Below are positions 1 through 63,442 of a stretch of 63,442 nt of DNA, one piece after another (positions within the stretch are counted from its first letter, which is position 1; each line of letters starts with the position of its first letter). Location of the stretch: IMG/VR virus record IMGVR_UViG_3300044641_000353, positions 1 through 63,442 of that record; one strand, given 5' to 3'. Position numbers and translations under genes: made by a program. Origin of the DNA: a virus (lineage: Duplodnaviria; Caudoviricetes). The notes under the pieces are model-generated. The model saw only the letters and a list, made by a program, of their open reading frames with translations, ran no database searches and was not told the DNA's origin.

Positions 1-127
1 GTAACGCTCCTGCGCCATTACTTGTCAAAACGTGTGTCGCTGTACCGGGGCCAGCCGATGCCTGAAATGCGCCGGTACTTGTAGTGCCTGAGAACACCAC
101 GCTATACGCAGTTGTTGTAGAAAGACC
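1..127. repeat. 127-bp direct terminal repeat (circular assembly overlap)
   Basis: Bases 1-127 are identical to 63316-63442, and an ORF reads through the junction. Confidence 0.97.
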
Positions 128-754
128 TGTACCGCCCTGATCCGCACCAAGAGTTCCAGTAGACACCAAGTTTTTGCTTGCGTCTGTAAAGACGGGTTTG
201 CTGGCTGTCAATGAAGAATCAATGAAGTTATTAGCCGTCAGCGTTGTGCCGTCCCATGTCAGGCCAGAAGAAGCACCAAATGCACCGGAGTTATTAAACT
301 GTAACTGCGTGTTAGAGCCTGCCGCAGAGCCACCGCCCACATTAACAAAGTCAGAGCCGTTCCAAGCAATGATTGCCCGTGTACCCGCCGCTACAGTTAC
401 ACCCGTTGTAGGAGTTGAAGGGCCACCACGAACTGTTACCGCAAAGCCACCTGTCGTATCGTTGATGACAACGTAGGTCTTAGACTGCTTCGGGGTATTG
501 ATGAAGCGTAATGCTGTACGTGCGCCTGTACACAGGAGAACCGCATACTGAGAGCTATTGGCTGTTAGACCTGTACTTGAATCACTACCTACTGTAACCG
601 CCAAGTTAATGTCTGTATCAACCGTAATTGTCTGTGTGCCAGCAACGGCAGCGTCCACAATCTGGGAGATCGCATTGTTAACCGTATTACCCCAGCTACC
701 GGATAGAGTTCCTTGTACTGGAAGGGTTAGTCCAATTAGCGATGTATTTGCCAT
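1..754 (-). CDS. Tail/tail-fibre-associated structural protein, 5' part (276 aa; continues across the junction to 63315..63239)
   Basis: ATG at 754 (MANTSLIGLTLPVQGTLSGSWGNTVN...), open to base 1 and on to TAA at 63239; total 831 nt. Gly/Thr/Ser-rich with GGTG and VLTSNGAG fibre-like motifs. Absent from the ORF track because it is split. Confidence 0.8.
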   Translation of the reverse strand, partial: MANTSLIGLTLPVQGTLSGSWGNTVNNAISQIVDAAVAGTQTITVDTDINLAVTVGSDSSTGLTANSSQYAVLLCTGARTALRFINTPKQSKTYVVINDTTGGFAVTVRGGPSTPTTGVTVAAGTRAIIAWNGSDFVNVGGGSAAGSNTQLQFNNSGAFGASSGLTWDGTTLTANNFIDSSLTASKPVFTDASKNLVSTGTLGADQGGTGLSTTTAYSVVFSGTTSTGAFQASAGPGTATHVLTSNGAGAL

Positions 755-763
755 TTAATTCTC

Positions 764-1600
764 CTACTGAGTAGAAATTACTGTCCAACCGGGCGATTCC
801 GTTGTATCAACAGCACCCCAGCCCGGTGTTTGCGGATTGCTGATATTTTGCCATGTAACGCCTTGTGTGTCATCAATAATTTCCCACAAGTATCGTCCAC
901 CATTTATTTCTGTTATAGCCATCGTTTCCGTCTGGCTCACTTGGTAGTTTGCACCACCATCGTTTGTATCCGTGATTGCAACAGATTCATCCAAAAACTC
1001 TGTGTAATACGTCCCTACAGTCGTTCCTTCTGCAATAGCCATCGACTCTACGATGGTCATAATCAGCACAGCCACCTGTGCTTCTGCTATTGCAATCGAT
1101 TCCGATATATCACCCAAGAATGTAGCAACTGCCTCTTCTACACTCACAATTCCCACTGAATCTGACACGCTCTCGTTGTAACTTGTCTGCGCGGCCTCAT
1201 CATCTGTAATTGTCTGGCTATCCGCCACACTGACGTTGTAGCTAGTTATTGCTGCGTTATCTTCAGCAATAGCCATAGTCTCAGTTACAGACCCTGCAAA
1301 GTTAGCAACAACAGACTGGTCTTCAGCAATAGCCGCAGATTCAGATACTGCCACATTCATAGTCAGAGCTACAGTCTGAATATCCTGAATGCCCGCTGTA
1401 CCACCCCACGAATCAACACCCCAAGCGTCTTGACCCCAAGACGTACCACCAGTCAACGACTCCGTAATACTTACATCAATCAACAATCCAGCCGCAGGTG
1501 AATCAGCAATTAGGGCAGTTTCAGTAACGCTGACAGGGAAAGTCTCTCCCCCGCCCCATGCGTTATCACCCCATGCGCCATCACCCCAAGCTAACGCCAT
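764..1600 (-). CDS. Acidic repeat-containing virion protein
   Basis: WGxxxWG motifs and ~15-aa (E/D)S-x-x-I-x-(D/E) repeats; tail gene cluster. Confidence 0.7.
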   Translation of the reverse strand: MALAWGDGAWGDNAWGGGETFPVSVTETALIADSPAAGLLIDVSITESLTGGTSWGQDAWGVDSWGGTAGIQDIQTVALTMNVAVSESAAIAEDQSVVANFAGSVTETMAIAEDNAAITSYNVSVADSQTITDDEAAQTSYNESVSDSVGIVSVEEAVATFLGDISESIAIAEAQVAVLIMTIVESMAIAEGTTVGTYYTEFLDESVAITDTNDGGANYQVSQTETMAITEINGGRYLWEIIDDTQGVTWQNISNPQTPGWGAVDTTESPGWTVISTQ

Positions 1601-1601
1601 A

Positions 1602-2165
1602 TCAAGTCAATGTTAATGTGTACGTTACCGCAATCGTGTCACCGTTAACAACAGCCTTAGAACTAGAAAAATCACCAGCAGAGAACAATGTGCCAGTGGT
1701 TGAATCTTTAGTTGCGCTACCGCCAATGTTGATAAAGCAACCTGCCACCGTACCTGTGCTGGTCATAGAAAACGACACGGCAGAAGACGTTGCTTTGCTA
1801 GATGCGGCGGCGGCGCTGAATGAAGGTGTAGGACGATTGCCAGAATAAGCAGGGGCGTTAGCCAAACCAACTTCTAACCAGCCTGCGTGAGATGCTTGTG
1901 TATCAGCAACGTTAGCTGAACCCACACCCTTCAAGCCCATCACAACTGCGCCAGCGGCTGAGTTACCAAGGATAGTATCCAAGGTCAAGTTCTTACCAAC
2001 AGTCGTTACTAAGTTCTGAATAGGTTCTTCCCATTTGATAAAACCATCAATGCTGTAGCAAACAGCATGGTATGTACCGTGGATAGCCATCTCATCAGAG
2101 GGCATGGTGTTGTATTTTGTAATTGCGGCTACTTGATCGGTAGCGGTGATTTTGTCCAAGCTCAT
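1602..2165 (-). CDS. Virion structural (tail-associated) protein
   Basis: Beta-rich small-residue composition, C-terminal GDTIAVTYTLT, tightly packed in the late operon. Confidence 0.7.
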   Translation of the reverse strand: MSLDKITATDQVAAITKYNTMPSDEMAIHGTYHAVCYSIDGFIKWEEPIQNLVTTVGKNLTLDTILGNSAAGAVVMGLKGVGSANVADTQASHAGWLEVGLANAPAYSGNRPTPSFSAAAASSKATSSAVSFSMTSTGTVAGCFINIGGSATKDSTTGTLFSAGDFSSSKAVVNGDTIAVTYTLTLT

Positions 2166-2175
2166 GTGAGGCTCC

Positions 2176-2592
2176 TTAATTAGAAGAACGGATCAATGCT
2201 GCCGTCGCTGTGTTAGCAGGCATTGTGATGGTGAAATTGGTAGATGTTTTGTCAGACCCAAAGTCCAACACAGCAATGGATTTATTACCCTGAGTAACGT
2301 TGTAGATTAAGGCACAACGTGCCGTCACGGATGCGTTAAACACCACATCGGCAAAGTCTACAAAAGCTGTATACCCAGAGGAGCTAATGGTTACACCTGT
2401 AAGAGTTACACCACCAGCTACGTATCCAGTTCCCGTAACCTCGCCTACCGTCGTGTAAACAGTGGTTGCCTCGTTTAAATCAGCACTAGCCGTGTACAGA
2501 GCAATCTTTAGCGTATTGGTGGATAGGTTATGAACGCCTGTATATAGCTCTGTTTTAAAGCTGGTCGTCTGGGTTTGGAGAATGTTGCTCAT
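2176..2592 (-). CDS. Virion structural (tail-associated) protein
   Basis: SFKTEL...LKIALYT...GYVAGG...VLDFG pattern common in phage tail clusters. Confidence 0.7.
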   Translation of the reverse strand: MSNILQTQTTSFKTELYTGVHNLSTNTLKIALYTASADLNEATTVYTTVGEVTGTGYVAGGVTLTGVTISSSGYTAFVDFADVVFNASVTARCALIYNVTQGNKSIAVLDFGSDKTSTNFTITMPANTATAALIRSSN

Positions 2593-3440
2593 GAAACTGC
2601 GACCCTAATCTGACCATCACGATAAGCATCTGCGCGTTGCTTACCATCACCCAAGTTCTTGAGGAGCGCCATAGCTTGTACATACCGCTCTTGGTACACC
2701 TTGTACATACCGTCTTCCGGCGCGCTCTTCATGTATGTTCCTGCTTCAGACAGAGTGCCATACAGCAACGCAGAGTCAAAATTATCACCCAGCCATGTGG
2801 TCAATGCGGTAACAATAGATTCTGGATAGTAGTAATAATGCAGTTCTGCGTAGTAGTTGGCATTTGGCGTAGGGCCAAGAATGAACGACAGTTCATTAAC
2901 GTTAGCTGACTGTGGGCCAAAAATGGCGTAGTGCTTAGGCTCAGACTGCTGTGCACTCAAAGGATATGCTTCACGGACAAAATTTACATCTTTGTTTAGC
3001 AGGTACAAATAGTCGCCTTGAAAAGTGACCGTGGTATTGACTGTACCGCTGTTAGCTACAGTTAAAGAGATTGTAGTTCCACTAATAGCGCGAACAACGG
3101 CGTTAGTGCCAATGTTTGTGCCCGTAACTTGTTGGCCTACAGCAATACCCGTTGTACTTGTTACAACAATACTTTTTGCGCCAGCCGTGCCAGTAGCAGT
3201 TGTAGAGTTAAACGGATATATAGCAAGGCTATATGTTGACAAAAAGTCTTCTGGGCAAGCCAAGTACTTGTTGCCGGTTGACAATACACCCGTCACGTTC
3301 TTACGCAAGTTGGCAATCTGCACCGTGTTATAGATGCGTTGCTCCGCCTGCTTAATCAGCGTGTTGATAGTTGTGGTATCAAACGTGTTCTGCGTATAGT
3401 CAACTACCGCAGCAACAAGTTGGGCGTATGTCATTGCCAT
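2589..3440 (-). CDS. Head-tail adaptor / tail tubular protein
   Basis: MTYAQL...IKQAEQRI...PTPN...LLYGTL pattern of podovirus adaptor proteins. Confidence 0.65.
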   Translation of the reverse strand: MAMTYAQLVAAVVDYTQNTFDTTTINTLIKQAEQRIYNTVQIANLRKNVTGVLSTGNKYLACPEDFLSTYSLAIYPFNSTTATGTAGAKSIVVTSTTGIAVGQQVTGTNIGTNAVVRAISGTTISLTVANSGTVNTTVTFQGDYLYLLNKDVNFVREAYPLSAQQSEPKHYAIFGPQSANVNELSFILGPTPNANYYAELHYYYYPESIVTALTTWLGDNFDSALLYGTLSEAGTYMKSAPEDGMYKVYQERYVQAMALLKNLGDGKQRADAYRDGQIRVAVS

Positions 3441-3443
3441 AAT

Positions 3444-3707
3444 TTAAGCCATTGGCCCCCGAGCCATCAAACCTTTAGTAGCCGCGCCTGTACCGCGAAC
3501 CTTGATACCAGACGTTTTAGTTGCTGGTTGTGCACGGCGAGAGATGTTGCCTACAGACATATTGACTGTATTTGCATCACTGTGGTCAGGGCCAGAGCCG
3601 GGGTTGTCAGAAGCTTTAACAGCTTTACCAGACATCGTGTGTGGTTTGGCATAGACCTTGGCATCGCCAACTTCTTTACCCATTAATTTTTTACTGTATG
3701 TAGCCAT
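3444..3707 (-). CDS. Small basic virion-associated protein
   Basis: Lys/Gly-rich, C-terminal RGTGAATKG motif. Confidence 0.7.
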   Translation of the reverse strand: MATYSKKLMGKEVGDAKVYAKPHTMSGKAVKASDNPGSGPDHSDANTVNMSVGNISRRAQPATKTSGIKVRGTGAATKGLMARGPMA

Positions 3708-3709
3708 GA

Positions 3710-3898
3710 TTAACCTCGTTTCTGATTGGCAATCTTTGCCAAGTTACGACCCATAGTCTTCATATCGGCATTGGTTTTACCCTTACCTTTGCCTTTACCG
3801 CCGTGCATCATGCCAGAGGTAGGGCCGCTATCACCTAAATTTTTACCTTCGGTTTTGCCTTTTTTAGCAATGCCGTCGGCTGATTTTCTGAATGCCAT
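3710..3898 (-). CDS. Small basic virion-associated protein
   Basis: ADGIAKKGKTEG and MMHGG motifs; GGAG RBS. Confidence 0.7.
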   Translation of the reverse strand: MAFRKSADGIAKKGKTEGKNLGDSGPTSGMMHGGKGKGKGKTNADMKTMGRNLAKIANQKRG

Positions 3899-3908
3899 TT
3901 TAAGCTCC

Positions 3909-4292
3909 TTAAGATATGCTTACTGTACCAACAAATGTCGTTGCCACCAAGTAGTTTGGCGTCAATCCTGCATCATTTAAACTAGACCCACCAACTGGAG
4001 CCCAGCCCCATTGAATATCTCGTGAACCACCTGACAAGTTGCCGTTAAAGTTAACACCAGAAGTTACATACGTTGTATCTCTACGTGGGTTACGCAAAGC
4101 TTGTGGATCATCTACTGGAAACGTACCTAACATTAACTGTGGCTGATCGGGATCCCAGCACTCAGGGCAAACCAACAACTCATACTTACGCTGCTTAATG
4201 ATCTCTGTCTTAAGCTGTTTTAGTTTGAACTGCTGGCCACAGCGATCACATTCAGCAATCGCTATCTTGCCGGATGCGTACCGATTACCCAT
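3909..4292 (-). CDS. Zn-ribbon protein
   Basis: CDRC...CPEC followed by D-x-D-x-PQ. Confidence 0.75.
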   Translation of the reverse strand: MGNRYASGKIAIAECDRCGQQFKLKQLKTEIIKQRKYELLVCPECWDPDQPQLMLGTFPVDDPQALRNPRRDTTYVTSGVNFNGNLSGGSRDIQWGWAPVGGSSLNDAGLTPNYLVATTFVGTVSIS

Positions 4293-5227
4293 TAGTAACC
4301 TCCGCCACTTCCAATAAACATTGGCCTAGGAACAAGGCGAAGCGGAGCTTTCTCACGGTCTTCACCAGCGGCAATTTCAAAAGTCTCGTCGTAAATCTGT
4401 TTAAGCATCTGGATGCGGGGCATCAATTCAGGTACTTTGATTGCAATGTGGTACGCCAAACCAGCCACAAGGCATGGTAAAAAGCGGAAATTCATGTCAG
4501 CAGTCTCAACACCAGCGCCAGCATCCTGCACCCTACGCAGTCTCCAGTACACAAACTGATACGGCGTGCTGTTATCAGGTGTGGGCCACACAGTCACAGC
4601 TGGTAGTTGAGGAACAAAAATAGCTGAGCCATCAGTATGGGACGCGGCAGTTGTGTTGTTCTGACCACGGTACACACCACCTAGGGTATTCCCTGATACG
4701 TACGTGTAGTAAATATCTTCTGAATCAATACGCATAAACCCTGAGCCAGCTAAACCCACTATGGTGTTAAGCGTTATTGTGGTGTCCGTTGCCGTAATCG
4801 CGCCCACCAAGACTGAATTGGTTGGGTTAGTTTCACCAGAAAGGCGCTGAATCCAGACTTGAATTGGGCGAGCTTGGCTAAGCTTGTTTGGAATAGTTGC
4901 ATAAGTAGAGACGCTAATGCGTGAAATAGTTAGGTCGGCTTGCGTAGAAGCAGTGTTAGATCCAGTACGGATTACATGTTCTAGAAGGTCAATGGTGTCG
5001 GTCGGCAGTGCATACGTGGCTAAACCGGGGGTCAAGTTAATGATCCCCTGCTCCATTGTCCACATGTTGATGCCTTTGTTCTGCCACTCAACAGTCATGA
5101 GGTTCATTGAGCGACGTGCTGTACGCAGGTCATAGCCAGAACGCATCTCACGGCCAGCCCTCTCCCACGCCTCTTCAGCGATCTCCGTGAAGTCCATGTT
5201 AAAGAGGGTTGAGCCGGTAGTAGTCAT
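4292..5227 (-). CDS. Head-tail adaptor / tail tubular protein A-like
   Basis: EEAWERAG...ARRSMNL...WPTPD...CLVAGLAY pattern and late-operon position. Confidence 0.65.
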   Translation of the reverse strand: MTTTGSTLFNMDFTEIAEEAWERAGREMRSGYDLRTARRSMNLMTVEWQNKGINMWTMEQGIINLTPGLATYALPTDTIDLLEHVIRTGSNTASTQADLTISRISVSTYATIPNKLSQARPIQVWIQRLSGETNPTNSVLVGAITATDTTITLNTIVGLAGSGFMRIDSEDIYYTYVSGNTLGGVYRGQNNTTAASHTDGSAIFVPQLPAVTVWPTPDNSTPYQFVYWRLRRVQDAGAGVETADMNFRFLPCLVAGLAYHIAIKVPELMPRIQMLKQIYDETFEIAAGEDREKAPLRLVPRPMFIGSGGGY

Positions 5228-5230
5228 TGC

Positions 5231-6367
5231 TTATCCTCTGATTGAACCAAGAAGTTCTATTAGTCTGCGTTGTTCGTCTAACGAACCGCCTCCACCGTTT
5301 CTAGCAAGTGCTTTTGCAATCAGTGCAGCTAAGCCCTCACTTTGTTGACCACCTGAACGTGAAGTTAAGTCTTGTAATAACTTTTTTAAATCATCGCTGC
5401 GTTTTGGCGTTGGGCTAAAGTCTACAGGTGGTAGATAAAACCCCGGGTCTTCTATAAAGTCCATAGGGGGTGATGGATTGTAGTAATCCACAGGTCGCGT
5501 TGGAGTGTAGTCCACAGGCGGTTGGTAAAAACCGGGGTCTGTTGGGAAATCCACAGGCGGCTGGTAAAAACCGGGGTCTGTTGGGAAATTTACTTCGGGC
5601 TCAATGTACGTTTCAGGCATTGGCTCTTCAGGATAATAGGGCATTGTCGGCGCAATAGGCTCTTCATACCTTGGCTGTGGGTCTGGGCGTGGCATTTCAG
5701 GCTCTGGGTTATACCCAATCTGAGGGCCATTTGGCACTTTGGTATAGCCTTCTCCGTTCCAAACATAACGATACTCAGATGGCGTAACACCTGTTGTGGC
5801 GTTGTGCATATCTAATTGCTGTTGCGTATAACTAGAAATAGGCTGACCATCGTAGCCAATCTCAGTTAATGTGCCATCAGCTTCTTGACGGTAAGAGGTG
5901 CGCGGCCCTTGTGGTTGTTGCGGTGCAATATATGGCGTTTCCCGATCAGGAGCTATTGGGCGTGATGGCTCTTCATAACGTGGCTCTGGGCGTGGGTCTG
6001 GTGTAGGTATCCCTCTTCCACCTTCGCCCGGGCTGTAAGGAATTGGCTCCGGTGGGGTCAGTGCTTGCGGCGTAGGTTGTGACGTTTCAGGTGCGTAATA
6101 TTTTGACAAGATAGAACCAATTGTATTTTCGTCTATCCCCATACTTAGGAACTGATTTCGCAAATCATTAACAACACCAGCCCCGCCAAACGCATCATAC
6201 GCACGGCTGTAGTCTGGAGCAGTGCCAGTAACATCACCACCCGCTGCGTATTTACGCATGGCAGAGCGCAGGCTCACAGGAGCTTTACGTAGTTGTGTAG
6301 AGTTTGTGGCTGCGGCGGCCTTTGGAGCGCCTTTAGAAGCCATTAACTGTTCGTATAGAGACGCCAT
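5231..6367 (-). CDS. Pro/Tyr-rich repeat protein, probably virion-internal
   Basis: FPTDPGFYQPPVD and PDPxPxxxYEEP repeats, YAAGG motif. Confidence 0.75.
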   Translation of the reverse strand: MASLYEQLMASKGAPKAAAATNSTQLRKAPVSLRSAMRKYAAGGDVTGTAPDYSRAYDAFGGAGVVNDLRNQFLSMGIDENTIGSILSKYYAPETSQPTPQALTPPEPIPYSPGEGGRGIPTPDPRPEPRYEEPSRPIAPDRETPYIAPQQPQGPRTSYRQEADGTLTEIGYDGQPISSYTQQQLDMHNATTGVTPSEYRYVWNGEGYTKVPNGPQIGYNPEPEMPRPDPQPRYEEPIAPTMPYYPEEPMPETYIEPEVNFPTDPGFYQPPVDFPTDPGFYQPPVDYTPTRPVDYYNPSPPMDFIEDPGFYLPPVDFSPTPKRSDDLKKLLQDLTSRSGGQQSEGLAALIAKALARNGGGGSLDEQRRLIELLGSIRG

Positions 6368-6600
6368 TATCTGAACCCCGCTGTTTTCTTTGCAATAGAT
6401 TTAGGTTGCGCCACAAACTGTTTACCAGATGCTTTACCAGCACGTTTGGCTTTGGTTGTAGCTGCGTATTCTGCTGGGCTTAAAGATTTAATAGCCGCTT
6501 CAGGCAAATATCGCTCTCCCGTCTTACTTGACGGTTTACCAGACTTGGTGCGCCATTTCTGGTCACCCCAATCTTTGAGCGATTTTTGAGGAGCTTTCAA
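6367..6600 (-). CDS. Small basic conserved phage protein
   Basis: SLKDWGDQKWRTKSGK...ERYLP; TTG start overlapping the upstream stop. Confidence 0.75.
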   Translation of the reverse strand: MKAPQKSLKDWGDQKWRTKSGKPSSKTGERYLPEAAIKSLSPAEYAATTKAKRAGKASGKQFVAQPKSIAKKTAGFR

Positions 6601-6872
6601 TCTTTGTACCCCCCGCCAGCTTCTTTGTACTTCTTAGCAACAAGTTGCGCTTTGCGTGCAGACCATTGACCTGCCCCAGTACCATGTGTGTTAGCAGCCT
6701 TTACCTGAGAGACAATCCGCTTACGCAAACCGGGTTTCGTGTAGTTGCCAGCAGCATTGACTTTGCCGCCCTCTTTGTACTGAGTAAAGTCAGTGTCATC
6801 CCGACGTGCTTTTTTCTTTGCACCGGGCATCTTGCTTGGGGATATGGCTCCCATACCACGGCTTGGCATCAT
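6597..6872 (-). CDS. Small basic phage protein
   Basis: NYTKPGLRKRI...GQWSARKAQL...YKEAGGGYK; YKEGG motif. Confidence 0.75.
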   Translation of the reverse strand: MMPSRGMGAISPSKMPGAKKKARRDDTDFTQYKEGGKVNAAGNYTKPGLRKRIVSQVKAANTHGTGAGQWSARKAQLVAKKYKEAGGGYKD

Positions 6873-7045
6873 TTTGTTTTACCTTTAGCTTTTTTGGCTA
6901 AAAACAATTTATCAACCATCTTTATCCGCTGGGGTTTGGTTGTAACTTTGTTAATGATAGCCAGTCGTTTGGGTTCACTTGCACCGTAAAACCCAGCCTT
7001 TTTTAAAGACTTAACTACACTGCCTGCGGGTTTTGCGGTTGCCAT
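6869..7045 (-). CDS. Small basic hypothetical protein
   Basis: Start reassigned to ATG at 7045 (MATAKPAG...), immediately after the upstream stop. Confidence 0.55.
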   Translation of the reverse strand: MATAKPAGSVVKSLKKAGFYGASEPKRLAIINKVTTKPQRIKMVDKLFLAKKAKGKTK

Positions 7046-7046
7046 A

Positions 7047-7319
7047 TCAGCACATCTTTCCGCGTGTCTTACCACGCTGAGCAATACCGTCTGCACGGGT
7101 AACGCCACCACTGGCCATCTTCTTAGTTTTACTCACAGATGCGCCATCCTTGTCTTGTGGAACTGGCATACCTTCGCGGAACACTGTGTCTTTTGGAGGC
7201 GCAGTTTTCTTAGGCGCAGGCTTAGGCGCGGTCTTTTTTACAGCGGGTACGCCTTCTGGGTCAGTAGGAGGTTTACCCATTTCAGCGGTATAGATACCAC
7301 CTTCAGCGTATTTTTTCAT
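7047..7319 (-). CDS. Small basic virion-associated protein
   Basis: YAEGG, MASGG and RADGIAQRGKTRG motifs. Confidence 0.75.
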   Translation of the reverse strand: MKKYAEGGIYTAEMGKPPTDPEGVPAVKKTAPKPAPKKTAPPKDTVFREGMPVPQDKDGASVSKTKKMASGGVTRADGIAQRGKTRGKMC

Positions 7320-7322
7320 GGC

Positions 7323-7787
7323 TTAGCACTTCCCGCCATTTTTCATGGTAATCATTGTGCCCTTAGTTTTACCTTTAGTAGCAATACCATCACGGCTAGA
7401 AGAAGTTTTAACCGAACCCATTTTAGATGAAGCCATACCGCCAGCCTTCAGACCTTTGTGAGCCTTGGAAGCTGGCATGCCTGCATGCTTAGCCAAAGCT
7501 GCTGGCATTTTGCCTTTAGCCATACCGCCCTTAGCCATTTTGCCTTTGCCGTCAGCAGCAAAGTCAGGAACCATTTTGTCGCCCTTTTTGACCATGGTCA
7601 TGCCACCGTCGGCGTATCCGCCCATATTCATCTTTTTCATATCGCCACCTTTAGAAAATTTACGGCCCTTGTCGGCCTGATTGAACTCTTTACCCACAGA
7701 CTGTGGGACGCCTGCTTTCTTAGCAAACGATGGGTTGTTAGCCACCGCTGCCATGAAATTGTGTTGCTTCTTACTCGTCGATGGCAT
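7323..7787 (-). CDS. Met/Lys/Gly-rich basic protein with six xxxGG motifs
   Basis: MPSTSKKQHNFMAAVA N-terminus; FSKGG, MNMGG, YADGG, MAKGG, LKAGG, MKNGG. Confidence 0.75.
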   Translation of the reverse strand: MPSTSKKQHNFMAAVANNPSFAKKAGVPQSVGKEFNQADKGRKFSKGGDMKKMNMGGYADGGMTMVKKGDKMVPDFAADGKGKMAKGGMAKGKMPAALAKHAGMPASKAHKGLKAGGMASSKMGSVKTSSSRDGIATKGKTKGTMITMKNGGKC

Positions 7788-7965
7788 TTACAGCCTTCTT
7801 ACGTTTAGTCATTTCACGAACAGTATCAGACTCCCAGATACGGAGACCAAGATAAATAATCGTGAACAGAGAAGCCAGAGGTGGAAGCCACGTAGCCATA
7901 ACGCCAACAGTTGTTAAGACTGCTGCGCCATCTGCAACTGCTTTAGCTGTGTCATGCTGGGTCAT
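7771..7965 (-). CDS. Small membrane protein (holin-like)
   Basis: Hydrophobic segments followed by a basic tail. Confidence 0.6.
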   Translation of the reverse strand: MTQHDTAKAVADGAAVLTTVGVMATWLPPLASLFTIIYLGLRIWESDTVREMTKRKKAVNAIDE

Positions 7966-7966
7966 G

Positions 7967-8212
7967 TTAACAATTCCACGCTCTAAGAGCTTTGTTGATT
8001 CGTGAATCCGGATCGTTGGCGGTCTTGGCAGAGGTTAGCTTCTTTTTCATCCCGCCCATCCTCGCACAGAAAGAGTCGCGCCGGGAGCCGCCTTCGGGCT
8101 GGGGAGCCTTCAAGTTCATACCTTGCGCTTTCGCGGAGGCCCGACCCTTGGCGTTCAAGCCGCCCTTCTCGGACTTGCCTTCTTTCCTCTGCCATGCTGG
8201 ACTCTTAGCCAT
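7967..8212 (-). CDS. Small basic conserved phage protein
   Basis: MAKSPAWQRKEGK...GGLNAKGR...SFCARM...ALRAWNC; start reassigned to 8212. Confidence 0.75.
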   Translation of the reverse strand: MAKSPAWQRKEGKSEKGGLNAKGRASAKAQGMNLKAPQPEGGSRRDSFCARMGGMKKKLTSAKTANDPDSRINKALRAWNC

Positions 8213-8720
8213 AGTAAATCTGCACTGAATCAATAGCAGTCATCAATGCATAAATACCTTGAGTAGCTAACACACCTTCGCCCGGAATAACGGGTGCATT
8301 ACTAAAAGTATCAGTGCCGTCTATTTCGTAAGTCATCAGCCACCGACCACCGCCACTTACATACGAAGCCGCAGTAGAAGTAATTGTTCCGGTGTTAATG
8401 TCTGTTAGCGTAAATGTATCCGCGCCTGTGCGAGTGATAGTGTAATTTCCATCAGTTGCTGATTGACTTGTATTGCTGTCAAAGTGAATACCAACAACAG
8501 CGCCTGTAGACAAGCCGTGAGCAGTCTTTGTCACCGTCACAGTTGTACCAGAGCGGGCATAAGTAACACTAGCCGTTACAGGTACAGAAGCGGTATCAAA
8601 CAACACTAAAGTGCCATCCGTGCCAGAACCAAAAAACGAAATGCCTTTAACGCGATTTCGTCCAAGAACAAAAAAACCACTTTGGTTTAAATGCCCTTGC
8701 TTAACGTCTGTTTGCATCAT
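8205..8720 (-). CDS. Virion structural protein
   Basis: GGAG RBS before ATG 8720; beta-rich with a TAHGLSTG insert. Confidence 0.7.
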   Translation of the reverse strand: MMQTDVKQGHLNQSGFFVLGRNRVKGISFFGSGTDGTLVLFDTASVPVTASVTYARSGTTVTVTKTAHGLSTGAVVGIHFDSNTSQSATDGNYTITRTGADTFTLTDINTGTITSTAASYVSGGGRWLMTYEIDGTDTFSNAPVIPGEGVLATQGIYALMTAIDSVQIYYG

Positions 8721-8734
8721 AATCAATCTCCTTT

Positions 8735-8756
8735 AAAAAAGGGGCCGAAGCCCCTT
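8735..8756 (-). terminator. Intrinsic terminator
   Basis: Minus strand reads GGGGC-TTCG-GCCCC-TTTTTT. Confidence 0.85.
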
Positions 8757-8763
8757 GGGTTGA

Positions 8764-9312
8764 TTAGGAATCTGCGAATGGTGTAGCAACAGTGCTAGAA
8801 CCAATAACGTTTCCAGTCACCATGTACTTGTCAGCAGCAACTGCGACAATTTGAATCCATGTGCCTGCAACACCGCCGGTAGTTGTACCGTTCAAGTTGA
8901 TGAAGTCATTAGAAGAGCCGTTGGCAGTAAAGCCAACAACCGCGCCAGATGAGTCTGAGTCAACAGAAATCACAGTGCCAACGTACAAATCGCCGGAACC
9001 AGAAGTTGTACCAATCTTCAAAGAGCTTGTGGAGATGGTAGTAGGAACCCAGATTGTGTAAACAACGCCTTCGTTGTTAGCTGTGCTTGGGTCTTGACCG
9101 GGGCCAGATGTTGTAGAGTTTGCTGAAACGTTGATTGCTGGCAAAGTCAAAGTGACTGCCGCCGCCAAAGAGCCACCAACAGCGATGATACGACCGCCGT
9201 GAGCTTCTGGGCTTAATGTAGTGCTGGTTGTGATGTCAACGATAGACGCTGGGCCTTGTTGATAAATGCCGCCCAATGAACGAACTGGGCCTTGAAACGT
9301 AGTGCGTGCCAT
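8764..9312 (-). CDS. Capsid decoration/fibre-like protein
   Basis: MARTTFQGPVRS N-terminus; directly downstream of the major capsid gene. Confidence 0.65.
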   Translation of the reverse strand: MARTTFQGPVRSLGGIYQQGPASIVDITTSTTLSPEAHGGRIIAVGGSLAAAVTLTLPAINVSANSTTSGPGQDPSTANNEGVVYTIWVPTTISTSSLKIGTTSGSGDLYVGTVISVDSDSSGAVVGFTANGSSNDFINLNGTTTGGVAGTWIQIVAVAADKYMVTGNVIGSSTVATPFADS

Positions 9313-9323
9313 GATAATTCCTT

Positions 9324-9391
9324 ACATGCAAGTTGGGGTGTTCTGTCTGCATGTCGTCAGCCGGGACTGTCAGAACACCGGATAAGCCCGG
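9324..9391 (-). ncRNA. Double-pseudoknot RNA downstream of the Mu-gpT-like capsid gene (Mu-gpT-DE-like)
   Basis: Three perfect complementary pairs in interleaved order: CCGGG/CCCGG, GGTGTTCTG/CAGAACACC, ACATGCA/TGCATGT. Confidence 0.7.
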
Positions 9392-9409
9392 GTTAAATAC
9401 AATATACAA

Positions 9410-9440
9410 CAAAAGAAAAGGGGGCACAAGGCCCCCCTTC
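9410..9440 (-). terminator. Intrinsic terminator after the major capsid gene
   Basis: GGGGGC/GCCCCC stem followed by TTTTCTTTT on the minus strand. Confidence 0.8.
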
Positions 9441-9459
9441 AAATATTTCCTAAGAAATA

Positions 9460-10368
9460 TTAAGCTCCGGGTGAACCGAAGATACCCAGTGGGTCTGACA
9501 CACCGAAGCTATAACGCTCACGGGCTTTGTATCTCACGTTCCCTGTATCGAAGTCACCATCCATTCCAGTGCTCATAGGAGTACGGATAAAGTGCTTCAA
9601 ACCGTTAGGCACGTCTGTCAACAGGAACCAAGCATTGGTGTCTGTCAAGTAGTGGTTAACGCAGTAGCCGTCAGGGATAGAACCATTGTTCTTCAAAGCG
9701 TTGATGTCGTTGTCAGCAGTAGAAACGCGGAGTTCGGTCTCAAGCAGACGAGTCGCAACGAATTGCAGAGCAGGTGGAATTACCAACTTCTTAGGCTTAG
9801 CGGCGATCAACAAGCTACGCTCATCTGTCCAAGCAGCGATCTGAATAACGGCATTCTCAAGAGAAGTCTCGTTCAAATCGGAAGGAGTAGATGGAGTGTT
9901 ACTGTTAGTACCACCAGAAACCAAGGGGTGAGCAGTAGAGCAAAGCACCACGCCGTCGCCGTATGTTGGGCCACCTGTGAAGGCGTTGTTCAACACAAAA
10001 GCGGCTTTAACCTGCTTGGTGTAAGCCATACCACGGGCCAGAGCCTTGGTATAACGTGAAGACAGGCTGTCGTACAAGTTATCTTCCACAGCTTCCTCTG
10101 TGATGGCAAAGCCCATCGCAATGGTTTCGTGTGTGTAACGTGCAGTAAATGCTTCCTGTGCGTTGTCATAAGCGATGGCAGAACCCTCGTTTTTAACAGG
10201 TGCAGCAGCAAAGCCAGACAGCTTTGTCTCTTCTTCAAAGCTACGCTCAGATGACTCTGTTTCGTAGATTTCTTTGTGCTCTTCGCCGTATTTAGCGTAC
10301 TCAAGACCGAACAAAGCGTTCAAGCCGGGGAGTAATTCTTTGAGCAGTTGTGCGCGTGAAATAGCCAT
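9460..10368 (-). CDS. Major capsid protein (Mu gpT-like family)
   Basis: MAISRAQLLKELLPGLNALFG...KARERYSFG family pattern; follows the scaffold gene. Confidence 0.9.
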   Translation of the reverse strand: MAISRAQLLKELLPGLNALFGLEYAKYGEEHKEIYETESSERSFEEETKLSGFAAAPVKNEGSAIAYDNAQEAFTARYTHETIAMGFAITEEAVEDNLYDSLSSRYTKALARGMAYTKQVKAAFVLNNAFTGGPTYGDGVVLCSTAHPLVSGGTNSNTPSTPSDLNETSLENAVIQIAAWTDERSLLIAAKPKKLVIPPALQFVATRLLETELRVSTADNDINALKNNGSIPDGYCVNHYLTDTNAWFLLTDVPNGLKHFIRTPMSTGMDGDFDTGNVRYKARERYSFGVSDPLGIFGSPGA

Positions 10369-10379
10369 GATTTAGCTCC

Positions 10380-10988
10380 TTAGATGCCAACGGCGTTAGT
10401 GAAAGCGGAAGCGCCGGGATTGAACTTAACAAACACTTCAGTGTAAGTATCAGTCAATGGTGAAGCGAAACCGATGATCTTAAACGCAGCGGCAGTAGTA
10501 ACTACTGTGCTTTCCAATGCGCTGGTAGAGTTACCTGTACGGGTGTTACCTGTAGAAGTAGACTGTGCAGCAGCAAAGAAGGTGTTTGCGCCAAGAGCGG
10601 CCTGAGTAACTTGGCCATCCAATTGAGCTTGGAAAGTCACGTTAGGGTCAGTGATAACGTAGGCTGTAATAGGGCCGCCGTTAGCTGTACCAGAAGGATA
10701 GTACTGACCGTAAATCTGTTGACCTTGCGCGTTAACGTAAGAGCAACCGACAAACACGCCCCAAGCACCCATACTGTCGCCACCAAGGTTATTGGTAGTT
10801 AAGTCTGCGCCGGTAGCGGTGGACAGAGCGATATAACCGTCAGCGCCAATGATAACTGCTTGTCCAAAAAACAAGTTAGTCGCTTCACCAGCGGGGTCGA
10901 TTAGGAACTGACTCGTAGCGCCAGCATAAGGCATGCCGTCGTTACGGTTAATGGCTCGTAGGCCATAGGGGGTATTGGTCATTGACAT
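10380..10988 (-). CDS. Capsid-associated (cement/decoration) protein
   Basis: PYGLR...GVFVGCSY...DPNVTF pattern; adjacent to the capsid gene. Confidence 0.65.
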   Translation of the reverse strand: MSMTNTPYGLRAINRNDGMPYAGATSQFLIDPAGEATNLFFGQAVIIGADGYIALSTATGADLTTNNLGGDSMGAWGVFVGCSYVNAQGQQIYGQYYPSGTANGGPITAYVITDPNVTFQAQLDGQVTQAALGANTFFAAAQSTSTGNTRTGNSTSALESTVVTTAAAFKIIGFASPLTDTYTEVFVKFNPGASAFTNAVGI

Positions 10989-11006
10989 TTAAGTCTCCAA
11001 AAAAAT

Positions 11007-11462
11007 TTAAGTACCTTTTCCGAAAGTGACCGTGGACTTACGTTCTTTAAACATAGGCATCCTCGGATCATTCTCGCGCATGTAGGTGTTGTCTACTGAC
11101 TGCATTTGTGCTTCCGCTTGATTGCGATAGTACGAATTGCGCTGTTCAGTAAATTCCACAGGTGTTTTGCAAAGCAACAAACCGCCCACTTCAACGCTGT
11201 CTGGGAACCTTGCGTTACCGCTAGAGCCAAACATACGAATCTCAGGGTGGTCAGAAGCCCTAACGGGTTCCCAGCCTTCGCGTAGTTTTCCAGAAATATT
11301 AGTGGCGTCGTCTTTGCCTAACGAAGCAATTCGGATCCAGCGATACGCATAGCCTGCTTCCGGAGTAGGGTCAGGCAGAAGTTGAGGGGGCATCCAATGT
11401 TTTGGGCGCTCCGTCTTTTCGCGTGTATCAAGTTCTCGTGCTAAACGTGTTGACTTTTCCAT
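11007..11462 (-). CDS. Conserved head-cluster protein
   Basis: W-x-PP...YRWIR...REGWEPV...GGLLLCK. Confidence 0.75.
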   Translation of the reverse strand: MEKSTRLARELDTREKTERPKHWMPPQLLPDPTPEAGYAYRWIRIASLGKDDATNISGKLREGWEPVRASDHPEIRMFGSSGNARFPDSVEVGGLLLCKTPVEFTEQRNSYYRNQAEAQMQSVDNTYMRENDPRMPMFKERKSTVTFGKGT

Positions 11463-11463
11463 T

Positions 11464-12417
11464 TTATTTCCTTAACTGTTCTTCCGCAACCTTACGAGCA
11501 TAGAGATCCAAAGGAACTCCAAGCCGCTTGGCGATATTCACCTGTGTCTGCGTAAGCACGATCTTTTTAGGCGCTGTGCTACGGGTTGCAGGTGCAACGT
11601 TTGATCTTTTCGGCGAAGTTGGCGCATTCACCGGTCTCTCAGACTCAAACTGATCTGGGAAAACTTGTCTAACTCGAGAATTTAACTTCTCGTAATACTC
11701 GTTGGACTGAGGATCAACTCCAGATTTAACTAGCTTGGTGTGGAGTCCAAGTGCAAAGCTAGTCATCTCATCATCAGAACCAAACCACTTATTTTCTGAT
11801 TGCCAAGCCAGAGCTTTTTGATCTACTGGTGGCTGTTTTGTAACTTGTTGTGGTATTTGTACCTCAGATTTTTGTTGTTGTAAAGGGGCAGGCTTAAAAT
11901 TGTTCACGCGCTCCATCTTGGATTTAGCGGAGATCAATGCTTCCTGCGCATCCACAATAGCGTCTGAGTCACCTGATTCATAGGCTTCTTTGTATCTGGC
12001 CTTGGCTTTTTCAACCTCGTTACCAACTACTTTTTTAGCCTGTTCTAGCAAGGCTTGCTGGTTGGTATTCAAAGAGCCTTTGAGCTTTTTGTTCTCCTCA
12101 ACCACGGCTTGAGCAATACGCAGGGCTTCTTCTCTCTCCCGCTCTGCTGATTCTTTAGCACGGCGTTCTTCGTGATAGCCTTTTGTAAAATGCTGGATGC
12201 GCTTGCGCACACCCTCATCGTACTTAGTTAGTTCATCCTCGGCAAAGTCCTTGGGAGGCTCTTCCATGCGGCTACGCCCACGGTCTTCCTCGGGGGTGTC
12301 GTCTACTACCTCGACTTGCGTTTCACCATCGCCTTCAATTTCGTACTCGACTTTTTCTTCCTTGTCGGCTTTAGTTTCTATTTCATCGGGAAATTTATAT
12401 TCTTCGTCTTTGGCCAT
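11464..12417 (-). CDS. Scaffolding protein
   Basis: Acidic N-terminus, coiled coil, C-terminal LTQTQVNIAKRLGVPLDLYA. Confidence 0.75.
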   Translation of the reverse strand: MAKDEEYKFPDEIETKADKEEKVEYEIEGDGETQVEVVDDTPEEDRGRSRMEEPPKDFAEDELTKYDEGVRKRIQHFTKGYHEERRAKESAEREREEALRIAQAVVEENKKLKGSLNTNQQALLEQAKKVVGNEVEKAKARYKEAYESGDSDAIVDAQEALISAKSKMERVNNFKPAPLQQQKSEVQIPQQVTKQPPVDQKALAWQSENKWFGSDDEMTSFALGLHTKLVKSGVDPQSNEYYEKLNSRVRQVFPDQFESERPVNAPTSPKRSNVAPATRSTAPKKIVLTQTQVNIAKRLGVPLDLYARKVAEEQLRK

Positions 12418-12427
12418 GATTTACTCC

Positions 12428-12832
12428 TTAGTTGGGACGTTGAATGCCACGGGGGTCTTGTACGACCGCTTGAATAGAGTCATCATTAATGAGTCTCCAT
12501 TCTGTACCGTGAATCTTCATGCGGGTTCCCGTGTTAGGACGTACTAACACAAAGTCACCAACTTTACAGGATGGGCCAGAAGGGAATCGGGCTTTATCTG
12601 CAAACGCATCTGGGCCAATTTTTGCCACAAACAACACGGGGGATAAAAGCTCCTCGTGATACATAGCAGTAGCAGACTTCAAAATCCCAGTCTCGCTAAA
12701 CTCCTCTTCGGCCTTGGGCAACATACACAAAATATGGTACGTCGCTGGATCGGGCACTTGTTTGGCTTTTTCTTCAGCGGATACATTAAGTACCGCCGAT
12801 AAATCTACCGCACTAACATCAAATTCAGTCAT
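12428..12832 (-). CDS. groES: GroES/Cpn10-like co-chaperonin
   Basis: SETGIL mobile loop, VAKIGP, CKVGDFVL, RLINDDSIQAVV. Confidence 0.8.
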   Translation of the reverse strand: MTEFDVSAVDLSAVLNVSAEEKAKQVPDPATYHILCMLPKAEEEFSETGILKSATAMYHEELLSPVLFVAKIGPDAFADKARFPSGPSCKVGDFVLVRPNTGTRMKIHGTEWRLINDDSIQAVVQDPRGIQRPN

Positions 12833-13022
12833 CTTCAGAGTCCTTTAATTTACGCACGAGGTCACCTATTTCATACTGCGCAGTCTGGAGACCTCGGATA
12901 AAACCGCACAGTTCTTTGTAGTGATCGTAGGATTTCGCGCTACCATCACACAAAACTTCAGCTTGACTCTTACGATGCTCTTCGAGCTTAGAGGAGAGCA
13001 AATCTAGGATTCTTCTGTCCAT
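12825..13022 (-). CDS. Small head-cluster protein
   Basis: G-x-A-x-S-Y-x-x-YKELCGFIRGL pattern. Confidence 0.7.
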   Translation of the reverse strand: MDRRILDLLSSKLEEHRKSQAEVLCDGSAKSYDHYKELCGFIRGLQTAQYEIGDLVRKLKDSEDD

Positions 13023-13024
13023 AT

Positions 13025-15550
13025 TTATCCTTCACCGGGCGGTTGTTGGGCTTGCTGTTTTGCCTGCATCATCTTCTGCAACATCTCCATCTTGTGTCGC
13101 TGGTCGCCCTGACTTATTTGCTGCTGGGCTTGCTGCGCCTGAACTTGTTGCTGCTGTTGCTGATTTGCAACTTCTAGGGCGTGTAACTCCTGCGCCTGCA
13201 TGATCTCTTGCTGCATACGCATCGCTGCCATGTTTGGATCTTCACCCGTTCTAGCTGCGCTCTCGCGTGCTTTGAGTGATAGCTCTTCGGCTTTAAGCTG
13301 CAAGTCGCCACGTACTTTGAGCTCTTTGGTCTTGGCATCTTGCGCCTTGATCTGGAGTTCTGCTTGCTGCATTTGCACCAGCGGGTCTTGCTGCATTTGC
13401 TGGGCTTGCTGTTGTTGCTGCTGAGCCATGTTTGCATTGAGAAGCTGAGCGGATGCTTGCGCAACCAACTGAGACAACTGCACCTCCACCTGCTCTGGCA
13501 ACTGCTCTCCGGGTGGGGGAAGTGGCACGCCCATCTGCTCTTCAATCTTGCGGCGGTATGAGAACGCTAAGTGTTCTGCAATGTGCGCTTGGATAGCAGC
13601 CATCATCTGCTGAGCCATGGGGTTCTGACCCATCGTTGCCGCAATCATCGGATCTCTCATGAACGTCGTATGTACAGCGATGTGCGCGTCTTGATCCTGA
13701 TAGATAAACGCACGAGTTGGCTCGCCTTTGAGGAAGCCCATGTTCTCGCTGATTGGATCTTTCGGCTTCTCGTCGTCCTCTGTGGGCACGAGCTTGTCTG
13801 CGTTCTTGATGCCCAACACTTCAATCATCTGACGGTGCAACTGCGGCAAGTCATAGATCTGCGGTGCTTGCTGCGCCAACTGAATAACAGCTTGATACTG
13901 CATGATGCGCTGAGCCATCGTCGCGCTGTTGGGGTCACTTACTGGAATGACATCAACTGCATCGTAGTCAGACTGCTTGGCCATGCGGTCACCGCTGGCT
14001 GGGTCATACTCATACTCGCTCGGTGCGTAGTCACGGATGATGTTCTTCAAGAGCTTAAACTCTTGCTTCATGCTGTAGTGCACACGGGCTTGTACAGCAC
14101 TCATAGTCTTCAACTGACGCTCAAGAATAGCCAGCGTCGTACCAACAGGTGCGTTAGCACTCATATCACTGACCTTCATGTCAGCAACAGAACCCAGTCG
14201 GCGACCTTCTTCAGTGATCTTATCTAAGAGACCCGCCAAAACCTGCGATGGTTCTTTGTATGGCAAAGCCATGATGTTGTCACGGATTGAACCAGAAGGC
14301 ACGTCCATGTCGCGGAACTCACCGGGAGAAATTGGGGTATCGTCGTCTTTGATTCGTAAGCCACGGGTCTTCAAACCACCGGGCAAGTTGCTCAGTGTGC
14401 CAGCGTCAATAAGTTGTCTAATAAGAGATGTACCGGCCCGGGCATAGCCACCAATAAGGTGTATGAAGCCAAAGCCATAAGCACCAAAGCCGGGTATGTA
14501 ATCGTATTGGACAAAATGCTGGCGCTTAATTTTGAGATCGTCTTCTTCTTCCCAGTTGCGGTAGATAGAGAGGATTTTGTTTGTGCCTTTATCAATAGAG
14601 ATAATGTACGGAAGAGCAATCTCATCTTCATCTTCATAGCCGGGTAAGTTGTAATCAATCTGGATTTCATAAATCTGATAGCGGTCGTCGTCCGTTAAGC
14701 TGTAGCCTTGTTCATCGGCTTTTTTCTTCTCAACGTCTGTGTGTACTTGAGCAGGCTCACCTAACTCAATCTCACGATAGAAGCCTGCAACTTGCAACTT
14801 CTTTACATCGTTCTTTGTCTTGCGCATGATGTGAGACACGCGCTCTGCTGTACGTGCGCCAGAGGAGCCGTAAGGAATGATGATGTCTTCAGCAGGAATA
14901 AACACCGAAGTCTGACGACCAAGCGCTGGGTCGTAGTAAACTTTCTTAAACGCTGATCCAGCCAGACCTAAGTTAAACAACATGCGCTCATGCTCAGGGC
15001 GATACTCAGACATTACCTCAGTAAGCTGGTAGTTCATGTCTTCTCTGACACGCTCCGCCGCCTGCTCTTTAAGTTTATCAATTGCGCCAATGATCTCGGT
15101 TTTGACCGGGCCCGCAGCAGGGAACGTTTCAATGATAGTCTCGCTCTGGAACCGTACAGCAGCTTCTGTAAGTACCGTTGAGTAAACACCGCAAGCACCG
15201 AGCCACGGTTCAGTACGCTCTTCATACTTCATCCCCAGAACATCTAGTCCTTTGACAAACATCTCAACCCAGTCTTTGCGGGAATTGATGTCTCCGTCTA
15301 CGTCACCCATGATGTCTTCAGCAATGCTTTGCAACTCATCGTCGCTCATGAAGTCAGCAAGGTTAGAGTCAAACTCTTCGCCTTCTTTACCTTCTGTGCC
15401 GGGCTCGATTTCTATCTCTAGGCCATCCATGCCAATGCGAACACCCTCTGGGTTCTCAATCTCAATCTCAATGTCGGATATGCCACCTAGCTCTTCTTCT
15501 ATACCAAGAGGTGCTGCATATAAACTTTTTTCCATTGAACTTGTAGCCAT
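13025..15550 (-). CDS. Portal protein
   Basis: 841 aa directly after TerL; GSAFKKVYYD; Gln-rich C-terminal barrel region. Confidence 0.88.
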   Translation of the reverse strand: MATSSMEKSLYAAPLGIEEELGGISDIEIEIENPEGVRIGMDGLEIEIEPGTEGKEGEEFDSNLADFMSDDELQSIAEDIMGDVDGDINSRKDWVEMFVKGLDVLGMKYEERTEPWLGACGVYSTVLTEAAVRFQSETIIETFPAAGPVKTEIIGAIDKLKEQAAERVREDMNYQLTEVMSEYRPEHERMLFNLGLAGSAFKKVYYDPALGRQTSVFIPAEDIIIPYGSSGARTAERVSHIMRKTKNDVKKLQVAGFYREIELGEPAQVHTDVEKKKADEQGYSLTDDDRYQIYEIQIDYNLPGYEDEDEIALPYIISIDKGTNKILSIYRNWEEEDDLKIKRQHFVQYDYIPGFGAYGFGFIHLIGGYARAGTSLIRQLIDAGTLSNLPGGLKTRGLRIKDDDTPISPGEFRDMDVPSGSIRDNIMALPYKEPSQVLAGLLDKITEEGRRLGSVADMKVSDMSANAPVGTTLAILERQLKTMSAVQARVHYSMKQEFKLLKNIIRDYAPSEYEYDPASGDRMAKQSDYDAVDVIPVSDPNSATMAQRIMQYQAVIQLAQQAPQIYDLPQLHRQMIEVLGIKNADKLVPTEDDEKPKDPISENMGFLKGEPTRAFIYQDQDAHIAVHTTFMRDPMIAATMGQNPMAQQMMAAIQAHIAEHLAFSYRRKIEEQMGVPLPPPGEQLPEQVEVQLSQLVAQASAQLLNANMAQQQQQQAQQMQQDPLVQMQQAELQIKAQDAKTKELKVRGDLQLKAEELSLKARESAARTGEDPNMAAMRMQQEIMQAQELHALEVANQQQQQQVQAQQAQQQISQGDQRHKMEMLQKMMQAKQQAQQPPGEG

Positions 15551-15558
15551 ATTAATCC

Positions 15559-17082
15559 TTAGTAGTACGCCGCGCGTCTGCCCGATTTAAACAATCTAAC
15601 TTCGTCTAGTTCATCACTAGGAAGTCGGAGGAATCCACCTTGCCTAAAGCGCATTAAAGCAAGTGTTGTCGCGTCAACCAAGTCATCATGCTCGCCTGAC
15701 GGGAACGCCCCAATCTCATCAACCAATTCTTCAGCCCAACGAGTATCGGGAACCCACACTTTCCCAGAAGCGATTATGTCCGATACTGCGTTCAAGCGGG
15801 CAATTTTGTCTTGCCCTTTACCCGGTGTGAACTCCTGCACAGGTATACCCATGGCACGCAGTTCGTAAATGAGCGGGCCACCCGTGGCTTTCTTCTCAAT
15901 CAACATGCCGTCTGGCTCCCACTCGTTGTACTCTCTAAACACATCTTTCTTCAAGTCCACCCACTCCACACGCTTGCGGTAGGTGTTGAGTAATATGATG
16001 TTTGGGCGCATATCATCTTCTTCGCAATTGAAGATGCCCCAAGTTGTGCCTGCTGAATAGTCAGCCCGCTGTGTTTTCTCAAACGCCGTGTCCCATGTCT
16101 GCAAAACATAGTCACATTTAGGCGCTCTCTCGTGCGGCCATATCTTCCACCAGTCGCGTTTGATAATCGCTGACTCATTTCCCACGGGATTCTGCTGATA
16201 CTGGGCTTGCCACTTAGCATTTGGCAGTTCTTCATGCAGTGCTTCGAGCTCTTCTTTGCTCCAAAACTCAGGCCAAAGTGGGTTTCCAGAGGGCAAAATA
16301 GCCGGAAATTCAATCACTTCCCAGTCGTTTTCACCTCTTAAAGCGGCGTTTTTGAGCACTTGACCGGTCAAATCGCGCTGCGCCCAGCGTGTCATCACAA
16401 TAACAATCGACCCACCCGGCTGTAAACGCTGCCTAGGGCCAGATGTGTACCACTCATACACCTTGTCGTAGATCTCTGGGCTACTTGCTGCCTGTGCAGC
16501 CTCTTGTTCTGAGTGTGGATCGTCAATAATGAGCAGGTCAGCACCCTTACCGGTCACTGTACCCCCCACACCAATCGCAAAATAGTCACCACCCTTGCTG
16601 GTATTCCACCGACCGGCTGCTTTTGAGTCAGCTTGCAGGTGTAAATCAGGAAATATCTCGCTGTAGACCTCAGAATCCACCAAATTTCGCACTTTTCGGC
16701 CAAAACCGACCGCTAATTCGCCTGTATTTGAGCTTTGAATGACTTTTTTGTGCGGAAACTTGCCCAAAAACCAAGCAGGTAGTAAGTAAGAGGCAAACTC
16801 TGACTTAGTGTGGCGAGGAGGCATATTAATAATGAGACGCTTGCATTCTCCACGGGCTACCCTTTCAAAAGCTTCGGCCATCCGCTTGTGATGTTTACCC
16901 GAAATGAAGGTTGGCCAGACTCGGGCTGTAAACTGAATGAACTTTTCCTGAGATAACTCACGAGCTTTGAGCTTTTCCAGATGTATTAGCTGCTTCTCTA
17001 GCACACGCAGGTCAGTATCCGTAAGCTTGCCGGTATCAACAAGCCCTTCTAGGTCTTTTAGCGAGATTGATGCTTCACTCAT
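15559..17082 (-). CDS. terL: Terminase large subunit
   Basis: Walker A INMPPRHTKS, Walker B LLIIDD, nuclease motif HDDLVDA. Confidence 0.95.
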   Translation of the reverse strand: MSEASISLKDLEGLVDTGKLTDTDLRVLEKQLIHLEKLKARELSQEKFIQFTARVWPTFISGKHHKRMAEAFERVARGECKRLIINMPPRHTKSEFASYLLPAWFLGKFPHKKVIQSSNTGELAVGFGRKVRNLVDSEVYSEIFPDLHLQADSKAAGRWNTSKGGDYFAIGVGGTVTGKGADLLIIDDPHSEQEAAQAASSPEIYDKVYEWYTSGPRQRLQPGGSIVIVMTRWAQRDLTGQVLKNAALRGENDWEVIEFPAILPSGNPLWPEFWSKEELEALHEELPNAKWQAQYQQNPVGNESAIIKRDWWKIWPHERAPKCDYVLQTWDTAFEKTQRADYSAGTTWGIFNCEEDDMRPNIILLNTYRKRVEWVDLKKDVFREYNEWEPDGMLIEKKATGGPLIYELRAMGIPVQEFTPGKGQDKIARLNAVSDIIASGKVWVPDTRWAEELVDEIGAFPSGEHDDLVDATTLALMRFRQGGFLRLPSDELDEVRLFKSGRRAAYY

Positions 17083-17713
17083 CTTCAGGTACGTTTCCGC
17101 GGGTTTCAGAGTCTACGGGTTCTTCAGTATCCAGATCTGTTTCAAATGCAGAGTTATCCGATTGCTGATAATCCGGGATTCCTAGCTGGGCATCTAGGTC
17201 GTCGAGTGGTGTTATGTCTATCACGTCGCTGTGCAGCAGGCGTTTGATCCGCTCTTTGATTGAATTCTCAAGAGACTGGGATGTTGTGTGATGCACAGTA
17301 ATTTCACTGCGTTCAGTAAAAATTCCAATGTCTGAATGCTTGCCGAGTAGCTCAAGAGCCTTGATCTCAATCTTCAGGTCACCGCAATCTGCTAGTTCGA
17401 TTAGCTTGTTTGTAATCAGGTTGCGTGCCTGCTGTGCATCCGCAATAGCCTGAAAGTCGTACTTCTTTAGTATTGCTAGGGCAGCCGCAGCTTGGCCGGG
17501 TGACTTGATGTGCTTGGGTGTCTTGGCTGCTTTGGTAACCAGATCAACGACTTGCTTACCGTCTTTCTCGTTGAAGTCCAGCCCACCGCCAAGTTCTTTA
17601 ATGAAGTCAGCAGTATTTGCAGCAATGGCAATGGCATCCTTCTGAGTCTTTGGGGACTCTTCGGATACGTCAAAAGGAACAGGATGTTCCGCAGTAGGTT
17701 CTAGTTTAATCAC
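17075..17713 (-). CDS. Terminase small subunit (putative)
   Basis: Immediately upstream of TerL; KALELLGK motif. Confidence 0.7.
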   Translation of the reverse strand: MIKLEPTAEHPVPFDVSEESPKTQKDAIAIAANTADFIKELGGGLDFNEKDGKQVVDLVTKAAKTPKHIKSPGQAAAALAILKKYDFQAIADAQQARNLITNKLIELADCGDLKIEIKALELLGKHSDIGIFTERSEITVHHTTSQSLENSIKERIKRLLHSDVIDITPLDDLDAQLGIPDYQQSDNSAFETDLDTEEPVDSETRGNVPEDE

Positions 17714-18013
17714 CGGGTAAGCGCACCAATGAATATGAAGCCTGAAATGTAACAGCGTTTTTAATTTTTTGCAAAAATTTTTTGTGATTAGGGTTTTTAC
17801 TTAGACCCGGGGGGTGTTCCCGAACTTCCCCCAAAAAGGGGGAGGGTGGAATTTTAAAACGCGAGATCGTTTGAGCTCCACAGTGTGTATGGTATTTCTA
17901 GGATTCCTCTTGGGCTCTTTGGTGTCCCCGCCCTCCGTACCCTCTGACCTTTTGACTTTTTTAAATGACCTAACATTGTTACATCAATTCCCTAATTATT
18001 GTTCACGCTACAT

Positions 18014-18042
18014 TTGATTTTCAGTGTTTTTTGTGGTATAAT
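18014..18042 (+). promoter_or_regulatory. Sigma70 early promoter 1
   Basis: TTGATT-17bp-TATAAT with TGTGG extended -10. Confidence 0.8.
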
Positions 18043-18120
18043 ATATTCAAGCAAACAAAATCAGTTTGCCTCAGTTGCCTAGTCTGTTTACTGGGTTTTA
18101 TTAGAAGGTTAGAACGTATC

Positions 18121-18633
18121 ATGGAAAATATTACAGTTACTCAAGTGTCTGAATTGTCATTGTCTGATTTGCGCAACAATGTTGCTGAAGCGGTTGTCAG
18201 GGCTTATGGTGCTGAGCGTGACTATGCTATCAAGGTCTGCGAAGTATTGCCCTTTGCATGGTATCTTGTCGAACACAATGACAAGGGTGAGGATGCAAAG
18301 TTGGTTCACACTGAGAAAAAGGAATTATTCAAAGTTCTCAATAGTGCAAAGCATAGTAATCCATCGACAGTGTGGGCTCGGGTTCGTAAGTATGCACAAG
18401 AGCACATGGAACCCAAAAAGCCCAACGCTGACGGAGTGATTGCACCAACTGACGCACCGGTAGGCGCTCGACAAAACCGCTCGCTAACCTTGCGTTTGGT
18501 TGAGGAATTGACCACGCTATACAAAGCCACAAAGAACGCTGATTCACTCAGCGACAAAGAACGTGATTGCCAAACGCATATTGCATCGGCACTCATGGCA
18601 ATGGGTATTGACTTAGCCACAATTCAAGACTAA
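18121..18633 (+). CDS. First early protein, unknown function
   Basis: Start reassigned to ATG 18121 after the AGAAGGTTAGA leader. Confidence 0.75.
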   Translation: MENITVTQVSELSLSDLRNNVAEAVVRAYGAERDYAIKVCEVLPFAWYLVEHNDKGEDAKLVHTEKKELFKVLNSAKHSNPSTVWARVRKYAQEHMEPKKPNADGVIAPTDAPVGARQNRSLTLRLVEELTTLYKATKNADSLSDKERDCQTHIASALMAMGIDLATIQD

Positions 18634-18694
18634 GGGTAAACCAAGGTAAGGGGAAACCCTTACCTAACATTGTTAGGTCAATTGGAGAAATGTT

Positions 18695-18946
18695 ATGAAA
18701 TACTGTACTCAATCAAGCGAAGTCTATCAAAAGCAAGATCAAGAAATTCAAGCCTTGCTCGATGAAATTCGCGCCACTGTACCGCCATTGGTAGCACTAA
18801 GGGGAAACGTCAGGACTAACCCGCATCGTGCTAGGGTTGCCAAAGTATTCAAAGAGTATCGTTTCCCTGATGCTTACCTGACTTCATTTTGGATTGCGTT
18901 TGCTGAGGGTAAACCTTTCCATCGTAGGTTATGGGATAAAACCTAA
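18695..18946 (+). CDS. Hypothetical early protein
   Basis: GGAG RBS; followed by a terminator. Confidence 0.65.
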   Translation: MKYCTQSSEVYQKQDQEIQALLDEIRATVPPLVALRGNVRTNPHRARVAKVFKEYRFPDAYLTSFWIAFAEGKPFHRRLWDKT

Positions 18947-18965
18947 TCCCTGCTCACTTATCCAC

Positions 18966-18989
18966 AGCCCCGCTAGTCGGGGCTTTTTT
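18966..18989 (+). terminator. Intrinsic terminator
   Basis: AGCCCCG-CTAGT-CGGGGCT followed by a T tract. Confidence 0.88.
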
Positions 18990-19018
18990 GCGTCTGCTCG
19001 CACCTAACATTGTTAGGT

Positions 19019-19097
19019 CGATTTGAATACCAGTTCTCTGGTCGGCAGTAGCAAGTGACCTCGATCTGAATACCAGTTCTCTGGGCGGCAGTAGCAA
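19019..19097. repeat. 36-bp direct repeat, 2 copies, 7-bp spacer
   Basis: CGAT(T/C)TGAATACCAGTTCTCTGG(T/G)CGGCAGTAGCAA at 19019 and 19062. Confidence 0.9.
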
Positions 19098-19099
19098 CC

Positions 19100-19500
19100 G
19101 ATCTAACAATGTTATGTTTTTTCTAATGTTACGAGCTAATGTTACGCACGTAACGCCCCGCAACCCGCATGAAACCTAGAAAGTTATAATGTTACGCGTT
19201 TTTCGGAAAGGGGTACGAGTTACGAAAGTTTTGAGGCAGTGACGTTGCTCAGAAGTGCAAAGTGTATTGCGCAAATAATAATTTTGGAGACCACATACCC
19301 TTTCTTAAAAATCACATAACATTATAACATTACATTAAAAAAACATCATTTACAGAGGAGAACCCCGCGTTACGTTTCACGTTACGTTTACCCCAATTTT
19401 CGTTACATTTCCACTATTTCCATAACGCACCCCCGATTGCTTTCATAACACTGCCTACTTTTTAAGCACCCTGCTCACTTCGTAACTTTCGTCACACCCA
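19100..19500. other. Non-coding iteron-like region, candidate replication origin
   Basis: TAATGTTACG x3, CGTTAC(G/A)TTT x3, many TAAC/GTTA half-sites, AT-rich core. Confidence 0.5.
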
Positions 19501-19512
19501 AGACTAAAGAAC

Positions 19513-19541
19513 TTGACTTTGGCATAACTTTGTGGTATAAT
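19513..19541 (+). promoter_or_regulatory. Sigma70 early promoter 2
   Basis: TTGACT-17bp-TATAAT with extended -10. Confidence 0.88.
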
Positions 19542-19630
19542 ATAAGTTAGATGGGATAAAACCATCTAGGGGCAATCCCGCCCATTAGAAGCACCCTAAC
19601 ATTGTTAGGTCAATTAGAAAGGTTAGATGT

Positions 19631-19855
19631 ATGAATGATTGGAAAGAGTGCCGCAACTGCGGTGACGATATACACAGTGAGCGGTGGTCACTAGGCTACC
19701 GAGTCTGCCTATTCTGCGGTGAAGAAGCCGCCCGAGAAGAACGCATGAGTTGGTGCGTAGTCCAAGAATACGGCAAGGGCAACTACCAACTTGTTACACC
19801 TGCCAGCGCAAGAGTAACGCTCAAGCAAACCAACCAAAAAGAACTGCGGGGCTAA
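19631..19855 (+). CDS. DksA/TraR-like C4 zinc-finger protein
   Basis: CRNCGDDI...ER...CLFC. Confidence 0.65.
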   Translation: MNDWKECRNCGDDIHSERWSLGYRVCLFCGEEAAREERMSWCVVQEYGKGNYQLVTPASARVTLKQTNQKELRG

Positions 19856-19857
19856 CA

Positions 19858-19947
19858 ATGTTAACTAGATGGGAGAAACTCGAACGCATTGTTATTTTGT
19901 GTGCTTGCATAGTGCTTGCACTTGACCTACTTTATTGGAGACCATGA
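19858..19947 (+). CDS. 29-aa membrane peptide
   Basis: MLTRWEKLERIVILCACIVLALDLLYWRP; ATG inside the palindrome; ATGA overlap with the next gene. Confidence 0.65.
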   Translation: MLTRWEKLERIVILCACIVLALDLLYWRP

Positions 19948-20459
19948 TGAGACACGAACATTTACCGGCACTGAAGGGCTACACATCCCAAGCCCAATAC
20001 GATGCACTTAAGTCTATTGAAGAAACCAAGTCGATCAAGGCTTTGGTGTTCTCGGGTTCATCAAGTCGCACCCTCGGTGCTTTGGTGCGTAGCGCATGGA
20101 TAAACACTTTCCCCTACGTTGAGGATGGTATCAAGTACGAGGGTTGGTGCGTAACCGATGCGGGTAAGCACGCAATGGCTATGTTTGCCGAGCGACTACG
20201 CTTGCAGAAAATTGAGGATGACAAGAAAGCGCAGAAACTTACCTTGTATCGTGAGTGCGTGTATCACGCATATACGCTAGAGCGTGACACCCGAGCAAAG
20301 CGTGAGGAGCTTGAGCTTGAGTACAAAAAACTAACTGATGAAATAGAAGAAGCCAAGCGCAAAGTTTCTGCGGCTGGCATGTGGCTGAGCAGTCACGACA
20401 AAACCTCTGTGATCTACGCAGTACGAGAGCAACTGAAGGAGCCTAACAATGTTAGCTGA
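19944..20459 (+). CDS. Hypothetical early protein (possible wHTH plus coiled coil)
   Basis: GGAG RBS; VTDAGK wing-like motif. Confidence 0.65.
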   Translation: MMRHEHLPALKGYTSQAQYDALKSIEETKSIKALVFSGSSSRTLGALVRSAWINTFPYVEDGIKYEGWCVTDAGKHAMAMFAERLRLQKIEDDKKAQKLTLYRECVYHAYTLERDTRAKREELELEYKKLTDEIEEAKRKVSAAGMWLSSHDKTSVIYAVREQLKEPNNVS

Positions 20460-20658
20460 GACCTACTACCTTTGCCGAGTGCCTAGTTACGACATTATTG
20501 TTATGTTTAACGAGAGGGACTACCGATACCAACGCGTAGTCGAGAGCCACCTGAACGTGCCTAACGAGGCAAACAACGTGGTGCTACTAGCGCAGGGTAC
20601 AAAGAAACAGATACGAATGTACTACGATTTAATGAAGGAGGATAACAATGTTAGCTAA
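20449..20658 (+). CDS. Hypothetical early protein
   Basis: AAGGAG RBS; ATG inside the palindrome. Confidence 0.7.
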   Translation: MLAETYYLCRVPSYDIIVMFNERDYRYQRVVESHLNVPNEANNVVLLAQGTKKQIRMYYDLMKEDNNVS

Positions 20659-20821
20659 ATTCCTAATGACAGGATGGAGTAACCGCTTTGGCTATTGGGT
20701 GACTGAGGTTGCCGAGGCTAAAGATATAAGCACCGCAAGGGAACGCTTCTGCCTGAAGTACCCCATGCTGAAGAATGTAAAAGCCCTGCGCCTACGCGCA
20801 CCCGCAGAACTAATGGAGTAA
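20648..20821 (+). CDS. 57-aa hypothetical early protein (not in ORF track)
   Basis: AAGGAGG RBS; ATG inside the palindrome; MLAKFLMTGWSNRFGYWVTEV... Confidence 0.7.
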   Translation: MLAKFLMTGWSNRFGYWVTEVAEAKDISTARERFCLKYPMLKNVKALRLRAPAELME

Positions 20822-20823
20822 TC

Positions 20824-21984
20824 ATGAAAGAAAGACAGACGGGGCTCCATGCCTCAACCTATTACTTGCCACGTATCCGTAGCCACGCAGATGCAAAGGC
20901 ACGCCTCAAGAAAACCAAGCCGATCAGAGGTCGCACGCCTACCAACAACAAATGGGGTGGAACAGTCAACGCTTGCACCCCATTGGGTAGACGCGAGGAC
21001 ATTGACACATACTCAATCCGCGAGGGTGAGAATGGGAATATCGAATTGATTTGCTATACGCGAGCAGTGATAACGTATACGCCCGACAACAAAATCATAC
21101 TCACGCCTCACTTCATGGGACTGATGGAGTCAGGGATGATCGGTCGGGTGCTAGATATACCTGCTTGGCTAGACCGCAAGAAGATCGGCATCATCCTTGA
21201 TGGTGAACGCCATGTGCTTAAACAGAACGGCTCGCTCACATTAAGTTGTGAAGGCGAGTGCCTGAGTGTGGACAGCAAAGAGACCATCTACTCGTACTAC
21301 GTTAACCGCAAGGCATCTAACATTGTTAGGTCTCAATACTCGGAGTTCATCAAGTATTGCAATGGCTTTCTCCAACTGCGCAAGGACATGGACACCAACG
21401 AGATCTCAATATCTCTAACTGAGATTGCCGACTGCATTGGTTACGAATATAGCGAGCAAACGGCATGGCGTAACATAAAGCCGGTGGGCAAAGAGACTGT
21501 GTGGAAGCCCGACCTCAAGCATGCGAGGCACATCGAGTTCAAGCCACAAGGCACAAGGTGTTTGGGGTTGGTGCGAAACAATGCAGTAGAAGGGGACAAG
21601 GCAAACCCAGAGGAGACCCTGTGGTCTGCATACGCTAGGCAGTGCAAGAGTTTTATGGCAGCGATCAGCAACAATCAGGCGGAAGATGGGAAGGTCGACA
21701 ACTATTACCGCATGACCCTAACATTGTTAGGTATGGCGATGCCGTACATACACAGAGCGCCAAAGGAAGGAGAGGATGTGGTTGTGGATATACCCGTAAG
21801 TGCAGTTGATCGCTTGCTGACCAAGATCATGTTGCAGTGGCATAGCGAGGAGATGTTGGAGAGCAGACCACTCAAACCGAATCAGTTGCCCAACGACAAG
21901 TACGATTTGTACATAACAAGGATGCCGACAACGGAGGAGATTGATCGGATACAAAAAGCAACCGACAGGTTGATAATTCTTTAG
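20824..21984 (+). CDS. Hypothetical early protein (386 aa)
   Basis: Long ORF with GGAG RBS; no family recognised. Confidence 0.8.
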   Translation: MKERQTGLHASTYYLPRIRSHADAKARLKKTKPIRGRTPTNNKWGGTVNACTPLGRREDIDTYSIREGENGNIELICYTRAVITYTPDNKIILTPHFMGLMESGMIGRVLDIPAWLDRKKIGIILDGERHVLKQNGSLTLSCEGECLSVDSKETIYSYYVNRKASNIVRSQYSEFIKYCNGFLQLRKDMDTNEISISLTEIADCIGYEYSEQTAWRNIKPVGKETVWKPDLKHARHIEFKPQGTRCLGLVRNNAVEGDKANPEETLWSAYARQCKSFMAAISNNQAEDGKVDNYYRMTLTLLGMAMPYIHRAPKEGEDVVVDIPVSAVDRLLTKIMLQWHSEEMLESRPLKPNQLPNDKYDLYITRMPTTEEIDRIQKATDRLIIL

Positions 21985-22005
21985 TCAGACCCATGACGAA
22001 AGGAC

Positions 22006-22034
22006 TTGACTTTACCATAACATTGTGGTATAAT
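22006..22034 (+). promoter_or_regulatory. Sigma70 early promoter 3
   Basis: TTGACT-17bp-TATAAT, near-identical to promoter 2. Confidence 0.88.
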
Positions 22035-22170
22035 ATAAGCTGATGTGGGGTAGTTGTACCCATATCAGAGAAGTAGCAGTTGAAATCATTGTTAAACACC
22101 CGTGTATCTCACTTCATCAAAGAACTCGGGAACTCGCCTAACAATGTTAGGCACATCAGAAAGGTTAGAT

Positions 22171-23247
22171 ATGTCAGAGATCAAATTCGGTAAATCAATT
22201 ACCCTTAAACAAGCCGCGAACCTGATTCGCACCAATCCTACTACGCGCTTTCTCCTACAAGGTGAGCCGGGTATCGGCAAGTCTTCCCTATTGGAGAGTA
22301 TTGCTAACGGCTTGGGCTACGAGTACGCATACATAGACGTGCCGAACATGGACTTGGGCGACATTGCCATGCCTGTGATCGACCACGATACCAAGACCAC
22401 TAGGTATTACCCTAATGCTAGGTTCAAGATTCATGAAGGCAAACCCCTTGTCATCATGCTTGACGAATTTTCAAAGGGCGCAGACCCCGTGAAGAACATG
22501 CTTCACCCTATGCTAGAGAAGGCAAACCCTAGACTAGGTGACATTCCACTACCGACCGATGGAGACAGACAGACCATTGTCTTTCTTACTGGTAACCTTT
22601 CAACAGACGGCGTGGGCGATAACCTGAAAGCGCATAGCCGTAACCGACTGGTTCCCGTAACGATCAGCAAACCCGATGCCGAGCAGTGGATTGAGTGGGC
22701 TATTGGTAAAGGTATCGAGCCCGAGGTGATTGCGTGGGTCAACCGATTCCCTCATGCAATGGCTAGCTACACAGACGCAGGGCAAGGCGACAACCCCTAC
22801 ATCTTTAACCCTAAGAACTCTCAGAAGGCGTTCGTGTCTCCACGTTCTCTAGAAACTGCATCTAACATTGTTAGGTCACGCAAAGACAACGACCCTGAGA
22901 CTGTGATTGCGGCTTTGTCAGGTGCGGTGGGTGAGTCAGCCGCTCGGGATATGCAGGCATACATTGAGTTCTCAGATCAGTTGCCGACATGGGAGTCAAC
23001 GATCACGCATCCCAAGACAACGGCAATACCTACGTCAGCGGGTGCTTGTGCCATTGTGGTATTCGGTGCGATTGCTCGGGTAGATAAGACAACGATTGCC
23101 CCATTCATGGAGTACTTACAACGATTCGATGCAGAGTGGCAAGCGGTGTTCGCTATCAACATTGCCAAGACACCAAGCAAACAGAGCATTGCGTTTAGTT
23201 GCAAGGCGTTCGCTGATTGGGTGGCTAAGAACCATGACCTTCTCTAG
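22171..23247 (+). CDS. MoxR/dynein-related AAA+ ATPase
   Basis: Walker A GEPGIGKS, Walker B IMLDE, SPRS sensor 2; start reassigned to MSEIKF at 22171. Confidence 0.85.
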   Translation: MSEIKFGKSITLKQAANLIRTNPTTRFLLQGEPGIGKSSLLESIANGLGYEYAYIDVPNMDLGDIAMPVIDHDTKTTRYYPNARFKIHEGKPLVIMLDEFSKGADPVKNMLHPMLEKANPRLGDIPLPTDGDRQTIVFLTGNLSTDGVGDNLKAHSRNRLVPVTISKPDAEQWIEWAIGKGIEPEVIAWVNRFPHAMASYTDAGQGDNPYIFNPKNSQKAFVSPRSLETASNIVRSRKDNDPETVIAALSGAVGESAARDMQAYIEFSDQLPTWESTITHPKTTAIPTSAGACAIVVFGAIARVDKTTIAPFMEYLQRFDAEWQAVFAINIAKTPSKQSIAFSCKAFADWVAKNHDLL

Positions 23248-23482
23248 GATTGGTAACGCATTTGTGCGTAGGCAGACGACAGTAGAGTTGAGTGAGCATG
23301 ACCCAAAGTTTAGGTCACCCGCTCGACTTTACTACACAGGCAAGTATGAATTGGTTGACGCTAAGGATTATCCAAGTGCATTTAGGGAAACCCAAAGAGT
23401 TATATCAATACATGACACGTTTGAAGAGGCGAAGTTATTTGCCGACATGATTAACAAGCAACGACATTTAGAAGGAACCTAA
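23231..23482 (+). CDS. Hypothetical protein
   Basis: 3' part of ORF 23096..23482; the likely start is the internal Met of MTFSRIG (start coordinate approximate). Confidence 0.45.
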   Translation, partial: TMTFSRIGNAFVRRQTTVELSEHDPKFRSPARLYYTGKYELVDAKDYPSAFRETQRVISIHDTFEEAKLFADMINKQRHLEGT

Positions 23483-23484
23483 CA

Positions 23485-24675
23485 ATGTTAGAAGAACGTA
23501 AATTGCAGAAAGCCAAGATCACGCTCATGCGTAATCCTAAGTTCGCCTTACTCCAAGGTGTGATGATGGTTGGTCGTACTAGCGTAGCGGATGACGTACC
23601 CACTGCATGCACCAATGGCAGGGATGAGAAGTATGGGCGTAAGTTTGTGGGGATGCTGACCGATAAGGAACTGGCATTTGTTGTGGCACATGAGGTGTCG
23701 CACAAAATGTATCGGCATTTGACCACATGGCGTAAGTTACATGACGAGGATGCGAGCCGTGCCAACAGTGCTTGTGACTACGTTATTAACTACATGCTCC
23801 ATGAACTCGACCCCAACGAGGATGTGATTGCCATGCCTAGGTTTAAGGATGGGGCGAAGAAGGGTGAGCGCATGGGACTGTACGACCCACAGTACAAGGG
23901 CATGAACTCTAAGCAGATATTCGACTTACTCAAAGATGAACAAGGCGGGGGCGGTCAGGGTGGTGATGGGCTTGATGAGCATGATTGGGATGGTGCAAAA
24001 GGCATGACCGAGGAGGAGAAGAAAACCCTTGAGCGTGAGATCGACCAAGCTATTCGTCAGGGTGTCATGGCACATGAGAAGGCACATGGCAAAGGTGCGG
24101 GTGGTATCGGGCGTGAGATTGATGAACACTTGCAACCCAAAATCAACTGGCGTGAGGAACTACGTGAGTATGTGAAAGCTACATGCCACAACAAGGACAC
24201 ATCGTCATGGCGCAGGGTCAACCGCAGATACTTATCTAGCGGTACGTATATGCCGAGCATGATCGGTGAGAAGGTTGGACACATCGTAGTAGCCATAGAT
24301 ACATCGGGCTCCATCGGTGGGCGTGAGCTTGACGAATTCTTAGCCGAGGTGAAAGGCGTGGCAGAAGAAGTCAACCCCGAGATGGTGGACTTGATCTATT
24401 GGGATGGTGATGTAGCGGGGCATGAGAAGTATGAGGGTGCGGAAGTATCTAACATTGTTAGCTCGACCAAACCCAAGGGTGGTGGAGGCACTGACCCTAG
24501 TTGCGTATCTCAATACTTGCGTGACGAGGCTATCAAGCCCGAGTGCATCATCGTGTTGACCGATGGCTATGTACCCAACTGGGGTAGCGAATGGACTGCA
24601 CCGACTATGTGGGTAATCACAGGAGGCAACGATGCGGTTTCTGACAATGGCAGAACGATTCATATTCAAGATTAA
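23485..24675 (+). CDS. HExxH metallopeptidase-like plus VWA domain protein (DUF2201-like)
   Basis: HEVSH, MIDAS DTSGS, GGGGT, LTDG; paired with the AAA+ gene. Confidence 0.85.
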   Translation: MLEERKLQKAKITLMRNPKFALLQGVMMVGRTSVADDVPTACTNGRDEKYGRKFVGMLTDKELAFVVAHEVSHKMYRHLTTWRKLHDEDASRANSACDYVINYMLHELDPNEDVIAMPRFKDGAKKGERMGLYDPQYKGMNSKQIFDLLKDEQGGGGQGGDGLDEHDWDGAKGMTEEEKKTLEREIDQAIRQGVMAHEKAHGKGAGGIGREIDEHLQPKINWREELREYVKATCHNKDTSSWRRVNRRYLSSGTYMPSMIGEKVGHIVVAIDTSGSIGGRELDEFLAEVKGVAEEVNPEMVDLIYWDGDVAGHEKYEGAEVSNIVSSTKPKGGGGTDPSCVSQYLRDEAIKPECIIVLTDGYVPNWGSEWTAPTMWVITGGNDAVSDNGRTIHIQD

Positions 24676-24685
24676 GGGAGGCAAC

Positions 24686-24931
24686 ATGGTAATAGTAGAC
24701 ATTGGATACAAGAAGTACATCATGCCCAAAGAGAAAGCCATGCAGTTAGTGGAAGTCTTAGAGAGCGCAGAGATATACGAAGAGAAGTATTGGAGTGAGG
24801 ACAGGCGCAAAGAGTTGGGCATGACTGAGACGTACACCTACCATGTGTATGCGAACGAAGCCAACTTCAGTATGCAGATCATAGGCGACAGTAAATATCA
24901 AATGGCTAGATTAGCCGGTAAACCAATTTAA
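24686..24931 (+). CDS. Hypothetical protein
   Basis: Start reassigned to ATG 24686 after AAGGGAGG. Confidence 0.7.
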   Translation: MVIVDIGYKKYIMPKEKAMQLVEVLESAEIYEEKYWSEDRRKELGMTETYTYHVYANEANFSMQIIGDSKYQMARLAGKPI

Positions 24932-24941
24932 GGAGAATGAA

Positions 24942-25790
24942 ATGAGTATTAGTGCATCAGCAGTGTTAGTGGAATTGAACATCAGCGTGTGGCCTGCGTC
25001 AAAGCTAGACCGCGATACAACGGCACAAGTGAATACTGACGCATCAGCAGTCGTAGACGCAGCGCGTGTCCACAAGAACCTATTCGCAGGTACTAACTTG
25101 CGTAAAGAGATCGAGAACTTTGCCGCCAAGGTTAGGCTCTATCACAATCAGCGAACGCTACCATGGGCAGACAAGGGCGAGCGTATGTTGCCGACCGCCT
25201 TGTTTATGGAGTACAAGCAAACCATGAACGCATACGAGCAGACGTTCAATGCAATGTGTGGCTCATTCTTTCACGCATATCCTGAGCTAGTGAAGGATGC
25301 ACCTACGCACCTAGGCAAGATGCACAGAGCCGAGGACTATCCCGAGCTTGAGGATGTGAAGCTGAAGTTTGGGTTTCGTAGAACAGTCAAGCCTGTACCG
25401 GAGGCGGGTGACTTTCGCTTAGACATACCTGCGAATGACTTAGCCGAGATGCAAGCAGAGTTCAGCGCACAACAAGACAACAAGCTAGCTGACGCTATGC
25501 GTGAGCCATGGGAGCGGTTACATGAAATGCTAGTAGGCATGTCTAAGAAACTCGACGACACATCGGGTGGTAAGAAGCGATACCACGACACACTGGTGAG
25601 CAACCCGCTAGAGCTTTGCTCATTGCTTACTAAGATGAACATCACCAACGACCCCAAGTTGGAGGAAGCACGCAAGGAACTAGAGCTAACAATGTTAGGT
25701 ACTAACATAGAAGCAATCAAGGAAGACGAGCATCATCGCACCGAGGTGAAAGCCAAGGTAGATGCAATCATTAAAAAGTTTGAATGGTAA
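24942..25790 (+). CDS. Conserved helical phage protein (DUF3150-like)
   Basis: LVELNISVW...TLPW...LNITNDP-like pattern; AAGGAG RBS. Confidence 0.65.
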   Translation: MSISASAVLVELNISVWPASKLDRDTTAQVNTDASAVVDAARVHKNLFAGTNLRKEIENFAAKVRLYHNQRTLPWADKGERMLPTALFMEYKQTMNAYEQTFNAMCGSFFHAYPELVKDAPTHLGKMHRAEDYPELEDVKLKFGFRRTVKPVPEAGDFRLDIPANDLAEMQAEFSAQQDNKLADAMREPWERLHEMLVGMSKKLDDTSGGKKRYHDTLVSNPLELCSLLTKMNITNDPKLEEARKELELTMLGTNIEAIKEDEHHRTEVKAKVDAIIKKFEW

Positions 25791-25800
25791 GGAGTAGATC

Positions 25801-26688
25801 ATGGATGCAAGCACAGCAATGACATTGAGTAACGTCACCATTAGCGAGAAGCTATTGAATGGTAGGCGTAAGACCGACTTTGATTTCGTAGTGGAGAAAC
25901 CCCTGCACGAGATCATGTGGAAGGTCATCACCGAGAACCCATCATGGGAGTTCAAGGTACAGGAATACTATGGACAAGTTAAGAGTGAGACCATGGACAC
26001 ACGCCCACGGATCACAGTTTCTAAGTTCGCAGTATTCAAAGATGGAGAAGAGATTGGCAAGATCGACCGAGACTACCGCTACGATCAGGGTGGGCATGTG
26101 TTCTCTATCACTAGCAATGCGATCAGGAATGAGCGTGAGCGTATAAGTTCGTATCGCACTAAGGATGCTAAGAAAGCCCTAGCCGCTATCAAGAAAACAT
26201 TCAGTAACAAGAGTGTAGGCGAGCGTGTGAATGAAGCGTTGGCAGAAGCTGTTCGCGTTGTTGGTAGACAAGTTAGTCAAAAGCGCAGTAACCATGGGAG
26301 TGCTTTGCATAGCCTGATACCACTTATGAAAACATTTGCGTTCATTGAGAACAACGATGAGTTTAGGCAGTACGCAGTGAACAACGGACAAGCCCATCAG
26401 CTAGTGAAGTTGCGGGAAACGGAAGCCGAGATGCTTACTGTTACTGACATAGAAAGCAAGTTTAAATCAGACAAGGGTACGAGCCTAGTCTTGCTATCTA
26501 GTGGAAAGTACTTAGTTAAAACAGGTGACGATATACAACTTTACGATGATAATACGCTCCCACTTGACATGAGAGGTAAGTTGGGTATGTTGAAATTAGT
26601 AGAGCCTGAGCAGATGATTGAAGGTGTGGGTTGCCGAGCCACTACCGAGGTCTTTGTCTTACTTACCGCAGAGCGGGAACTGGCATAG
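25801..26688 (+). CDS. Hypothetical protein
   Basis: Long ORF with AAGGAG RBS. Confidence 0.8.
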   Translation: MDASTAMTLSNVTISEKLLNGRRKTDFDFVVEKPLHEIMWKVITENPSWEFKVQEYYGQVKSETMDTRPRITVSKFAVFKDGEEIGKIDRDYRYDQGGHVFSITSNAIRNERERISSYRTKDAKKALAAIKKTFSNKSVGERVNEALAEAVRVVGRQVSQKRSNHGSALHSLIPLMKTFAFIENNDEFRQYAVNNGQAHQLVKLRETEAEMLTVTDIESKFKSDKGTSLVLLSSGKYLVKTGDDIQLYDDNTLPLDMRGKLGMLKLVEPEQMIEGVGCRATTEVFVLLTAERELA

Positions 26689-26720
26689 TGAAACAGGCTA
26701 ACAATGTTAGGAGAATCTAA

Positions 26721-26888
26721 ATGAAAGACGAAATGAAATACCAATCCAAAGTAATCCCCTTGCGGGGTTACGACCACCCCAAATTTAAATGGGTTAACTC
26801 TGCACAAACCGATATACGTAGAACGTGGCGTAAAGCAAGACTACTTATTCGCTTAACCAATGGGGCCGCTTATGAAAGCCGTACTTGA
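26721..26888 (+). CDS. 55-aa hypothetical protein (not in ORF track)
   Basis: AGGAG RBS; MKDEMKYQSK...FKWVNSAQTDIRRTWRKAR. Confidence 0.65.
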   Translation: MKDEMKYQSKVIPLRGYDHPKFKWVNSAQTDIRRTWRKARLLIRLTNGAAYESRT

Positions 26889-27054
26889 GTTTCAGTATCC
26901 GGAAGACGAGTACAAGCTAGAGCATGCACTAAAGGGTACGCAGTACTACGACGCATTGTGTGAGATAGACATAATACTTGCCGCTCCGTATACCAAAGCA
27001 GACGCATACGGCAGGATTAAGAAAGTAATTTTAGAAGTATTGGGGGACACATGA
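26872..27054 (+). CDS. Hypothetical protein
   Basis: MKAVLEFQYPEDE; start reassigned. Confidence 0.65.
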   Translation: MKAVLEFQYPEDEYKLEHALKGTQYYDALCEIDIILAAPYTKADAYGRIKKVILEVLGDT

Positions 27055-27272
27055 GAGGCACTGGATTTGGAAATGTTCTTGCGGGCAACATTGCGGCTCT
27101 CAAAGGACAGAAAAGAAACGAAAAACGCATGAGCCAAAAATGGAAAATGTGTTGGAAATGCCAAAAAGACAAAAGCCCTAATGGTGGGTTTCTCCGAATA
27201 ACTGCGGGGTTACACAAATTTATTTGCAAGGATTGTATGGATGCTAAACAAAAGAAATTGGAGGATGTATGA
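27051..27272 (+). CDS. Small Zn-finger protein
   Basis: CWKC...CKDC. Confidence 0.65.
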   Translation: MRGTGFGNVLAGNIAALKGQKRNEKRMSQKWKMCWKCQKDKSPNGGFLRITAGLHKFICKDCMDAKQKKLEDV

Positions 27273-27445
27273 AAGAAGATGACGATGACATTCAGGAGTA
27301 CGTTAGCACGAAGCAAGTGAACGAGGTCTACGAGAAGATACGCAACAACACGCTAGAAGAAGTAGCGCAAGAGTTTGACAAGATGAAAGCCTTTGGTGAT
27401 ACGTCAGCATCCTTTGCAGTATACGTACGGGGGATGAAAAGATAA
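27269..27445 (+). CDS. 58-aa hypothetical protein (not in ORF track)
   Basis: GGAGG RBS, ATGA overlap; MKEDDDDIQEY...RNNTLEEVA. Confidence 0.7.
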   Translation: MKEDDDDIQEYVSTKQVNEVYEKIRNNTLEEVAQEFDKMKAFGDTSASFAVYVRGMKR

Positions 27446-27705
27446 TGCCAAGACCAAAACCGCCTGAGCCACTTAAAGGTCGCAACATGCGAATGTCTGA
27501 TATTGAGTGGCTTATGTTTATAGAATTAGGAGGAGCCGAATGGCTAAGAAAACATGTTAAGCAAAAAGCAAAGTACCCAAAAGGATACTACGAAGCCCTT
27601 GCCAAACAAGGTGCTGACTCAAGAAGAGCTAATGGCGTGGTGGCCGTTCACACGACTAGACCCGAAGCGATTCCCCAAGCTAAAGAAACCACAACAGGAT
27701 TATGA
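27445..27705 (+). CDS. Ribbon-helix-helix-like DNA-binding protein
   Basis: MPRPK...RNMRMSD...LGGAEWLRK. Confidence 0.55.
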   Translation: MPRPKPPEPLKGRNMRMSDIEWLMFIELGGAEWLRKHVKQKAKYPKGYYEALAKQGADSRRANGVVAVHTTRPEAIPQAKETTTGL

Positions 27706-27721
27706 GGAGGCAACATTTTGA
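27554..27721 (+). CDS. Overlapping 55-aa ORF containing WWPFTRLDPK
   Basis: Open from ATG 27554 to TGA 27721; its stop overlaps the next TTG start. Confidence 0.45.
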   Translation: MLSKKQSTQKDTTKPLPNKVLTQEELMAWWPFTRLDPKRFPKLKKPQQDYEEATF

Positions 27722-27924
27722 CCACAGGAATTGAGTATTTGAAAGTAGAGAAGAAACGCAAGGGGCGGGGGCTTGGTAAGAAACCCGCATTAACTTGCAC
27801 GAGCTTGCGACTGCCGAGAGAGGTGATGGATTATTTCGACACCAACCATCGAATGTCAAAGCAAGCCAAGATGAGAGAAGTTCTTACCGAGTACGTTAAC
27901 AACCAAACAGGAAATAAACCATGA
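27718..27924 (+). CDS. BrnA-antitoxin-like RHH protein
   Basis: GRG...TSLRLPREVMDYF...QAKMREVL; GAGGAGG RBS, TTG start. Confidence 0.6.
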   Translation: MTTGIEYLKVEKKRKGRGLGKKPALTCTSLRLPREVMDYFDTNHRMSKQAKMREVLTEYVNNQTGNKP

Positions 27925-28532
27925 CAATCAAAAAAGTAACCAAAGCCGCACAAGTGCGTAACTACGTAGCCTCTAACCCCAAAGCCAAACCACAAGAGGT
28001 GGCAAACGCTGTCGGTGTTGGACTTCAGTACGTATACACAGTGCTGTGGAACGCAAAGAAGAAAGCCGGAGTTAAAAAGAAGGCTACGCTTACACTGAAA
28101 CGAGAGGGCGCACCGAGAAAAGGCGTGACGCTTGACCTGATTAAAGCAACTAACGAAGCGTTAAAGAAAGAGTTTGAAGCTAAAAGAACGCAAGAGCAGG
28201 TAGACAAGTATTGGAAAGCCGTAGGCGAAGTTCAAAAAGCAGGGCTATCAGCCGCCCGTGTTGCTGAACTTACTGCACAAGCGGGTAAACCAAAACTGCG
28301 TATGCAGGGTAGCGAGCCCACGCAGATCGAAATGTTCGACCCAGTAGACCATCCTGCCCATTACAAAGTAGGTGGAATCGAGACCATTGACTTCATCGAA
28401 GCAAAGAAGCTCGGGTACAACATCGGCAACGTGATTAAGTATCTAACTCGTGCCGACTACAAAGGCAACAAGCTCGAAGACTTGCGTAAAGCTCAGTGGT
28501 ATCTGACTCGTGAGATCAGCATGCTGAAGTAA
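27921..28532 (+). CDS. DUF3310-domain protein with N-terminal HTH-like region
   Basis: DPVDHPAHY...GNVIKYLTRA...EDLRKAQWYL. Confidence 0.8.
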   Translation: MTIKKVTKAAQVRNYVASNPKAKPQEVANAVGVGLQYVYTVLWNAKKKAGVKKKATLTLKREGAPRKGVTLDLIKATNEALKKEFEAKRTQEQVDKYWKAVGEVQKAGLSAARVAELTAQAGKPKLRMQGSEPTQIEMFDPVDHPAHYKVGGIETIDFIEAKKLGYNIGNVIKYLTRADYKGNKLEDLRKAQWYLTREISMLK

Positions 28533-28562
28533 AACCAACCTAACAATGTTAGGGTAATTCCT

Positions 28563-28585
28563 AGCCGCCTACGGGCGGCTTTTTT
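28563..28585 (+). terminator. Intrinsic terminator ending the early region
   Basis: AGCCGCC-TACG-GGCGGCT-TTTTT. Confidence 0.9.
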
Positions 28586-28597
28586 ACGTCTGTACTA

Positions 28598-28625
28598 TTG
28601 ACAAAGTCAAGCGGTGTGCTATATT
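28598..28625 (+). promoter_or_regulatory. Replication-operon promoter with TTGAC-N3-GTCAA palindrome
   Basis: TTGACA-16bp-TATATT, extended -10. Confidence 0.7.
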
Positions 28626-28651
28626 GACTCCATAAACAACTGGAGTATTAG

Positions 28652-28963
28652 ATGGCAACGACACCTGAAGCCAAGGTCAAAGCAAAGATCAAGGCAATCC
28701 TCAAAGCCCACGACATTTACTACGCCATGCCCATCGGTACTGGCTACGGAAGCAGTGGCACTCCTGACTTTCTCTGTTGCATTAACGGCCACTTTGTAGC
28801 TATCGAAGCAAAGGCAGGCAGGGGCGCGGCAACAGCCCTCCAACTCAAAGCACTCGACCACATTCAGCGTAGCGGTGGGCATCCAATGATTATCCGCGAA
28901 GACAACTTTGCGTACCTAGAGCGTGTGATTGAAGACTGTATGAACTTGGAAATTAAAAAATGA
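28652..28963 (+). CDS. VRR-NUC / Holliday-junction-resolvase-like nuclease
   Basis: TPEAKVK...GTPDF...IEAK...LQ. Confidence 0.85.
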   Translation: MATTPEAKVKAKIKAILKAHDIYYAMPIGTGYGSSGTPDFLCCINGHFVAIEAKAGRGAATALQLKALDHIQRSGGHPMIIREDNFAYLERVIEDCMNLEIKK

Positions 28964-30777
28964 AAATAATAACAGTTGACTTTGAGACGTTCTACTCCCG
29001 CGAGATTGGGTTTGCCAAGCAGACTACCGAAGAGTACATCCGTGACCCTGAGTTCCATGTCGTAGGGGTATCAGTGCAGATAGATGACGGAGAGCCAGAA
29101 TGGTTCAGCGGAACGATGGTTCAGACTGCCGAGTACCTTAAACAATTCGATTGGGGCAATTCATTGGCGCTAGCACACAATGCCATATTCGATGGGGCAA
29201 TCCTGAGTTGGCACTTCAACATTAAACCAAAGGGTTGGTTAGACACACTTTCCATGGGGCGTGCATTACATGGTACTAACGTAGGGGGCAGTCTCAAGGT
29301 GCTAGCGCAGTACTACGGCATAGGCGAGAAGGGTACAGAGGTTGAGAACGCCCTTGGTCTGAGACGGATCGACTTTCCCCCCGAGCAGTTAGCAAGGTAT
29401 GGGGAATACTGCATGAACGATGTAGCCCTGACATGGCAGTTGTTTGGCAATATGAGCAAAGACTTTCCACAGGTAGAGCTGCGTCTAATTGACTTAACCA
29501 TACGCATGTTTACAGAACCGTCTTTGGCGCTGGACTTGCAAGTACTCGGTGACCACTTGGATTCAGTACAGGATTTAAAGGCGATGGCGCTAGGCGCTTA
29601 CGAAAAGGGCGACTTGATGAGCAACCAAAAGTTTGCGATTATGTTGCAAGCCGCTGGTGCTTTACCACCAATGAAGATTAGCCTAACCACAGGCAAAGAG
29701 ACTTTCGCTTTCTCTAAAACTGACGAAGAGTTCAAAGCATTGCTTGAGCATAAGAACCCCGCAGTACAAGCCCTAGTATCTGCACGCCTTGGTACGAAGT
29801 CAACCATCGAGGAGACGCGAACCGAAAGATTCATTGGGATTGCCAAACGAGGACTTATGCCAGTTCCCTTGCGGTATTATGCGGCTCACACAGGGCGGTG
29901 GGGCGGTGATGACAAGCTCAACCTACAAAACATTCCGCGCAACTCCCCCCTGAAACACGCCATTTTTGCGCCAACAGGATACGTGATGATCGACTCAGAC
30001 TCATCGCAAATTGAAGCCCGTACGCTAGCATGGCTTGCGGAACAGAACGACTTAGTGGAGGCATTTGATCGTGGCGAGGATGTATACAAAATCATGGCAT
30101 CTGCTATTTATGGCAAGGACGCCTCGGAGATTACAAAGGATGAGAGATTCGTTGGTAAGACCACTATCCTTGGTTGTGGGTACGGGATGGGTGCGGCAAA
30201 GTTCCAAGCGCAACTCAAGAACTTTAACGTGGCGATTACGTTGGAAGAAGCAAAACGCATTATCGACACTTACCGCACTACGTATCCGAAAATTACTGCA
30301 CTTTGGAAGAAAGCAGGGACTACGCTAGAGGCAATTTTGCGGGGCAATTCAATGGCGCTAGGCCGCGATGGTGTCTTAAAAATAGAAGGCAACAACGGTG
30401 TTTTGCTTCCCAATGGTTTGTACTTGCGCTACCCAAACCTGCGAATACTTCAGAGTGAGGAAGGTAAGGCCGAGATGGTCTACGATACCAAGCGGGGCAA
30501 AGCCACCATCCCCAACCGAATCTATGGCGGCAAGGTGATTGAGAACGTATGCCAAGCCCTAGCCCGTATTGTGATTGGTGAGCAGATGCTAATGATTGCA
30601 AAGAAGTACAAGGTTGTGATGACTGTGCATGATGCGATTGCTTGCATAGCGCCGAAAGCCGAGGCTAAGACTGCACAAGAATACGTAGAGATGTGTATGC
30701 GTATGCGCCCCAAGTGGGCGAAAGACTTACCGCTTAATTGCGAATCAGGATACGGACAGAGCTATGGAAGTTGTTAA
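28960..30777 (+). CDS. polA: Family A DNA polymerase with 3'-5' exonuclease domain
   Basis: DFET, HNAIFD, motif A DSSQIEAR, motif B KTTILGCGYG, motif C VHD. Confidence 0.93.
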   Translation: MKIITVDFETFYSREIGFAKQTTEEYIRDPEFHVVGVSVQIDDGEPEWFSGTMVQTAEYLKQFDWGNSLALAHNAIFDGAILSWHFNIKPKGWLDTLSMGRALHGTNVGGSLKVLAQYYGIGEKGTEVENALGLRRIDFPPEQLARYGEYCMNDVALTWQLFGNMSKDFPQVELRLIDLTIRMFTEPSLALDLQVLGDHLDSVQDLKAMALGAYEKGDLMSNQKFAIMLQAAGALPPMKISLTTGKETFAFSKTDEEFKALLEHKNPAVQALVSARLGTKSTIEETRTERFIGIAKRGLMPVPLRYYAAHTGRWGGDDKLNLQNIPRNSPLKHAIFAPTGYVMIDSDSSQIEARTLAWLAEQNDLVEAFDRGEDVYKIMASAIYGKDASEITKDERFVGKTTILGCGYGMGAAKFQAQLKNFNVAITLEEAKRIIDTYRTTYPKITALWKKAGTTLEAILRGNSMALGRDGVLKIEGNNGVLLPNGLYLRYPNLRILQSEEGKAEMVYDTKRGKATIPNRIYGGKVIENVCQALARIVIGEQMLMIAKKYKVVMTVHDAIACIAPKAEAKTAQEYVEMCMRMRPKWAKDLPLNCESGYGQSYGSC

Positions 30778-30907
30778 TGGTGTACGCATACTGTGGAAAT
30801 ATTGGCACAGGCGGTTCCCCGAGATTCATTACTCATGGGAGCGGTGGAGCTACAACGACCGCAAGGAGTATTATGAAAAGCGTTTCCCTCCTGAGCAAGA
30901 AAGTTAA
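30764..30907 (+). CDS. 47-aa aromatic-rich hypothetical protein
   Basis: Fills the gap between polA and the nuclease; MEVVNGVRILWKYWHRRF... Confidence 0.45.
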   Translation: MEVVNGVRILWKYWHRRFPEIHYSWERWSYNDRKEYYEKRFPPEQES

Positions 30908-30910
30908 TTT

Positions 30911-31576
30911 ATGAAACAACTCATTTGGTCGTTCAGTAGTCTCAAGACTTTTCAGCAGTGCCCTAAGAAGTACTATCACACCAAGGTTGCCAAGGATGTA
31001 ATCGAGGGGGATACAACCGCTACGCTGTACGGCAAAGAGATGCACACGGTTGCCGAGGAATACATTCGAGATAGCAAGCCGATACCTGAGAAGTTTGCGT
31101 ACATTAAATCTTCTCTAGATAGACTAAACGCCATCCCCGGGGAGAAGCATTGCGAGGTAAAACTAGGGTTGACCAAAGATTTAGAACCTTGCGAGTTCTC
31201 AGCCGAGGGCGTGTGGTGGCATGGGATTGCCGACTTGGTTATCTTAGACCGCGAGAAGAAGCTAGCCTACTCGGTTGACTACAAGACAAGTAAGAACGCA
31301 CGCTACGCTGATATGGGTCAGCTTGACTTGATTGCCGCCGCCCTGTTTGCCAAGTACCCCGAGATCGAGCGGGTCAAGTCTGCGCTTATGTTCGTAGTCA
31401 GTAAGGAATTCGTCAAGGCCGACCATGATGCCAAGATGAAGTCAGTGTATGTGCAGAAAGTGTTGCCCGATATTGAGCGACTCGAAGGCGCATTCATGAG
31501 CGGGGTTTGGAACCCCAAAACAGGGCCACTTTGCAAGTGGTGTTCAGTGAAGCAATGTGAATATAACAAAGGATAA
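30911..31576 (+). CDS. PD-(D/E)XK (Cas4/RecB-like) exonuclease
   Basis: WSFSSLKTFQQCP...G...H, D...DYKT, C-terminal CKWC...C. Confidence 0.88.
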   Translation: MKQLIWSFSSLKTFQQCPKKYYHTKVAKDVIEGDTTATLYGKEMHTVAEEYIRDSKPIPEKFAYIKSSLDRLNAIPGEKHCEVKLGLTKDLEPCEFSAEGVWWHGIADLVILDREKKLAYSVDYKTSKNARYADMGQLDLIAAALFAKYPEIERVKSALMFVVSKEFVKADHDAKMKSVYVQKVLPDIERLEGAFMSGVWNPKTGPLCKWCSVKQCEYNKG

Positions 31577-31579
31577 ACT

Positions 31580-31936
31580 ATGTCAGATGATTATGTACGC
31601 GCACGTAACACAGACCCCTCGACAAGTCACGAGGCGGCAGATAAAGTAGGGGAGTTCGCCCATGCCCATTACTATCAGATACTACACGCCTTGCTAGACC
31701 ATGGCCCGCTAGGTAAAGATGGTATTGCTAAGGTAGCGAATATGAATGGCCGTGAAGATGGGAATGCCGTAGCTCGCCGACTGCCTGAGTTGCTTAAGCA
31801 AAGTTTGGTATCCCTCACGGGTGAAAAAGTTCTATCACGTAGCGGTCGTAGCGAACGTGAATGGGCTATTAACGAAGCCGTATATCAAGAAAGAGTTAAA
31901 CAAAATGCCTTACGTAAACAAACCCCGCCCCTATAA
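31580..31936 (+). CDS. Winged-helix DNA-binding protein
   Basis: ARNTDPSTSHEAA...RRLPEL...SGRSEREW. Confidence 0.7.
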   Translation: MSDDYVRARNTDPSTSHEAADKVGEFAHAHYYQILHALLDHGPLGKDGIAKVANMNGREDGNAVARRLPELLKQSLVSLTGEKVLSRSGRSEREWAINEAVYQERVKQNALRKQTPPL

Positions 31937-32219
31937 AAAAGAATACCAACAGCAAGTTGCTCGTGGTGAGTTGCCTGACCGGATGGAGCGTCAGCGTGCC
32001 CGTAATGAGTACGACAAAAAGAACCCCGACAAGAACAACGATGGCACTGCCGATTCTAGGGAAGGCAAAGATATTGCCCACGTCAAGGCGCTGAGCAAGG
32101 GTGGCTCCAATAAAGATGGCACGAAGGTGCAATCCCCAACGGCCAACCGCTCGTTCAAGCGTAACTCACAACACAAGTTGGTGACTGAGACAAGCGCCAA
32201 GGAACGTAAGAAGAAATGA
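31905..32219 (+). CDS. HNH-like endonuclease
   Basis: MPYVNKPRPYKKEY...DIAHVKALSKGGSN...NRS; start reassigned to 31905. Confidence 0.7.
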   Translation: MPYVNKPRPYKKEYQQQVARGELPDRMERQRARNEYDKKNPDKNNDGTADSREGKDIAHVKALSKGGSNKDGTKVQSPTANRSFKRNSQHKLVTETSAKERKKK

Positions 32220-33601
32220 AACTATCAGAGTATGACTGGCCGCGACCACACGGCTTCACCCCGTTCGATCATCAGAAGACCACCGCTGAGTTTCTAATTA
32301 GCAACCGCAAGAGCTTTTGCTTTAACGAGCAGGGCACAGGCAAGACCGCATCAGTGATTTGGGCGGTGGATTATTTGATGAAAGTTGGAGTAATTAGCCG
32401 AGTGCTTATTGTTTGTCCATTGTCGGTGATGAAGGCCGCATGGCAAGAAGATCTGTTTAAGTTTGCTCTGCATCGCACAGTAGCTGTAGCCCACGGTGGA
32501 AGAGAGAAGCGCAAAGAAATCATTAACGGCCTTGCTGAGTTTGTCATCATTAACTTTGATGGCGTTGAGATCGTTAAGAAAGAAATCATAGCAGGTGGGT
32601 TTGATCTTATTGTGATTGATGAAGCGTCTGCGTACAAGAACGCACAGACCGACAGATGGAGAACCATGCGGGACATTACCAAAGTGGTTAAGGGTCTATG
32701 GATGTTGACGGGTACGCCAGCGGCTCAGTCGCCTGTGGATGCTTACGGATTGGCAAAGCTTGTGAACCCCCAAGGTGTGTCACCTTTCTTTGGTCAGTTC
32801 CGCGACACAGTCATGCACAAGATCAGTGACTATCGTTGGATACCTAAGCCCACTGCGGAAGCAACTGTACACAAGATACTTCAGCCTGCTATTAGGTTTG
32901 AGAAAGCCGACTGCCTTGACTTGCCCGAGGTTACAGCAGTTGACAGAGAAGCTCCGCTTTCGCCACAGCAGATGAAGTACTACAACATACTCAAGAAGCA
33001 GATGTTAATTGAGGCAGCAGGAGAAGAGATTACAGCTATCAACGCCGCAGTAAAGCTCAACAAGCTCTTGCAAATCTCAGGTGGCGCAGTGTATTCAGAC
33101 ACGGGCGAAGTGATTGAGTTTGATGTGTCTGATCGCCTCAAAGTAATTAAGGAAGTGATTGATGAGTCAAGCCACAAGGTGCTCGTGTTTGTTCCGTTCA
33201 CGCACACGATTGAGTTGTTAACCAAATACTTAATTAAGAACGGCATTACATGCGATGTCATTAACGGGGCTGTGTCTGCTAACAGACGCGCAGAGATTGT
33301 CAAAGAGTTTCAGACACGGGATAACCCTAAAGTGCTTGTCATTCAACCGCAAGCGGCATCACACGGGTTAACACTGACTGCGGCTAACACTGTTATTTGG
33401 TACGCTCCCACCTCCAGTGTCGAAACGTATCTGCAAGCAAACGCACGCATCGACAGGCCCGGCCAACGCAATCCAATGACTATCGTACACATACACGGAA
33501 GCCCAACGGAGAAGCGTTTATATGCTTTGTTGCGTAACAACGTAGCGAACCATAACAAAATAATTGATTTGTATAGAGAAGAATTTATAGACGCCTCTTG
33601 A
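32216..33601 (+). CDS. SNF2-family helicase
   Basis: GTGKT, DEAS, LTGTP, QANARIDRPGQ. Confidence 0.92.
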   Translation: MKLSEYDWPRPHGFTPFDHQKTTAEFLISNRKSFCFNEQGTGKTASVIWAVDYLMKVGVISRVLIVCPLSVMKAAWQEDLFKFALHRTVAVAHGGREKRKEIINGLAEFVIINFDGVEIVKKEIIAGGFDLIVIDEASAYKNAQTDRWRTMRDITKVVKGLWMLTGTPAAQSPVDAYGLAKLVNPQGVSPFFGQFRDTVMHKISDYRWIPKPTAEATVHKILQPAIRFEKADCLDLPEVTAVDREAPLSPQQMKYYNILKKQMLIEAAGEEITAINAAVKLNKLLQISGGAVYSDTGEVIEFDVSDRLKVIKEVIDESSHKVLVFVPFTHTIELLTKYLIKNGITCDVINGAVSANRRAEIVKEFQTRDNPKVLVIQPQAASHGLTLTAANTVIWYAPTSSVETYLQANARIDRPGQRNPMTIVHIHGSPTEKRLYALLRNNVANHNKIIDLYREEFIDAS

Positions 33602-33625
33602 CAATGTCAAAAGTGGTGTTATATT
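33598..33625 (+). promoter_or_regulatory. Promoter with TTGACAATGTCAA palindrome
   Basis: TTGACA-16bp-TATATT, same architecture as 28598. Confidence 0.72.
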
Positions 33626-33630
33626 AGAGT

Positions 33631-33725
33631 TGTGTCGCAGTGATGGGTAACGGGTTAGCGCCGTTGCAGACGTTAAATGTTTTGAAACAATCACACTGCT
33701 TTATGTGAACTGTCACTGCGACACA
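33631..33725 (+). ncRNA. Candidate cloverleaf / multi-way junction RNA
   Basis: 16-bp closing stem (33631-46 with 33710-25) enclosing three hairpins; starts right after the promoter. Confidence 0.7.
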
Positions 33726-33746
33726 TTTAACAATTAGGAGAATCAG

Positions 33747-34169
33747 ATGGAAGAAGTTGAAGATAAAGTCACCTCCGTAGACTTGGACAGATTGACCTCA
33801 ATCTATATCAAGATACGCGACAAGCGGGCGGCAAACAAGAAAGTGTTTGAAGCCGAAGATCAAGACCTCGAAGAGCAGATGAAAGTGTTAGCACAAGAGA
33901 TGCTCGACGTATGCAAAGACATGAATGCCGACAGCATTCGCACCCCACATGGCACGATCATGCGTTCAATTAAGTCACGGTATTGGACAAACGATTGGGA
34001 TTCAATCTACGGTTTCATTGAAGAGACCGGAGCATTTGGCCTGTTAGAGAAAAGACTTCATCAAACAAACATGAAAGACTTTCTCGCTGAGAATCCAGAC
34101 CTTTACCCCAAGGGGCTAAATGTCGAAAGTGAATACACCGTGGTAGTTAGACGTTCTAAAGAAAGCTGA
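33747..34169 (+). CDS. Conserved phage replication-region protein
   Basis: YIKIRD...SIRT-x-HGT...DWD...LLEKRLHQ. Confidence 0.75.
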   Translation: MEEVEDKVTSVDLDRLTSIYIKIRDKRAANKKVFEAEDQDLEEQMKVLAQEMLDVCKDMNADSIRTPHGTIMRSIKSRYWTNDWDSIYGFIEETGAFGLLEKRLHQTNMKDFLAENPDLYPKGLNVESEYTVVVRRSKES

Positions 34170-34171
34170 AA

Positions 34172-35062
34172 ATGAGTAACATTACAATCCTCAACGAAGA
34201 CCTCCCCGAATTCTTGCAAACCGCAGGAGTTAGCGACCTTACACGACAACTCGCTGGTCGTACCGGAGTCAAACGCATTGTGCCTAAGAATGGCATTTTC
34301 CGTAAGACAGTCGGCGGCGAAGAGATGGGCAAGGTCAAAGGCAACGTGAATGCCGTCATCGTTAACGCATCCCCTGCTGTTGGTCGTATCTTCTACGCTA
34401 AACAGTGGAGCCCTGATGCTGAGCCGACTGCACCTGATTGCTTCTCTAATGATGGGCGCGCACCCGATGCAGGCTCAGCTAACCCACAAGCAGATCGTTG
34501 CGATAGTTGCGGGCAGAATATCAAAGGCTCAGGCCAAGGTAACTCTAAGGCTTGCCGCTATTCACGCCGCATTGCGCTTGTGTTGGAAGAAGACTTCGGT
34601 ACATCACTTGAAGGTTCAGTCTACCAAATGAACTTGGCGTCCAAGTCTTTGTTTGGTGAAAGCGTAGGTGATAACACGCACACGTTTGAAAACTACTCTA
34701 AGTACTTGTCCAACAACGGCAAGAGCTTGGACTACGTTGTGACGCAGATTAGTTTCAACGAAGACAACGACAACCAGTCTGTGTTGTTTACGCCGACTAA
34801 GTACATTAACAAGACACAGTACGCTGTGACTAGCAAAGTGGCTAACACTCCTGAAGTGCTGAAGATGGTAGTTATGACACCATACCAAGCTGACATGTCC
34901 GGCAAGACCGCTAAGTTGGAAGCACCTGCCCCCAAAGCAGAAGCCCCTGCTAAAGTTGATCCAATCGACGAGCCAATCAAGCGCCCCGCTAAGGCCGCGC
35001 CTGCACCTGTGACCAAGAAGGATTTGGATTCCGTGGTGAAGGCTTGGAGTGAAGAGGAGTAA
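34172..35062 (+). CDS. Putative ssDNA-binding/recombination protein
   Basis: PDCFSNDG...CDSC...GSG...KACR; acidic Trp-containing C-terminal tip; replication cluster. Confidence 0.6.
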   Translation: MSNITILNEDLPEFLQTAGVSDLTRQLAGRTGVKRIVPKNGIFRKTVGGEEMGKVKGNVNAVIVNASPAVGRIFYAKQWSPDAEPTAPDCFSNDGRAPDAGSANPQADRCDSCGQNIKGSGQGNSKACRYSRRIALVLEEDFGTSLEGSVYQMNLASKSLFGESVGDNTHTFENYSKYLSNNGKSLDYVVTQISFNEDNDNQSVLFTPTKYINKTQYAVTSKVANTPEVLKMVVMTPYQADMSGKTAKLEAPAPKAEAPAKVDPIDEPIKRPAKAAPAPVTKKDLDSVVKAWSEEE

Positions 35063-35065
35063 CGC

Positions 35066-35314
35066 ATGACCTATGGTTATAGCCAGAGCTTGGTGCACGC
35101 AAATAAAAAAGCAAGCGTCAAGTCTCTGGGTGTGGCCTTGGGTCGTGTATGTATCCGCGAAAACATAAGCGTTAGCAAGATTGCAGATGACTTTGGGGTA
35201 ACCCGAATGACTATCTACAATTGGTTTAAGGGGGACTCAGTCCCCTTTCATTCCTACGATCAAGCGATCAGCGATTACATACTCCACCTTAAAGCCCACC
35301 ACCAACTGAAATAA
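35066..35314 (+). CDS. Cro/XRE-type HTH protein
   Basis: SVSKIADDFGVTRMTIYNWFKG. Confidence 0.8.
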   Translation: MTYGYSQSLVHANKKASVKSLGVALGRVCIRENISVSKIADDFGVTRMTIYNWFKGDSVPFHSYDQAISDYILHLKAHHQLK

Positions 35315-35318
35315 ATAA

Positions 35319-38159
35319 ATGTCCCACTTTGACCTACTAGATGCAGTACTACCCACAGAGGGTCGGTACTGTGTGTTTGGGCTAGGGAAGTATCCAGATC
35401 AGAAGTTTTACGATACAAGAGCAGAAGTAGATGAGCAAATTGAGACGCTAGTAAGTAACAAGTTCGATGTGTTTTTTGGTTGCGCCAAGTTTGGCCCGCT
35501 CAATAACCGCACACACGAAAACGTTGCCTATGTTCGCGCACTGTGGATGGATATTGATTGCGGCCCCACGAAGGCTGTACCCGATGAAAAGGGAGTTATC
35601 AAAGGTTACATTGACCAAGCCACAGGTCTTGCCGAGTTTAAGAAGTTCTGTAAAAACGTAGGGTTACCACAACCAATTTTAGTTAGTTCAGGCTACGGCA
35701 TCCACGCATACTGGTTGCTAGAAGAGACCATAACTCGCACAGATTGGGAACCCCTTGCAAACCGCCTTCGTGAGTTGTGCGTAGAGCAAGGATTCATTGT
35801 TGACCCTGCTGTATTTGAAGCATCCAGAGTACTGCGTGTCCCCGGCACATACAACTTTAAAGCTGAACCTGTTGAAGTAAAGGTTCTTAACGAAGTCACT
35901 CAGCGTATGACCTACGCACAAGTGAAAGAGCTACTCGGCGCACCGGATGCAGAACCGGAAGACGAGCGGCCAGACTTTATACCGCGCACCATGAGTCCTT
36001 TGATGGAATCGGTGATGCAGAATAAGGTGAAGCGATTTAAAACAATAATGCTGAAATCAGCGCAGGGCGAAGGTTGCAACCAACTGATGCACTGCTACGA
36101 GAATCAAGCCACACTCGACTACAACTTATGGCGCTCAGCGCTTTCGATTGCAACTTTTTGCATCGACCGAGATTCCGCAATACACAAAATGTCTGCGGAG
36201 CATCCCGACTACGACCGGTTTAAGACCGAGTACAAAGTTGATGACCTGCAACGCACGGGTGGGCCGCATCATTGCGCTACCTTTGAGAAGCAGAACCCCA
36301 CGGGTTGCGAAGGGTGTAAACACAAGGGCAAGATCAAATCACCAATCATGCTTGGTGTGGAGATTGAGGAAGCCGAAGACGAAGATTACGATGTTGTAAT
36401 TAAAGCCGAAGACGGTGAGGTTGAGACAGTGCGCATACCTGAGTATCCATTCCCATTCTTCAGGGGTAAAAACGGCGGCATCTACCGCAGACCCGCAACT
36501 GACGAAGCAGAACCAGACCTTGTGTATGAGCACGATCTATACATCATCAAGCGGTTAACAGACCCCGATATTGGGGAGACGTTGCTATTCCGATTGCACC
36601 TACCAAGGGACGGCATGAAGGAGTTTGCAATCCCACTCGGAGTACTTTCATCAAAAGACAAACTGCGGGAAGCACTAGCGTCTAAGGGTGTGGGCTTGTT
36701 TAGTAAGCAAGTCGACCTCATGTGCGTATATGTGATTACAGCGGTTAAAAATTTACAAGTTATGCGGAAGGCAGATATTATGAGAACACAGTTTGGTTGG
36801 GTCGATAACGATAGCAAGTTCATTCTTGGCGATAGAGAGATTACAAAAGATGGTGTGTATTACAGCCCGCCCTCACACATTACCAAGGCGGTAGCCGAGC
36901 ACCTTAACGAACACGGTGACTTTGAGAAGTGGAAAGAAGTCTTCAACATGTACGCGCAGCCCGGCCTTGAGCCCCATGCTTTTGCGGCACTGACGGCCTT
37001 TGGTTCACCACTGTTGAAATTTACAGGTATGTCTGGTGCAATCATCAACTTGATTCACAGTAGCTCAGGCTCGGGTAAGTCGACTGCCTTGTTTATGTGC
37101 AACAGTGTATGGGGTCACCCCGTTAAGAACGCCTCGATCTGGAAGGATACGTTCAACGCAAAGATGCACAGGCTTGGCGTGATGAACAACCTGCCCAACA
37201 CAATCGACGAGATTACGAACACCAGCCCTATGGAGTTCTCTGACCTGTCGTATAGCATCTCTCAGGGTCGAGGCAAGAACAAGATGCGTGGCTCGGTCAA
37301 CGAAGAGCGGGTTAACTTAACTAGCTGGAATGGGATGACCTTAACGTCCTCAAACGCTAGCTTCTACCAAAAGCTTGGTGCGGCAAAAGATTCCCCCGAT
37401 GGTGAGTCCATGCGTCTACTTGAGTATGAGATCAAGCCTAACAACCTGATTGACGTGCAAGTCGGCAAGCAAATGTTTGACCACCAACTGCGGGAGAACT
37501 ACGGGTTTGCCGGTGAGATTTACGCCCAGTGGCTTGTCAACAACTTGGAAGATGCCAAAGACCTAGTGCGCAAGATTCAGGCTAAGCTCGACAAAGAAGT
37601 TAAGTTCACACAGCGTGAGCGTTTCTGGTCAGCCGTAGCCGCCTGTAACATTGCCGGTGGCCTAATCGCTAAGAACCTGCAACTGCACGACTACGACATG
37701 AAGGCCGTGTACGACTGGCTTAAAGGTATGCTCGGCGAGATGCGTGAGGATATTAAGCCCCCAGTCAGCAACCCCGCCTCTACCCTTGGTGAGTTTATCA
37801 ACGGCAACATGAACCACGCTTTGGTTGTAAATGGTGAGAATGACGCACGGAGCAACATGATCCCTATGCCGACTATGGAGCCAAAGGGTGAACTGCTTAT
37901 ACGCTACGAGCCGGATACCAAACTGTTATGGATTGCGGCCAAGTCGTTTAAAGACTTTTGCGTCCAGCGTCAGATTAACTACAAAGATTTACTTAACGAG
38001 CTGAAAGAGGCTAATGTATTTAAAGAAGCAGTCAACAAGCGTATGGCTAAGGGTATGAAGGTTGTGTCTCCCGCAGTGCGTGCCCTGATGTTTGATGCGT
38101 CTCGGTCTGATTTTATTCACATAGATACACCCGATGAAAATCGAGACAGTTCACTATGA
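35319..38159 (+). CDS. Primase-helicase (AEP/RepB-like primase, Cys cluster, DUF927, P-loop)
   Basis: WMDID, SGYGIHAYW, RVLRVPGT, C..CEGC cluster, GWVD, SGSGKST. Confidence 0.88.
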   Translation: MSHFDLLDAVLPTEGRYCVFGLGKYPDQKFYDTRAEVDEQIETLVSNKFDVFFGCAKFGPLNNRTHENVAYVRALWMDIDCGPTKAVPDEKGVIKGYIDQATGLAEFKKFCKNVGLPQPILVSSGYGIHAYWLLEETITRTDWEPLANRLRELCVEQGFIVDPAVFEASRVLRVPGTYNFKAEPVEVKVLNEVTQRMTYAQVKELLGAPDAEPEDERPDFIPRTMSPLMESVMQNKVKRFKTIMLKSAQGEGCNQLMHCYENQATLDYNLWRSALSIATFCIDRDSAIHKMSAEHPDYDRFKTEYKVDDLQRTGGPHHCATFEKQNPTGCEGCKHKGKIKSPIMLGVEIEEAEDEDYDVVIKAEDGEVETVRIPEYPFPFFRGKNGGIYRRPATDEAEPDLVYEHDLYIIKRLTDPDIGETLLFRLHLPRDGMKEFAIPLGVLSSKDKLREALASKGVGLFSKQVDLMCVYVITAVKNLQVMRKADIMRTQFGWVDNDSKFILGDREITKDGVYYSPPSHITKAVAEHLNEHGDFEKWKEVFNMYAQPGLEPHAFAALTAFGSPLLKFTGMSGAIINLIHSSSGSGKSTALFMCNSVWGHPVKNASIWKDTFNAKMHRLGVMNNLPNTIDEITNTSPMEFSDLSYSISQGRGKNKMRGSVNEERVNLTSWNGMTLTSSNASFYQKLGAAKDSPDGESMRLLEYEIKPNNLIDVQVGKQMFDHQLRENYGFAGEIYAQWLVNNLEDAKDLVRKIQAKLDKEVKFTQRERFWSAVAACNIAGGLIAKNLQLHDYDMKAVYDWLKGMLGEMREDIKPPVSNPASTLGEFINGNMNHALVVNGENDARSNMIPMPTMEPKGELLIRYEPDTKLLWIAAKSFKDFCVQRQINYKDLLNELKEANVFKEAVNKRMAKGMKVVSPAVRALMFDASRSDFIHIDTPDENRDSSL

Positions 38160-38328
38160 GGTTAACTGGGCTAAGTTCCGCAAGGGGTACTCGTTTTTTG
38201 TACCCTGCATTGATACAGCGAAAGCTAAAGCGGAACTTGACCGAGTGGCCCGCCGACTAAAGATGGATCTACTTACGAAAGTAGTCATAGAAGACGGCAT
38301 AAAAGGTTTGCGAGTGTGGAGGCTTTAG
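38134..38328 (+). CDS. Small conserved phage protein
   Basis: SFFVPC...GLRVWR. Confidence 0.75.
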   Translation: MKIETVHYEVNWAKFRKGYSFFVPCIDTAKAKAELDRVARRLKMDLLTKVVIEDGIKGLRVWRL

Positions 38329-38342
38329 GCTAAACTTTAGTT

Positions 38343-38416
38343 GTCGGGAAGCAGTTGCCGACGGTTTATTTTGGTTGCCCTCCTTGTACCCCCGGCTAAT
38401 CCCCGGGGGTTTTTTT
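38343..38416 (+). ncRNA. Candidate stand-alone sRNA with anti-Shine-Dalgarno seed
   Basis: Promoter TTGCGA-17bp-TAAACT (38308-38336), 5' hairpin, unpaired GGTTGCCCTCCTTG, terminator. Confidence 0.6.
38389..38416 (+). terminator. Intrinsic terminator at the convergence of the two genome arms
   Basis: CCCCCGG...CCGGGGG followed by T7. Confidence 0.85.
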
Positions 38417-41400
38417 CATTTCGCCGCTTCTTTTTCAAGCTTCTCACGAGAGGGCTCAAGCAACTGCTCCAAGTATGGATAGAACTTCTTGTCCACATCA
38501 AACCCACGATCAGACTTGGCGCGCTTAGCTATACGCGCTTGAACTAATTTGCTTAAGTCACCACCATCAACCCTAGCTTGCGGGTTACGCGCACCGAACG
38601 CAATTAGTTTTTCCAGTGCGTCATCAAACGCTTCGTCATCGCCTCGTGTAGCTTCTAGGTCAACACGATTAACAAGCTTACCTTTCTCAATCACTACTTT
38701 TGCTTTAAGTGCATTGGCTTTAAAGTTAGCTTCTTGCGCGGAAGCCAAACCTGTAGTCCGTGCACCGCCTGCTTGAGCAAGTAATTGCGCTTTTGTGAAC
38801 TCCTCGGGCTCTCTAATAACTGCGCCTGTACTTGTTGTAGCGCCTTCTTGACTATATCGAACAGCAGTCAATGGCTGGCGCAGGGCGGCAGGGAGAAGTC
38901 TTTCCAAGCCTTGCATGGTTTTACCCTCTTGCAGTAGACGGATAGCTGAAGGTATTTGATTTAACGCCAAACTAGCAAACGGCCCCATTAACGACAGCGC
39001 GTATTCTTGCACTGTATCTTCAAGAGCGCGTTGTTCTTTTAACTCAGGCATCCACATGTTGTTCATTGACAAGCTATTGGACATGGCGTAGCCCGAGATA
39101 GTGTCAATTAAACCAGAATCTAGGATGTCACTAATCTTATATCCACCAATCTGGGCTTCACCAAAGAACTCAGGAATAAATACACTGCGACCCCAGAATT
39201 CAAGATCGCGCTCTTCTAACGGGTCTTCATCGTCTTCGTCACGCATTGCATTAATAATACCTTGCACAGCACCCATAGCCGCGCTGATACCGGGGATACC
39301 AACATAACCAGCAAGCAAGCCTGACATAAACAAAGTACCAAAGAACTGAGTAGCCGCTTCTTTCTTAGCCGCCGCATCCATACCGGCCATCATGCGGTAA
39401 GCGTTACGAGCCAAGTATGTGGTTACGAAAGCAGGGAAAGTCTTAAATTGCAGCAGCGTACGACCAAGCGGGCCACGCATGACACGCGCACGATTTTGCT
39501 CAGAGAAGTTACCAAGGGCATCGTAAGTATCTTTAACTGCTTGATCGACAGCGTCGTCGAAAGACATGCCTTCTTTGCGGCTCAAACGGAATGAAGTCAT
39601 AAACATGACTTCGCGGTTTAAACGCTCAACGTGGTGGAACAAACCACCCATCATGTTAGTCGCAGATTTCCATGCGCCAGAGTACTTAGTTGACGGAGTG
39701 TTGCGACGATCCATTAAGTCATAGGCCATCGTGATCTCACTGACACCACGATCTGTCATTGCTTCAATAGCCAGTTGCTCTTCCTCGTTCATCTTAACGC
39801 GACGAGAGTTAGCTAAAGACAACTGCTTAAGGTTTCCATCTTTATCAATAACACCGACGTCGTTAAAGATCAACATCATTTTGCCCATCTCAGCGGCTAC
39901 AGCGGCAGGGCTATGGCGAGACATAAGGACAGGTGCGCCAAATATAGGCAATGAGGAGAACTGAACAACAGCGGTCTTAACCGAAGTCATGAAGTATAGG
40001 AACGCCGACTTGTTTGCAAAGTTAGCCGCACTTTGCGCTACAGAATCTACAGCAGGTGGGTAGACTTCTAACTGAACACGGTTACCAAGTTCATCGACTA
40101 GCATCTCTAGCTTGTCTTTCTCAGGATTGCCCTTGAGACTTTCTTTGGCAGCGTCAACTTCACGAAGCATTGTCGGGCCATATTTCAGACGCGCAAGCTG
40201 GTTAGCCATATTAGTGGATGACGTGATAAAGTTACGCAGCGCGTCACCTGAGAAGCCAGCAGTACCCTTGCGGTGAATAAACTGACGACGGAAACTCTGC
40301 TCCGGCATCGTAGTCAAATACAACTGATAGATTTGATCCTTGAGTGTCTCGGCATCAGTCTCACTAATACCATCACCAATTAGCTCAAAGATTTGTTTAA
40401 GCAGAGGCGCGGTGTCGTTAGTTGTGCTCTTATCGCGCAAGCCCTTTAAATCATTACCGGTTTCAATATCCTCGTCGGCTTTCATCTCAGCCATACTGCG
40501 GGTATCACCGTCTTTTTGCAGATCACGCACTCGCTGACGCATAAACATCTCGCGGTCGACTACGCTTTCAAACATGTAGAACTCTTTCTTCTTACCAGAG
40601 CCCACACGCAACCAGTAATCACCATAGCGCATCAATGGGAAGTATGGAGACAGACCCTTTGCTGTCTCGTACATCTTCTTAATCTCAGCCATTAACTTAC
40701 CCTTGGGTGTGTCGGGGTCGGCGGCATCACCGGGGATCTTCATTGCGTCAATGCGGTTGTTTAACAGCAAGCGGTACAAGTCAAAGTTAGACTTGTAGTA
40801 ATCACGTACATCAACGTAGATTTCCTTGGCCTTATCGCTCAGGCCATCCCACATCTTGTTAAGCGTAGCGTCTTTTCTATTTGTAGCAGGGTCAATGCTC
40901 TTGTCTGTGGCGTAGTGCATCACAGCAGATAGCTCAGCAAGTTCATTCTTTTGGCCCTTGACTAGCTTGCCGTACATACCGGGCTGGACGTTTAACCATT
41001 TGGTTACTACATCTGAAGCACCACCAAGCATCTTCATGCGCATAGCACCCATGTCTTGCATAGCACGCCATGTTTTATCCATGTGCGTAATACCAAGGTT
41101 AGTGCCCCACTCAACTAAAACGTTAGTCTGGATAGCAGGCATCAGCGCTTTTAACTTAACAACGTTGAGCGCACTCCACATAGACTCAAGGGTATCTAAG
41201 AAAATCTGCGGGTCGCGTAGCTTAACCATTGTGTCAATGCCGTCGACTACCTCTTGCGCTTCCTTGCTGCGCAGGATTTTCTTTTCAGCAGCGGTAATCT
41301 TTTTAGCGTTGGCTTTGGCCTTAGCTTTAGCCGCAGAAACTTTCTCACCACGGCCTTCACGGATTGCGTTAGCTTTGTCAGCCTTGGCAATCATCTTCAT

Positions 41401-44256
41401 TGTTGGTGTTAGCTTAGCCGTCAGAATCTCATCAGTAACAAGAATTAAGTCAGACAGGGCGTTGATGGAGTCGAGCCCCATGCCAAGTAATTCACGGATT
41501 GCGTCTACAAAACGGTTAAACAGACCTGTGTCTTCTTCAAAACCATAAGCCCCCATCAGGAACTTCTGGAAGTAGGGGTCGGTCATGCCATAGGAAACAA
41601 ACTCGTGCGGGTTGCTAAACACACCAGACACGGTCTTTAGGTAGTAAATATCTGTGGGCAGCTCGCCCAAGTTAGACAGTCGGTTGTATTCATCCTTTGC
41701 GTTGTTCATCACGTCGATGAGCTTGTTGTACGCACGAGTTAGTTTGGCATCACCTGAAAACCCACGTTGAACGGCGAGGAGAGCAAGCTCAAGCTTTTGC
41801 TGCGTTGCAGCATGAAGTAACTCGTGCAGTACTGTGGTGTTATTAATACCTTGGAAGTCACCTGCGCTAGAGCCGCGCACGTAGATAATCTTTTCACCAG
41901 TAGTTGTGTTCTCAAAATACACACCACGGGCACGGGAGTTGTCATTGCCCCAAGCCTCTTGATGGCGAGACAGTTGTTCTGGTAGGGGGTCGGTCTCTTC
42001 AACTACAACAAATTTAACGCCGTTGACCAGCCCACGAAGGCGTTTGGCCAAGAATTTTTGCATGCCAGTTCCTGTTTTAACAACTTGATTAACGGCCTGC
42101 GCAGCGTTCTTAGCTTTCTTAAACCCTTCGTCTGCGGCTTCGACTTCTTCGTTACTTGCAGAGCTTTTGTTTACGCGCTCTTGAGATTTGTACTTGCGTC
42201 CAGCCTGCACATCGTCGTAGTCTCTTTGAGAAATCTTTGTGCGATCAGCAAGTGCGGCTTTAACCCGTTTACCCAAAGCAGTGCCACGGTGCTTAGTTTC
42301 CAAGTCCATCATTGCGTTGATGGTGTCTCGTTTAAGCGCACGCTTCTCGTCTTGGGCAGAAGATAACTCTAGGTCGTCGGCAAACTTAGTTTCGTCAACA
42401 GGTTTGGCGGCTTCTTCTAACTGGGTTTGGAGCTTGGGTAAAGCACGCTCGCCCTTCATGTACTCAGCACGGCCTTCGGTACGGGCTTTCTCTTTCTCCG
42501 CACGCTTTTCTTCAGTGATGTCAGCCTTTGGCCGACCACGTTGTTTGCCGGTTACTGCTCCGGCTGCTGGTGCTTCTTGTCCTTCTTCTTTTGTTTGGAC
42601 GGCTTCAGGGGTCTCAGTGCCAAGTTCGGCTCCTTTAGTTTCTACGGGGGTTTTTACGGGGGTTGGCTCTACTGCAACGGGTTCAACTCTTTCTCTTTCA
42701 ACAGGCTCTGTAACATCCGCTCTAGCAGGAACCACTCCATCTCGTTCAGCTTCTCCAACTCCTGTGGTGGCGGGAACGTTGTCGGCTGGTTGTGCAAGTA
42801 CCGCAGGGCTCTCTCTACCTGCTTCACTGATAGGTTCTGTAACATCTTTTGCTCCCTCTTCAATAGGCGCATTTGCTTCCTCAATCTCGTTACGCGCTAG
42901 TGTAGCGGCGTCTTCGGGCATGTAGCCCCGCTTCTTGTATTTTGCTACAAGTGCTTCAAGCTCTGGGGAGGGCGCAGGTTGTACCTCTGGAGTTACTTCC
43001 GTAGGAGCAGCTTCCGATACCACCGTAGGGGGCGCAGGTTGTACCTCTGCCGCAGGTTGTTCTTCTACCGCAGGCTTCATGCGTTTGGCTAGGGCATCTT
43101 TAAGTGCTTGGCGCTTGTCAACTGGGGCTGTCGGGGCTAAGGGAGTTTCTTCTTCTACCGTCCATGGGTCTAAAGTAGGTTCAATCTTTTCTGCGGTTGG
43201 TTTTGGTTCTTCTCTACGACGCCCTTTAACGGCTGTAGCACCAACGCCCATAGTTGCACCCGTTACAAGGCCCATACCAGCCGCTTCAGGAACACCTTCT
43301 AAAATAGGCTTATCTAAAGCGTAGTTTGCCCACATCTGTTCTTGCGCAGACTGCGGCATCTCTTCAAATACACCTTCGGTTACACCAGCGGCAGTAGCAC
43401 GCACGGCAAAATCTTTAACCGACTTTGAACCACCACCTGTAGTTGCTTTACTAGCCAGTAGCGTGTCAATATCATCAATGCCTAATTTATTGGCTAACCT
43501 ACCACCAGCCACACCAAATGCCGCCGTACCAGCACCGGAACCAACGGCAGATAAAGCTTGTTTGCCAGTTAATAATTTGTCTTCGGTTTGTTGGCGTGTT
43601 TGCTCAGCAGCACTACCAGCACCAATTAAACCTTCACCCGCAGCGGCGGCTAAATATGGGGAAACTTTTGGCGCGGCTTTTAAAACCCCTCTAGCAATAC
43701 CTGCTCCGCCAAGCATTGGTGCTATTGATTCGCCAACCGTTGTAGCAATAGTGCTGGGGTATTGAAGGGCTTTGCCAATGGTTGGTAAGAAACCTTTTGT
43801 TTCTTTTACTTGGCGATTTGCGTATTGTTGTGCCTCAGACAAATACGTATCAAGTATTTCTTTGGCTTCGTTAGGTTTGTAACCCGCTTGCTCAAGAAGT
43901 TTACCAACACGGCCAAGCGTGGGAATGTCAGCTAAACCAACAAAAGCTTCAGGTAAACCAATAGCACTTTTAAGAAAAGTAATACCGGCATCGAGGGTTG
44001 TACCGCCAATAGTTCTGTCGTAACCCTTTGCTTCCCTTGCCGCAACTTGAGCACGGTACTCATCCGCAGTCATGGAGTTAGGATTACGCACCGGATTTGT
44101 GCCTACAAAACGCTCCATCTGCTGGGGCGTCATTTGTTGCGTAGGGGCAACGGCAGGGGCGGGGGCAATAGGAGTTTCAGACGCGACTTCCCAGCCAGAA
44201 CTATCGGCTGCACCGACTGGAGTTTCGGAAACAACCGACCATTCGTCTTTTGCCAT
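38416..44256 (-). CDS. Large polyvalent internal-virion/ejection protein (HExxH peptidase plus PLxRFG-like domain)
   Basis: 1946 aa; TVLHELLHAAT; YFPLMRYGDY; last gene of the late operon. Confidence 0.75.
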   Translation of the reverse strand: MAKDEWSVVSETPVGAADSSGWEVASETPIAPAPAVAPTQQMTPQQMERFVGTNPVRNPNSMTADEYRAQVAAREAKGYDRTIGGTTLDAGITFLKSAIGLPEAFVGLADIPTLGRVGKLLEQAGYKPNEAKEILDTYLSEAQQYANRQVKETKGFLPTIGKALQYPSTIATTVGESIAPMLGGAGIARGVLKAAPKVSPYLAAAAGEGLIGAGSAAEQTRQQTEDKLLTGKQALSAVGSGAGTAAFGVAGGRLANKLGIDDIDTLLASKATTGGGSKSVKDFAVRATAAGVTEGVFEEMPQSAQEQMWANYALDKPILEGVPEAAGMGLVTGATMGVGATAVKGRRREEPKPTAEKIEPTLDPWTVEEETPLAPTAPVDKRQALKDALAKRMKPAVEEQPAAEVQPAPPTVVSEAAPTEVTPEVQPAPSPELEALVAKYKKRGYMPEDAATLARNEIEEANAPIEEGAKDVTEPISEAGRESPAVLAQPADNVPATTGVGEAERDGVVPARADVTEPVERERVEPVAVEPTPVKTPVETKGAELGTETPEAVQTKEEGQEAPAAGAVTGKQRGRPKADITEEKRAEKEKARTEGRAEYMKGERALPKLQTQLEEAAKPVDETKFADDLELSSAQDEKRALKRDTINAMMDLETKHRGTALGKRVKAALADRTKISQRDYDDVQAGRKYKSQERVNKSSASNEEVEAADEGFKKAKNAAQAVNQVVKTGTGMQKFLAKRLRGLVNGVKFVVVEETDPLPEQLSRHQEAWGNDNSRARGVYFENTTTGEKIIYVRGSSAGDFQGINNTTVLHELLHAATQQKLELALLAVQRGFSGDAKLTRAYNKLIDVMNNAKDEYNRLSNLGELPTDIYYLKTVSGVFSNPHEFVSYGMTDPYFQKFLMGAYGFEEDTGLFNRFVDAIRELLGMGLDSINALSDLILVTDEILTAKLTPTMKMIAKADKANAIREGRGEKVSAAKAKAKANAKKITAAEKKILRSKEAQEVVDGIDTMVKLRDPQIFLDTLESMWSALNVVKLKALMPAIQTNVLVEWGTNLGITHMDKTWRAMQDMGAMRMKMLGGASDVVTKWLNVQPGMYGKLVKGQKNELAELSAVMHYATDKSIDPATNRKDATLNKMWDGLSDKAKEIYVDVRDYYKSNFDLYRLLLNNRIDAMKIPGDAADPDTPKGKLMAEIKKMYETAKGLSPYFPLMRYGDYWLRVGSGKKKEFYMFESVVDREMFMRQRVRDLQKDGDTRSMAEMKADEDIETGNDLKGLRDKSTTNDTAPLLKQIFELIGDGISETDAETLKDQIYQLYLTTMPEQSFRRQFIHRKGTAGFSGDALRNFITSSTNMANQLARLKYGPTMLREVDAAKESLKGNPEKDKLEMLVDELGNRVQLEVYPPAVDSVAQSAANFANKSAFLYFMTSVKTAVVQFSSLPIFGAPVLMSRHSPAAVAAEMGKMMLIFNDVGVIDKDGNLKQLSLANSRRVKMNEEEQLAIEAMTDRGVSEITMAYDLMDRRNTPSTKYSGAWKSATNMMGGLFHHVERLNREVMFMTSFRLSRKEGMSFDDAVDQAVKDTYDALGNFSEQNRARVMRGPLGRTLLQFKTFPAFVTTYLARNAYRMMAGMDAAAKKEAATQFFGTLFMSGLLAGYVGIPGISAAMGAVQGIINAMRDEDDEDPLEERDLEFWGRSVFIPEFFGEAQIGGYKISDILDSGLIDTISGYAMSNSLSMNNMWMPELKEQRALEDTVQEYALSLMGPFASLALNQIPSAIRLLQEGKTMQGLERLLPAALRQPLTAVRYSQEGATTSTGAVIREPEEFTKAQLLAQAGGARTTGLASAQEANFKANALKAKVVIEKGKLVNRVDLEATRGDDEAFDDALEKLIAFGARNPQARVDGGDLSKLVQARIAKRAKSDRGFDVDKKFYPYLEQLLEPSREKLEKEAAK

Positions 44257-44257
44257 A

Positions 44258-45958
44258 TTATTTCACTTGTATTGGTTGACCGTTCTTAAGAGTCCAAGTT
44301 TGCCCGTTTCCAAACTTTGTTGCAACACCTTCTTTTAGCTTACTTACGGGCGGCGTGCTTGAAGCGGCGGCAGGAGCGGCGGGGGCTGAAGAGTCGGCAG
44401 GGGCTGGGGCATTTCCGCCAGACATCACAGTCGGCGCTATTCCAAACTCGGTTTTAATTTGGTTCTTAAGCTTAGCAATACCCGCCGCATACTCAGTTGG
44501 GTTCTTTTTGCGCATTTTGCGCAAGTCCGAATATTCTGGGGTGTAGTACCTTTCAAGGAACTCTTGATTGGCCTTTTCAACTCTGCTGACGTCTACGCGA
44601 CCCGTACCAGCCGACTTGCTTAGTTGGGCTTGAGCTAAGTTCATAGCCCGTTTACGAGTAGTTGCGTCGTCAGGTTCGCCTTCAGCAAGCAAAGCTGCTA
44701 GCTCGGCGTCGTAAGACTTATCTAAATCGGTTTTCTTTGCACCGCTACCAGCGCCTTTACCTTTAGCTCTTTCTTTTGCAGATTGAATTTGAGCGTCGGC
44801 CATAATTTGGCTCTTAATAACACCAAGGTTACCGGAAAGAGCTTTACCAACAAGGTTGCTCTTAGCCACGTCCAAGTCTTTAGCAATCTTAGCCAAGTCA
44901 GAATCAAGTTTTTGTTCTGCTTTAATGTCACCACTTTTTTGGGCTTGACGCAAGGCTTGAACTTTATACTGCGCTTCGTTAAGAAGCTCATCTACTTTAA
45001 TACCTTCTTGGCGCAAGTTAGTTTCTTCACCCATGAATTTCTCAGCGGAGCCCATGCTACTGCGAGCTAATGCGCCAATACCCCCAAGACCTGTTTGACC
45101 ACGGGTTGCATCGCTATAGTCTAAAAGAGCTTTTCGAGTAGCAAATTCTTTGCTTTTATCAAGGTTTGCTTGTCGTTGCGCGCGATCCGCTAATTTAGCT
45201 TCTTTTAATGAGGCAAGACCTTCTAAATAGCCTTTACCAACTGGGCCTTCATCAACGCCGTAATCTTTTCTTGCAGTTAATTCTTCTTCAATTTTTGCGG
45301 TTGAACGAACAGGACGTGCACCCGCTTTCATACGCGCTTCAAACTGAGGTTGGAGTCGGCGAAGTTCTGCTGCCGCGTCATACTCAGCGGCATTACTAAG
45401 AGTGCCTGACTCCACGCTATCTTCATCATCTTCTTCAACTTCACCACCTTCTTCAAAAGCAACAATGCCGCCTGAGCCGTACTCAAACATGCGTGGGTCA
45501 ACAGGAACACCCATCAGACCACCACCTGCTGCCATACGAACGGGTTGCGCACCTTGAGGTGCTTGTTGTGGCATAGGGCGTGGAGCCATTTGCATTTGCT
45601 GTTGAGGCATTGGCTGTTGTTGGCGCACAGGTTGAGGAATACCGGGGGGCGCTGCTTGCTGCGCGGCTCCAACTTGCTGAGCCATTTGCTGCATACCTTG
45701 CTGCTGTCGTCCTTGCTGCAACGCACCAATACCCATGCTTTGAAGGGCTTGCTTAGGTAGGCTTTGATTCAAAGGTTCAGCAGGGGGTTGCGGCTGTTGA
45801 GACGTCTGTATCTCTTTATTGATTTCGCTAATACGAGCAAGCGCCATGAACGGAGGCACTTGGGGGTTACCGCCTTGAGCCGCCGACGTCAAATACTGAA
45901 TTGACTCGGGTAAAGGGGGCAGCTTATTTAGCCTGCTTTGTACTTCCATTAAGTTCAT
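44258..45958 (-). CDS. Internal virion/ejection protein
   Basis: Gln/Pro-rich N-terminus; MAAGG/YGSGG/FEEGG motifs; helical. Confidence 0.65.
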   Translation of the reverse strand: MNLMEVQSRLNKLPPLPESIQYLTSAAQGGNPQVPPFMALARISEINKEIQTSQQPQPPAEPLNQSLPKQALQSMGIGALQQGRQQQGMQQMAQQVGAAQQAAPPGIPQPVRQQQPMPQQQMQMAPRPMPQQAPQGAQPVRMAAGGGLMGVPVDPRMFEYGSGGIVAFEEGGEVEEDDEDSVESGTLSNAAEYDAAAELRRLQPQFEARMKAGARPVRSTAKIEEELTARKDYGVDEGPVGKGYLEGLASLKEAKLADRAQRQANLDKSKEFATRKALLDYSDATRGQTGLGGIGALARSSMGSAEKFMGEETNLRQEGIKVDELLNEAQYKVQALRQAQKSGDIKAEQKLDSDLAKIAKDLDVAKSNLVGKALSGNLGVIKSQIMADAQIQSAKERAKGKGAGSGAKKTDLDKSYDAELAALLAEGEPDDATTRKRAMNLAQAQLSKSAGTGRVDVSRVEKANQEFLERYYTPEYSDLRKMRKKNPTEYAAGIAKLKNQIKTEFGIAPTVMSGGNAPAPADSSAPAAPAAASSTPPVSKLKEGVATKFGNGQTWTLKNGQPIQVK

Positions 45959-45969
45959 ACTGCTACCTT

Positions 45970-46899
45970 TTATTTAGGAATCAAACCAAGATCTTTAAGC
46001 GTCTGTTCAACAGTGGGCAAGCTACCAGTAATTTCAGCTAATTGGCCCATACCGGATTTACCTAGTGGGCTATTAGTTACAGTAGAGATAGGCAAACCTT
46101 GCAACATAGATTGCAGATATTGCGTTTGCTTCATTGGGTAATCACGTTGTGCCAAGAACTCATTGTAGTCGGCAGTAATACCTTCTTGCTCAATACCACG
46201 TTGGGCTTGACCTGCATTGGCCATCATATTGGTAAGGTCTTTAGCTTGACCCACTTCAGTATTAAATTGACCCATACCCTTGTCGTACGCACTTGCGTAC
46301 CCTTGGCCAATAGCTTGGTTTTGTGCTTGTAATAAATTACGGTTAGCTTCAGATTCCATAATGGCTTGACGACCACCGCCATAACCACCAGCTTGAGTCA
46401 TCTTAGCTAAGCCGGGTTGCATATTAATTTGGGACTGCCTGCGTAGTTCTTCCAACTGTGGGTTAAGCACGGACTGCAAGTACGGGTTCATGTACTGAGA
46501 AGCAATACCCGGAGTACCAGCACCTGTTGCGCCAGTAGTTCCAGTGTTTAATCCAGCAATACCTGCACCCGCGCCTGTACCAATAGCGCCGGGAGTATAA
46601 GCATTAGTACTCATAGTTGGCGGTTGATATGCGCTAGTAGAACTAAAGCTTTGACCTAGTTGAGTAGGAAACGCAAGATTACCCAAACCTTTAAACACGT
46701 TGCTTTGCAGGCCAGACTCACCAGCCGTCATTGGGCCTTGATAGGTTTGATAAGGTGAGTTGGCAATAGCTTGGGCTTGACCAAGCATATTCGTTACATA
46801 CGGGCCTATGTAACTAGACAGAGTTTGTTCCGACGTACCGCCAGCGGCGGGCAATGCCGAGGCCGCTGTGCCTGCTGTAGTTGTTAAGGGAGTAGCCAT
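45970..46899 (-). CDS. Internal virion / DNA transfer protein
   Basis: QYMNPY...AGGYGGGRQ pattern; Gln/Gly-rich. Confidence 0.7.
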   Translation of the reverse strand: MATPLTTTAGTAASALPAAGGTSEQTLSSYIGPYVTNMLGQAQAIANSPYQTYQGPMTAGESGLQSNVFKGLGNLAFPTQLGQSFSSTSAYQPPTMSTNAYTPGAIGTGAGAGIAGLNTGTTGATGAGTPGIASQYMNPYLQSVLNPQLEELRRQSQINMQPGLAKMTQAGGYGGGRQAIMESEANRNLLQAQNQAIGQGYASAYDKGMGQFNTEVGQAKDLTNMMANAGQAQRGIEQEGITADYNEFLAQRDYPMKQTQYLQSMLQGLPISTVTNSPLGKSGMGQLAEITGSLPTVEQTLKDLGLIPK

Positions 46900-46908
46900 A
46901 GTCGTTCC

Positions 46909-47775
46909 TTAAGCGGGTAAATGCTTGTCTGATTTGGTATCGGCAGCAATGTTCTTAGCCTTGCCGCGAGCCTTTTTAATTCTGTCCATCATTGCGTATA
47001 GTTTACGCGCACCAGCTTCTGTTGAGCCATTGCCTAATTCAGAGACAATACGTGCTGGGATTACAAATTCGCCGTCGGCTAACCGAGCAGGTTGCTTTCT
47101 GCCAATCGTAGCAGGGATGCTGTCAGACACGCCATCACCGGGGCCACGGAGCAATCTACCGCCATCAGAGTAGCCACCCAGATTAGCAATACCACCACGA
47201 GCGTAACCCATTAGACCACCAGCCGCCGCAACTTCTACAGGGGCAGCAACAGATTCCGCAGGGGCAGCAACAGATTCAGCAGGAGCTGTAGACGCAGGGA
47301 CTTGCCCAGCCTTAAGGTACTGCATGGGAGTGAAATAGGTAATGCCACCAGAACCGGGTCGGCGAGGGATTGGTACACCCTTTGCATCCAACATTGGAGT
47401 GCCCGCTGCATTCATCATTGTTGTGGGAATAGGCAGTTGCTGACGAGATGCAGTCAAAGTGGGGATACCACCTCTGTAACCACCGGGGCCTTTTTGTACA
47501 TCAAAAAGTTTGTCTGCCAACTTGCCCATACCAACAGCGCCCAAAGTTTGGAGCAAGGGCGAATCTTTAAACAGTTTAGCAAGGTCTGAGCCGCTAAATA
47601 GACTGCTGTTGCCATACATATTACCGGAGGTGGTGTCACCTGTAGTAGATACATTTTGCCATGGCTGAACATCCTCATAACCTTGGGAGGTCATGTAGTC
47701 ATTAAGCTCTGCCCCAGCAGTGGCATACCCGCTGTCGTCTACGCTCCAGTCAACTTGTTGATTTTCATCATCCAT
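46909..47775 (-). CDS. Virion protein with C-terminal GPGDGxSDSI...DGEFV domain
   Basis: YARGG, YSDGG, then LRGPGDGVSDSIPA...LADGEFVIPA. Confidence 0.7.
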   Translation of the reverse strand: MDDENQQVDWSVDDSGYATAGAELNDYMTSQGYEDVQPWQNVSTTGDTTSGNMYGNSSLFSGSDLAKLFKDSPLLQTLGAVGMGKLADKLFDVQKGPGGYRGGIPTLTASRQQLPIPTTMMNAAGTPMLDAKGVPIPRRPGSGGITYFTPMQYLKAGQVPASTAPAESVAAPAESVAAPVEVAAAGGLMGYARGGIANLGGYSDGGRLLRGPGDGVSDSIPATIGRKQPARLADGEFVIPARIVSELGNGSTEAGARKLYAMMDRIKKARGKAKNIAADTKSDKHLPA

Positions 47776-47776
47776 A

Positions 47777-50700
47777 TTAGGCTCCTTGCCTTATGATTTC
47801 TGCAATTTCTTCAGGAGTCGCAGCGTTGTCGCTTGACCCTTCAATCTTTTTAAGCAATTCTTCGACATCATTTTCGTCGGTTTTGTCCTTCTGGGCAAGT
47901 GCTTCTTCCTCAATCTTTTCACCTTCAGCACCGGCTTTGGTGACGCTCAGCGCCTTGTATTCTTCTTGCTCCAACTGGCCTTTCTTGCCAACCTTCTGTT
48001 TCTTAGACCCAAATTCTTTGCCGTAGTAGAACACGTTGGCCAATTGAGGTACGCCAAAAGAGGCCGCCACTGCCGTAGCTTGAGGCCAAGTTAAACCCGT
48101 TTGCTTACTTGGAACCTTTGGATTCTTAGGCGGCTTAGGCGGCGGTGACTTAGTTGGATCAGCAATAATTTTATCAATAATTGGGTCATCTATCAGGGTA
48201 GTAACCTTGTCAATTACGTCATCGTCTAAGTCGTCAATGATGTCGTCAACCTCTGCTTTTGTTTTAACTTCGTCCTTAGTTTCAACTTCTGCTTTAGTTT
48301 CGGTCTTGGTTTCAGCTTTGGTTTCAGCTTCGGTCTTGGTCTCAGCTTCGGTCTTGGTCTCAGCTTTGGTTTCAGCTTTAGTATCTGCAACTACATCTGC
48401 CTTAGTGTCAGCTTTAGTATCTGCTTTAGTGTCTGCTTTAGTGTCAGCTTTAGTATCTGCTTTAGTGTCTGCAACTACATCTGCCTTAGTGTCAGCTTTA
48501 GTATCTGCTTTGATGTCTGCAACTACATCTGCTTTAGTATCAGCCTTAGTATCTGCTTTGGTGTCTGCAACTACATCTGCCTTAGTATCTGCTTTGGTGT
48601 CAGCCTTAGTATCTGCTTTGGTGTCTGTAAGCACATCTGCAACAGTGTTAGCTTTAGTCTCAGTTAACCCCGCAGTTTGTAGCTCAGAAACTACATCAGC
48701 TTTAGCGCCAACCGTAGCGTCAGTTTTAGTAGCGTTTTCAATTTTAGTTGCTAACGACGTTGCCGTTTCATCTGAAACTTTAAGCCCAAGATCAGCCATA
48801 GTTTGCTGAGCCGTATCAACCGCAGTGGTTGTACCCGTAGTTGTTTTGTTAGACGTAATAGCGTTTAGGTCAGCAACGGTTACGCTCTCGCCCTTAGCGT
48901 TTGTGCCAATGACCGCAGACGTATCAACCTTTACTTCGCCTGAAGTTTTACCTGTTGCCGATTCACCAAGCAGCTCGGCCAGAGTTACGGGTTTACCCTC
49001 AGAATCTGTAGCTACAACTTGGTCACCGTTAAGTTTTGTAACACCTAAGTTATCAAGTGTCTCTTTGCTACCTAAAATTTGGTCGCCAATGATTTCATTA
49101 GACGCAGTAATGGACTGATCTTCTGTAAGCCCAGCATCTTGTAATTGCGTAATGAGCGTATCAGACGCATTGCTTGGAGAAGTGCTGTTCTTTAACGTAG
49201 TTGCCGCAGTATCCGCAACAGACTTAACTTGGGTCTCGGACAACCCAGAGTCTTGAAGCGCTGAAACAGTAGAGTCGGCGGCGCTAATAGTCGCCGTGGT
49301 TTTGCCGCCAATAACTGCTTCCCATGCGCTTGTACCGGCAATCTTAGTCCAGTTTAAATCATCGTCGGGTTTGATTATTTTTTGCGTACCGCCTTCAATA
49401 ATGCCAGCTTCTACGCCTTCTCCAGTACCTTCTTTAACACCCACTTTAGCGGCAGTTGTGGCTATTTCTTTTGCGCCAACTTTACCTGCGGTATCTCCAA
49501 AAATTTGTTTGGTCAGTGCGTTACCGCCGGGAACTAAATTAAGTGTACCTGTAGTTACTGCACCAAGAGCTAGCGCCTTTTGTGACGCAGTTTGAGCGTC
49601 TTTGTCCGACATGCCAGCGTCTTTTGCGCGTTTGTAAGCATCTTCAGCAGCACCGCCACCTGACTCCATCATGTCTAAAACAACTTCGGTAGAAATACCT
49701 AAAGCCCTAGCAATTCTTGGCGCTGCGCCAACTAATTTAGCCGCAGTAAGCACGCCCCCAGATGCAAGCAGTTGCGTGCCTTCTTGAAGAATTTCAGACG
49801 CTACGTTATAGGCTACAAACCCGGGGTTACTAACAATTGTTTTACCTACAACAGCCAAAGCTTCCCAGCCATCTTTAGCAGCGGCCATGTTTTTATTAAA
49901 GTCCGAGCTAGCAGCCTTCATTTCTTCTGGCGTTTTAGCTTTAGAAAAAGCAGCGTAATCACTAACAGCTTGATCTACCGTACCGCCACGTTCTAAAACG
50001 TTAATAGCTTTAAGAGTACCCGTAACAAATGAAGCAATTTGAGATGTTGAGTCTACTGCTAACGCACCAGCATACTCGGCAATCTTGCCGCGCTCAGACA
50101 AATTCATACTGCCACCGGTCACATTGCCGTTTGCGTCGTATTGAACATCGTTTACGTAGCTACCACCGTTGTCGGCATTGGAAGTTTTAAGCGCGGCAAT
50201 TCGTGCAGCGGTTGCATCAAGTGAAGCGTTACGGGCGGCTGTGTCATTTTGAGCGGCTACTGTTTTACCCGCATCAGTAATTGTGGCTAGGTTAGACTGA
50301 TTAATTGAAGCAATCTTTGCATCAGCTTTTTTCTCTGCTTCGGTGGCCGACTCAGTTGTGTATTTACCTGTTACGCCCGTCGCAGGGTTAGTCCATTCAA
50401 AAGTTCTATTGGGGCCGTAAGCCAAACGAGCCGCAGCATAAGCATCTTTAAAAGAAGTAGTGCCCGGGCCAGCGGCTGTGTTCCTATCAATAGCACCTTG
50501 CAGGTCACCAAACTCAGTGTCTTCGGTTAAGCCAGCGTTTTGAAGATTTGTTACAACGTCAGTGCTCGCAGTGCCCGCAGCGCCAATTTTGTCAACCTCT
50601 TTCATGGCGTCAAAATCTGCTTGGGTTTTTGCGTCAACGCCACTTAAAGTCACGCCGTTCCCAGCATCAGACACTACGTTATTAACAACACTTGCTAACT

Positions 50701-53700
50701 GAACGCCATCGGTTGTTGCATTGCCGTCTGTTAATCCAGCGTTAGCCAAAACATTTGTAACGTCGGTGTTCTGCAACGTAGTGTTATCCACTACGTTAGT
50801 TTTAGTATCGCTTGTATTGGTTGTCGTTGTTGATTGATTAGACGCTTGAAAAGCGTTACCAAACACTAAGCCAGCTTGAATAATGTTTGCTTGGTTACCA
50901 CTTTGGAGCGCATCAACCAAGTTCTTTGCAGAAGCCGCAACGTGCAGGTCTTTACTTCCAGTCAGGTCGCCAAGAGAAACCAAAGCGGCTGAAAGGTTGT
51001 CATCTTTAATTGCAAGTGCCAAGTTTGCGGTTTGCATAGCTGTTGTAAGACCTGATGGAAGTGTTCCACCAGTCTGACCGTATGCCGATAAACTTGCGTT
51101 GATAATGCCGGGAATGTTTTCCGCTTGAAGAGCGGCAAACCCAGAAACAGCTGTTTGGGCTAGCTTAATGTCTGATAGTGTGCTTTGCAGTTCAAGAGCC
51201 CGCGAGGTATTGATGATGTCGCCAGCGGCCTCTGCTGTAGTCATTGCTGTTAACTCGGCTCCAGTAAAAGAACCAGCGGCATTCAAGCCACTCAGTACAG
51301 CACCAAGGTAGTTCTTTTGAGAGACAGCTAACGCCGCATTTGCCATCTGAGCAAACGGCTGGTGCGGCCCCGGGATCATCGCCGCAATTGAAATGACCAT
51401 TGGCCCCATCTCGCTTACGAACGCGTTAATTCCTGTTTTTTCTGTGGTTGCCGTAAGGTATGCCACACCTTCTGGTGTGAACTTGGCATTTAACCAATGG
51501 TTTTTACCGGTGAAAACGCCACCGCTTTTTTGGAAAGCAAGTTGGCCTGTGGTATCAGTAATTTCTTTACCAGTGTCTTTGTCAATAACAACGCTACCAA
51601 TTTTCTGTTGGTAAGTTCCATCTTTGATTGTTGCTAGTTCTGCCTCAGACAGCGGCACAAGTGTGCTGTAAGAATATTCTCCGTCGCCCTCAGTAACGGT
51701 CTTGAAGTATTTTTTGTTTATGCTGGATGGATCGACCTTAGCACCCAAGATGGGGTAGCCCTCAGAGTCCGTTTCCGACAAAAAGTATTCGTTGCCCTGC
51801 TTTGTGACTGGTCGGCCATCAGCCGTGGTTATACGTTCTGTTGCTGTAGTGGTTTGAAACTTGTCTTTCTGACCAAGGTCACCAATGGTGTCTAACCCTT
51901 TTTTGACAAGTAGCGCGGCGGAGTTTTCCAAATTACCAAACACGCCTTGGAAATACTGACCACCAAGTGCGTTCTTTTGGGCGTTCAGTTGCTGAAACAG
52001 ATTTTCTGATTGAATAGCGTCAGATCCATACGCACTCCACTTTGTTTCAAGCTCGGCAATCTTGTCCTCGTACCCAGTCAAAGCCTCGCCATACAGTTTG
52101 TCAATGGCTGTATTTGATTTTGCGTTAGTTACAAAATCTTTAATCTGTTGCGTGGTTGAGTCCGTGTTGTTAGCAATTTTTGAAAAATCTGTTTCAAAGT
52201 TTCTAACGGGGTTCAGGCTGTCTTGAACAACTTTTACATCAACGCCGGTAGCTTTTGCAATGTCAGCATCAGTAAAGCCAAACTGTTTCTCTAAAGCGTA
52301 ACTAGCAATCACCCTGTCAGCGTCTGTTAGAACGTTAGCGCCTGTGAGAGTATCGTTAATAATCTTGTCGCGGTTGGTTTCGTAGTTTGTTAGGATAGTG
52401 TCAAACAAAGACTTGTCTTTACCCGTCAGGTCAGCAAGTTGTTGCGAGTTAAAATTAAGATCACGGGCTAAATTGGCAACTGTTTGCGACTCTTCAAACG
52501 TTGCAGAGTTGTCTGCAATAATGTCGTTGATGCTTGTGGTTGTAGTGCTCTTTAGTTGGTTTTGGTATTGGTTGTATAAGGCTTCACCAAGAGTTGCTTT
52601 TAAGCCAGCGTCACTGATGCCCAAGTCTTTGGCGTATTTAAAACCAGCTAACAAATTAACACCACCCGCGCCAAATGCACCAGACAACTCTGCGGCGGCG
52701 GCAGTACGGAACTTCTCTTTATCAGAAGCGTCAACTTTGTTACCAACAACTTTTGCCCAAAACTCCTTGTCCTCTTTTGTTGCTTTTCTTTCTGACCCTA
52801 AAAATTCGCTGTATAAATCTTGAATTCGGCTATCCAGTTCTGCTTGCGCCGCAGTTTCAAATATTGCGCGATCTTCTGGGCTAATCTCAGAACCAACCGC
52901 TTTAAACCAGTCTGCTAAACCTTTAGCATCAGGTTTACGTCCCAGCACGTTTTCGTACAGACTAACAATACCTGAAACCGCAGCAGGTTTGGTATCTGTT
53001 AGATAGTCCGTGACATAAGTACTGTATTTATCTTCAGGATTGCTTGATAGGTAGTCAACAACAGCGGCTTGAAATGTATTGTTTAAATCCTCTGGTTTGA
53101 TTTGCCCAGTTTCCAAAGCCGCAGTCCATGCGTCAAGACTTTCTTTATCAACGTTGGATGCTTCAGTACCGACCCCTGTACGCCCAATAGAAGCGTAGCG
53201 ATCCAACACCATTTGTCTATAGTTAGGTTGTACTTGTGTGTCCGCAGTAGCCACAAGATTGGGGGCTAGTACCGCTTGTTCTTCTACAGACCGGTTGGCA
53301 AGTTCTGATTGGGCGGCTTGCAAGAAGTCAGCTTTTTCCGACTCATCTACAGTAGGCCCAAATGCGTTTTCCCAAAATGCCTTACCACCCGCATCTGATG
53401 GACGACCAAGAATGGTTGTGTACAAATCCTCTACCGTCATAGTAGACTCAGGGATAGACGCAATGTAGTCGTCTACTATGTCAGTAGTTTTTGCGGCAGG
53501 GGTGGTTACAGCGGCGGGAGTTTCAATAGCGGCTGCGCTTGTATTAGCAGGGGGTTGAGCGGCGGGAGTTTGAACAGCGGCGGCTGTGTCTGTTGTAGTT
53601 TTTTGATATGGAGCAAAGACAGAAGCAATTGCATTGTCATCTAACCCCATAGATCTAAATGTTGCAATTAAATCATTGGTAGCATCTTTTCCACCAAAAA

Positions 53701-53857
53701 CATCATAAATACTTTCGTAACTAGAGGTGCTTTCAGGGGGAGGAGGGGGAGGGGGAGCGGCGGCGGCGGGAGTATCTGGCCCAAATTGCTGGGCGTAATA
53801 ATCCGTAACGTCATCTTCTGGCTCGTAAACCGTTCTATAAGAGTCTCTGACTGCCAT
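47777..53857 (-). CDS. Giant (~2026 aa) acidic virion protein with DUF4214-like repeats and ADTK tandem repeats
   Basis: Start reassigned to MAVRDSY at 53857; LYxxILGRxxDxxGxxxW repeats. Confidence 0.75.
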   Translation of the reverse strand: MAVRDSYRTVYEPEDDVTDYYAQQFGPDTPAAAAPPPPPPPESTSSYESIYDVFGGKDATNDLIATFRSMGLDDNAIASVFAPYQKTTTDTAAAVQTPAAQPPANTSAAAIETPAAVTTPAAKTTDIVDDYIASIPESTMTVEDLYTTILGRPSDAGGKAFWENAFGPTVDESEKADFLQAAQSELANRSVEEQAVLAPNLVATADTQVQPNYRQMVLDRYASIGRTGVGTEASNVDKESLDAWTAALETGQIKPEDLNNTFQAAVVDYLSSNPEDKYSTYVTDYLTDTKPAAVSGIVSLYENVLGRKPDAKGLADWFKAVGSEISPEDRAIFETAAQAELDSRIQDLYSEFLGSERKATKEDKEFWAKVVGNKVDASDKEKFRTAAAAELSGAFGAGGVNLLAGFKYAKDLGISDAGLKATLGEALYNQYQNQLKSTTTTSINDIIADNSATFEESQTVANLARDLNFNSQQLADLTGKDKSLFDTILTNYETNRDKIINDTLTGANVLTDADRVIASYALEKQFGFTDADIAKATGVDVKVVQDSLNPVRNFETDFSKIANNTDSTTQQIKDFVTNAKSNTAIDKLYGEALTGYEDKIAELETKWSAYGSDAIQSENLFQQLNAQKNALGGQYFQGVFGNLENSAALLVKKGLDTIGDLGQKDKFQTTTATERITTADGRPVTKQGNEYFLSETDSEGYPILGAKVDPSSINKKYFKTVTEGDGEYSYSTLVPLSEAELATIKDGTYQQKIGSVVIDKDTGKEITDTTGQLAFQKSGGVFTGKNHWLNAKFTPEGVAYLTATTEKTGINAFVSEMGPMVISIAAMIPGPHQPFAQMANAALAVSQKNYLGAVLSGLNAAGSFTGAELTAMTTAEAAGDIINTSRALELQSTLSDIKLAQTAVSGFAALQAENIPGIINASLSAYGQTGGTLPSGLTTAMQTANLALAIKDDNLSAALVSLGDLTGSKDLHVAASAKNLVDALQSGNQANIIQAGLVFGNAFQASNQSTTTTNTSDTKTNVVDNTTLQNTDVTNVLANAGLTDGNATTDGVQLASVVNNVVSDAGNGVTLSGVDAKTQADFDAMKEVDKIGAAGTASTDVVTNLQNAGLTEDTEFGDLQGAIDRNTAAGPGTTSFKDAYAAARLAYGPNRTFEWTNPATGVTGKYTTESATEAEKKADAKIASINQSNLATITDAGKTVAAQNDTAARNASLDATAARIAALKTSNADNGGSYVNDVQYDANGNVTGGSMNLSERGKIAEYAGALAVDSTSQIASFVTGTLKAINVLERGGTVDQAVSDYAAFSKAKTPEEMKAASSDFNKNMAAAKDGWEALAVVGKTIVSNPGFVAYNVASEILQEGTQLLASGGVLTAAKLVGAAPRIARALGISTEVVLDMMESGGGAAEDAYKRAKDAGMSDKDAQTASQKALALGAVTTGTLNLVPGGNALTKQIFGDTAGKVGAKEIATTAAKVGVKEGTGEGVEAGIIEGGTQKIIKPDDDLNWTKIAGTSAWEAVIGGKTTATISAADSTVSALQDSGLSETQVKSVADTAATTLKNSTSPSNASDTLITQLQDAGLTEDQSITASNEIIGDQILGSKETLDNLGVTKLNGDQVVATDSEGKPVTLAELLGESATGKTSGEVKVDTSAVIGTNAKGESVTVADLNAITSNKTTTGTTTAVDTAQQTMADLGLKVSDETATSLATKIENATKTDATVGAKADVVSELQTAGLTETKANTVADVLTDTKADTKADTKADTKADVVADTKADTKADTKADVVADIKADTKADTKADVVADTKADTKADTKADTKADTKADTKADVVADTKAETKAETKTEAETKTEAETKAETKTETKAEVETKDEVKTKAEVDDIIDDLDDDVIDKVTTLIDDPIIDKIIADPTKSPPPKPPKNPKVPSKQTGLTWPQATAVAASFGVPQLANVFYYGKEFGSKKQKVGKKGQLEQEEYKALSVTKAGAEGEKIEEEALAQKDKTDENDVEELLKKIEGSSDNAATPEEIAEIIRQGA
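48280..48630 (-). repeat. 12-bp coding tandem repeat (ADTK/ADVV/AETK)
   Basis: Degenerate GCTTTAGTATCT-type units; about 30 tetrapeptides. Confidence 0.9.
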
Positions 53858-54204
53858 TATCCAACCTTCCAATTTGTTCCGTCAGAGTATACGGGCACAG
53901 CAACAGCCCCGCCAGTCACAACGGTTGCCCCAAATGTTGGGCCTAATGCATCAGTAACAAAAGACCTTGCGCCCTTACCAGAGGTGACTGCGCTGGGCAG
54001 TGTAGCCACAGTGTAATTAGTTAGAGGGGGCACTACACCAGAAGCCATTAACTGAGTGGTTAATGAATCAAGTCGGTTAAAGTACAAACGCAGGATGTTA
54101 AGCATCTGATCAAAATACACACGGTTGTATTCTTCCGGGGGCAGGGGTAAGTTAGGTGCGGCTACCTTGTTCAGTTCAAAATCGGTGGTAACAAGAAAGC
54201 TCAT
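53857..54204 (-). CDS. Small tail-cluster protein
   Basis: APNLP...LRLYF; YTVATLPSA...PVYSDGTNW. Confidence 0.7.
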   Translation of the reverse strand: MSFLVTTDFELNKVAAPNLPLPPEEYNRVYFDQMLNILRLYFNRLDSLTTQLMASGVVPPLTNYTVATLPSAVTSGKGARSFVTDALGPTFGATVVTGGAVAVPVYSDGTNWKVG

Positions 54205-56288
54205 CGTCTGCCGTCCGGTCTGATGTCAATACGGGTAGCACCCAACTGCCATGTAGTACCAAGGTTTGTAGAACTTACCTTAAGGATAAGCTGACGACCA
54301 CGGACACGAGTATTGATCTGGCCTGTAAAGCCTTCAGTTACTGTGTATTGAGCGCCGGTCTGTTTAGTTACATTGCCTGTTACCGCTGTACCAGTTCCAG
54401 AGCCTGAGTTTTGCAAAGGGTAGAGCGTATAAACAACTTGCGGCGTAGGAGAAGCATCTGACCCTGAGAATGTTAAGTCAGGCAACATACGATATACAAA
54501 GCCAAATCTGTCGCCGTCATCAATGTCAAATTCTGAAGATGAGATATAAGCCTCAATACCTGCGGGTGTGCCTGTTTCGTTGTTGTCTAAGCCGTACTCT
54601 TGATCAACTAAGTTGTAGTTGTACGTAGCGGCAATAGGGAAGTCTCTTAGGCCAGAGTCTAGCCAAGCTGTTCGCTCCATCGTGCCGTAGTACCAGATTT
54701 TTTCAAGGTAGTTGTACACCACATAACGGTTGGCAACCAAGCTACCAGCCGCGCAGTAGAACCACCAGATTTCGTTGAAACCCTCGTTGGTACTGGCAAA
54801 CACTTGTTGGTTTTGCTGGAGGTTAATGTCTTGATATACGTACCGGCGCAGGTCGCATGGCAGAGTTTGTAAGCGTCCATCGTACAGATAGAACTTATCT
54901 ACGCCCATCCAGTACACCACGCCAGAAGCTTGAGCCGCTGCGTTCTGACCGAGAATAGAGATGTTGTCACCCATCAACTGGCTAGACCATACCACTGGCG
55001 GGCCAATGTACTGTAAGGAATAGATAGCCGAGTCAGTCCACACCAAGATCTCTTGGCGGGTTTGGATGGAAGTTATGATGCTTGAGCCGTGGGACAAAGT
55101 GACACTACCAGCTTGATTGGTTGCGGAGGGTGTCCAGTTAACCACAGATTCCTGATCCGACCAGCGAATTAACATGGGGTTTTGTACTGTAGAAGCGTAA
55201 TCATTACAGCCAAAAGCAAACACAAAGCGACTTACATCAGATACAAAGACAAAGTTTTGAATAATTGGGCAGTCTGATGCGCCTGACAGACTAACGATGT
55301 TTACACCATTAGGCATGATGTAATGATCACCAGATTGCGTTCCTGTCGTGGTAATAGCCGCGCCACCAACAGTGGCCGCTAAGTTAAATGTATTACCGCT
55401 AGAGTTAATAACGTAGTAGATTGTTCCGGGAGACAAGCCAGTCGGTAACGCAGCAGGATACCCACTGTTTGTAAGGATGACTGGAGAGCCATTTGGCAAG
55501 TTAAAAGCGGCAGTAACTACCGCAGGAGAAGCAATAGTTATCGTAGCCAAGGCAGGGGCTACGCCATAACCGGCATCCCAATAATAAATTGGGCCACCAC
55601 GAAAACCATAAACCAAGTCTTCACCAAAGTTGTTCTGACTCCACAACCTAATCGCAGATGTTGACGTACCACCAAAACCCCAAGTTCCTGCACCCCATGT
55701 ACCAGCACCCCAACCGGCTAGTGGGATTTCGTATGCGTCACCTGTGTTAATTTGATAGATGGCATTAACAGTTGAACCACCGCCAGCCGCAACAGTTGAG
55801 GTAGCCGCCGTAGCAGATACGATTGTGTAAGTATTGGCATCAACGTAAGTAATAGAATACTCACCGTTTAAATCAAGGCCACCTACGGGAGCTACGTTGC
55901 TAAACGTTACAAAGTCACCTGTAATTGCGCCGTGGGATGCGTCTGTAACGGTAACTAAAGTAAGCAGGTTAGTTGTGGCAAACGGGTTATTGAGGATAGC
56001 TCCCGCCCGAATAGGCGTGATGTCGTTGTACTCGCCACCCAGTTCAAGATAAAACTTTAAGTTAGTGCCGACACCAATTAAGTTTAAGTTGTCTAAGGTA
56101 ATCCAATTCCATAAGGAACGGCACAGACCTTGGAATGTAGACGCAGATATACGTGCCCAGCCACCAATTTTCTCGGGTGTACCTTGGCGGAACCGCACTT
56201 TGTCGGACTCATACCAGCCACCTTCGTTAGCATAACGGGTGTTCTCCCGGTTAACTCCCGGCTTTAGTACGAGTTTCTTAAGTGCCAT
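54201..56288 (-). CDS. Tail tubular/nozzle (stabilisation) protein
   Basis: PEKIGGW, IRWSDQE, beta-propeller-like repeats, C-terminal PDGRR. Confidence 0.75.
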   Translation of the reverse strand: MALKKLVLKPGVNRENTRYANEGGWYESDKVRFRQGTPEKIGGWARISASTFQGLCRSLWNWITLDNLNLIGVGTNLKFYLELGGEYNDITPIRAGAILNNPFATTNLLTLVTVTDASHGAITGDFVTFSNVAPVGGLDLNGEYSITYVDANTYTIVSATAATSTVAAGGGSTVNAIYQINTGDAYEIPLAGWGAGTWGAGTWGFGGTSTSAIRLWSQNNFGEDLVYGFRGGPIYYWDAGYGVAPALATITIASPAVVTAAFNLPNGSPVILTNSGYPAALPTGLSPGTIYYVINSSGNTFNLAATVGGAAITTTGTQSGDHYIMPNGVNIVSLSGASDCPIIQNFVFVSDVSRFVFAFGCNDYASTVQNPMLIRWSDQESVVNWTPSATNQAGSVTLSHGSSIITSIQTRQEILVWTDSAIYSLQYIGPPVVWSSQLMGDNISILGQNAAAQASGVVYWMGVDKFYLYDGRLQTLPCDLRRYVYQDINLQQNQQVFASTNEGFNEIWWFYCAAGSLVANRYVVYNYLEKIWYYGTMERTAWLDSGLRDFPIAATYNYNLVDQEYGLDNNETGTPAGIEAYISSSEFDIDDGDRFGFVYRMLPDLTFSGSDASPTPQVVYTLYPLQNSGSGTGTAVTGNVTKQTGAQYTVTEGFTGQINTRVRGRQLILKVSSTNLGTTWQLGATRIDIRPDGRR

Positions 56289-56296
56289 CGGTAGTC

Positions 56297-56800
56297 CTAG
56301 GATAAAAAGAGTGCTTTTTCAGCGTCTCTGCGCTTTTTTAGCCCTAGTAGTATTTTGCCACCAGCCATGCAATACAGCAAGAGGGCATCGGCTGCGCCTT
56401 CCCAATCACCACGATTGATTTTCATCCGAATAGAAGAGCGCTGAAAAGCCCCCACTCCGGCGTTGAAGGCAAAGCTGACACACGCGTCGAAAGCGCCTTG
56501 ACGACCAGATAAAGCGGGAGCAAGTCGTAGAACACCACGTTCAGTAGGGACGACATCATCTTCGAATAATTTCTCGATCTCTTCTTTAGTCCAGACACGA
56601 TTGTCCTCCGGTTTCAGTGGCATCTCTTTGCGGATCATCCCTGCGTAGTCGTTTACACGCACAACGGGTAGTTTAATCTGGTCTTGGTACAGCACATGAC
56701 CATAACCAATCGTCCAGATATGGGCTGGGCAAAGGTACGGTTTAGTCCTGTACCCCTCCCACTGGTGCATCAAATCAGCGCCAGCTTTGCCCAGTTTCAT
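56297..56800 (-). CDS. Endolysin, GH24 lysozyme
   Basis: EG...Y-x-C...WTIGYGH, FDACVSFAFNAG, GLKKRR-x-AE. Confidence 0.92.
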   Translation of the reverse strand: MKLGKAGADLMHQWEGYRTKPYLCPAHIWTIGYGHVLYQDQIKLPVVRVNDYAGMIRKEMPLKPEDNRVWTKEEIEKLFEDDVVPTERGVLRLAPALSGRQGAFDACVSFAFNAGVGAFQRSSIRMKINRGDWEGAADALLLYCMAGGKILLGLKKRRDAEKALFLS

Positions 56801-57300
56801 TTCTTGCTCCAGCTACGTGAGCCAAACCAGAAACCAATGATGCCTCCAAGCATTGCCATCTCGTCTGTGCTAAACAGAATATCAGTCAAACGAACCAAGT
56901 CATCCATGCTTGTAACCAAAGCAGGTCGGCTGTAAATGTAGTAAGCCATCCAAGCATTGATAGCGCAGAGTTCCAACACAAAGATGTAAGTAACCATCGG
57001 GCGCACAGTACCTACAAAGTTGACCACCCAGCGGCTGGCTTCTTCCATGATTTTCTTGTCGTGGTCGTAGGCCGCTACAGTCATCTGTGCGTCTGTTTCC
57101 ATAGCAATCTGGTCGGTGCGAATCTCTTCTATCTGGGCTTGGGCAGCATAGCCTTGAGCCAGCATCTGAAGCTGTAGCTCCATCTGAACACGGGCAAGGG
57201 CCAACTCATGCTTCTGGTCTGCCTTGTTTTGGAAGAAGTCTAGAAGCTTTGGTAAGCCTGATATGAGCAAACCGCCAAGGGTTGATATGAGTGAAAGCAT
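56797..57300 (-). CDS. Holin-like membrane protein
   Basis: DQKHEL, VRP-x-VTY, IIGFWFGSR; adjacent to the lysozyme. Confidence 0.7.
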   Translation of the reverse strand: MLSLISTLGGLLISGLPKLLDFFQNKADQKHELALARVQMELQLQMLAQGYAAQAQIEEIRTDQIAMETDAQMTVAAYDHDKKIMEEASRWVVNFVGTVRPMVTYIFVLELCAINAWMAYYIYSRPALVTSMDDLVRLTDILFSTDEMAMLGGIIGFWFGSRSWSKK

Positions 57301-57302
57301 CG

Positions 57303-57587
57303 TTAGTCCTTACAAGTTTTTGATTTGTCGTCATTTTGCATGAGTTTGATACCAGACAGGAACCCAATCATGCCGCCGATAAGAGTAGAAAAAGCGGGTG
57401 AAATCATTTTGAAAATCTCGGCGTTGTCCACTTCTTTTGCCCACAGACCCAACATAAAGCTGACCACCATAGCCAATACGGAGATACATAGGGTCGTGCT
57501 TACCATGAGGGTGACCCACAGCGTCAGCTTCTCCTTTGTTTCTATCTGAGGTTTCTTGACCTGTCTAGGTATCGGCTTTCTGGTCAT
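57303..57587 (-). CDS. Two-TM membrane protein (lysis cassette)
   Basis: Two hydrophobic helices; PAFSTLIGG. Confidence 0.7.
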   Translation of the reverse strand: MTRKPIPRQVKKPQIETKEKLTLWVTLMVSTTLCISVLAMVVSFMLGLWAKEVDNAEIFKMISPAFSTLIGGMIGFLSGIKLMQNDDKSKTCKD

Positions 57588-57823
57588 ACAAGTTTGTCAA
57601 TCTCGCGTTTAAGGTTTGTGATGCCAATGTTTATCGTAATCTGCCGCATCCTGTATTCGTAAATCTCATACTCGTACTGGTGAAACTTCTTTACCTGCTG
57701 GTCAATCTGTACCTGCACAGCCCTCTCAGCGTCAAGCCTTTCCACCCGTTTTGCAAACGCTTCTGTCTGCACACTGGTTTGAGGCTGGACAATCGGATAC
57801 CACTTGTCGTAGCTGATCTTCAT
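57584..57823 (-). CDS. Hypothetical protein
   Basis: Overlap-coupled ORF. Confidence 0.6.
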   Translation of the reverse strand: MKISYDKWYPIVQPQTSVQTEAFAKRVERLDAERAVQVQIDQQVKKFHQYEYEIYEYRMRQITINIGITNLKREIDKLV

Positions 57824-58107
57824 TTCTTCTCTCGCTCAAGCGCATCTTTGTATCCATGAATGACTTTAGTTCTGAGTTCTGCCGAATCTGCCGCGCCAGC
57901 CCACTCTGACAAGTTGTTCCACATCACCACATAATCTTGAGATCGACAGTGCTGTGCGTTGTTTGTTAACCACATTGACATCTGCTGATGGCGCTCGGAT
58001 GGGTTGTGGATTGTCCAAGCAATTGACCAGAACTCGCGCACATGGCAGCCATTCTTGGCTACGGCTCCAACTAGCCCCAACAGCAGTAACAGTATGAGCC
58101 AACGCAT
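57820..58107 (-). CDS. Signal-peptide-bearing protein
   Basis: MRWLILLLLLGLVGAVA leader; two Cys. Confidence 0.65.
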   Translation of the reverse strand: MRWLILLLLLGLVGAVAKNGCHVREFWSIAWTIHNPSERHQQMSMWLTNNAQHCRSQDYVVMWNNLSEWAGAADSAELRTKVIHGYKDALEREKK

Positions 58108-58110
58108 TTA

Positions 58111-58203
58111 TCACACCATACTCCATGCAATGATGTACGTGCCATAGATGACGAAGGCCACTATACAGGCCGCCGCAATGAATGCTTCAGCCCAGTCCCA
58201 CAT
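58111..58203 (-). CDS. 30-aa membrane peptide
   Basis: MWDWAEAFIAAACIVAFVIYGTYIIAWSMV fills the gap between neighbours. Confidence 0.55.
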   Translation of the reverse strand: MWDWAEAFIAAACIVAFVIYGTYIIAWSMV

Positions 58204-58205
58204 GA

Positions 58206-58733
58206 TTAGGCAGGCTCAACCCAGTTAGGGTCGTTAGGCCAAGTGATTGTCCAAGGGAAACCTGCTTGACCTGTGATGTCACGGAGTTGCTGGCGGTATG
58301 TAGCCCATGCAGTTTTATCCGCAGTGCTGTCGGCAATCTGTGTCCAGTCGCAGTCCTTGAGCAGTTGGGTACGTTGAGTGCGTACAGATGCGGCTTGCTC
58401 TGCGTCTTTCATTGCCTTGTATGCTGTTTCCTGCTCGGCGGCTGTCTGGGCAGGCTGGCCTTCTGATGCGGCGCGGTCTGTGAACACTGGGCCAAGGATG
58501 TACTTTGTGTACCACTTGCCTTCAAGCTGTTCCACGCCAGAACGTTGGCTGTACTGATATACCGTACCGCCTGTGGCCTGTGGGCCTTCAAACACAATGT
58601 CACCAGCGGGGTCGCTGATGTAGCTGTTAAGCCACTCTTGTGTTACTGGGCGGGGTGGCAAGTTTTGAGCGAAGCGAGTACGGAACTCACTCTCATACAT
58701 AACTTCACCTGTTGAACGTAAACGAATTTCCAT
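58206..58733 (-). CDS. Tail fibre assembly chaperone
   Basis: RTQRTQLLKDCDWTQ...WATYRQQLRDIT...FPWTITWP. Confidence 0.85.
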   Translation of the reverse strand: MEIRLRSTGEVMYESEFRTRFAQNLPPRPVTQEWLNSYISDPAGDIVFEGPQATGGTVYQYSQRSGVEQLEGKWYTKYILGPVFTDRAASEGQPAQTAAEQETAYKAMKDAEQAASVRTQRTQLLKDCDWTQIADSTADKTAWATYRQQLRDITGQAGFPWTITWPNDPNWVEPA

Positions 58734-58745
58734 GATGTGCTCCTT

Positions 58746-60755
58746 TTAAGCAATTGCGAGAAAGATAAATGTGCCAGCACTTGCGTTAATGGCGGCAGGG
58801 GCTGTTGAGGATATTTCAAAACCCGAGTTTGCGGTGTCAATGTAGTCTGTGCCTGTGACTTCATTGGTAGAAGTATTTAGTAACAAATACGGGTCATCAC
58901 CAGCCACGATGCCACGTGCGCTGTCCCAAACGTACCAGTCTCCAGTGCTATCGGTACGCTTAATAAAAACAAAACGTGCGCCTGTTGTAAACCCGCAGTT
59001 GATGGTCTGTGCCGCGCCTGTGCCTGTGTAAGAACCTACTTTGGAGACACCAGCGCAGGTTGCAAAGAGGTAGGCAACAAAAGTCGCCCCAGACCCGTTT
59101 ACATTGCTGTCTGCACCCAAACTAAACACGGTTGATGTAGGTGTTGTGCCATTCCAAATTGAATTGTCAGGCCCACCCCACGCAAAATCATAGTTTAGAA
59201 AACCTCTTCGGCTTGCACCTTCGCTTGATACATACGTATACCAAGCAGTGCTTCCTGTAGAGCGTGACTTAACAATCATCAACTCAGGCACTGCTGCCAA
59301 GTTGTGCGTCACAGTCGTTGCAGAACCCGTCCCCGTATAGCAAACCTCATCAAAGAAGCCGGGGGCACGTTTAAAATCCCAAGCAATAATGCTAACACCC
59401 GAATCGTTTTCATTGCCATTAGCACCAACACTAAATCCATTTTGTGTAAATGCAGTCAATCCTCCAGTTCTAGTTGTCTCTGCCGCAGTAGAGTCTGGAG
59501 CAAGTGATATTGTTGCACCTCTTAACCTATCGTAAAGTCTTGGGTTATTAGATCCAGTTCTGCCTTTAATCCAAACTAAATCTAAAGGAGGGCTACCACT
59601 AGTTATTGTTTGTGTTGATCCATTTCCCGTATATAAATCAGGACTAAACACACTCGTCCCCACAGTTGGGGTCTTCATTGGGCCACGGCGGATGGCTATG
59701 TAGATAAATGTTTGACTGCCACCTAAATTTGTTATATTAAAACCAGTTGCAGTTGGATTTATAAAGTCAGTGCCACTACTTTCTGAGTTAGAATTATTTG
59801 GTGCTAAATAAGCATCACCGCCGCCAACTGACATTCCTCGCATATTGTCAAAAAGAAGCCAAATACCAGTGTCTGTTATGTTTTTTACAAGCACCCACTG
59901 GGGTTCGTAGCCAAGAGTTACTGACGCATTTCCACCACTAACAGTAAACGACCCACACGAAATGCCGTTGGTTGAGCCGCTGCCGGAAGCAGGGAAGCCA
60001 CCTGCGTCATGGGCGAATAGGTAGGCTACGTAGGTTTGCCCGTTATTGTTAAGGTCAAGTAGCGATGCGGCTTGGAATGTTGTTGAGGTCACGTCCCAAA
60101 CATTGTCTCCACTTACATTGGTCGCATTAGTTAGATTAAGACGAGTGTAGTTAAAGTTTGGGTTGGACGTGCCACGGTGGTACACCATCCAATTAGTACC
60201 ACCAGTTAATGTGTTTTTAACAATGATACATCCCGGAGCACTACCAAGTGCGTGAGAAATAGCTCTGTTACCAGTGCCATTTCCAGTCCACGTCACAATA
60301 TCAAAGAACTTAGGCTGTTCGCGGAATGTCCATGAGACGTAGGTATTTCCTGACCCATTGGAGCCACTTTGTGATCCAAGAGTAAAACCCGTTGAGGTAA
60401 GCGCGGTAACTGCGTTCCCAGAACTTGCGGCGTCGGTATTGTCGCTACTTAAGTACGAGGTAATGGTTCTAGCAGAGTCTTGCAAAAAATGACTTCTGGC
60501 GTTATTTCTTTCTTTTAACCAAACCAATCCACCACTACCAGACAAGTCAATGCCGTTTGTAATGGTCTGTGATGTGCCGTTACCCGTATACAAATACGTT
60601 GAGAACAAATCCTCAATAAACACAGGTGGGCTGGGCCAAGTACCGGCTTTCTGAGCTTGCTGTTGTTGGTCAAGCGTCCAGATACCAGAAGCCGCCGTTG
60701 TTGTTGGCGCTACTGGGGACTTTGTGATAAAACCGCCGGTGTACTTTGTACTCAT
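58746..60755 (-). CDS. Tail fibre / receptor-binding protein, paralogue 1
   Basis: SGIWTL N-terminus; repeated FSTYLYTGNG / GFFDxVxYTG / CGSF modules. Confidence 0.8.
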   Translation of the reverse strand: MSTKYTGGFITKSPVAPTTTAASGIWTLDQQQQAQKAGTWPSPPVFIEDLFSTYLYTGNGTSQTITNGIDLSGSGGLVWLKERNNARSHFLQDSARTITSYLSSDNTDAASSGNAVTALTSTGFTLGSQSGSNGSGNTYVSWTFREQPKFFDIVTWTGNGTGNRAISHALGSAPGCIIVKNTLTGGTNWMVYHRGTSNPNFNYTRLNLTNATNVSGDNVWDVTSTTFQAASLLDLNNNGQTYVAYLFAHDAGGFPASGSGSTNGISCGSFTVSGGNASVTLGYEPQWVLVKNITDTGIWLLFDNMRGMSVGGGDAYLAPNNSNSESSGTDFINPTATGFNITNLGGSQTFIYIAIRRGPMKTPTVGTSVFSPDLYTGNGSTQTITSGSPPLDLVWIKGRTGSNNPRLYDRLRGATISLAPDSTAAETTRTGGLTAFTQNGFSVGANGNENDSGVSIIAWDFKRAPGFFDEVCYTGTGSATTVTHNLAAVPELMIVKSRSTGSTAWYTYVSSEGASRRGFLNYDFAWGGPDNSIWNGTTPTSTVFSLGADSNVNGSGATFVAYLFATCAGVSKVGSYTGTGAAQTINCGFTTGARFVFIKRTDSTGDWYVWDSARGIVAGDDPYLLLNTSTNEVTGTDYIDTANSGFEISSTAPAAINASAGTFIFLAIA

Positions 60756-60764
60756 GTTCTGTCC

Positions 60765-62819
60765 TTAAGCGATTGCCAAGAAGATGTAGGTTCCGCCAGA
60801 GGCGTTGATGTCTGCCGCCGTACTGACAATTTGAAAACCTGTGGTAATAGCAAAGACGCTGTTAGCGTTGACTTCAGCCGCCAAACTGTTGAGGAGCAAT
60901 GAGGGGTCTGTGCCGCTTGTCATGCCCCTAGCAGAGTCCCAAACGTACCAAGCACCTGTGGTGTCGGTGCGCTTGATGAGGACAAACCTAGCCCCTGCCG
61001 CAAATCCACACGCGATAGTTTGAGTAGCACCCGTGCCTGTATACGAACCCACTTTGGAAACGCCTGCACAAGTGGCAAAAAGATAAGCGACATAGGTAGC
61101 TGCGCTTAAATTTACTGTACCCCCTGTACCAACTGTAAAAACACTACTTGTCGGAGCCGTATCATTCCAAAAAACTGATGATGTTACTGCGGCATCGGGC
61201 TGGTTCAAATAAAAAGCTTTGGTTGCCCCCAAAGCAGAACTATATACAACCCAGTCTCTTCCAGTCAAAGACCTTGTTTTAACAATCATTAACTCAGGCA
61301 CTGCTTGTAAGTTATGCGTAACAGTCCTAGCACTTCCCGTCCCTGTATAGCAGACCTCATCAAAGTAGCTAGGGGCACGACTCAATATCCAGTTTGCGTA
61401 CCCAGAAGTTAGTCCATTTATACCAGCGTAATTTCCGTCAATTCCTAATGCGTAACTTAAGTTATTAAATGCAGTAACAGAAAAGCGAGTGCTATTTGCC
61501 GCATCGTAAATTTCTGCGCCGTCGTTATCAATTAAAAAAGTGTTTGCTCCACGCAATCTGTCGTAGAAAAACGCAGGGTATCCAGTTGCACCAGAACGGT
61601 TCATACTCCAAATTGAATCTGGTAGGTTTGTTGTTGTAACTGTAGCGACTGCGCCCGTACCATTTCTAGCAATAGGACTAAACACACTAGTCCCACTTGT
61701 AGGCACTTTCATTGGGCCTCTGCGAATGGCTATGTAGATGAATGTTTCACCTGAAGACCACAATCCGTTAAATCCAGTAGCAGTAGGCTGCCCGGGTATA
61801 TAGTTTCCGGGATCATCCGCGCCTGATGAGTTAGGATATAAAATTACATTCCCGTTTGTTGTGGCCGTAAAACCGCGCATATTATCAACAATAACCCAGC
61901 TTCCCCCTGTGCCTGACGATTGCTTTGCCAATAACCATTGAGGCTCAAAACCAATATTTACCGTTACTGGCGTTGTAGCACCAGCGCCGGTGAACGACCC
62001 ACACGAAATCACATTGTCTGTTTCAGTCAGGCCAAAGCCTCCTGCGTTGTGGGCGAATAGGTAGGCTACGTATGTGGTAGTGTTATTGTTTACACCAGCA
62101 CCGGCTCCTAGAGTAAATTCAGTGCTTGTTGGGGAAGTATTGTTCCAGTGTTGTGCGCCAACGTCAGGCGCTTGCGTTAAGTCTAAAAACAATGCTTGCG
62201 TGTTACCTGTGCTTCGGTGGTAAACTTCCCAATTTTGCGTTGAAGCTGGCCCAGTTGTTCCTTTAATAATAATACAACCCGGCACAGAACCAAGATTGTG
62301 GGCAACAGTTCTACCTGCTGTTCCATTCCCCGTGTAAGTCACAACATCAAAAAACTTAGGCTGCTCTCGGAATGTCCATGAAACGTAGTTAGAACCAGAA
62401 GCGTTGTACTCAGTCCCAGAGCCACTAATTGTGAATCCAGTTGTTGTAAACGAAGTAAGCTGGCCTCCTGAAGTTTGTGCGTCTGTGGTGTTTGAGTATA
62501 AATTTTTATCGACACCCCGAACCGTGTCTTGTAGCGTATTGTTTGCAACACTTGTGCGGTTTTTAACCCAAACCAATCCACCTTTACCCGACAAGTTAAT
62601 GTTGTTGGTAATAGTCTGCGCCCCACTGTTACCCGCCCAAAGATACGTACTGAACACATCCTCAACAAAAGGTGGTGGTGGTTGACTAGGCCACAACCCA
62701 GCCGCTTGCAACTGCATCTGTTGTTCTAATGTCCATGCGCCAGACGCAGTGCCTGTGTCACCACCCGTAGTCGTAGGTGGCGTTGCAGAGATAACCCCGC
62801 CTTTGTAGCGATTAGACAT
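60765..62819 (-). CDS. Tail fibre / receptor-binding protein, paralogue 2
   Basis: Colinear with paralogue 1; both end in IFLAIA. Confidence 0.8.
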   Translation of the reverse strand: MSNRYKGGVISATPPTTTGGDTGTASGAWTLEQQMQLQAAGLWPSQPPPPFVEDVFSTYLWAGNSGAQTITNNINLSGKGGLVWVKNRTSVANNTLQDTVRGVDKNLYSNTTDAQTSGGQLTSFTTTGFTISGSGTEYNASGSNYVSWTFREQPKFFDVVTYTGNGTAGRTVAHNLGSVPGCIIIKGTTGPASTQNWEVYHRSTGNTQALFLDLTQAPDVGAQHWNNTSPTSTEFTLGAGAGVNNNTTTYVAYLFAHNAGGFGLTETDNVISCGSFTGAGATTPVTVNIGFEPQWLLAKQSSGTGGSWVIVDNMRGFTATTNGNVILYPNSSGADDPGNYIPGQPTATGFNGLWSSGETFIYIAIRRGPMKVPTSGTSVFSPIARNGTGAVATVTTTNLPDSIWSMNRSGATGYPAFFYDRLRGANTFLIDNDGAEIYDAANSTRFSVTAFNNLSYALGIDGNYAGINGLTSGYANWILSRAPSYFDEVCYTGTGSARTVTHNLQAVPELMIVKTRSLTGRDWVVYSSALGATKAFYLNQPDAAVTSSVFWNDTAPTSSVFTVGTGGTVNLSAATYVAYLFATCAGVSKVGSYTGTGATQTIACGFAAGARFVLIKRTDTTGAWYVWDSARGMTSGTDPSLLLNSLAAEVNANSVFAITTGFQIVSTAADINASGGTYIFLAIA

Positions 62820-62833
62820 CTGTTACCCCTATT

Positions 62834-63229
62834 TCAACTTATGACTTCATAGCTTATGCTGTATGTAATACCGCTGGCTGTACCAGATGTCACCACAATA
62901 GAGTGGTCTTCCATCAAGTATATAGCCGTGGTTTTATCAGTCACGATCAACGAAGCATCAGCAGGGACAGACACTGTAGACACAACTGGGTAAGCCGTAC
63001 CGCCCGAAGGTGCAGAGCCGGGAGTTTGACCGCCGTTAGAGTAGATAGACACTGTGGTATCTACAGCCGCAGAGCCATTAACGTTAGCCGCAACGATCTG
63101 GTTGATCTTTAAAACCTGATTACTAGAAGCAGCGTTTCTAATTAACACAAGTGCAGTGGTTCCGCCGGGTGTTAGGTAAGAGGTTGTGCCGGAAGCTGTA
63201 GTCGCGGCAAGAAGGTTTGGGTTAGCCAT
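62834..63229 (-). CDS. Tail-cluster structural protein
   Basis: MANPNL...KINQIVAANV...VPADASL...SYEVIS. Confidence 0.75.
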   Translation of the reverse strand: MANPNLLAATTASGTTSYLTPGGTTALVLIRNAASSNQVLKINQIVAANVNGSAAVDTTVSIYSNGGQTPGSAPSGGTAYPVVSTVSVPADASLIVTDKTTAIYLMEDHSIVVTSGTASGITYSISYEVIS

Positions 63230-63238
63230 GTTAGTTCC

Positions 63239-63442
63239 TTAGAAGCCAAAGATAAAGGAGATCATAGTCGCTTTGGCTTGTGATACGCCAGAAGCTGCGG
63301 GTGCTTGGAAAGTTGGTAACGCTCCTGCGCCATTACTTGTCAAAACGTGTGTCGCTGTACCGGGGCCAGCCGATGCCTGAAATGCGCCGGTACTTGTAGT
63401 GCCTGAGAACACCACGCTATACGCAGTTGTTGTAGAAAGACC
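63239..63442 (-). CDS. 3' part of the junction-spanning tail protein (see 1..754)
   Basis: Ends ...SQAKATMISFIFGF with stop at 63239. Confidence 0.75.
   Translation of the reverse strand, partial: GLSTTTAYSVVFSGTTSTGAFQASAGPGTATHVLTSNGAGALPTFQAPAASGVSQAKATMISFIFGF

What the first reader, a model, noticed from the sequence alone, without database searches (positions are those of the whole stretch)
17971..28551. Seventeen-copy palindromic site system coating only the early region
Seen: TAACAWTGTTA, usually extended to CCTAACAWTGTTAGG, at 17971, 18665, 19005, 19104, 19597, 19853, 20444, 20643, 21318, 21719, 22139, 22863, 23480, 24450, 25687, 26699 and 28541. I found no exact copy in the other ~52 kb, and about 0.03 copies are expected by chance at uniform base composition. 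The first copy precedes early promoter 1 and the last sits just before the terminator that closes the early region. Spacing widens from 0.1-0.7 kb to 1-1.8 kb away from the presumed genome end. Both centre bases (A/T) occur, as expected for a dimer binding dsDNA. Known analogues are mycobacteriophage L5 stoperators and domain-marking palindromes such as matS, parS and SlmA sites. Inference: a protein marks the whole 10.6-kb early domain to silence it, protect first-entering DNA or assist DNA entry. Candidate binders are the 18121 product, the RHH proteins (27445, 27718), the HTH proteins (31580, 35066) or a host factor.
Basis: partly seen in the sequence, partly recalled or inferred. Interest (0 to 1): 0.88.

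Follow-up and report, generated by a model that had tools for sequence, protein, structure and literature searches.

The report
Phage early-region palindromic operator array
An uncultured lake-water phage writes one short mirror-symmetric DNA word 17 times through its early genes only, most likely as docking sites for its own first early protein; such layouts are known from other phages, but this protein and its spacing classes are new.

Summary
All 17 exact TAACAWTGTTA copies lie at the stated coordinates, none elsewhere in the 63,442-base genome (0.06 expected).

The array is conserved across a large uncultured freshwater phage clade. Five of five complete relatives cluster 6-26 copies in about 10-12 kb, and sites inside genes keep their positions.

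Close relatives carry other versions: a 2- or 3-base A/T centre, or half-site TGACA. These versions are nearly exclusive per genome.

Only one gene tracks the version: the first early gene (18121-18633, 170 aa, no known family). Version and gene lineage agree in 38 of 38 genomes, but with only 1-2 well-supported independent switches. The protein is predicted to be a homodimer.

In 1-base genomes the ATPase peptide SNIVR is held on motif-forming codons. Other genomes scatter synonymous codons.

Best reading (0.5): double-stranded DNA operators of the gene-1 dimer that control early expression. An RNA-level role is not excluded, and no DNA-binding fold was found.

This scan found the same array in other genomes of the clade, and one follow-up report reached the same reading.

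The parts
17971..17981 (.). site 1 (T centre), non-coding; its centre lies 38 bp upstream of the -35 of promoter P1
   Evidence: An equivalent site lies between TerS and gene 1 in 32 of 36 distinct relatives.
18014..18042 (+). P1, a sigma-70-like promoter with an extended -10, in front of gene 1
   Evidence: 10 of 12 matches, TG present; consensus match only
18121..18633 (+). gene 1, 170 aa, no known family: candidate cognate binder of the palindrome
   Evidence: Tracks the site version. Predicted homodimer, score 0.70 against best control 0.00. All-helical model. No Pfam, PHROG, PDB or fold match.
18665..18675 (.). site 2 (T centre), between gene 1 and the 18695 gene
18966..18984 (+). terminator-like hairpin T1, closing the gene-1 operon
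   Evidence: 7 pairs, 6 G-C, T run
19005..19015 (.). site 3 (T centre), non-coding, 21 bp after T1
19104..19114 (.). site 4 (A centre), non-coding, at the left edge of the GTTAC-repeat region
19513..19541 (+). P2, a sigma-70-like promoter (TTGACT-17-TATAAT, TG)
   Evidence: 11 of 12; conserved in relatives of every site version
19597..19607 (.). site 5 (T centre), in the P2 leader about 24 nt before the 19631 start codon
   Evidence: The equivalent leader site matches each relative's own site version.
19853..19863 (.). site 6 (A centre); its ATG starts a short ORF
20444..20454 (.). site 7 (A centre); its ATG is the start codon of the 20449 gene, with GGAG upstream
20643..20653 (.). site 8 (A centre); its ATG is the start codon of the 20648 gene, with AGGAGG upstream
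21318..21328 (.). site 9 (T centre), inside the 386-aa gene (20824-21984)
   Evidence: The same position is occupied in 20 of the 120 loci scanned.
21719..21729 (.). site 10 (T centre), inside the same gene but in another reading frame
22006..22034 (+). P3, a sigma-70-like promoter (TTGACT-17-TATAAT, TG)
   Evidence: 11 of 12
22139..22149 (.). site 11 (A centre), about 20 nt upstream of the likely ATPase start at 22171
22863..22873 (.). site 12 (T centre), inside the AAA ATPase gene, coding the peptide SNIVR
   Evidence: Same position in 31 loci. Motif-forming codons are fixed in 35 of 38 one-base-centre genomes and in 0 of 31 genomes of the other versions.
23480..23490 (.). site 13 (A centre); its ATG is the start codon of the 23485 gene
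   Evidence: same position in 11 loci
24450..24460 (.). site 14 (T centre), inside the 23485-24675 gene (phrog_1314)
   Evidence: Same position in 31 loci. In three mixed genomes the TGACA version sits at the same place.
25687..25697 (.). site 15 (A centre), inside the 24942-25790 gene
   Evidence: same position in 33 loci; codon test
26699..26709 (.). site 16 (A centre), between the 25801 and 26721 genes
28541..28551 (.). site 17 (A centre), after the 27921 gene and 12 bp before terminator T2
28563..28580 (+). terminator-like hairpin T2, closing the early operon
   Evidence: 7 pairs, 6 G-C, T run

Best explanation
The palindromes are the cognate double-stranded DNA sites of the phage's own first early protein (gene 1, 18121-18633). 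The protein binds as a homodimer, one subunit per CTAAC(A) half-site. The A/T-only centre is not read base by base but sets the geometry.

Gene 1 is transcribed first, from the host-type promoter P1. As its product accumulates it occupies one site just upstream of its own promoter and a graded series of sites through the two early operons, at leaders, gene junctions and inside genes. I infer that this occupancy tunes or shuts off host-polymerase transcription of the early region, by roadblock and/or looping. That would be the lytic-phage counterpart of an operator/stoperator network.

Shown: the array, its conservation, selection on the DNA word, the per-genome site versions, and the match between version and gene-1 lineage.

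Inferred: that gene 1 binds the sites, that it binds duplex DNA, and the regulatory outcome.
For: 1. The array is real and sharply bounded. There are 17 of 17 sites in 16.7% of the genome. Across 36 distinct relatives, mean site density falls steadily from 4.19 per 2 kb at gene 1 to 0.29 at 14 kb, with 0 sites in 225,446 bases on the terminase side.

2. It is conserved. Five of five complete relatives hold clustered arrays, and the reversed control pattern gives 0. Intragenic positions recur in 20-33 of the 120 loci scanned.

3. Selection acts on the DNA itself, by site version. The ATPase peptide SNIV(R) is present in all versions. In 35 of 38 one-base-centre genomes it is held on motif-forming codons. 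In 0 of 31 genomes of the other versions does it form the motif; those use scattered synonymous codons.

4. Versions are nearly exclusive per genome. Of 80 loci, 38 have a 1-base centre, 26 a 2-base centre, 3 a 3-base centre, 2 the TGACA half-site, 8 are mixed and 3 have none.

5. Gene 1 is the only window gene that follows the version.
- tblastn hits occur in 16 of 25 distant same-version loci (mean 48% identity) against 1 of 31 other-version loci (28%).
- TerS, TerL, ATPase and equally fast-evolving genes are equally similar in both groups.
- The gene-1 tree separates the versions: the 1-base group is one side of a branch (support 88/81), and the deep split has support 100/99.
- Version and gene-1 type agree in 38 of 38, 36 of 36 and 36 of 36 genomes.
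- The one covered locus without an array (L197) has a non-homologous first gene.

6. A homodimer is predicted, with score 0.70 against a best control of 0.00. In the tool's calibration this mark was reached by 20 of 30 solved same-chain pairs and 1 of 23 single chains. The three runs share at least 84% of contacts, and the partner pLDDT is at least 75.

7. The signatures point to duplex DNA.
- The logo is symmetric and carries nothing beyond +-7.
- A site sits between TerS and gene 1 in 32 of 36 upstream regions, mostly 28-45 bp upstream of the -35, outside the P1 transcript.
- Centres avoid TpA steps: TA occurs 0 times among 333 two-base centres, and 32 of 44 three-base centres are AAA, AAT, ATT or TTT.
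- Wobble-compatible single variants on the sense strand are not enriched (16 against 18).
- The RNA hairpin is weak: -4.4 kcal/mol for the 15-mer and -1.1 for the 13-mer.
Against: - No DNA-binding fold or family was found for gene 1. Pfam and PHROGs gave nothing. The PDB profile search gave nothing. Foldseek gave no match at E <= 0.001 for the whole model (PDB and BFVD) or for the confident N-terminal domain (pLDDT 92; PDB).
- The N-terminal domain is a bundle of three long helices, not a classical helix-turn-helix.
- The family is near neutral (pI 5.3-8.8).
- The co-variation rests on few independent events: 1-2 pairs on well-supported branches and 3 on all branches, so the sign test cannot reach 0.05. 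Control-gene trees need only 2-3 changes for the same labels.
- Other families exclusive to the 2-base version exist, for example a 160-aa ORF upstream of the ATPase in 16 loci.
- Mixed genomes are unexplained. L192 interleaves 10 one-base sites with 7 TGACA sites but has only one gene-1 homologue.
- Half of the 2-base sites (157 of 314) and 60 of 340 one-base sites have their ATG as an ORF start. That would fit translational control on RNA.
- No window site overlaps a core promoter, so simple promoter occlusion is not the mechanism.
Confidence: 0.5

Rival explanations
1. Same specificity factor, but acting on RNA. The palindromes work as small hairpins in early mRNA, with a stem CCUAAC/GUUAGG and a loop of 3-5 A/U. 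The gene-1 protein binds them to repress translation or trigger decay, as with coat-protein operators of RNA phages or T4 RegA (both recalled).
For: - Sites sit at translation starts: 4 of 17 in the window, 157 of 314 two-base sites and 60 of 340 one-base sites in relatives.
- The versions differ by what would be loop length, a natural specificity variable for hairpin binders.
- The sense strand prefers A-rich centres: AA 248 against TT 56.
- The weak best fold hits of the N-terminal domain include ribosomal protein S20 chains, at E about 3, which is not significant.
Against: - Both centre letters are used within one genome (8 T and 9 A). Inside ORFs T outnumbers A (62 against 24), so the strand bias follows coding context.
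- The stem sequence, rather than just pairing, is invariant.
- Wobble-compatible variants are not favoured (16 against 18).
- Hairpins are weak, and only about 65% of sites have the outer C-G pair.
- The conserved site upstream of P1 lies outside the predicted transcript.
Confidence: 0.15
2. Same binder and duplex sites, but a different job. The graded array serves the physical handling of first-entering DNA: a binding ratchet that helps pull the genome in, protection of the entering end, or compaction and marking of the early domain.
For: - There is a sharp left boundary at gene 1 and a steady fall in site density with distance from it, across 36 distinct relatives.
- Gene 1 is the promoter-proximal first gene, next to the terminase genes and to a G-run/C-run stretch that could be a packaging site.
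Against: - No termini are mapped. The record is an arbitrarily opened circle.
- The only relative classed as having terminal repeats carries its array 22-33 kb from the contig ends.
- Sites are placed precisely at leaders and gene junctions, which a purely mechanical role does not require.
Confidence: 0.12
3. The sites belong to a host protein (a regulator or nucleoid protein), and gene 1 merely co-varies with host range.
For: - Gene 1 has no recognisable DNA-binding fold.
- The independent switches are few.
Against: - Site versions differ among phages whose ATPase, TerL and TerS are equally similar (about 84%, 82% and 61% identity to the window in both groups).
- Each of the versions seen (1-, 2- and 3-base centres, TGACA, none) has its own gene-1 lineage.
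- Arrays are absent from the distant named relatives DSL-LC04 and 023Pt_psg01.
Confidence: 0.07
4. The palindromes are mainly junction or boundary sequences. The compact word TAA..ATG..TAG supplies a stop and a start, and as a shared short homology it promotes cassette shuffling of early genes, like the promoter-stem-loop cassettes of T4-type phages (recalled).
For: - In the first set of loci, 85 of 365 A-centre sites end a long frame with their TAA, and 80 start an ORF with their ATG.
- Early gene content is mosaic among relatives.
Against: - This does not explain sites deep inside conserved genes that are held by synonymous-codon choice.
- It does not explain the site upstream of P1, the per-genome exclusivity of the versions, or the link to gene 1.
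Confidence: 0.05
5. The palindromes are N4-type hairpin promoters for a virion RNA polymerase (recalled: stem of 5-7 bp and a 3-nt loop on the template strand).
For: - A stem of 6 bp with a 3-nt loop is possible.
- The phage shares an ATPase/phrog_1314 gene pair with N4-like phages, at about 24-31% identity.
Against: - No RNA polymerase was detected. The 2031-aa protein has no PHROG hit or PDB hit. The 1946-aa protein matches DarB-like/ejection families.
- Strong host-type promoters head the early operons.
- Both orientations are used, and loops of 4-5 occur in relatives.
- Many sites coincide with start codons that have Shine-Dalgarno sequences upstream.
Confidence: 0.02

Closest known systems
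Stoperators and operators of Cluster A mycobacteriophages (L5 gp71-type repressor). PMC9283540: abstract seen. PMC6550527: passages seen.
   Same: - Many near-identical copies of one short site per genome, including sites away from promoters.
- Bound by a phage-encoded protein.
- Site motif and protein vary together among related phages.
- Proposed to block elongating host polymerase.
   Different: - Stoperators are asymmetric 13-bp sites read by a monomer, mostly in one orientation relative to transcription, and are spread across the genome of temperate phages.
- Here the site is a strict palindrome with a predicted homodimer, and is confined to a graded 10-kb early domain.
- The phage has no detected integrase.
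- The protein has no helix-turn-helix match.
Conserved inverted repeats (CIRs) bound by the phiC31 repressor
   Same: Highly conserved copies of one inverted repeat, mostly in intergenic parts of the early region, bound by one phage protein.
   Different: phiC31 is temperate and the binder is its immunity repressor. I have not verified numbers or positions. No spacing classes or intragenic, codon-held sites are known to me there.
KorB operators (OB) of plasmid RK2, and ParB-parS or N15 SopB centromere sites (recalled).
   Same: Perfect palindromes of 13-16 bp scattered over a replicon domain, some near promoters and some far from any. They are bound by a dimer encoded on the same element and silence or organise DNA.
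   Different: KorB/ParB proteins carry ParB-type domains, and gene 1 matches no Pfam family. No ParA-type partner was found.
Lambda Cro and its operators (recalled).
   Same: The first lytic gene product is a small homodimer that binds palindromes and turns early transcription down.
   Different: Cro uses a few operators that overlap promoters. Here there are 17 sites and none overlaps a core promoter.
MtvA antitoxin of plasmid pPAD8 (PMC11826091; passages seen).
   Same: EMSA there shows a MazE-like protein binding the very palindrome TAACATTGTTA in duplex DNA, so this word can be a protein-binding duplex site.
   Different: It is a single autoregulatory site on a Pseudomonas plasmid, with an unrelated protein fold. 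The identity of the word is probably coincidence.

Membership tests
L5-type stoperator system | asymmetric site with an orientation bias relative to transcription | tested here: not met
   The logo is symmetric over 13-15 bp. Both centre letters are used.
L5-type stoperator system | sites distributed over the whole genome (both arms) | tested here: not met
   17 of 17 sites lie in 16.7% of the genome. There are 0 sites in 225,446 bases of terminase-side flank in relatives.
L5-type stoperator system | the binder is the immunity repressor of a temperate phage, with a helix-turn-helix domain | tested here: not met
   No integrase was found in PHROG scans of 30 ORFs. Gene 1 has no HTH family or fold match.
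L5-type stoperator system | bound protein stops elongating RNA polymerase | not testable with these tools
   Needs in vitro transcription or RNA-seq.
L5-type stoperator system | site motif and binder co-vary among relatives | tested here: met
   Site version and gene-1 lineage agree in 38 of 38 genomes, but with only 1-2 well-supported independent switches.
ParB-parS / KorB-OB | binder carries ParB-type N-terminal and HTH domains | tested here: not met
   No Pfam match for gene 1, nor for 34 family members at E <= 1.
ParB-parS / KorB-OB | palindromic sites clustered on the element that encodes the binder | tested here: met
N4-type hairpin promoters | virion-packaged giant RNA polymerase encoded by the phage | tested here: not met
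   The 2031-aa and 1946-aa proteins give no polymerase match.
N4-type hairpin promoters | hairpin with a 3-nt loop, purine centre on the template strand, in one orientation | tested here: not met
   Both centres are used on one strand. Relatives have what would be 4- and 5-nt loops.
Host domain-marking sites (matS, SlmA sites, Noc sites) | the binder is a host protein and the sites are independent of phage genes | tested here: not met
   The site version follows a phage gene among otherwise equally similar phages. Host genomes were not scanned.
RNA operator hairpins (coat-protein or RegA-type translational repression) | element overlaps the ribosome-binding site or start codon of the regulated genes | tested here: inconclusive
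   This holds for 4 of 17 window sites and for 157 of 314 two-base sites in relatives. It does not hold for the intragenic sites or the site upstream of the promoter.
RNA operator hairpins (coat-protein or RegA-type translational repression) | structure conserved with wobble or compensatory tolerance | tested here: not met
   Wobble-type variants 16 against non-pairing 18. The stem sequence is invariant.

The most novel reading that the evidence does not exclude
A lytic phage clade runs an immunity-like specificity system. The first early protein has a fold not seen before and reads a strict palindrome whose A/T centre length (1, 2 or 3 bases) or half-site defines mutually exclusive classes among near-identical phages. 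Its graded array, densest at the DNA that carries gene 1, would then do one of two things. It could time the shut-off of each early cassette. Or it could act on the entering genome itself, by ratcheting or protection. Class diversification would be driven by competition between co-infecting relatives rather than by lysogenic immunity.
Probability: 0.15. Interest if true: 0.85.

Novelty: new variant of a known kind. Interest (0 to 1): 0.6.

Why it matters
The clade is common in lake-water data. The ATPase search confirmed 280 IMG/VR stretches as relatives. Twenty-four lake-water metagenome runs hold at least part of this stretch, two of which may be the source of the DNA. Gene 1 has 592 homologues, all unnamed. 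I found no cultured relative.

The array gives a handle on regulation in phages that cannot yet be grown. It names a protein-site pair that can be tested in vitro without the host.

Natural variants supply a ready-made specificity series: centres of 1, 2 or 3 bases, and A-to-G in the half-site. If the pair is confirmed, this would be a new DNA-recognition fold with orthogonal site classes.

It would also be an example of operator networks in a lytic phage, with sites held inside genes by codon choice.

Tried and rejected
- **Near-identical DNA search** of 17500-29500 in GenBank phages: no match.
- **Named distant relatives** DSL-LC04 and 023Pt_psg01 (TerL 57% and 52% identity): no array of any palindrome. 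They were useless for co-variation.
- **Fold and family searches for gene 1**: nothing from PHROGs, Pfam, the PDB profile search, Foldseek PDB (whole protein and N-terminal domain), Foldseek BFVD or the ESM Atlas. The Atlas nearest named cluster, DUF3102 at 0.85, is a lead only. The search for longer, fused forms also found nothing.
- **Virion RNA polymerase idea**: no support.
- **GTTAC/ATAACA repeat region (19100-19500)** as part of the same system: rejected. It is conserved in every site version and keeps GTTAC in genomes whose palindrome is TGACA.
- **A second binder in the mixed genome L192**: the only extra family next to gene 1 looks like a tandem ribbon-helix-helix protein by eye (no family search was run). 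It also occurs in pure one-base genomes, so it does not explain the mixture.
- **Sequencing runs**: no RNA holder is listed and all 24 runs are kept as contigs only. Read laying was therefore not used, and neither expression nor termini could be examined.
- **Independent-pairs test**: too few pairs to be significant.
- **Literature**:
  - No paper holds the motif in a phage context: 17 papers hold the word, 15 are listed, and one is relevant only by coincidence.
  - Search 70 returned no paper.
  - Search 83 returned 14 papers; the titles and abstract openings of the 12 listed describe no such array.
  - Search 82 listed 10 of the 11 papers on the distant relatives; I did not open them.
  - Supplements were closed and not seen.
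- **Rows dropped**:
  - Sites within 30 bases of a locus end and duplicate contexts were dropped before the counts.
  - Loci with fewer than 4 sites were labelled 'none', and those under 80% one version 'mixed'.
  - In one search only hits covering more than half of the query were counted.
  - Of the 280 ATPase relatives only the best 80 were fetched.

Full report
**Observation.** The window is the complete record of this genome (63,442 bases, one contig), so the scan is genome-wide. All copies lie in 17971-28551, which is 16.7% of the genome.

Thirteen of the 17 copies carry the full 13-mer CTAACAWTGTTAG and six carry the full 15-mer. Eight have T and nine have A at the centre. Relaxing to two mismatches adds only background-level hits outside the region (42 found, about 20 expected). 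The word is therefore all-or-none rather than degenerate.

**Setting.** The genome is a tailed phage.
- Portal, large terminase and a putative small terminase run leftward from 17713.
- A rightward block starts at 18121. It holds small ORFs, an AAA ATPase, a phrog_1314 protein, a DUF3310 protein, DNA polymerase, exonuclease, helicase and primase.
- Large virion and ejection proteins fill the rest.
- PHROG scans of 30 ORFs found no integrase.
- Consensus scans place host-type promoters with an extended -10 at 18014, 19513 and 22006, and terminator-like hairpins at 18966 and 28563.

The array therefore spans two predicted early operons: P1-gene 1-T1, and P2/P3-T2.

Of the 17 sites, eight are non-coding. 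Four have their central ATG as a start codon with a purine-rich stretch upstream. Five lie inside ORFs, in two different reading frames, so they are not a protein repeat.

**Relatives.** GenBank phages hold only distant kin: TerL is at most 57% identical and the ATPase at most 26%.

Many carry arrays, up to 24 copies of the 11-mer in 12.3 kb, at G+C contents from 41 to 55%. Of these 120, 108 could be oriented by protein matches to the window's 9-38 kb region.

In five of five complete relatives the word is clustered in about 10-12 kb, with 26, 15, 6, 11 and 14 copies. The reversed control pattern gave 0 in all five.

Mapping sites through protein alignments shows that intragenic sites keep their place:
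- window position 22868 (ATPase) is occupied in 31 of the 120 loci;
- 24455 in 31;
- 25692 in 33;
- 21323 in 20;
- further conserved positions, absent from this genome, lie at 22456, 24746, 28913 and 30293.

The logo is symmetric. C at -6 and G at +6 are present in about 90% of sites, the outer C/G in about 65%, and there is nothing beyond +-7.

**Site versions.** A search with the ATPase confirmed 280 relatives. The best 80 (81-100% identical) were fetched with 10-kb flanks. About half of them have no copy of the window's word. Instead they carry arrays of the same half-site with a 2-base centre (up to 20 copies) or a 3-base centre, or of the half-site TGACA with a 2-base centre.

Per genome the versions are nearly exclusive: 38 one-base, 26 two-base, 3 three-base, 2 TGACA, 8 mixed and 3 without an array.

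Centres are almost only A/T and avoid TpA steps:
- one-base centres: A 203, T 125, G 8;
- two-base centres: AA 248, TT 56, AT 13, TA 0;
- three-base centres: mostly AAA, AAT, ATT or TTT.

**Selection on the DNA word.** At the ATPase site the peptide SNIV(R) is present in every version. In 35 of 38 one-base genomes it is spelled with the motif-forming codons, while the next two codons vary freely. In 0 of 31 genomes of the other versions does it form the motif, because the same residues use scattered synonymous codons.

At the phrog_1314 site, three mixed genomes carry the TGACA version at the same place, at the price of changed residues.

This is direct evidence that the nucleotide word, matched to the genome's own version, is what is kept.

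**The cognate gene.** I compared every window gene with distant same-version loci and with other-version loci. Only gene 1 (18121-18633) differs between the two groups. It has hits in 16 of 25 same-version loci at 48% mean identity, against 1 of 31 other-version loci at 28%.

TerS, TerL, ATPase and phrog_1314 are equally similar in both groups. So are genes that evolve as fast as gene 1 (25801, 20824, 27921).

Further findings on gene 1:
- Every locus that covers the place has an ORF of 157-219 aa there.
- 35 distinct proteins form one family, and the locus without an array (L197) has an unrelated first gene.
- The family tree separates the versions. The one-base group lies on one side of a branch, the three-base genome is its long-branched sister, and the two-base and TGACA genomes lie across a deep split.
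- Version and gene-1 type agree in 38 of 38, 36 of 36 and 36 of 36 genomes on three backbone trees.

Caveats:
- The labels also follow the backbone fairly well, needing only 2-3 changes on control trees.
- Only 1-2 independent pairs sit on well-supported branches, so no sign test can be significant.
- De novo clustering finds other families exclusive to the two-base group.
- Mixed genomes are not explained.

**The protein.** Gene 1 has 592 homologues in metagenome proteins, none named. It has no Pfam or PHROG family, no PDB sequence relative and no fused longer form.

AlphaFold2 gives an all-helical protein (pLDDT 76):
- an N-terminal bundle of three long helices, which folded alone reaches pLDDT 92 and pTM 0.77;
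- a disordered linker;
- a C-terminal helical hairpin.

Foldseek finds nothing at E <= 0.001 in the PDB or BFVD. The invariant residues are W47 and R87, within a W85-x-R-V motif.

A homodimer is predicted with score 0.70 against a best control of 0.00. The mark was reached by 20 of 30 solved same-chain pairs and 1 of 23 single chains in the tool's calibration. The runs share at least 84% of contacts and the partner pLDDT is at least 75. My own alignment was used, so these counts hold only roughly. A dimer fits a palindrome, but the fold gives no independent support for DNA binding.

**DNA or RNA?** For duplex DNA:
- The sites are symmetric.
- Both centre letters occur in one genome.
- A site lies between TerS and gene 1 in 32 of 36 distinct upstream regions, mostly 28-45 bp upstream of the -35 and thus outside the predicted P1 transcript.
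- Centres are free of TpA steps, as expected if groove shape matters.
- Wobble-compatible variants show no excess (16 against 18).
- The RNA hairpins are weak.

For RNA:
- Half of the two-base sites (157 of 314) and 60 of 340 one-base sites supply an ORF's start codon.
- The sense strand prefers A-rich centres.

Much of that bias follows coding context. Inside ORFs T outnumbers A, 62 to 24, and in the remaining sites the ratios are 124:70 and 79:54. The word also contains TAA, ATG and TAG, so it fits compact gene junctions. I rate duplex DNA as more likely, but the RNA role is not excluded.

**Function.** Across 36 distinct relatives, site density falls steadily from 4.19 per 2 kb around gene 1 to 0.29 at 14 kb. 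There is no site in 225,446 bases on the terminase side.

No window site overlaps a core promoter. Relative to the promoters, sites lie:
- about 73 bp upstream of the P1 start;
- about 55 nt into the P2 leader;
- about 100 nt after P3;
- about 52 bp upstream of the -35 of the next promoter, at 28598.

The most economical reading is a self-encoded operator network that lets the first early product tune or close the early operons, by roadblock or looping. A mechanical role on entering DNA is possible, but it depends on unmapped termini.

**Comparison with known systems.**
- The nearest described system is the stoperator network of Cluster A mycobacteriophages (PMC9283540, abstract; PMC6550527, passages). 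It shares many copies, co-varying motifs and elongation block. It differs in that its sites are asymmetric, read by a monomer, oriented, genome-wide, and found in temperate phages.
- The phiC31 repressor repeats, RK2 KorB operators, ParB-parS and lambda Cro are recalled analogues, not checked here.
- One paper shows a MazE-like antitoxin binding this very 11-mer as duplex DNA (PMC11826091, passages). That is probably coincidence, but it shows the word can be a protein site.
- I found no paper that describes this array.

**Earlier notes of this scan.** After reaching the above I looked them up. First readers noted the same array in at least seven other genomes of the clade. One follow-up report (e1-6235702) also concluded that the sites are docking sites for the first early protein. 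My results agree with it.

**Verdict.** The feature is real, conserved and selected. It is best seen as a new variant of a known kind of phage operator array, with an uncharacterised binder family and unusual spacing classes.

My estimates:
- that the sites are functional targets of a phage-encoded specificity factor: about 0.85;
- that gene 1 is that factor: about 0.6;
- the full best explanation (duplex binding that controls early expression): 0.5.

Noticed in passing
window 19100-19500: A 400-bp non-coding stretch rich in GTTAC(G)/ATAACA repeats, with an AT-rich core and a conserved 'aacccgcatg' box. It is conserved upstream of P2 in relatives of every site version and does not change with the palindrome version. 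It is a candidate replication origin with iterons for some conserved protein.
   Followed up: partly
window 19020-19054 and 19063-19097: Two 35-bp direct repeats (33 of 35 identical) lie exactly between palindrome sites 3 and 4, just after terminator T1.
   Followed up: no
window 17790-17860: G-runs and C-runs in the divergent gap between the small terminase gene and gene 1. This is a possible packaging (pac/cos) site; termini are not mapped.
   Followed up: no
L192:1979-15601: One relative interleaves 10 one-base-centre sites with 7 TGACA two-base sites, but has a single gene-1 homologue of the TGACA-linked lineage. L181, L195 and L187 also mix versions. Relaxed specificity, or a second binder, remains unexplained.
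   Followed up: partly
L192:3129-3638, L134:6639-7118, L136:5711-6172, L182:6012-6467, L199:415-921: An accessory 152-170 aa family sits next to gene 1 in some relatives. By eye, from the alignment, it looks like a tandem ribbon-helix-helix protein. It is absent from the window.
   Followed up: partly
L198 and L167: These relatives have few standard sites but several CTAAC-N3-GTTAG or CTAAC-N4-GTTAG copies with other centres (ATA, TAT, TTT). The minimal half-site may therefore be CTAAC. Neither locus covers the gene-1 region.
   Followed up: partly
window 27921-28532: The last early gene encodes a weak MarR-like N-terminal region (PHROG E 8.6e-5) fused to DUF3310 (Pfam E 3.4e-20). It is conserved in all site versions, so it is not the version determinant.
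   Followed up: partly
L153, L158, L190, L178, L196 (region upstream of gene 1): In several two-base genomes the single site upstream of P1 has a different centre length (3 or 1 bases) from the rest of the array. This might set a different affinity for autoregulation.
   Followed up: no
window 22018-22028 and 33599-33609: Two-mismatch half-palindromes overlap the spacer of P3 and the -35 of the promoter at 33598. Similar TAACA words sit in the P2 spacers of some relatives, but they do not change with site version.
   Followed up: partly

Follow-up and report, generated by a model that had tools for sequence, protein, structure and literature searches.

The 95 nucleotides at 33631–33725 of the window, the 63,442-bp stretch of phage DNA analysed here, form a four-way-junction fold that has been selected as plus-strand RNA. 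The fold is dispensable in close relatives of the window phage, and in related phages it is located before different genes. It is a widespread RNA of phages and apparently an undescribed one, with no match in Rfam 15. The explanation that we favour, with moderate confidence, is that it is an autonomous accessory phage RNA acting through two invariant loops on a conserved partner.

The locus and the fold of the window copy

The window, which has direct terminal repeats, is a complete phage record. The element sits between a gene for an SNF2-type helicase (32216–33601) and an operon of four genes, which encode in order a 140-aa protein, a 296-aa protein, an 82-aa HTH protein and a 946-aa DUF927 primase. 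Genes for a family-A DNA polymerase and a PD-(D/E)XK nuclease lie 5' of the helicase gene, and the virion genes for the large terminase and the portal are on the opposite strand. The −10 hexamer TATATT of the promoter ends at 33625 and the element begins 5 nt further on, close to the 6 nt estimated in an earlier sequence-only reading of this DNA; the transcript is therefore expected to start at about the first bases of the closing helix, P1. Judged by consensus, for promoter and start alike, transcription probably begins within the first 1–3 nt of P1, and the element, 95 nt long, is probably the 5'-terminal domain of the mRNA for the replication/primase operon. The gap between the end of the element and AGGAG is 10 nt, as that reading had it. 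A near-identical twin promoter at 28598, which drives the polymerase operon, is followed by an ordinary short leader with no structured RNA. The only hairpin-plus-T sites found within 33747–38159 are weak ones, at 34632 and 37604; a strong terminator, at 38388, lies at the end of the operon.

A blastn comparison of 33400–34200 with cultured phage records gave no match, and in tblastn the 140-aa protein had only 25–29% identical matches in cultured phages, those of Rhizobium, Acinetobacter and Pseudomonas. The host of the window phage is uncultured. Sequencing runs matching the window numbered 15, each with a small word share and read as contigs. Contigs of four metatranscriptomes cover parts of 33134–33200 and 33804–35000, with none spanning 33201–33803, and have no bearing on expression.

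RNAfold gives the element a 16-bp closing helix with three arms (Table 1). The minimum free energy (MFE) is −41.0 kcal/mol, compared to −24.29 ± 2.84 in 200 shuffles (z = −5.88; 0/200 as stable), and the reverse strand folds less stably (−33.5 kcal/mol, z = −4.33). Adding the flanks leaves the fold unchanged, with the AGGAG site and the ATG single-stranded. Most of what the sequence-only reading had described is present in the MFE structure: the 16-bp closing stem with its two G-U pairs, the hairpin GUAACGG-[GUUAGCG]-CCGUUGC and the hairpin UCACA-CUGCUUUA-UGUGA. The letters of a further small hairpin, UGUU-UUGA-AACA, are in the sequence, but the MFE structure does not contain it and pairs AGACGU with AUGUUU in the P3 region instead. 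The complementarity between the loops AGCG and UGCU is real (4 bp, including one G-U). For P4 the window MFE has a 5-bp register, and the changes seen across the family favour a 3-bp register.

The fold was also described as lacking a tRNA consensus, and this held. ARAGORN found 0 tRNA genes over the whole window, no Rfam tRNA match was obtained at the gathering score or at E ≤ 10, P1, at 16 bp, is longer than the 7-bp acceptor stem of a tRNA, and neither GUUAGCG nor UGCUUUAU fits the consensus of T- or D-loops. No Rfam family of any other kind emerged at either threshold: the whole window had no match to Rfam 15 at gathering scores, and cmscan of 33400–33900 at E ≤ 10 returned four chance matches only, the best of them to a group I intron (16.3 bits, cut-off 50).

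Table 1. Features of the element and its flanks in the window
Feature	Position	Strand	Remarks
σ70-type promoter TTGACA-16-TATATT	33598..33625	+	extended −10 TG; 11/12 consensus matches
Palindrome TTGACAATGTCAA	33598–33610		contains the −35 of the promoter
P1 5' strand UGUGUCGCAGUGAUGG	33631..33646	+	7/16 pairs changed on both sides in the lineage; 16/16 across the family
P2 hairpin, 7-bp covarying stem, 7-nt loop GUUAGCG	33647..33667	+	4/7 pairs covary in the lineage; 6/7 family-wide
Invariant block GGGUUAGCGCC	33652–33662	+	part of the P2 hairpin
P3 region, variable arm	33668..33693	+	weakly structured in the window; length and sequence vary across the family
P4, CAC/GUG stem, 8-nt loop UGCUUUAU	33694..33707	+	block CACUGCUUYAUGUG invariant
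Junction J4/1 = AA	33708..33709	+	mostly A, AA or AG across the family
P1 3' strand CUGUCACUGCGACACA	33710..33725	+	pairs with the P1 5' strand
A/U-rich unpaired linker UUUAACAAUU + AGGAG + ATG	33726..33749	+	AGGAG 33736–33740; ATG 33747, 140-aa gene

Conservation, covariation and occurrence of the fold

IMG/VR contains at least 597 relatives of the 140-aa protein, of which the 80 best loci were analysed. The structure proved to be conserved: 70 of the 80 related loci have the element, flanked as in the window by the same promoter and ribosome-binding site. Seven loci are without it, the promoter being joined almost directly to the ribosome-binding site, and three (L051, L058 and L077) have a stump only, a short hairpin of outer P1 bases in the same place. 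The element-less alleles have a different short leader, with no clean excision. On a tree of the 140-aa protein the absence of the element takes 5 changes to explain, well-supported branches forcing at least 4 of these, and one locus without the element (L010) and one with it (L011) have identical downstream proteins. When element-less relatives were scanned elsewhere in their records, 0 of 5 matched; these records are 7–35% complete fragments and uninformative.

Within this lineage, an alignment was made of 46 distinct variants (the window and 45 others); three further distinct variants with the element (L023, L067 and L074) were left out by a length filter. The RNAalifold consensus has a P1 of 16 bp, a P2 of 7 bp and a P4 of 3 bp. 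The homologues upstream of the 33747 gene family covary: both sides have changed in 11 of the 26 pairs, and the proportion of paired cells is 99.1%, compared to 92.5% in shuffled alignments (0/500). Doubly changed cells number 77, compared to 14.6 after shuffling (0/500), and sliding the partner columns reduces pairing to 19–45%. Both GGGUUAGCGCC and CACUGCUUYAUGUG are unchanged across the 46 variants, and the stretch between P2 and P4 is variable.

A pattern scan found the core GGGUUAGCGCC ... CACUGCUUYAUGUG in at least 120 further viral stretches and in 13 bacterial-genome stretches (one genome per species), counts that under-sample the breadth of the family and the variability of the loops because the scan demanded both invariant blocks. 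The bacterial carriers are mostly Burkholderiales – Variovorax, Curvibacter, Achromobacter, Undibacterium and Burkholderiaceae MAGs. Among the matches listed, each MFE fold has a closing helix (about 8 to 22 bp), a P2 with the same loop and the CAC/GUG hairpin, and most individual folds also have the variable arm. The family is defined by P1, P2 with loop GGUUAGCG, a variable P3 and P4 with loop UGCUUYAU, in that order, in a unit of about 90–105 nt; the window copy has all of these.

A covariance model built from the lineage alignment gave 104 matches in 90 sources. One is in the window (95.6 bits, E = 2.8e-24, full model), a match by construction since the window is in the seed. Independent members from other contexts score 30–66 bits, and among the 104 there are five that are either echoes on the reverse strand or weak, incomplete matches. 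In the alignment of the 104 matches, which is fitted to the model so that its counts lean towards the structure, 93.3% of cells are paired, compared to 63.6% when shuffled and 30–40% in slid controls; in 23 of the 26 pairs both sides have changed, with a covariation score of 0.535 as against 0.127 (0/500 shuffles). After removal of the five poor rows, the 99 remaining sequences have 151 G-U cells and 37 A-C or C-A cells. Such an excess of G-U means that selection acts on the plus-strand RNA and not on a DNA cruciform.

The P2 loop is constant in 98 of the 99 plus-strand full matches, the exception being GCUAGCG at L204:2942-3034. Two divergent members differ in P4, which is CCC/GGG in L209:3805-3904 (where one P2 closing pair is also flipped) and CGC/GCG in L168:4416-4504. 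These three members fall outside the pattern used for the scan. The change of the middle P4 pair from A-U to C-G or G-C in the two divergent ones indicates that P4 is a real 3-bp helix with an 8-nt loop.

Near-complete genomes have one copy each, in six of the six searched (the window and five others), at different places. The large terminases of the five others are 66, 56, 39 and 37% identical to that of the window or unmatched, and in an all-against-all comparison of the six genomes only virion proteins were in common. The SNF2 helicase and the four operon genes all have homologues in the genome G002 (30–58% identity), yet there the stop of the helicase gene overlaps the beginning of the 140-aa gene, with no gap between the two; the sole copy of the element in G002 is at 58484–58580, on the other strand, beside the terminase region. 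In G001 the copy is in an RNA island, at 4206–4292. A host gene was considered and ruled out: 149 other genomes sampled from the order of the G011 genome gave no match (0/149), and the two genomes that did match in this search were carriers already identified.

The genes that follow the element were determined for 118 unique viral instances among the matches listed, with gene starts called by a heuristic with a limit of 260 nt. The 140-aa gene family follows 32 of these, a terminase-small-subunit-like gene 6, a Cro-like HTH gene 5, a winged-helix-like gene 4 and a glutaredoxin-like gene (so read from its protein sequence) 2. Three further gene clusters follow 8 and singleton genes 15, and 46 instances have no gene start within 260 nt. 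Single copies were also found before a homologue of the primase, before a homologue of the HTH protein and after a homologue of the 296-aa protein. With about half of the instances just upstream of a gene, there may be a cis effect on transcription or on mRNA life.

A strict σ70-type promoter ends 3–10 nt before P1 in 58 of 157 unique instances, compared to 16 of 3140 random positions, and the spacing is 6 nt in 44 cases, all among the matches listed; the 58 include many from the lineage of the window itself, which are not mutually independent. The classifier of contexts is rough, with P1 ends mis-set in several window-type loci and evident promoters missed, and its 'Urun' class also takes in plain U-rich linkers before a Shine-Dalgarno (SD) site. 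Six loci (L211, L097, L121, L129, L146 and L149) have a −10 box, 6–7 nt, the fold, and then a U-run with non-coding DNA or the next promoter. These promoter-to-U-run copies are, from their layout, predicted to be stand-alone small-RNA units.

Other copies are in non-coding islands, in three cases (L162, L185 and L159) adjoining tRNA genes. The fold also occurs among other long hairpins closed by ACGCAUGGGGAYUG...CAGUCCCCAGCCGU, and in L092, L096, L138 and L139 this stem serves as the P1 of the fold. Rfam searches of the neighbouring non-coding islands at 16 loci found tRNAs only, and a search of L210:1300-3300 at E ≤ 1 found nothing. Clustering of ORFs around 133 loci, which was noisy and included overlapping frames, showed no RNA-related family.

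A literature search with the two conserved blocks as text returned only unrelated papers, and no description of this fold was found in the portions of the topical literature on phage structured RNAs that were available. Fremin et al. 2023 compiled a catalogue of 10,006 candidate structured RNAs from IMG/VR (PMC10690425), in the consulted text of which there is no mention of a helicase/primase context or of this fold. The element may be an unnamed entry of that catalogue, the data source and the kind of object being the same.

A candidate accessory RNA

Under the explanation that we favour, the element would be a self-contained accessory RNA and not a sensor for the gene behind it. Its helices would be a scaffold displaying the two invariant loops, and the loops AGCG and UGCU, both invariant, would probably dock on each other to form a putative working surface. 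The partner bound by this surface would be conserved among the hosts that these phages infect, and would most likely be a protein or an RNA machine of the host, for which the RNA could serve as decoy, sponge or cofactor. In the window phage the RNA may act as part of the mRNA or once cleavage in the A/U-rich UUUAACAAUU linker has released it, and its paired 5' end would, as a side effect, shield the 5' end of the mRNA. In short it would be a portable RNA domain, needed at most once per phage, wherever it is transcribed.

The choice of partner follows from the loops. They are near-constant in phages that share little else, and the simplest reading of this is a contact with something that is conserved in the host and not encoded by the phage. 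Since only virion proteins are common to the six genomes, nothing points to a partner encoded by the phages, and one in the host is what we infer. The element is single-copy, positionally mobile and dispensable, which points to an accessory role in the contest between phage and host, not to housekeeping. Invariant loops on freely covarying helices are the signature by which riboswitches, ribozymes and RNA-protein machines were discovered.

A more far-reaching proposal is offered tentatively, as possible but doubtful. The fold may represent a new class of phage small RNA (about 90–105 nt, one copy per genome) that uses docking loops to capture or reprogram a conserved machine or a defence protein of Burkholderiales-type hosts – an RNA decoy, an anti-defence RNA or a hijacker of the transcription apparatus – or it may represent a new class of self-cleaving ribozyme, and in either case may be one module among several in undescribed phage RNA islands. 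The fold is abundant (at least 120 viral stretches), covaries unusually cleanly, has no Rfam family and is almost confined to phages and prophages. It also draws attention to larger islands of non-coding RNA in these phages, for which there is no database description. Natural pairs of alleles with and without the element, together with cultured prophage-bearing strains of Undibacterium, Variovorax, Curvibacter and Achromobacter, make its role directly testable.

Some known phage RNAs resemble such a unit in part. The pRNA of phi29 builds the packaging-motor ring in protein-primed phages, and its loops covary between phages. It is likewise a small RNA made from an early promoter, with a multi-helix junction and two loops able to pair over 4 nt. 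The loops of the element are near-invariant by contrast, and the window phage has an ordinary large terminase and portal. ROOL and GOLLD are also structured, optional RNA units in non-coding islands, often near tRNAs. The ncRNA arrays of UG27 are described as consisting of structured units that are gained and lost unit by unit (preprint 10.64898/2026.09.22.753630). The element matches neither ROOL nor GOLLD in Rfam and differs from these and from UG27 in being a unit of about 90–105 nt with another architecture. It differs from UG27 and retron template RNAs in that a reverse transcriptase (PF00078) was found in 0 of 5 element-bearing genomes, the window and four near-complete relatives, in a search in which control genomes gave matches.

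Competing explanations

The element could be a cis-acting processive antitermination or anti-Rho element, with the nascent fold or the UGCUUUA loop, which presumably resembles boxA, binding RNA polymerase or Nus factors so that polymerase is carried through the operon or an untranslated RNA island. We consider this fairly unlikely. It would suit an element that is promoter-proximal and co-oriented with the operon and that often heads long untranslated islands and tRNA clusters, and invariant loops would be expected if the partner were the conserved transcription machinery of the host. The put sites of HK022 and the nut sites of lambda and rrn operons are also structured RNAs close to the promoter, at the head of phage operons or of operons for untranslated RNAs, and their partner too would be expected to be conserved machinery of the host. 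The element differs from them in its four-way junction with a 16-bp closing helix, in the U-run that ends some copies, in that only weak hairpins are candidates for terminators within the window's operon and in being optional among close relatives. The weak hairpins, at 34632 and 37604, are not convincing as terminators, although in some other loci a U-run or a hairpin directly follows the element. The existence of relatives without the element also speaks against antitermination. So do the twin promoter at 28598, which drives the polymerase operon without the element, the several loci in which P1 itself precedes a U-run and a new promoter, and the copies that lie inside islands behind other hairpins.

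It is unlikely that the element is only a 5'-terminal module for stabilisation or processing, with P1 blocking 5'-end-dependent decay or offering a 16-bp RNase III site. Both the start of P1 at the presumed transcription start and the three stump loci, which keep only the short outer-P1 hairpin, are consistent with such a module. It would leave unexplained, however, the 25 invariant loop nucleotides, kept across phages with terminases that are 37–66% identical or unmatched, as well as the units without a downstream gene and the internal positions within RNA islands.

An undescribed self-cleaving ribozyme, whose two conserved loops would dock into an active site, is quite improbable. Two loops dock into the active site of the four-way-junction hairpin ribozyme, and a scattered, optional distribution is common for small ribozymes; in the element, invariant nucleotides are held by freely varying helices, and its distribution in phages is scattered and optional and includes positions beside tRNAs. 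Against this, no Rfam ribozyme matches (hammerhead, twister, twister-sister, pistol, hatchet, HDV-like or hairpin), the conserved bases are in hairpin loops rather than at a junction or in an internal loop, and no position can be proposed as the site of cleavage.

The sequence-only reading had proposed either an excisable regulatory RNA or a cis-switch for the primase operon. The first part, in so far as it means a self-contained RNA, fits the promoter-to-U-run copies; the second is unsupported. A riboswitch or translational switch, in which a ligand or protein would alter pairing between P3 and the ribosome-binding site of the 140-aa gene and primase operon, is very unlikely, even with the element in a 5' leader. 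The P3 of 10 of the 46 lineage variants has CCUCCUAAU-like tracts complementary to the AUUAGGAG region, and only in these is the P3-to-SD-region duplex significant (z < −2, down to −19 kcal/mol). The duplex of the window reaches only −7.4 kcal/mol (z = −1.5) and leaves AGGAG uncovered, the site being unpaired in the MFE structure too, and the same type of P3 is found in L086, where no SD-plus-start pattern follows within about 40 nt. The genes served differ among instances and share no theme, and among the matches listed 46 of 118 instances have no gene start within 260 nt. The operon is kept in G002, where the sole copy is beside the terminase, and the same protein follows the promoter with the element in L011 and without it in L010. 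No Rfam class and no known aptamer matches.

The same reading had suggested kinship with the P1 C4 and P4 CI RNAs, and pairing of the GUUAG loop with the CUAAC arm of the early-region palindrome; neither suggestion was upheld. The P1/P7 C4 and P4 CI immunity RNAs are cut from a leader by RNase P. The element is like them in being a small multi-arm RNA, cloverleaf-like in shape, with conserved loops, in the leader of the operon it precedes. A processed antisense RNA of this type, with loops pairing to the phage's own transcripts including the CUAAC palindromes, is nevertheless highly improbable. The palindrome CTAACAWTGTTAG is plentiful, with 13 copies in the block at 18.6–28.6 kb compared to 0.09 expected, yet it is missing from all five other near-complete genomes that have the same loop. 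Targets complementary to the loops are no more frequent in the window than chance (12 matches to GCGCUAACC compared to 14.3 expected, and 6 to CAUAAAGCAG compared to 6.0), and the only exact loop-complement matches in the window are the element itself. Rfam presumably holds a curated C4 model, and none of the matches at E ≤ 10 was to C4. The element also differs in occurring away from operons, and loops identical in unrelated phages are not needed for antisense pairing with phage-specific targets.

It is scarcely credible that the element acts as DNA, be it as an origin of replication, as a cruciform or as a miniature transposon with 13-bp inverted repeats at its ends, or that it is a short coding ORF. 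Its perfect terminal inverted repeat and its presence in some loci but not in others do resemble a transposon, and a 21-codon ORF (33643–33708) crosses both conserved blocks, but the terminal repeats covary and are not conserved, empty sites have a different short leader with no clean excision, and the strand-asymmetric covariation (G-U to A-C, 151 to 37) largely refutes a DNA-level reading. As for coding by the ORF, the spacing between the blocks in 146 unique cores among the matches listed is spread over the three frames (52/49/45), and therefore no reading frame is kept.

The variable arm and the ribosome-binding site

In 46 lineage variants of the fold (the distinct sequences found upstream of the 140-aa gene family, window included), the variable arm P3 was tested for duplex formation with the stretch lying between the 3' end of P1 and the ATG. 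Ten variants (L037, L029, L061, L032, L040, L070, L079, L068, L078 and L012) gave a duplex z below -2. Nine of these carry an anti-SD-like tract, e.g. CCUCCUAAU, complementary to the ribosome-binding site AUUAGGAG, and the strongest such duplexes reach -19 kcal/mol. In the tenth, L012, P3 pairs with the linker only, as in the window, where the same test found no pairing of P3 with the SD. Locus L086 has the same anti-SD-like tract without an SD behind it.

The fold of the window is also traversed by a short ORF (see table). The U/C in CACUGCUUYAUGUG is the one place where the second conserved block varies in the family; in this ORF it is a synonymous third codon position. A coding role was rejected because other members do not preserve the reading frame; the ORF is thus fortuitous.

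Features in the window and in related loci
Feature	Position	Strand	Remark
21-codon ORF (MGNGLAPLQTLNVLKQSHCFM)	window 33643-33708		spans both conserved blocks of the fold
CTAACAWTGTTAG palindrome sites (13)	window 18664-28552, e.g. 18664-18676, 28540-28552		all within plus-strand early/middle gene block
Twin near-consensus promoters	window 28598-28625 and 33598-33625		-35 hexamer within palindrome TTGACAAWGTCAA
1946-aa protein	window 38416-44256	minus	C-terminal part compared with PHROG families
Tandem fold copies (2)	L209:3710-3800 and 3805-3904	minus	Achromobacter dolens
Non-coding RNA islands	L104:5090-5530; L210:1650-2700; L227 (G001):4100-4850		related phages

Multiple and identical copies in bacterial assemblies

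In the Achromobacter dolens tandem, the second copy of the fold has compensatory changes in P4 and in one closing pair of P2. Chromosome 2 of Variovorax paradoxus has three folds, including two divergent copies about 1 kb apart. The element, together with the approximately 350 nt of flank inspected, is identical in L203 (an Aeriscardovia MAG), L205 (Vreelandella rituensis) and L206 (a Clostridia MAG from the colon of sheep), three assemblies that are unrelated to one another. This suggests either contamination common to all three or a mobile element that spread very recently.

Palindromes and promoters of the window

The 13 sites of the CTAACAWTGTTAG palindrome compare with 0.09 expected by chance; none of the five other near-complete phages bearing the RNA fold has the palindrome. 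If transcribed, it would form a hairpin of 5-6 bp; at the DNA level it could be an operator. The layout of the twin promoters, with the -35 hexamer inside a palindrome, also occurs upstream of the fold in L090, L114, L153, L157 and L181, loci in which the homologues of the 140-aa protein are distant. The promoter palindrome is possibly an operator for the 82-aa HTH protein of the operon.

Protein with a DarB-like match, and non-coding RNA islands

The 2031-aa neighbour of the 1946-aa protein had no family match, and the C-terminal part of the 1946-aa protein itself matched PHROG families that carry the annotation DarB-like antirestriction (E 3.7e-80).

The islands of the related phages contain several long hairpins that share a closing stem, ACGCAUGGGGAYUG...CAGUCCCCAGCCGU, and differ in their apical parts; some have T-arm-like loops. 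Rfam identified only tRNAs in the islands. Also encoded there is a small RNA that has a promoter and a terminator of its own (GUUGCYGU...GCAAC...GCCGUUUAC...GUAAACGGCUUUUUU), followed on its 3' side by 300-450 nt of non-coding sequence that is conserved in part.

Follow-up and report, generated by a model that had tools for sequence, protein, structure and literature searches.

What, if anything, is encoded in the 87-nt gap that separates the end of a phage replication operon from the large gene converging upon it? The window (the whole stretch of DNA that was analyzed) is a complete phage genome record, 63,442 bp long and carrying direct terminal repeats. A block of plus-strand genes (17,814-38,328) separates two blocks of minus-strand genes, of which one reaches as far as 17,713 and the other begins at 38,416. 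The plus block carries the replication genes, which encode an ATPase, a DNA polymerase, an exonuclease, a helicase and a DUF927 primase/helicase (35319-38159), while the terminase, portal, capsid and very large DarB-like proteins are encoded in the minus blocks. The replication operon extends from 33747 to 38328, its first gene (33747) lying behind a strong promoter at 33598 and its last being a 64-aa ORF, p64 (38134-38328, plus strand, with a TAG stop codon), which is also the last plus-strand gene. Neither Pfam nor PHROG assigns p64 to a family, and nothing in it hints at an RNA-binding partner. The converging gene (38416-44256, minus strand) encodes a DarB-like/polyvalent protein of 1946 aa; it is replaced in many relatives and lies outside the RNA unit described below.

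The gap contains a whole non-coding unit, and the hairpin, U-rich stretch, box and terminator that the earlier note had described are each present, on direct reading of the plus strand, where it had placed them. A 5' hairpin (38343-38362) is built on the stem GUCGG/CCGAC (38343-38347 and 38358-38362) and exposes the loop motif GCAGUUG (38351-38357); the same helix is obtained from single-sequence folds and from RNAalifold. There follow a U-rich linker, GGUUUAUUUU (38363-38372), and a box, GGUUGCC-CUCCUUG-U (38373-38387), in which a GUUGC motif adjoins a CU-rich anti-Shine-Dalgarno core and which contains the seed read directly as GGUUGCCCUCCUUG (38373-38386). The unit ends with an intrinsic terminator (38388-38416) that reads A-CCCCCGG, loop CUAAUCC, CCGGGGG-U and then U7; a terminator scan gives it a stem of 8 pairs, 7 of them G-C, at 38388-38410 with a T7 tail, the final T of which is overlapped by the stop codon of the 1946-aa gene (38416-38418). 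Folded by itself, the sequence from 38343 to 38417 adopts the arrangement of hairpin, open middle and terminator at -26.8 kcal/mol, with a modest z-score of -1.55 (11 of 200 shuffles were as stable). The sequence of this one genome is unremarkable when taken alone, and the case for a functional RNA rests on conservation in relatives.

Such relatives come from uncultivated phages. No DNA-level match, near or distant, was obtained among GenBank phages, where the nearest cultured phages by terminase protein are DSL-LC04, Pelagibacter phage HTVC027P and a group of Planktothrix/Synechococcus phages (47-57% identity) and where no cultured phage was found to encode a primase relative above 31% identity. 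In IMG/VR, 327 relatives were reached through the primase and 593 through the DNA polymerase, 80 loci being kept from each search. By tblastn, p64 was detected in 107 loci, with that of this genome counted, and 101 of these were usable in the sense that they comprised the ORF end and at least 100 nt downstream of it; they supply 74 distinct gap sequences. Relatives that are 66-72% identical to this phage across the gene and gap together are 80-87% identical over the part that spans box and terminator (~38371-38421), for which 7 of them give a separate match. A covariance model built from a hand alignment finds a single site in this genome (38337-38416, 86.1 bits), and it finds one match each in 72 of 81 sources and in four of the five whole relatives.

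In the hand alignment, 93.3% of the cells at paired positions can pair, compensatory changes are seen in 4 of 15 pairs, and none of 500 shuffles reaches its covariation score. The model-fitted alignment of 55 distinct rows, which by its construction is biased towards the covariance model, has compensatory changes in 11 of the 15 pairs and 94.3% of its cells paired, as compared to 37-56% in slid controls. Its terminator helix is 99.3% paired, with both sides changed in 4 of 8 pairs, and the sequence of the terminator loop is conserved as well. RNAalifold recovers both helices and leaves the box unpaired. Many of the pairs are of the G-U type when read in the plus sense (UG in 19 of 55 rows at pair 9-57, GU in 10 of 55 at pair 109-132), and since these would be A-C mismatches on the opposite strand, the structure is assigned to the plus-strand RNA. 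The complement of the box, AAGGAGGG, does read as a strong Shine-Dalgarno sequence and has a suitably spaced ATG in three relatives (L059, L072 and L017), so that the selected feature could in principle be a minus-strand one, i.e., the ribosome site of a small ORF or part of a read-through transcript; the G-U pairs and the presence of a U-tail on the plus strand only make this scarcely credible. A minus-strand ORF as such was rejected as a candidate: among 72 elements, 42 lack the combination of Shine-Dalgarno and start, 27 have an ORF of fewer than 20 aa and 3 have one of at least 20 aa, with none in this genome. From these comparisons, we consider it very probable that the element is a real, conserved and structured plus-strand RNA.

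The right-hand boundary of the unit has a history of its own. Five relatives (L003, L004, L012, L013 and L019) are 93-98% identical to this phage up to the terminator, and the similarity then ends within a few bases past it (38417-38425, at ~38421), where a different convergent gene stands. As judged from these alignments, the terminator is a recombination junction between modules. One could go further and suppose that a terminator at a module junction is all there is, the shared sequence having been spread by recent recombination at a common boundary. The loss of homology right past the terminator in several close relatives, the differing downstream genes and the recurrence of the same terminator in other phage contexts are all to be expected on such a supposition. 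However, the element has diverged into 74 distinct versions, its compensatory changes and motifs are kept over several architectures down to 49% primase identity, and the other terminators of this genome lack the CU box, all of which render this explanation very improbable.

The architectures in question differ by clade. In some clades the first hairpin is missing and in others a second hairpin follows the box; there are clades with double boxes and clades in which the box is partly sequestered by a GAAAGG stretch. Box and terminator are kept throughout. The most distant relative, L271 (49% primase identity, 58% G+C), retains p64, GCUCCUUCC, GGUUGAC and the terminator and does not have the TAnACT box that is discussed below. 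The L271 contig, 8 kb in length, was assigned to an Actinomycetota MAG and is the sole match of the primase in a cellular genome; it is either a weak hint as to the host or a phage contig that was binned with the MAG. To our knowledge, Actinomycetota are generally without Hfq. The module also occurs away from p64. A search with the terminator pattern returned 97 stretches, and among 90 new loci p64 stands upstream in 72 and not in 18, of which 5 are too short for judgement. One of these other contexts (L181, ~8650-8829, with an identical copy in L204) is an intergenic unit in which the near-consensus promoter TTGACA-18-TATATT is followed by ~120 nt with two GACCUCCA boxes and a AGCAGUUGAC motif, and it ends in a CCCC.GCUAAUC..GGGG terminator that is the same as that of the p64-linked unit; the whole resembles a second family of small-RNA genes, related to the first. 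Further contexts without p64 have TATACT boxes (L219 and L195) or TATAAT (L196), and in those of the L197 type a CU box and the same terminator follow a stop codon by ~25 nt, into which a promoter would not fit.

Whether the RNA is made from a promoter of its own depends on two hexamers upstream of the hairpin. The earlier note had read TTGCGA-17-TAAACT as lying inside the end of the last gene, which is true of the -35-like TTGCGA (38308-38313), located within the last Leu-Arg codons of p64, and not of the -10-like TAAACT (38331-38336), which begins 2 nt beyond the TAG; the 17-nt spacer is as described. By consensus (TTGACA/TATAAT, 16-18 nt apart) the pair is a poor one, matching at 4 + 4 of 12 positions (8/12), and a promoter scan with a cut-off of 9/12 lists none in 37000-40000. 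Its conservation is a different matter. In the 74 distinct relatives, the hexamer at +5 to +10 from the stop codon has T in 73, A in 73, any base at the third position (25 A, 25 C, 15 G and 9 T), A in 73, C in 67 and T in 73, and the non-coding columns that flank it are conserved at 34-66%. The A at position 2 and the T at position 6 are thus nearly invariant, as is fitting for a -10-like box, and the C at position 5 is unusual in one. The -35-like columns read T in 67, T in 74, G in 64, C in 72, G in 74 and any base at the last position; the Leu codon there is TTG in 64 of 74, and TTG accounts for 24% of Leu codons genome-wide. The 17-nt spacing between TTGCGN and the hexamer is invariant across relatives, and the stem of the hairpin begins 5-6 nt past the hexamer in 22 of 22 alignment rows, from which it follows that a transcript would begin at the foot of the 5' hairpin, with a predicted start at ~38343. 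The bases downstream do not co-vary with the hexamer, and for this reason a paired or palindromic reading was dismissed; on the comparative evidence, the conservation profile is that of a -10 element rather than of a paired or palindromic site.

Five near-consensus promoters are found elsewhere in the plus block, at 18014, 19513, 22006, 28598 and 33598, with matches of 10-11/12 and an extended -10 TG. Their sigma-70 type implies that the host polymerase recognizes the canonical consensus. If the conserved pair at 38308-38336 is a promoter, then it is a weak or regulated one. The pattern TTGNNN-16..18-TANACT has three occurrences in the genome, the other two being away from gene starts. Taking the poor match and the conservation together, we think it likely that the RNA has its own promoter. 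A search for RNA sequencing runs covering 37300-39300 returned none, a result that speaks neither for nor against transcription. The description of the unit as a self-contained sRNA gene, as first proposed, is partly supported, in that comparison bears out the conserved -10-like box, the 5' hairpin, the exposed CU box and the terminator.

The same facts can be read in another way, namely that the element is a 3' UTR only, a structured end of the operon mRNA that serves stability and termination without any separate transcript, its CU box perhaps pairing in cis with ribosome sites of the operon, e.g., that of the first gene, to give feedback or 5'-3' closure. The operon mRNA must carry the element in any case, as there is no terminator between them (the plus strand from 38134 to 38388 has no other terminator-like site, and the unit shares its terminator with the operon). 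The 8/12 promoter, the retention of box and terminator without TAnACT in L271 and the L197-type contexts that are too tight for a promoter would all sit comfortably with a 3' UTR. Left unexplained, however, are the profile of the hexamer, with its free third position among near-invariant ones, and the fixed distances of 17 nt to TTGCGN and of 5-6 nt to the hairpin; clear -10 boxes, including one near-consensus promoter, also accompany the module in its other contexts. We therefore regard the 3' UTR-only explanation as rather unlikely, although it is the most probable of the alternatives considered here; it also accounts for a pattern of complementarity described below.

The reading of the element as a small-RNA gene raises the question of what its exposed part does. 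Motif counts in 72 elements, which are phylogenetically non-independent, exceed those expected from shuffles for CTCC (68 elements as against 16.1), CTCCT (66 as against 6.2), GTTGC (51 as against 4.8), GTTAG (20 as against 3.2) and, in the loop of the hairpin, CAGTTG (38 as against 0.9). The CU box is predicted to be open, with a mean unpaired probability of 0.85 and a value of at least 0.5 in 67 of 70 elements. Small RNAs of the Hfq type have a U-rich single-stranded stretch beside a hairpin and upstream of the terminator. In this family that stretch, the linker GGUUUAUUUU, is confined to this genome and its close relatives and is replaced by a different sequence in other clades. The U tail that is also expected of the Hfq type is general, as a T run of at least six terminates 72 of the 74 distinct elements.

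Candidate targets had been named in the earlier note, and the pairings that it described can be reproduced. Upstream of the ATG at 24686 stands UAAGGGAGGCAAC, which by hand alignment forms 12 of 13 pairs with the seed, two of them G-U; upstream of the TTG at 27718 stands GAGGAGGCAAC, which forms 11 pairs with one bulged C; and AGGAGGCAAC occurs at 24621. The 27718 protein had been labelled BrnA-like, for which Pfam offers no support even at E values up to 10. The sequence GGAGGCAAC has three copies on the plus strand of the genome and none on the minus strand. Around 24686, a single ORF has two in-frame starts (24632 and 24686), each after a GGAGGCAAC ribosome site and 55 nt apart (24621-24688), and the 24632 start overlaps the end of an upstream HNH-like gene. 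When 80 credible ribosome sites were ranked by cofold binding energy, the two named sites came out first (27718, -18.6) and second (24686, -16.3), ahead of 27921, 20449 and 20648, so that they rank unlike random ribosome sites.

The specificity of these pairings is less apparent. At the two named sites (27718 and 24686), 6 and 5 of 60 shuffled seeds equal the seed of this phage, and of 40 foreign RNAs of the family, 8 match its best score, 12 match the mean of its top three, and 5 and 3 do as well at those two sites. A gapless comparison of own versus foreign RNAs in six whole genomes gave no own-genome excess for this phage, in which the sites above the score number 8 for its own RNA and 7, 3, 0, 4 and 1 for the foreign ones. 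In the decisive comparison, that with relatives, covariation of seed and targets did not materialize: L083 keeps the seed, and both of its orthologous ribosome sites, which read ttaggaggaacaaaATG and ttaaaggagaaaaataGTG, have lost the GCAAC extension, while in L082 the seed has gained a U and the 24686 site has changed from CAAC to CAGT with no compensation. Just upstream of the 27921 ATG, at the site that ranks third of the 80, AAAUAAACC is complementary to the U-rich linker over 9 nt; this match is lost in L083, and by estimate ~0.3 such matches are expected by chance. The listed complements of the hairpin loop motif were uninformative. It is thus doubtful, in our estimation, that the two named sites are the actual targets of the RNA.

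Across the family, a different ribosome site stands out. In 7 of 53 distinct pairs, the ribosome site of the 33747 orthologue is complementary, without a mismatch over 10 nt or more, to the CU box and flank of its own genome's RNA, as compared to 0.72 expected from foreign RNAs of the family; control genes reach this in 1 of 65 pairs (expected, 0.12) and in 1 of 69 (expected, 0.14). The longest such complement is of 14 nt, in L142 (CAACCAAGGAGAAA); those of 11 nt occur in L075 and L131, the latter of which is not counted among the 7 of 53 because its start codon was misplaced in that count and its run scored 0, and those of 10 nt in L161, L033/L034, L154, L155 and L139. The flanks of the 33747 site vary by lineage and the RNA of each lineage follows them. 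At the 27921 orthologue the corresponding figure is 3 of 8, as compared to 0.34 expected. Over 72 loci, 52 ribosome sites are complementary to their own RNA over 9 or more consecutive nt (4 of these being self-antisense artefacts) as against 19.2 with foreign RNAs. Within the six whole genomes, an own-genome pairing excess is confined to two with the seed GUUAGCUCCUU, where three to five sites read AAGGAGCTAAC-N-ATG. At the 33747 site, complementarity amounts to just 5-7 nt in the clade of this phage and in the two commonest other clades. Sliding-window duplex scanning over 17 long loci returned mostly GC-rich coding matches, with too much noise to be of use. As the matches belong to minority lineages and there is no own-genome excess in this phage, the idea of pairing at ribosome sites has support in some lineages of the family, and in this phage such pairing is a candidate mechanism. 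The recurrence of 10-14 nt complements at the first gene of the same operon is the pattern that the 3' UTR-only explanation would also accommodate.

A further possibility is that the RNA binds a protein rather than mRNAs, acting as a ligand or decoy. Its contacts would be made by the loop GCAGUUG, the terminator loop CUAAUC and the GGUUGC motif, and its partner could be a phage factor, an RNA chaperone or a ribosomal protein. The conservation of loop and linker motifs while the stems covary, the preservation of the terminator loop even in unrelated contexts and the failure to find a conserved mRNA target in the clade of this phage are in keeping with such a role. Yet no candidate protein was found, the adjacent p64 being without a family, and the most constant feature of the RNA is an anti-Shine-Dalgarno core that is predicted to be unpaired; the lineage-specific complements to ribosome sites also speak for pairing. 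A protein-binding or decoy function consequently seems to us quite unlikely, and action through the anti-Shine-Dalgarno box has, on the sequence comparisons, a chance slightly short of even.

No Rfam family, c4 included, reaches its gathering score with the element. The scores below threshold are 19.7 of 42 for PsrR1 (RF02701), 18.8 of 50 for RF02278, 18.8 of 39 for NsiR1 and 24.5 of 50 for atoC, and the best in the loci of 9 relatives are 28.7 of 50 for atoC and 24.7 of 42 for PsrR1; c4 is not among the matches below threshold. Membership in PsrR1 was considered and rejected, the scores being under the cut-off both in this genome and in the 9 relatives' loci. In the case of PsrR1 and RF02278, it is the 3' half that aligns with the phage RNA, i.e., CUCCU, a few bases, a G+C-rich terminator and a similar loop. 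Their 5' parts are unmatched and the scores are far under the cut-offs, so the phage RNA is a member of neither. The members of RF02278 (Betaproteobacteria toxic small RNA) are short and terminator-ended, and one paper states that their function is unknown (PMC4603805).

In their setting, the closest parallels are small RNAs embedded in 3' UTRs. The enterobacterial MicL and DapZ are of this kind and have their promoters inside the upstream coding sequence. The phage RNA resembles them in a promoter that would lie over the end of the upstream ORF, a terminator shared with the mRNA, short length and a single-stranded seed; it differs in being phage-encoded and unrelated in sequence, and its promoter is deduced from conservation only.

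Among RNAs of phages, c4 of P1 and P7 blocks the translation of a phage mRNA by pairing around the ribosome binding site (PMC12197685). Both are phage RNAs that expose complementary stretches in their structure; they differ in architecture and genomic setting, and c4 has one defined gene as its target whereas a conserved target was not found here. The PreS/LPR1 RNA of lambda and VpdS of VP882 are Hfq-dependent trans-acting sRNAs whose targets in the lytic cycle include mRNAs of both phage and host, PreS activating dnaN (bioRxiv 10.1101/2024.10.31.621285 and PMC12197685). They belong to temperate phages with known hosts and their Hfq binding has been demonstrated by experiment; the seed of the present RNA is a generic anti-Shine-Dalgarno core. 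Most of what is known of phage regulatory RNAs in general comes from temperate phages, few in number, that infect model hosts (PMC12197685). A described equivalent of the present element was not found in the literature searched, the coverage of which extends to few subscription journals.

Putting these lines of evidence together, we give about an even chance to the full proposal that the replication operon carries, in the 87-nt gap at its 3' end, an embedded sRNA gene of ~74 nt (~38343-38416, plus strand). The product would probably be an anti-Shine-Dalgarno regulator and, as such, a new phage regulatory RNA. Host RNA polymerase of the sigma-70 type would start at the weak and conserved promoter spanning the end of p64, and the RNA would begin with the hairpin and stop at the intrinsic terminator that also ends the operon mRNA. 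One sequence would in this way be present in two forms, a free small RNA and the 3' UTR of the operon; both must coexist if the promoter is real, since operon transcripts meet no terminator ahead of the element. The exposed GGUUGCC-CUCCUU would then pair with Shine-Dalgarno regions and the spacer up to the start codon, and this pairing would keep ribosomes off some of the phage mRNAs that come from the early or replication modules, and perhaps off host mRNAs too.

A more ambitious extension of this proposal, which we offer as speculation that is unlikely to be right, would make the RNA the trans-acting arm of a post-transcriptional timer that operates phage-wide. The anti-Shine-Dalgarno box with GUUGC or GUUAGC would co-evolve with ribosome sites of the early and replication genes that consist of a Shine-Dalgarno sequence, GCAAC or GCUAAC, and AUG, part of the site being the left arm of a CTAACA...TGTTAG repeat that is present in 10-19 copies in the early region of each of six complete genomes. 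If true, the RNA would shut off the first gene of its own operon and other early genes after the replication genes have been expressed; early-mRNA shut-off, which proteins bring about in other phages, would here be the work of RNA alone. Apart from any timer, the element defines a candidate sRNA sequence family in an abundant uncultivated phage group for which there is no Rfam family. With more than 70 variants, several architectures and lineage-specific complements, its promoter, structure and targets are directly testable, and a natural set of anti-Shine-Dalgarno seeds with varied flanks could show how a generic core gains target specificity.

The plus block has several further features. The inverted repeat (C)TAACA-W-TGTTA(G), of 12-14 bp, has 17 copies in 17971-28541 and another at 33385, and its copies are found in 5' UTRs, at start codons (20449, 20648 and 23485) and within ORFs. 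Five whole relatives have 10-19 copies with the same arms and a central spacer of 1, 2 or 3 nt according to lineage, and in one of the genomes (G003) a copy is located inside the small-RNA element, directly after the -10 box. A non-coding gap of 684 nt (18947-19630) contains a terminator, a direct repeat of ~40 nt (GAATACCAGTTCTCTGG.CGGCAGTAGCAA, twice) and several copies of the palindrome, together with runs of GTTACG-like words and the strong promoter at 19513, and it may be an origin or control region. Finally, downstream of the 33598 promoter and ahead of the ribosome site, the 5' UTR of the 33747 gene includes a long inverted repeat (GTGTCGCAGTGA ... TCACTGCGACAC; 33620-33735) and looks like a structured leader.
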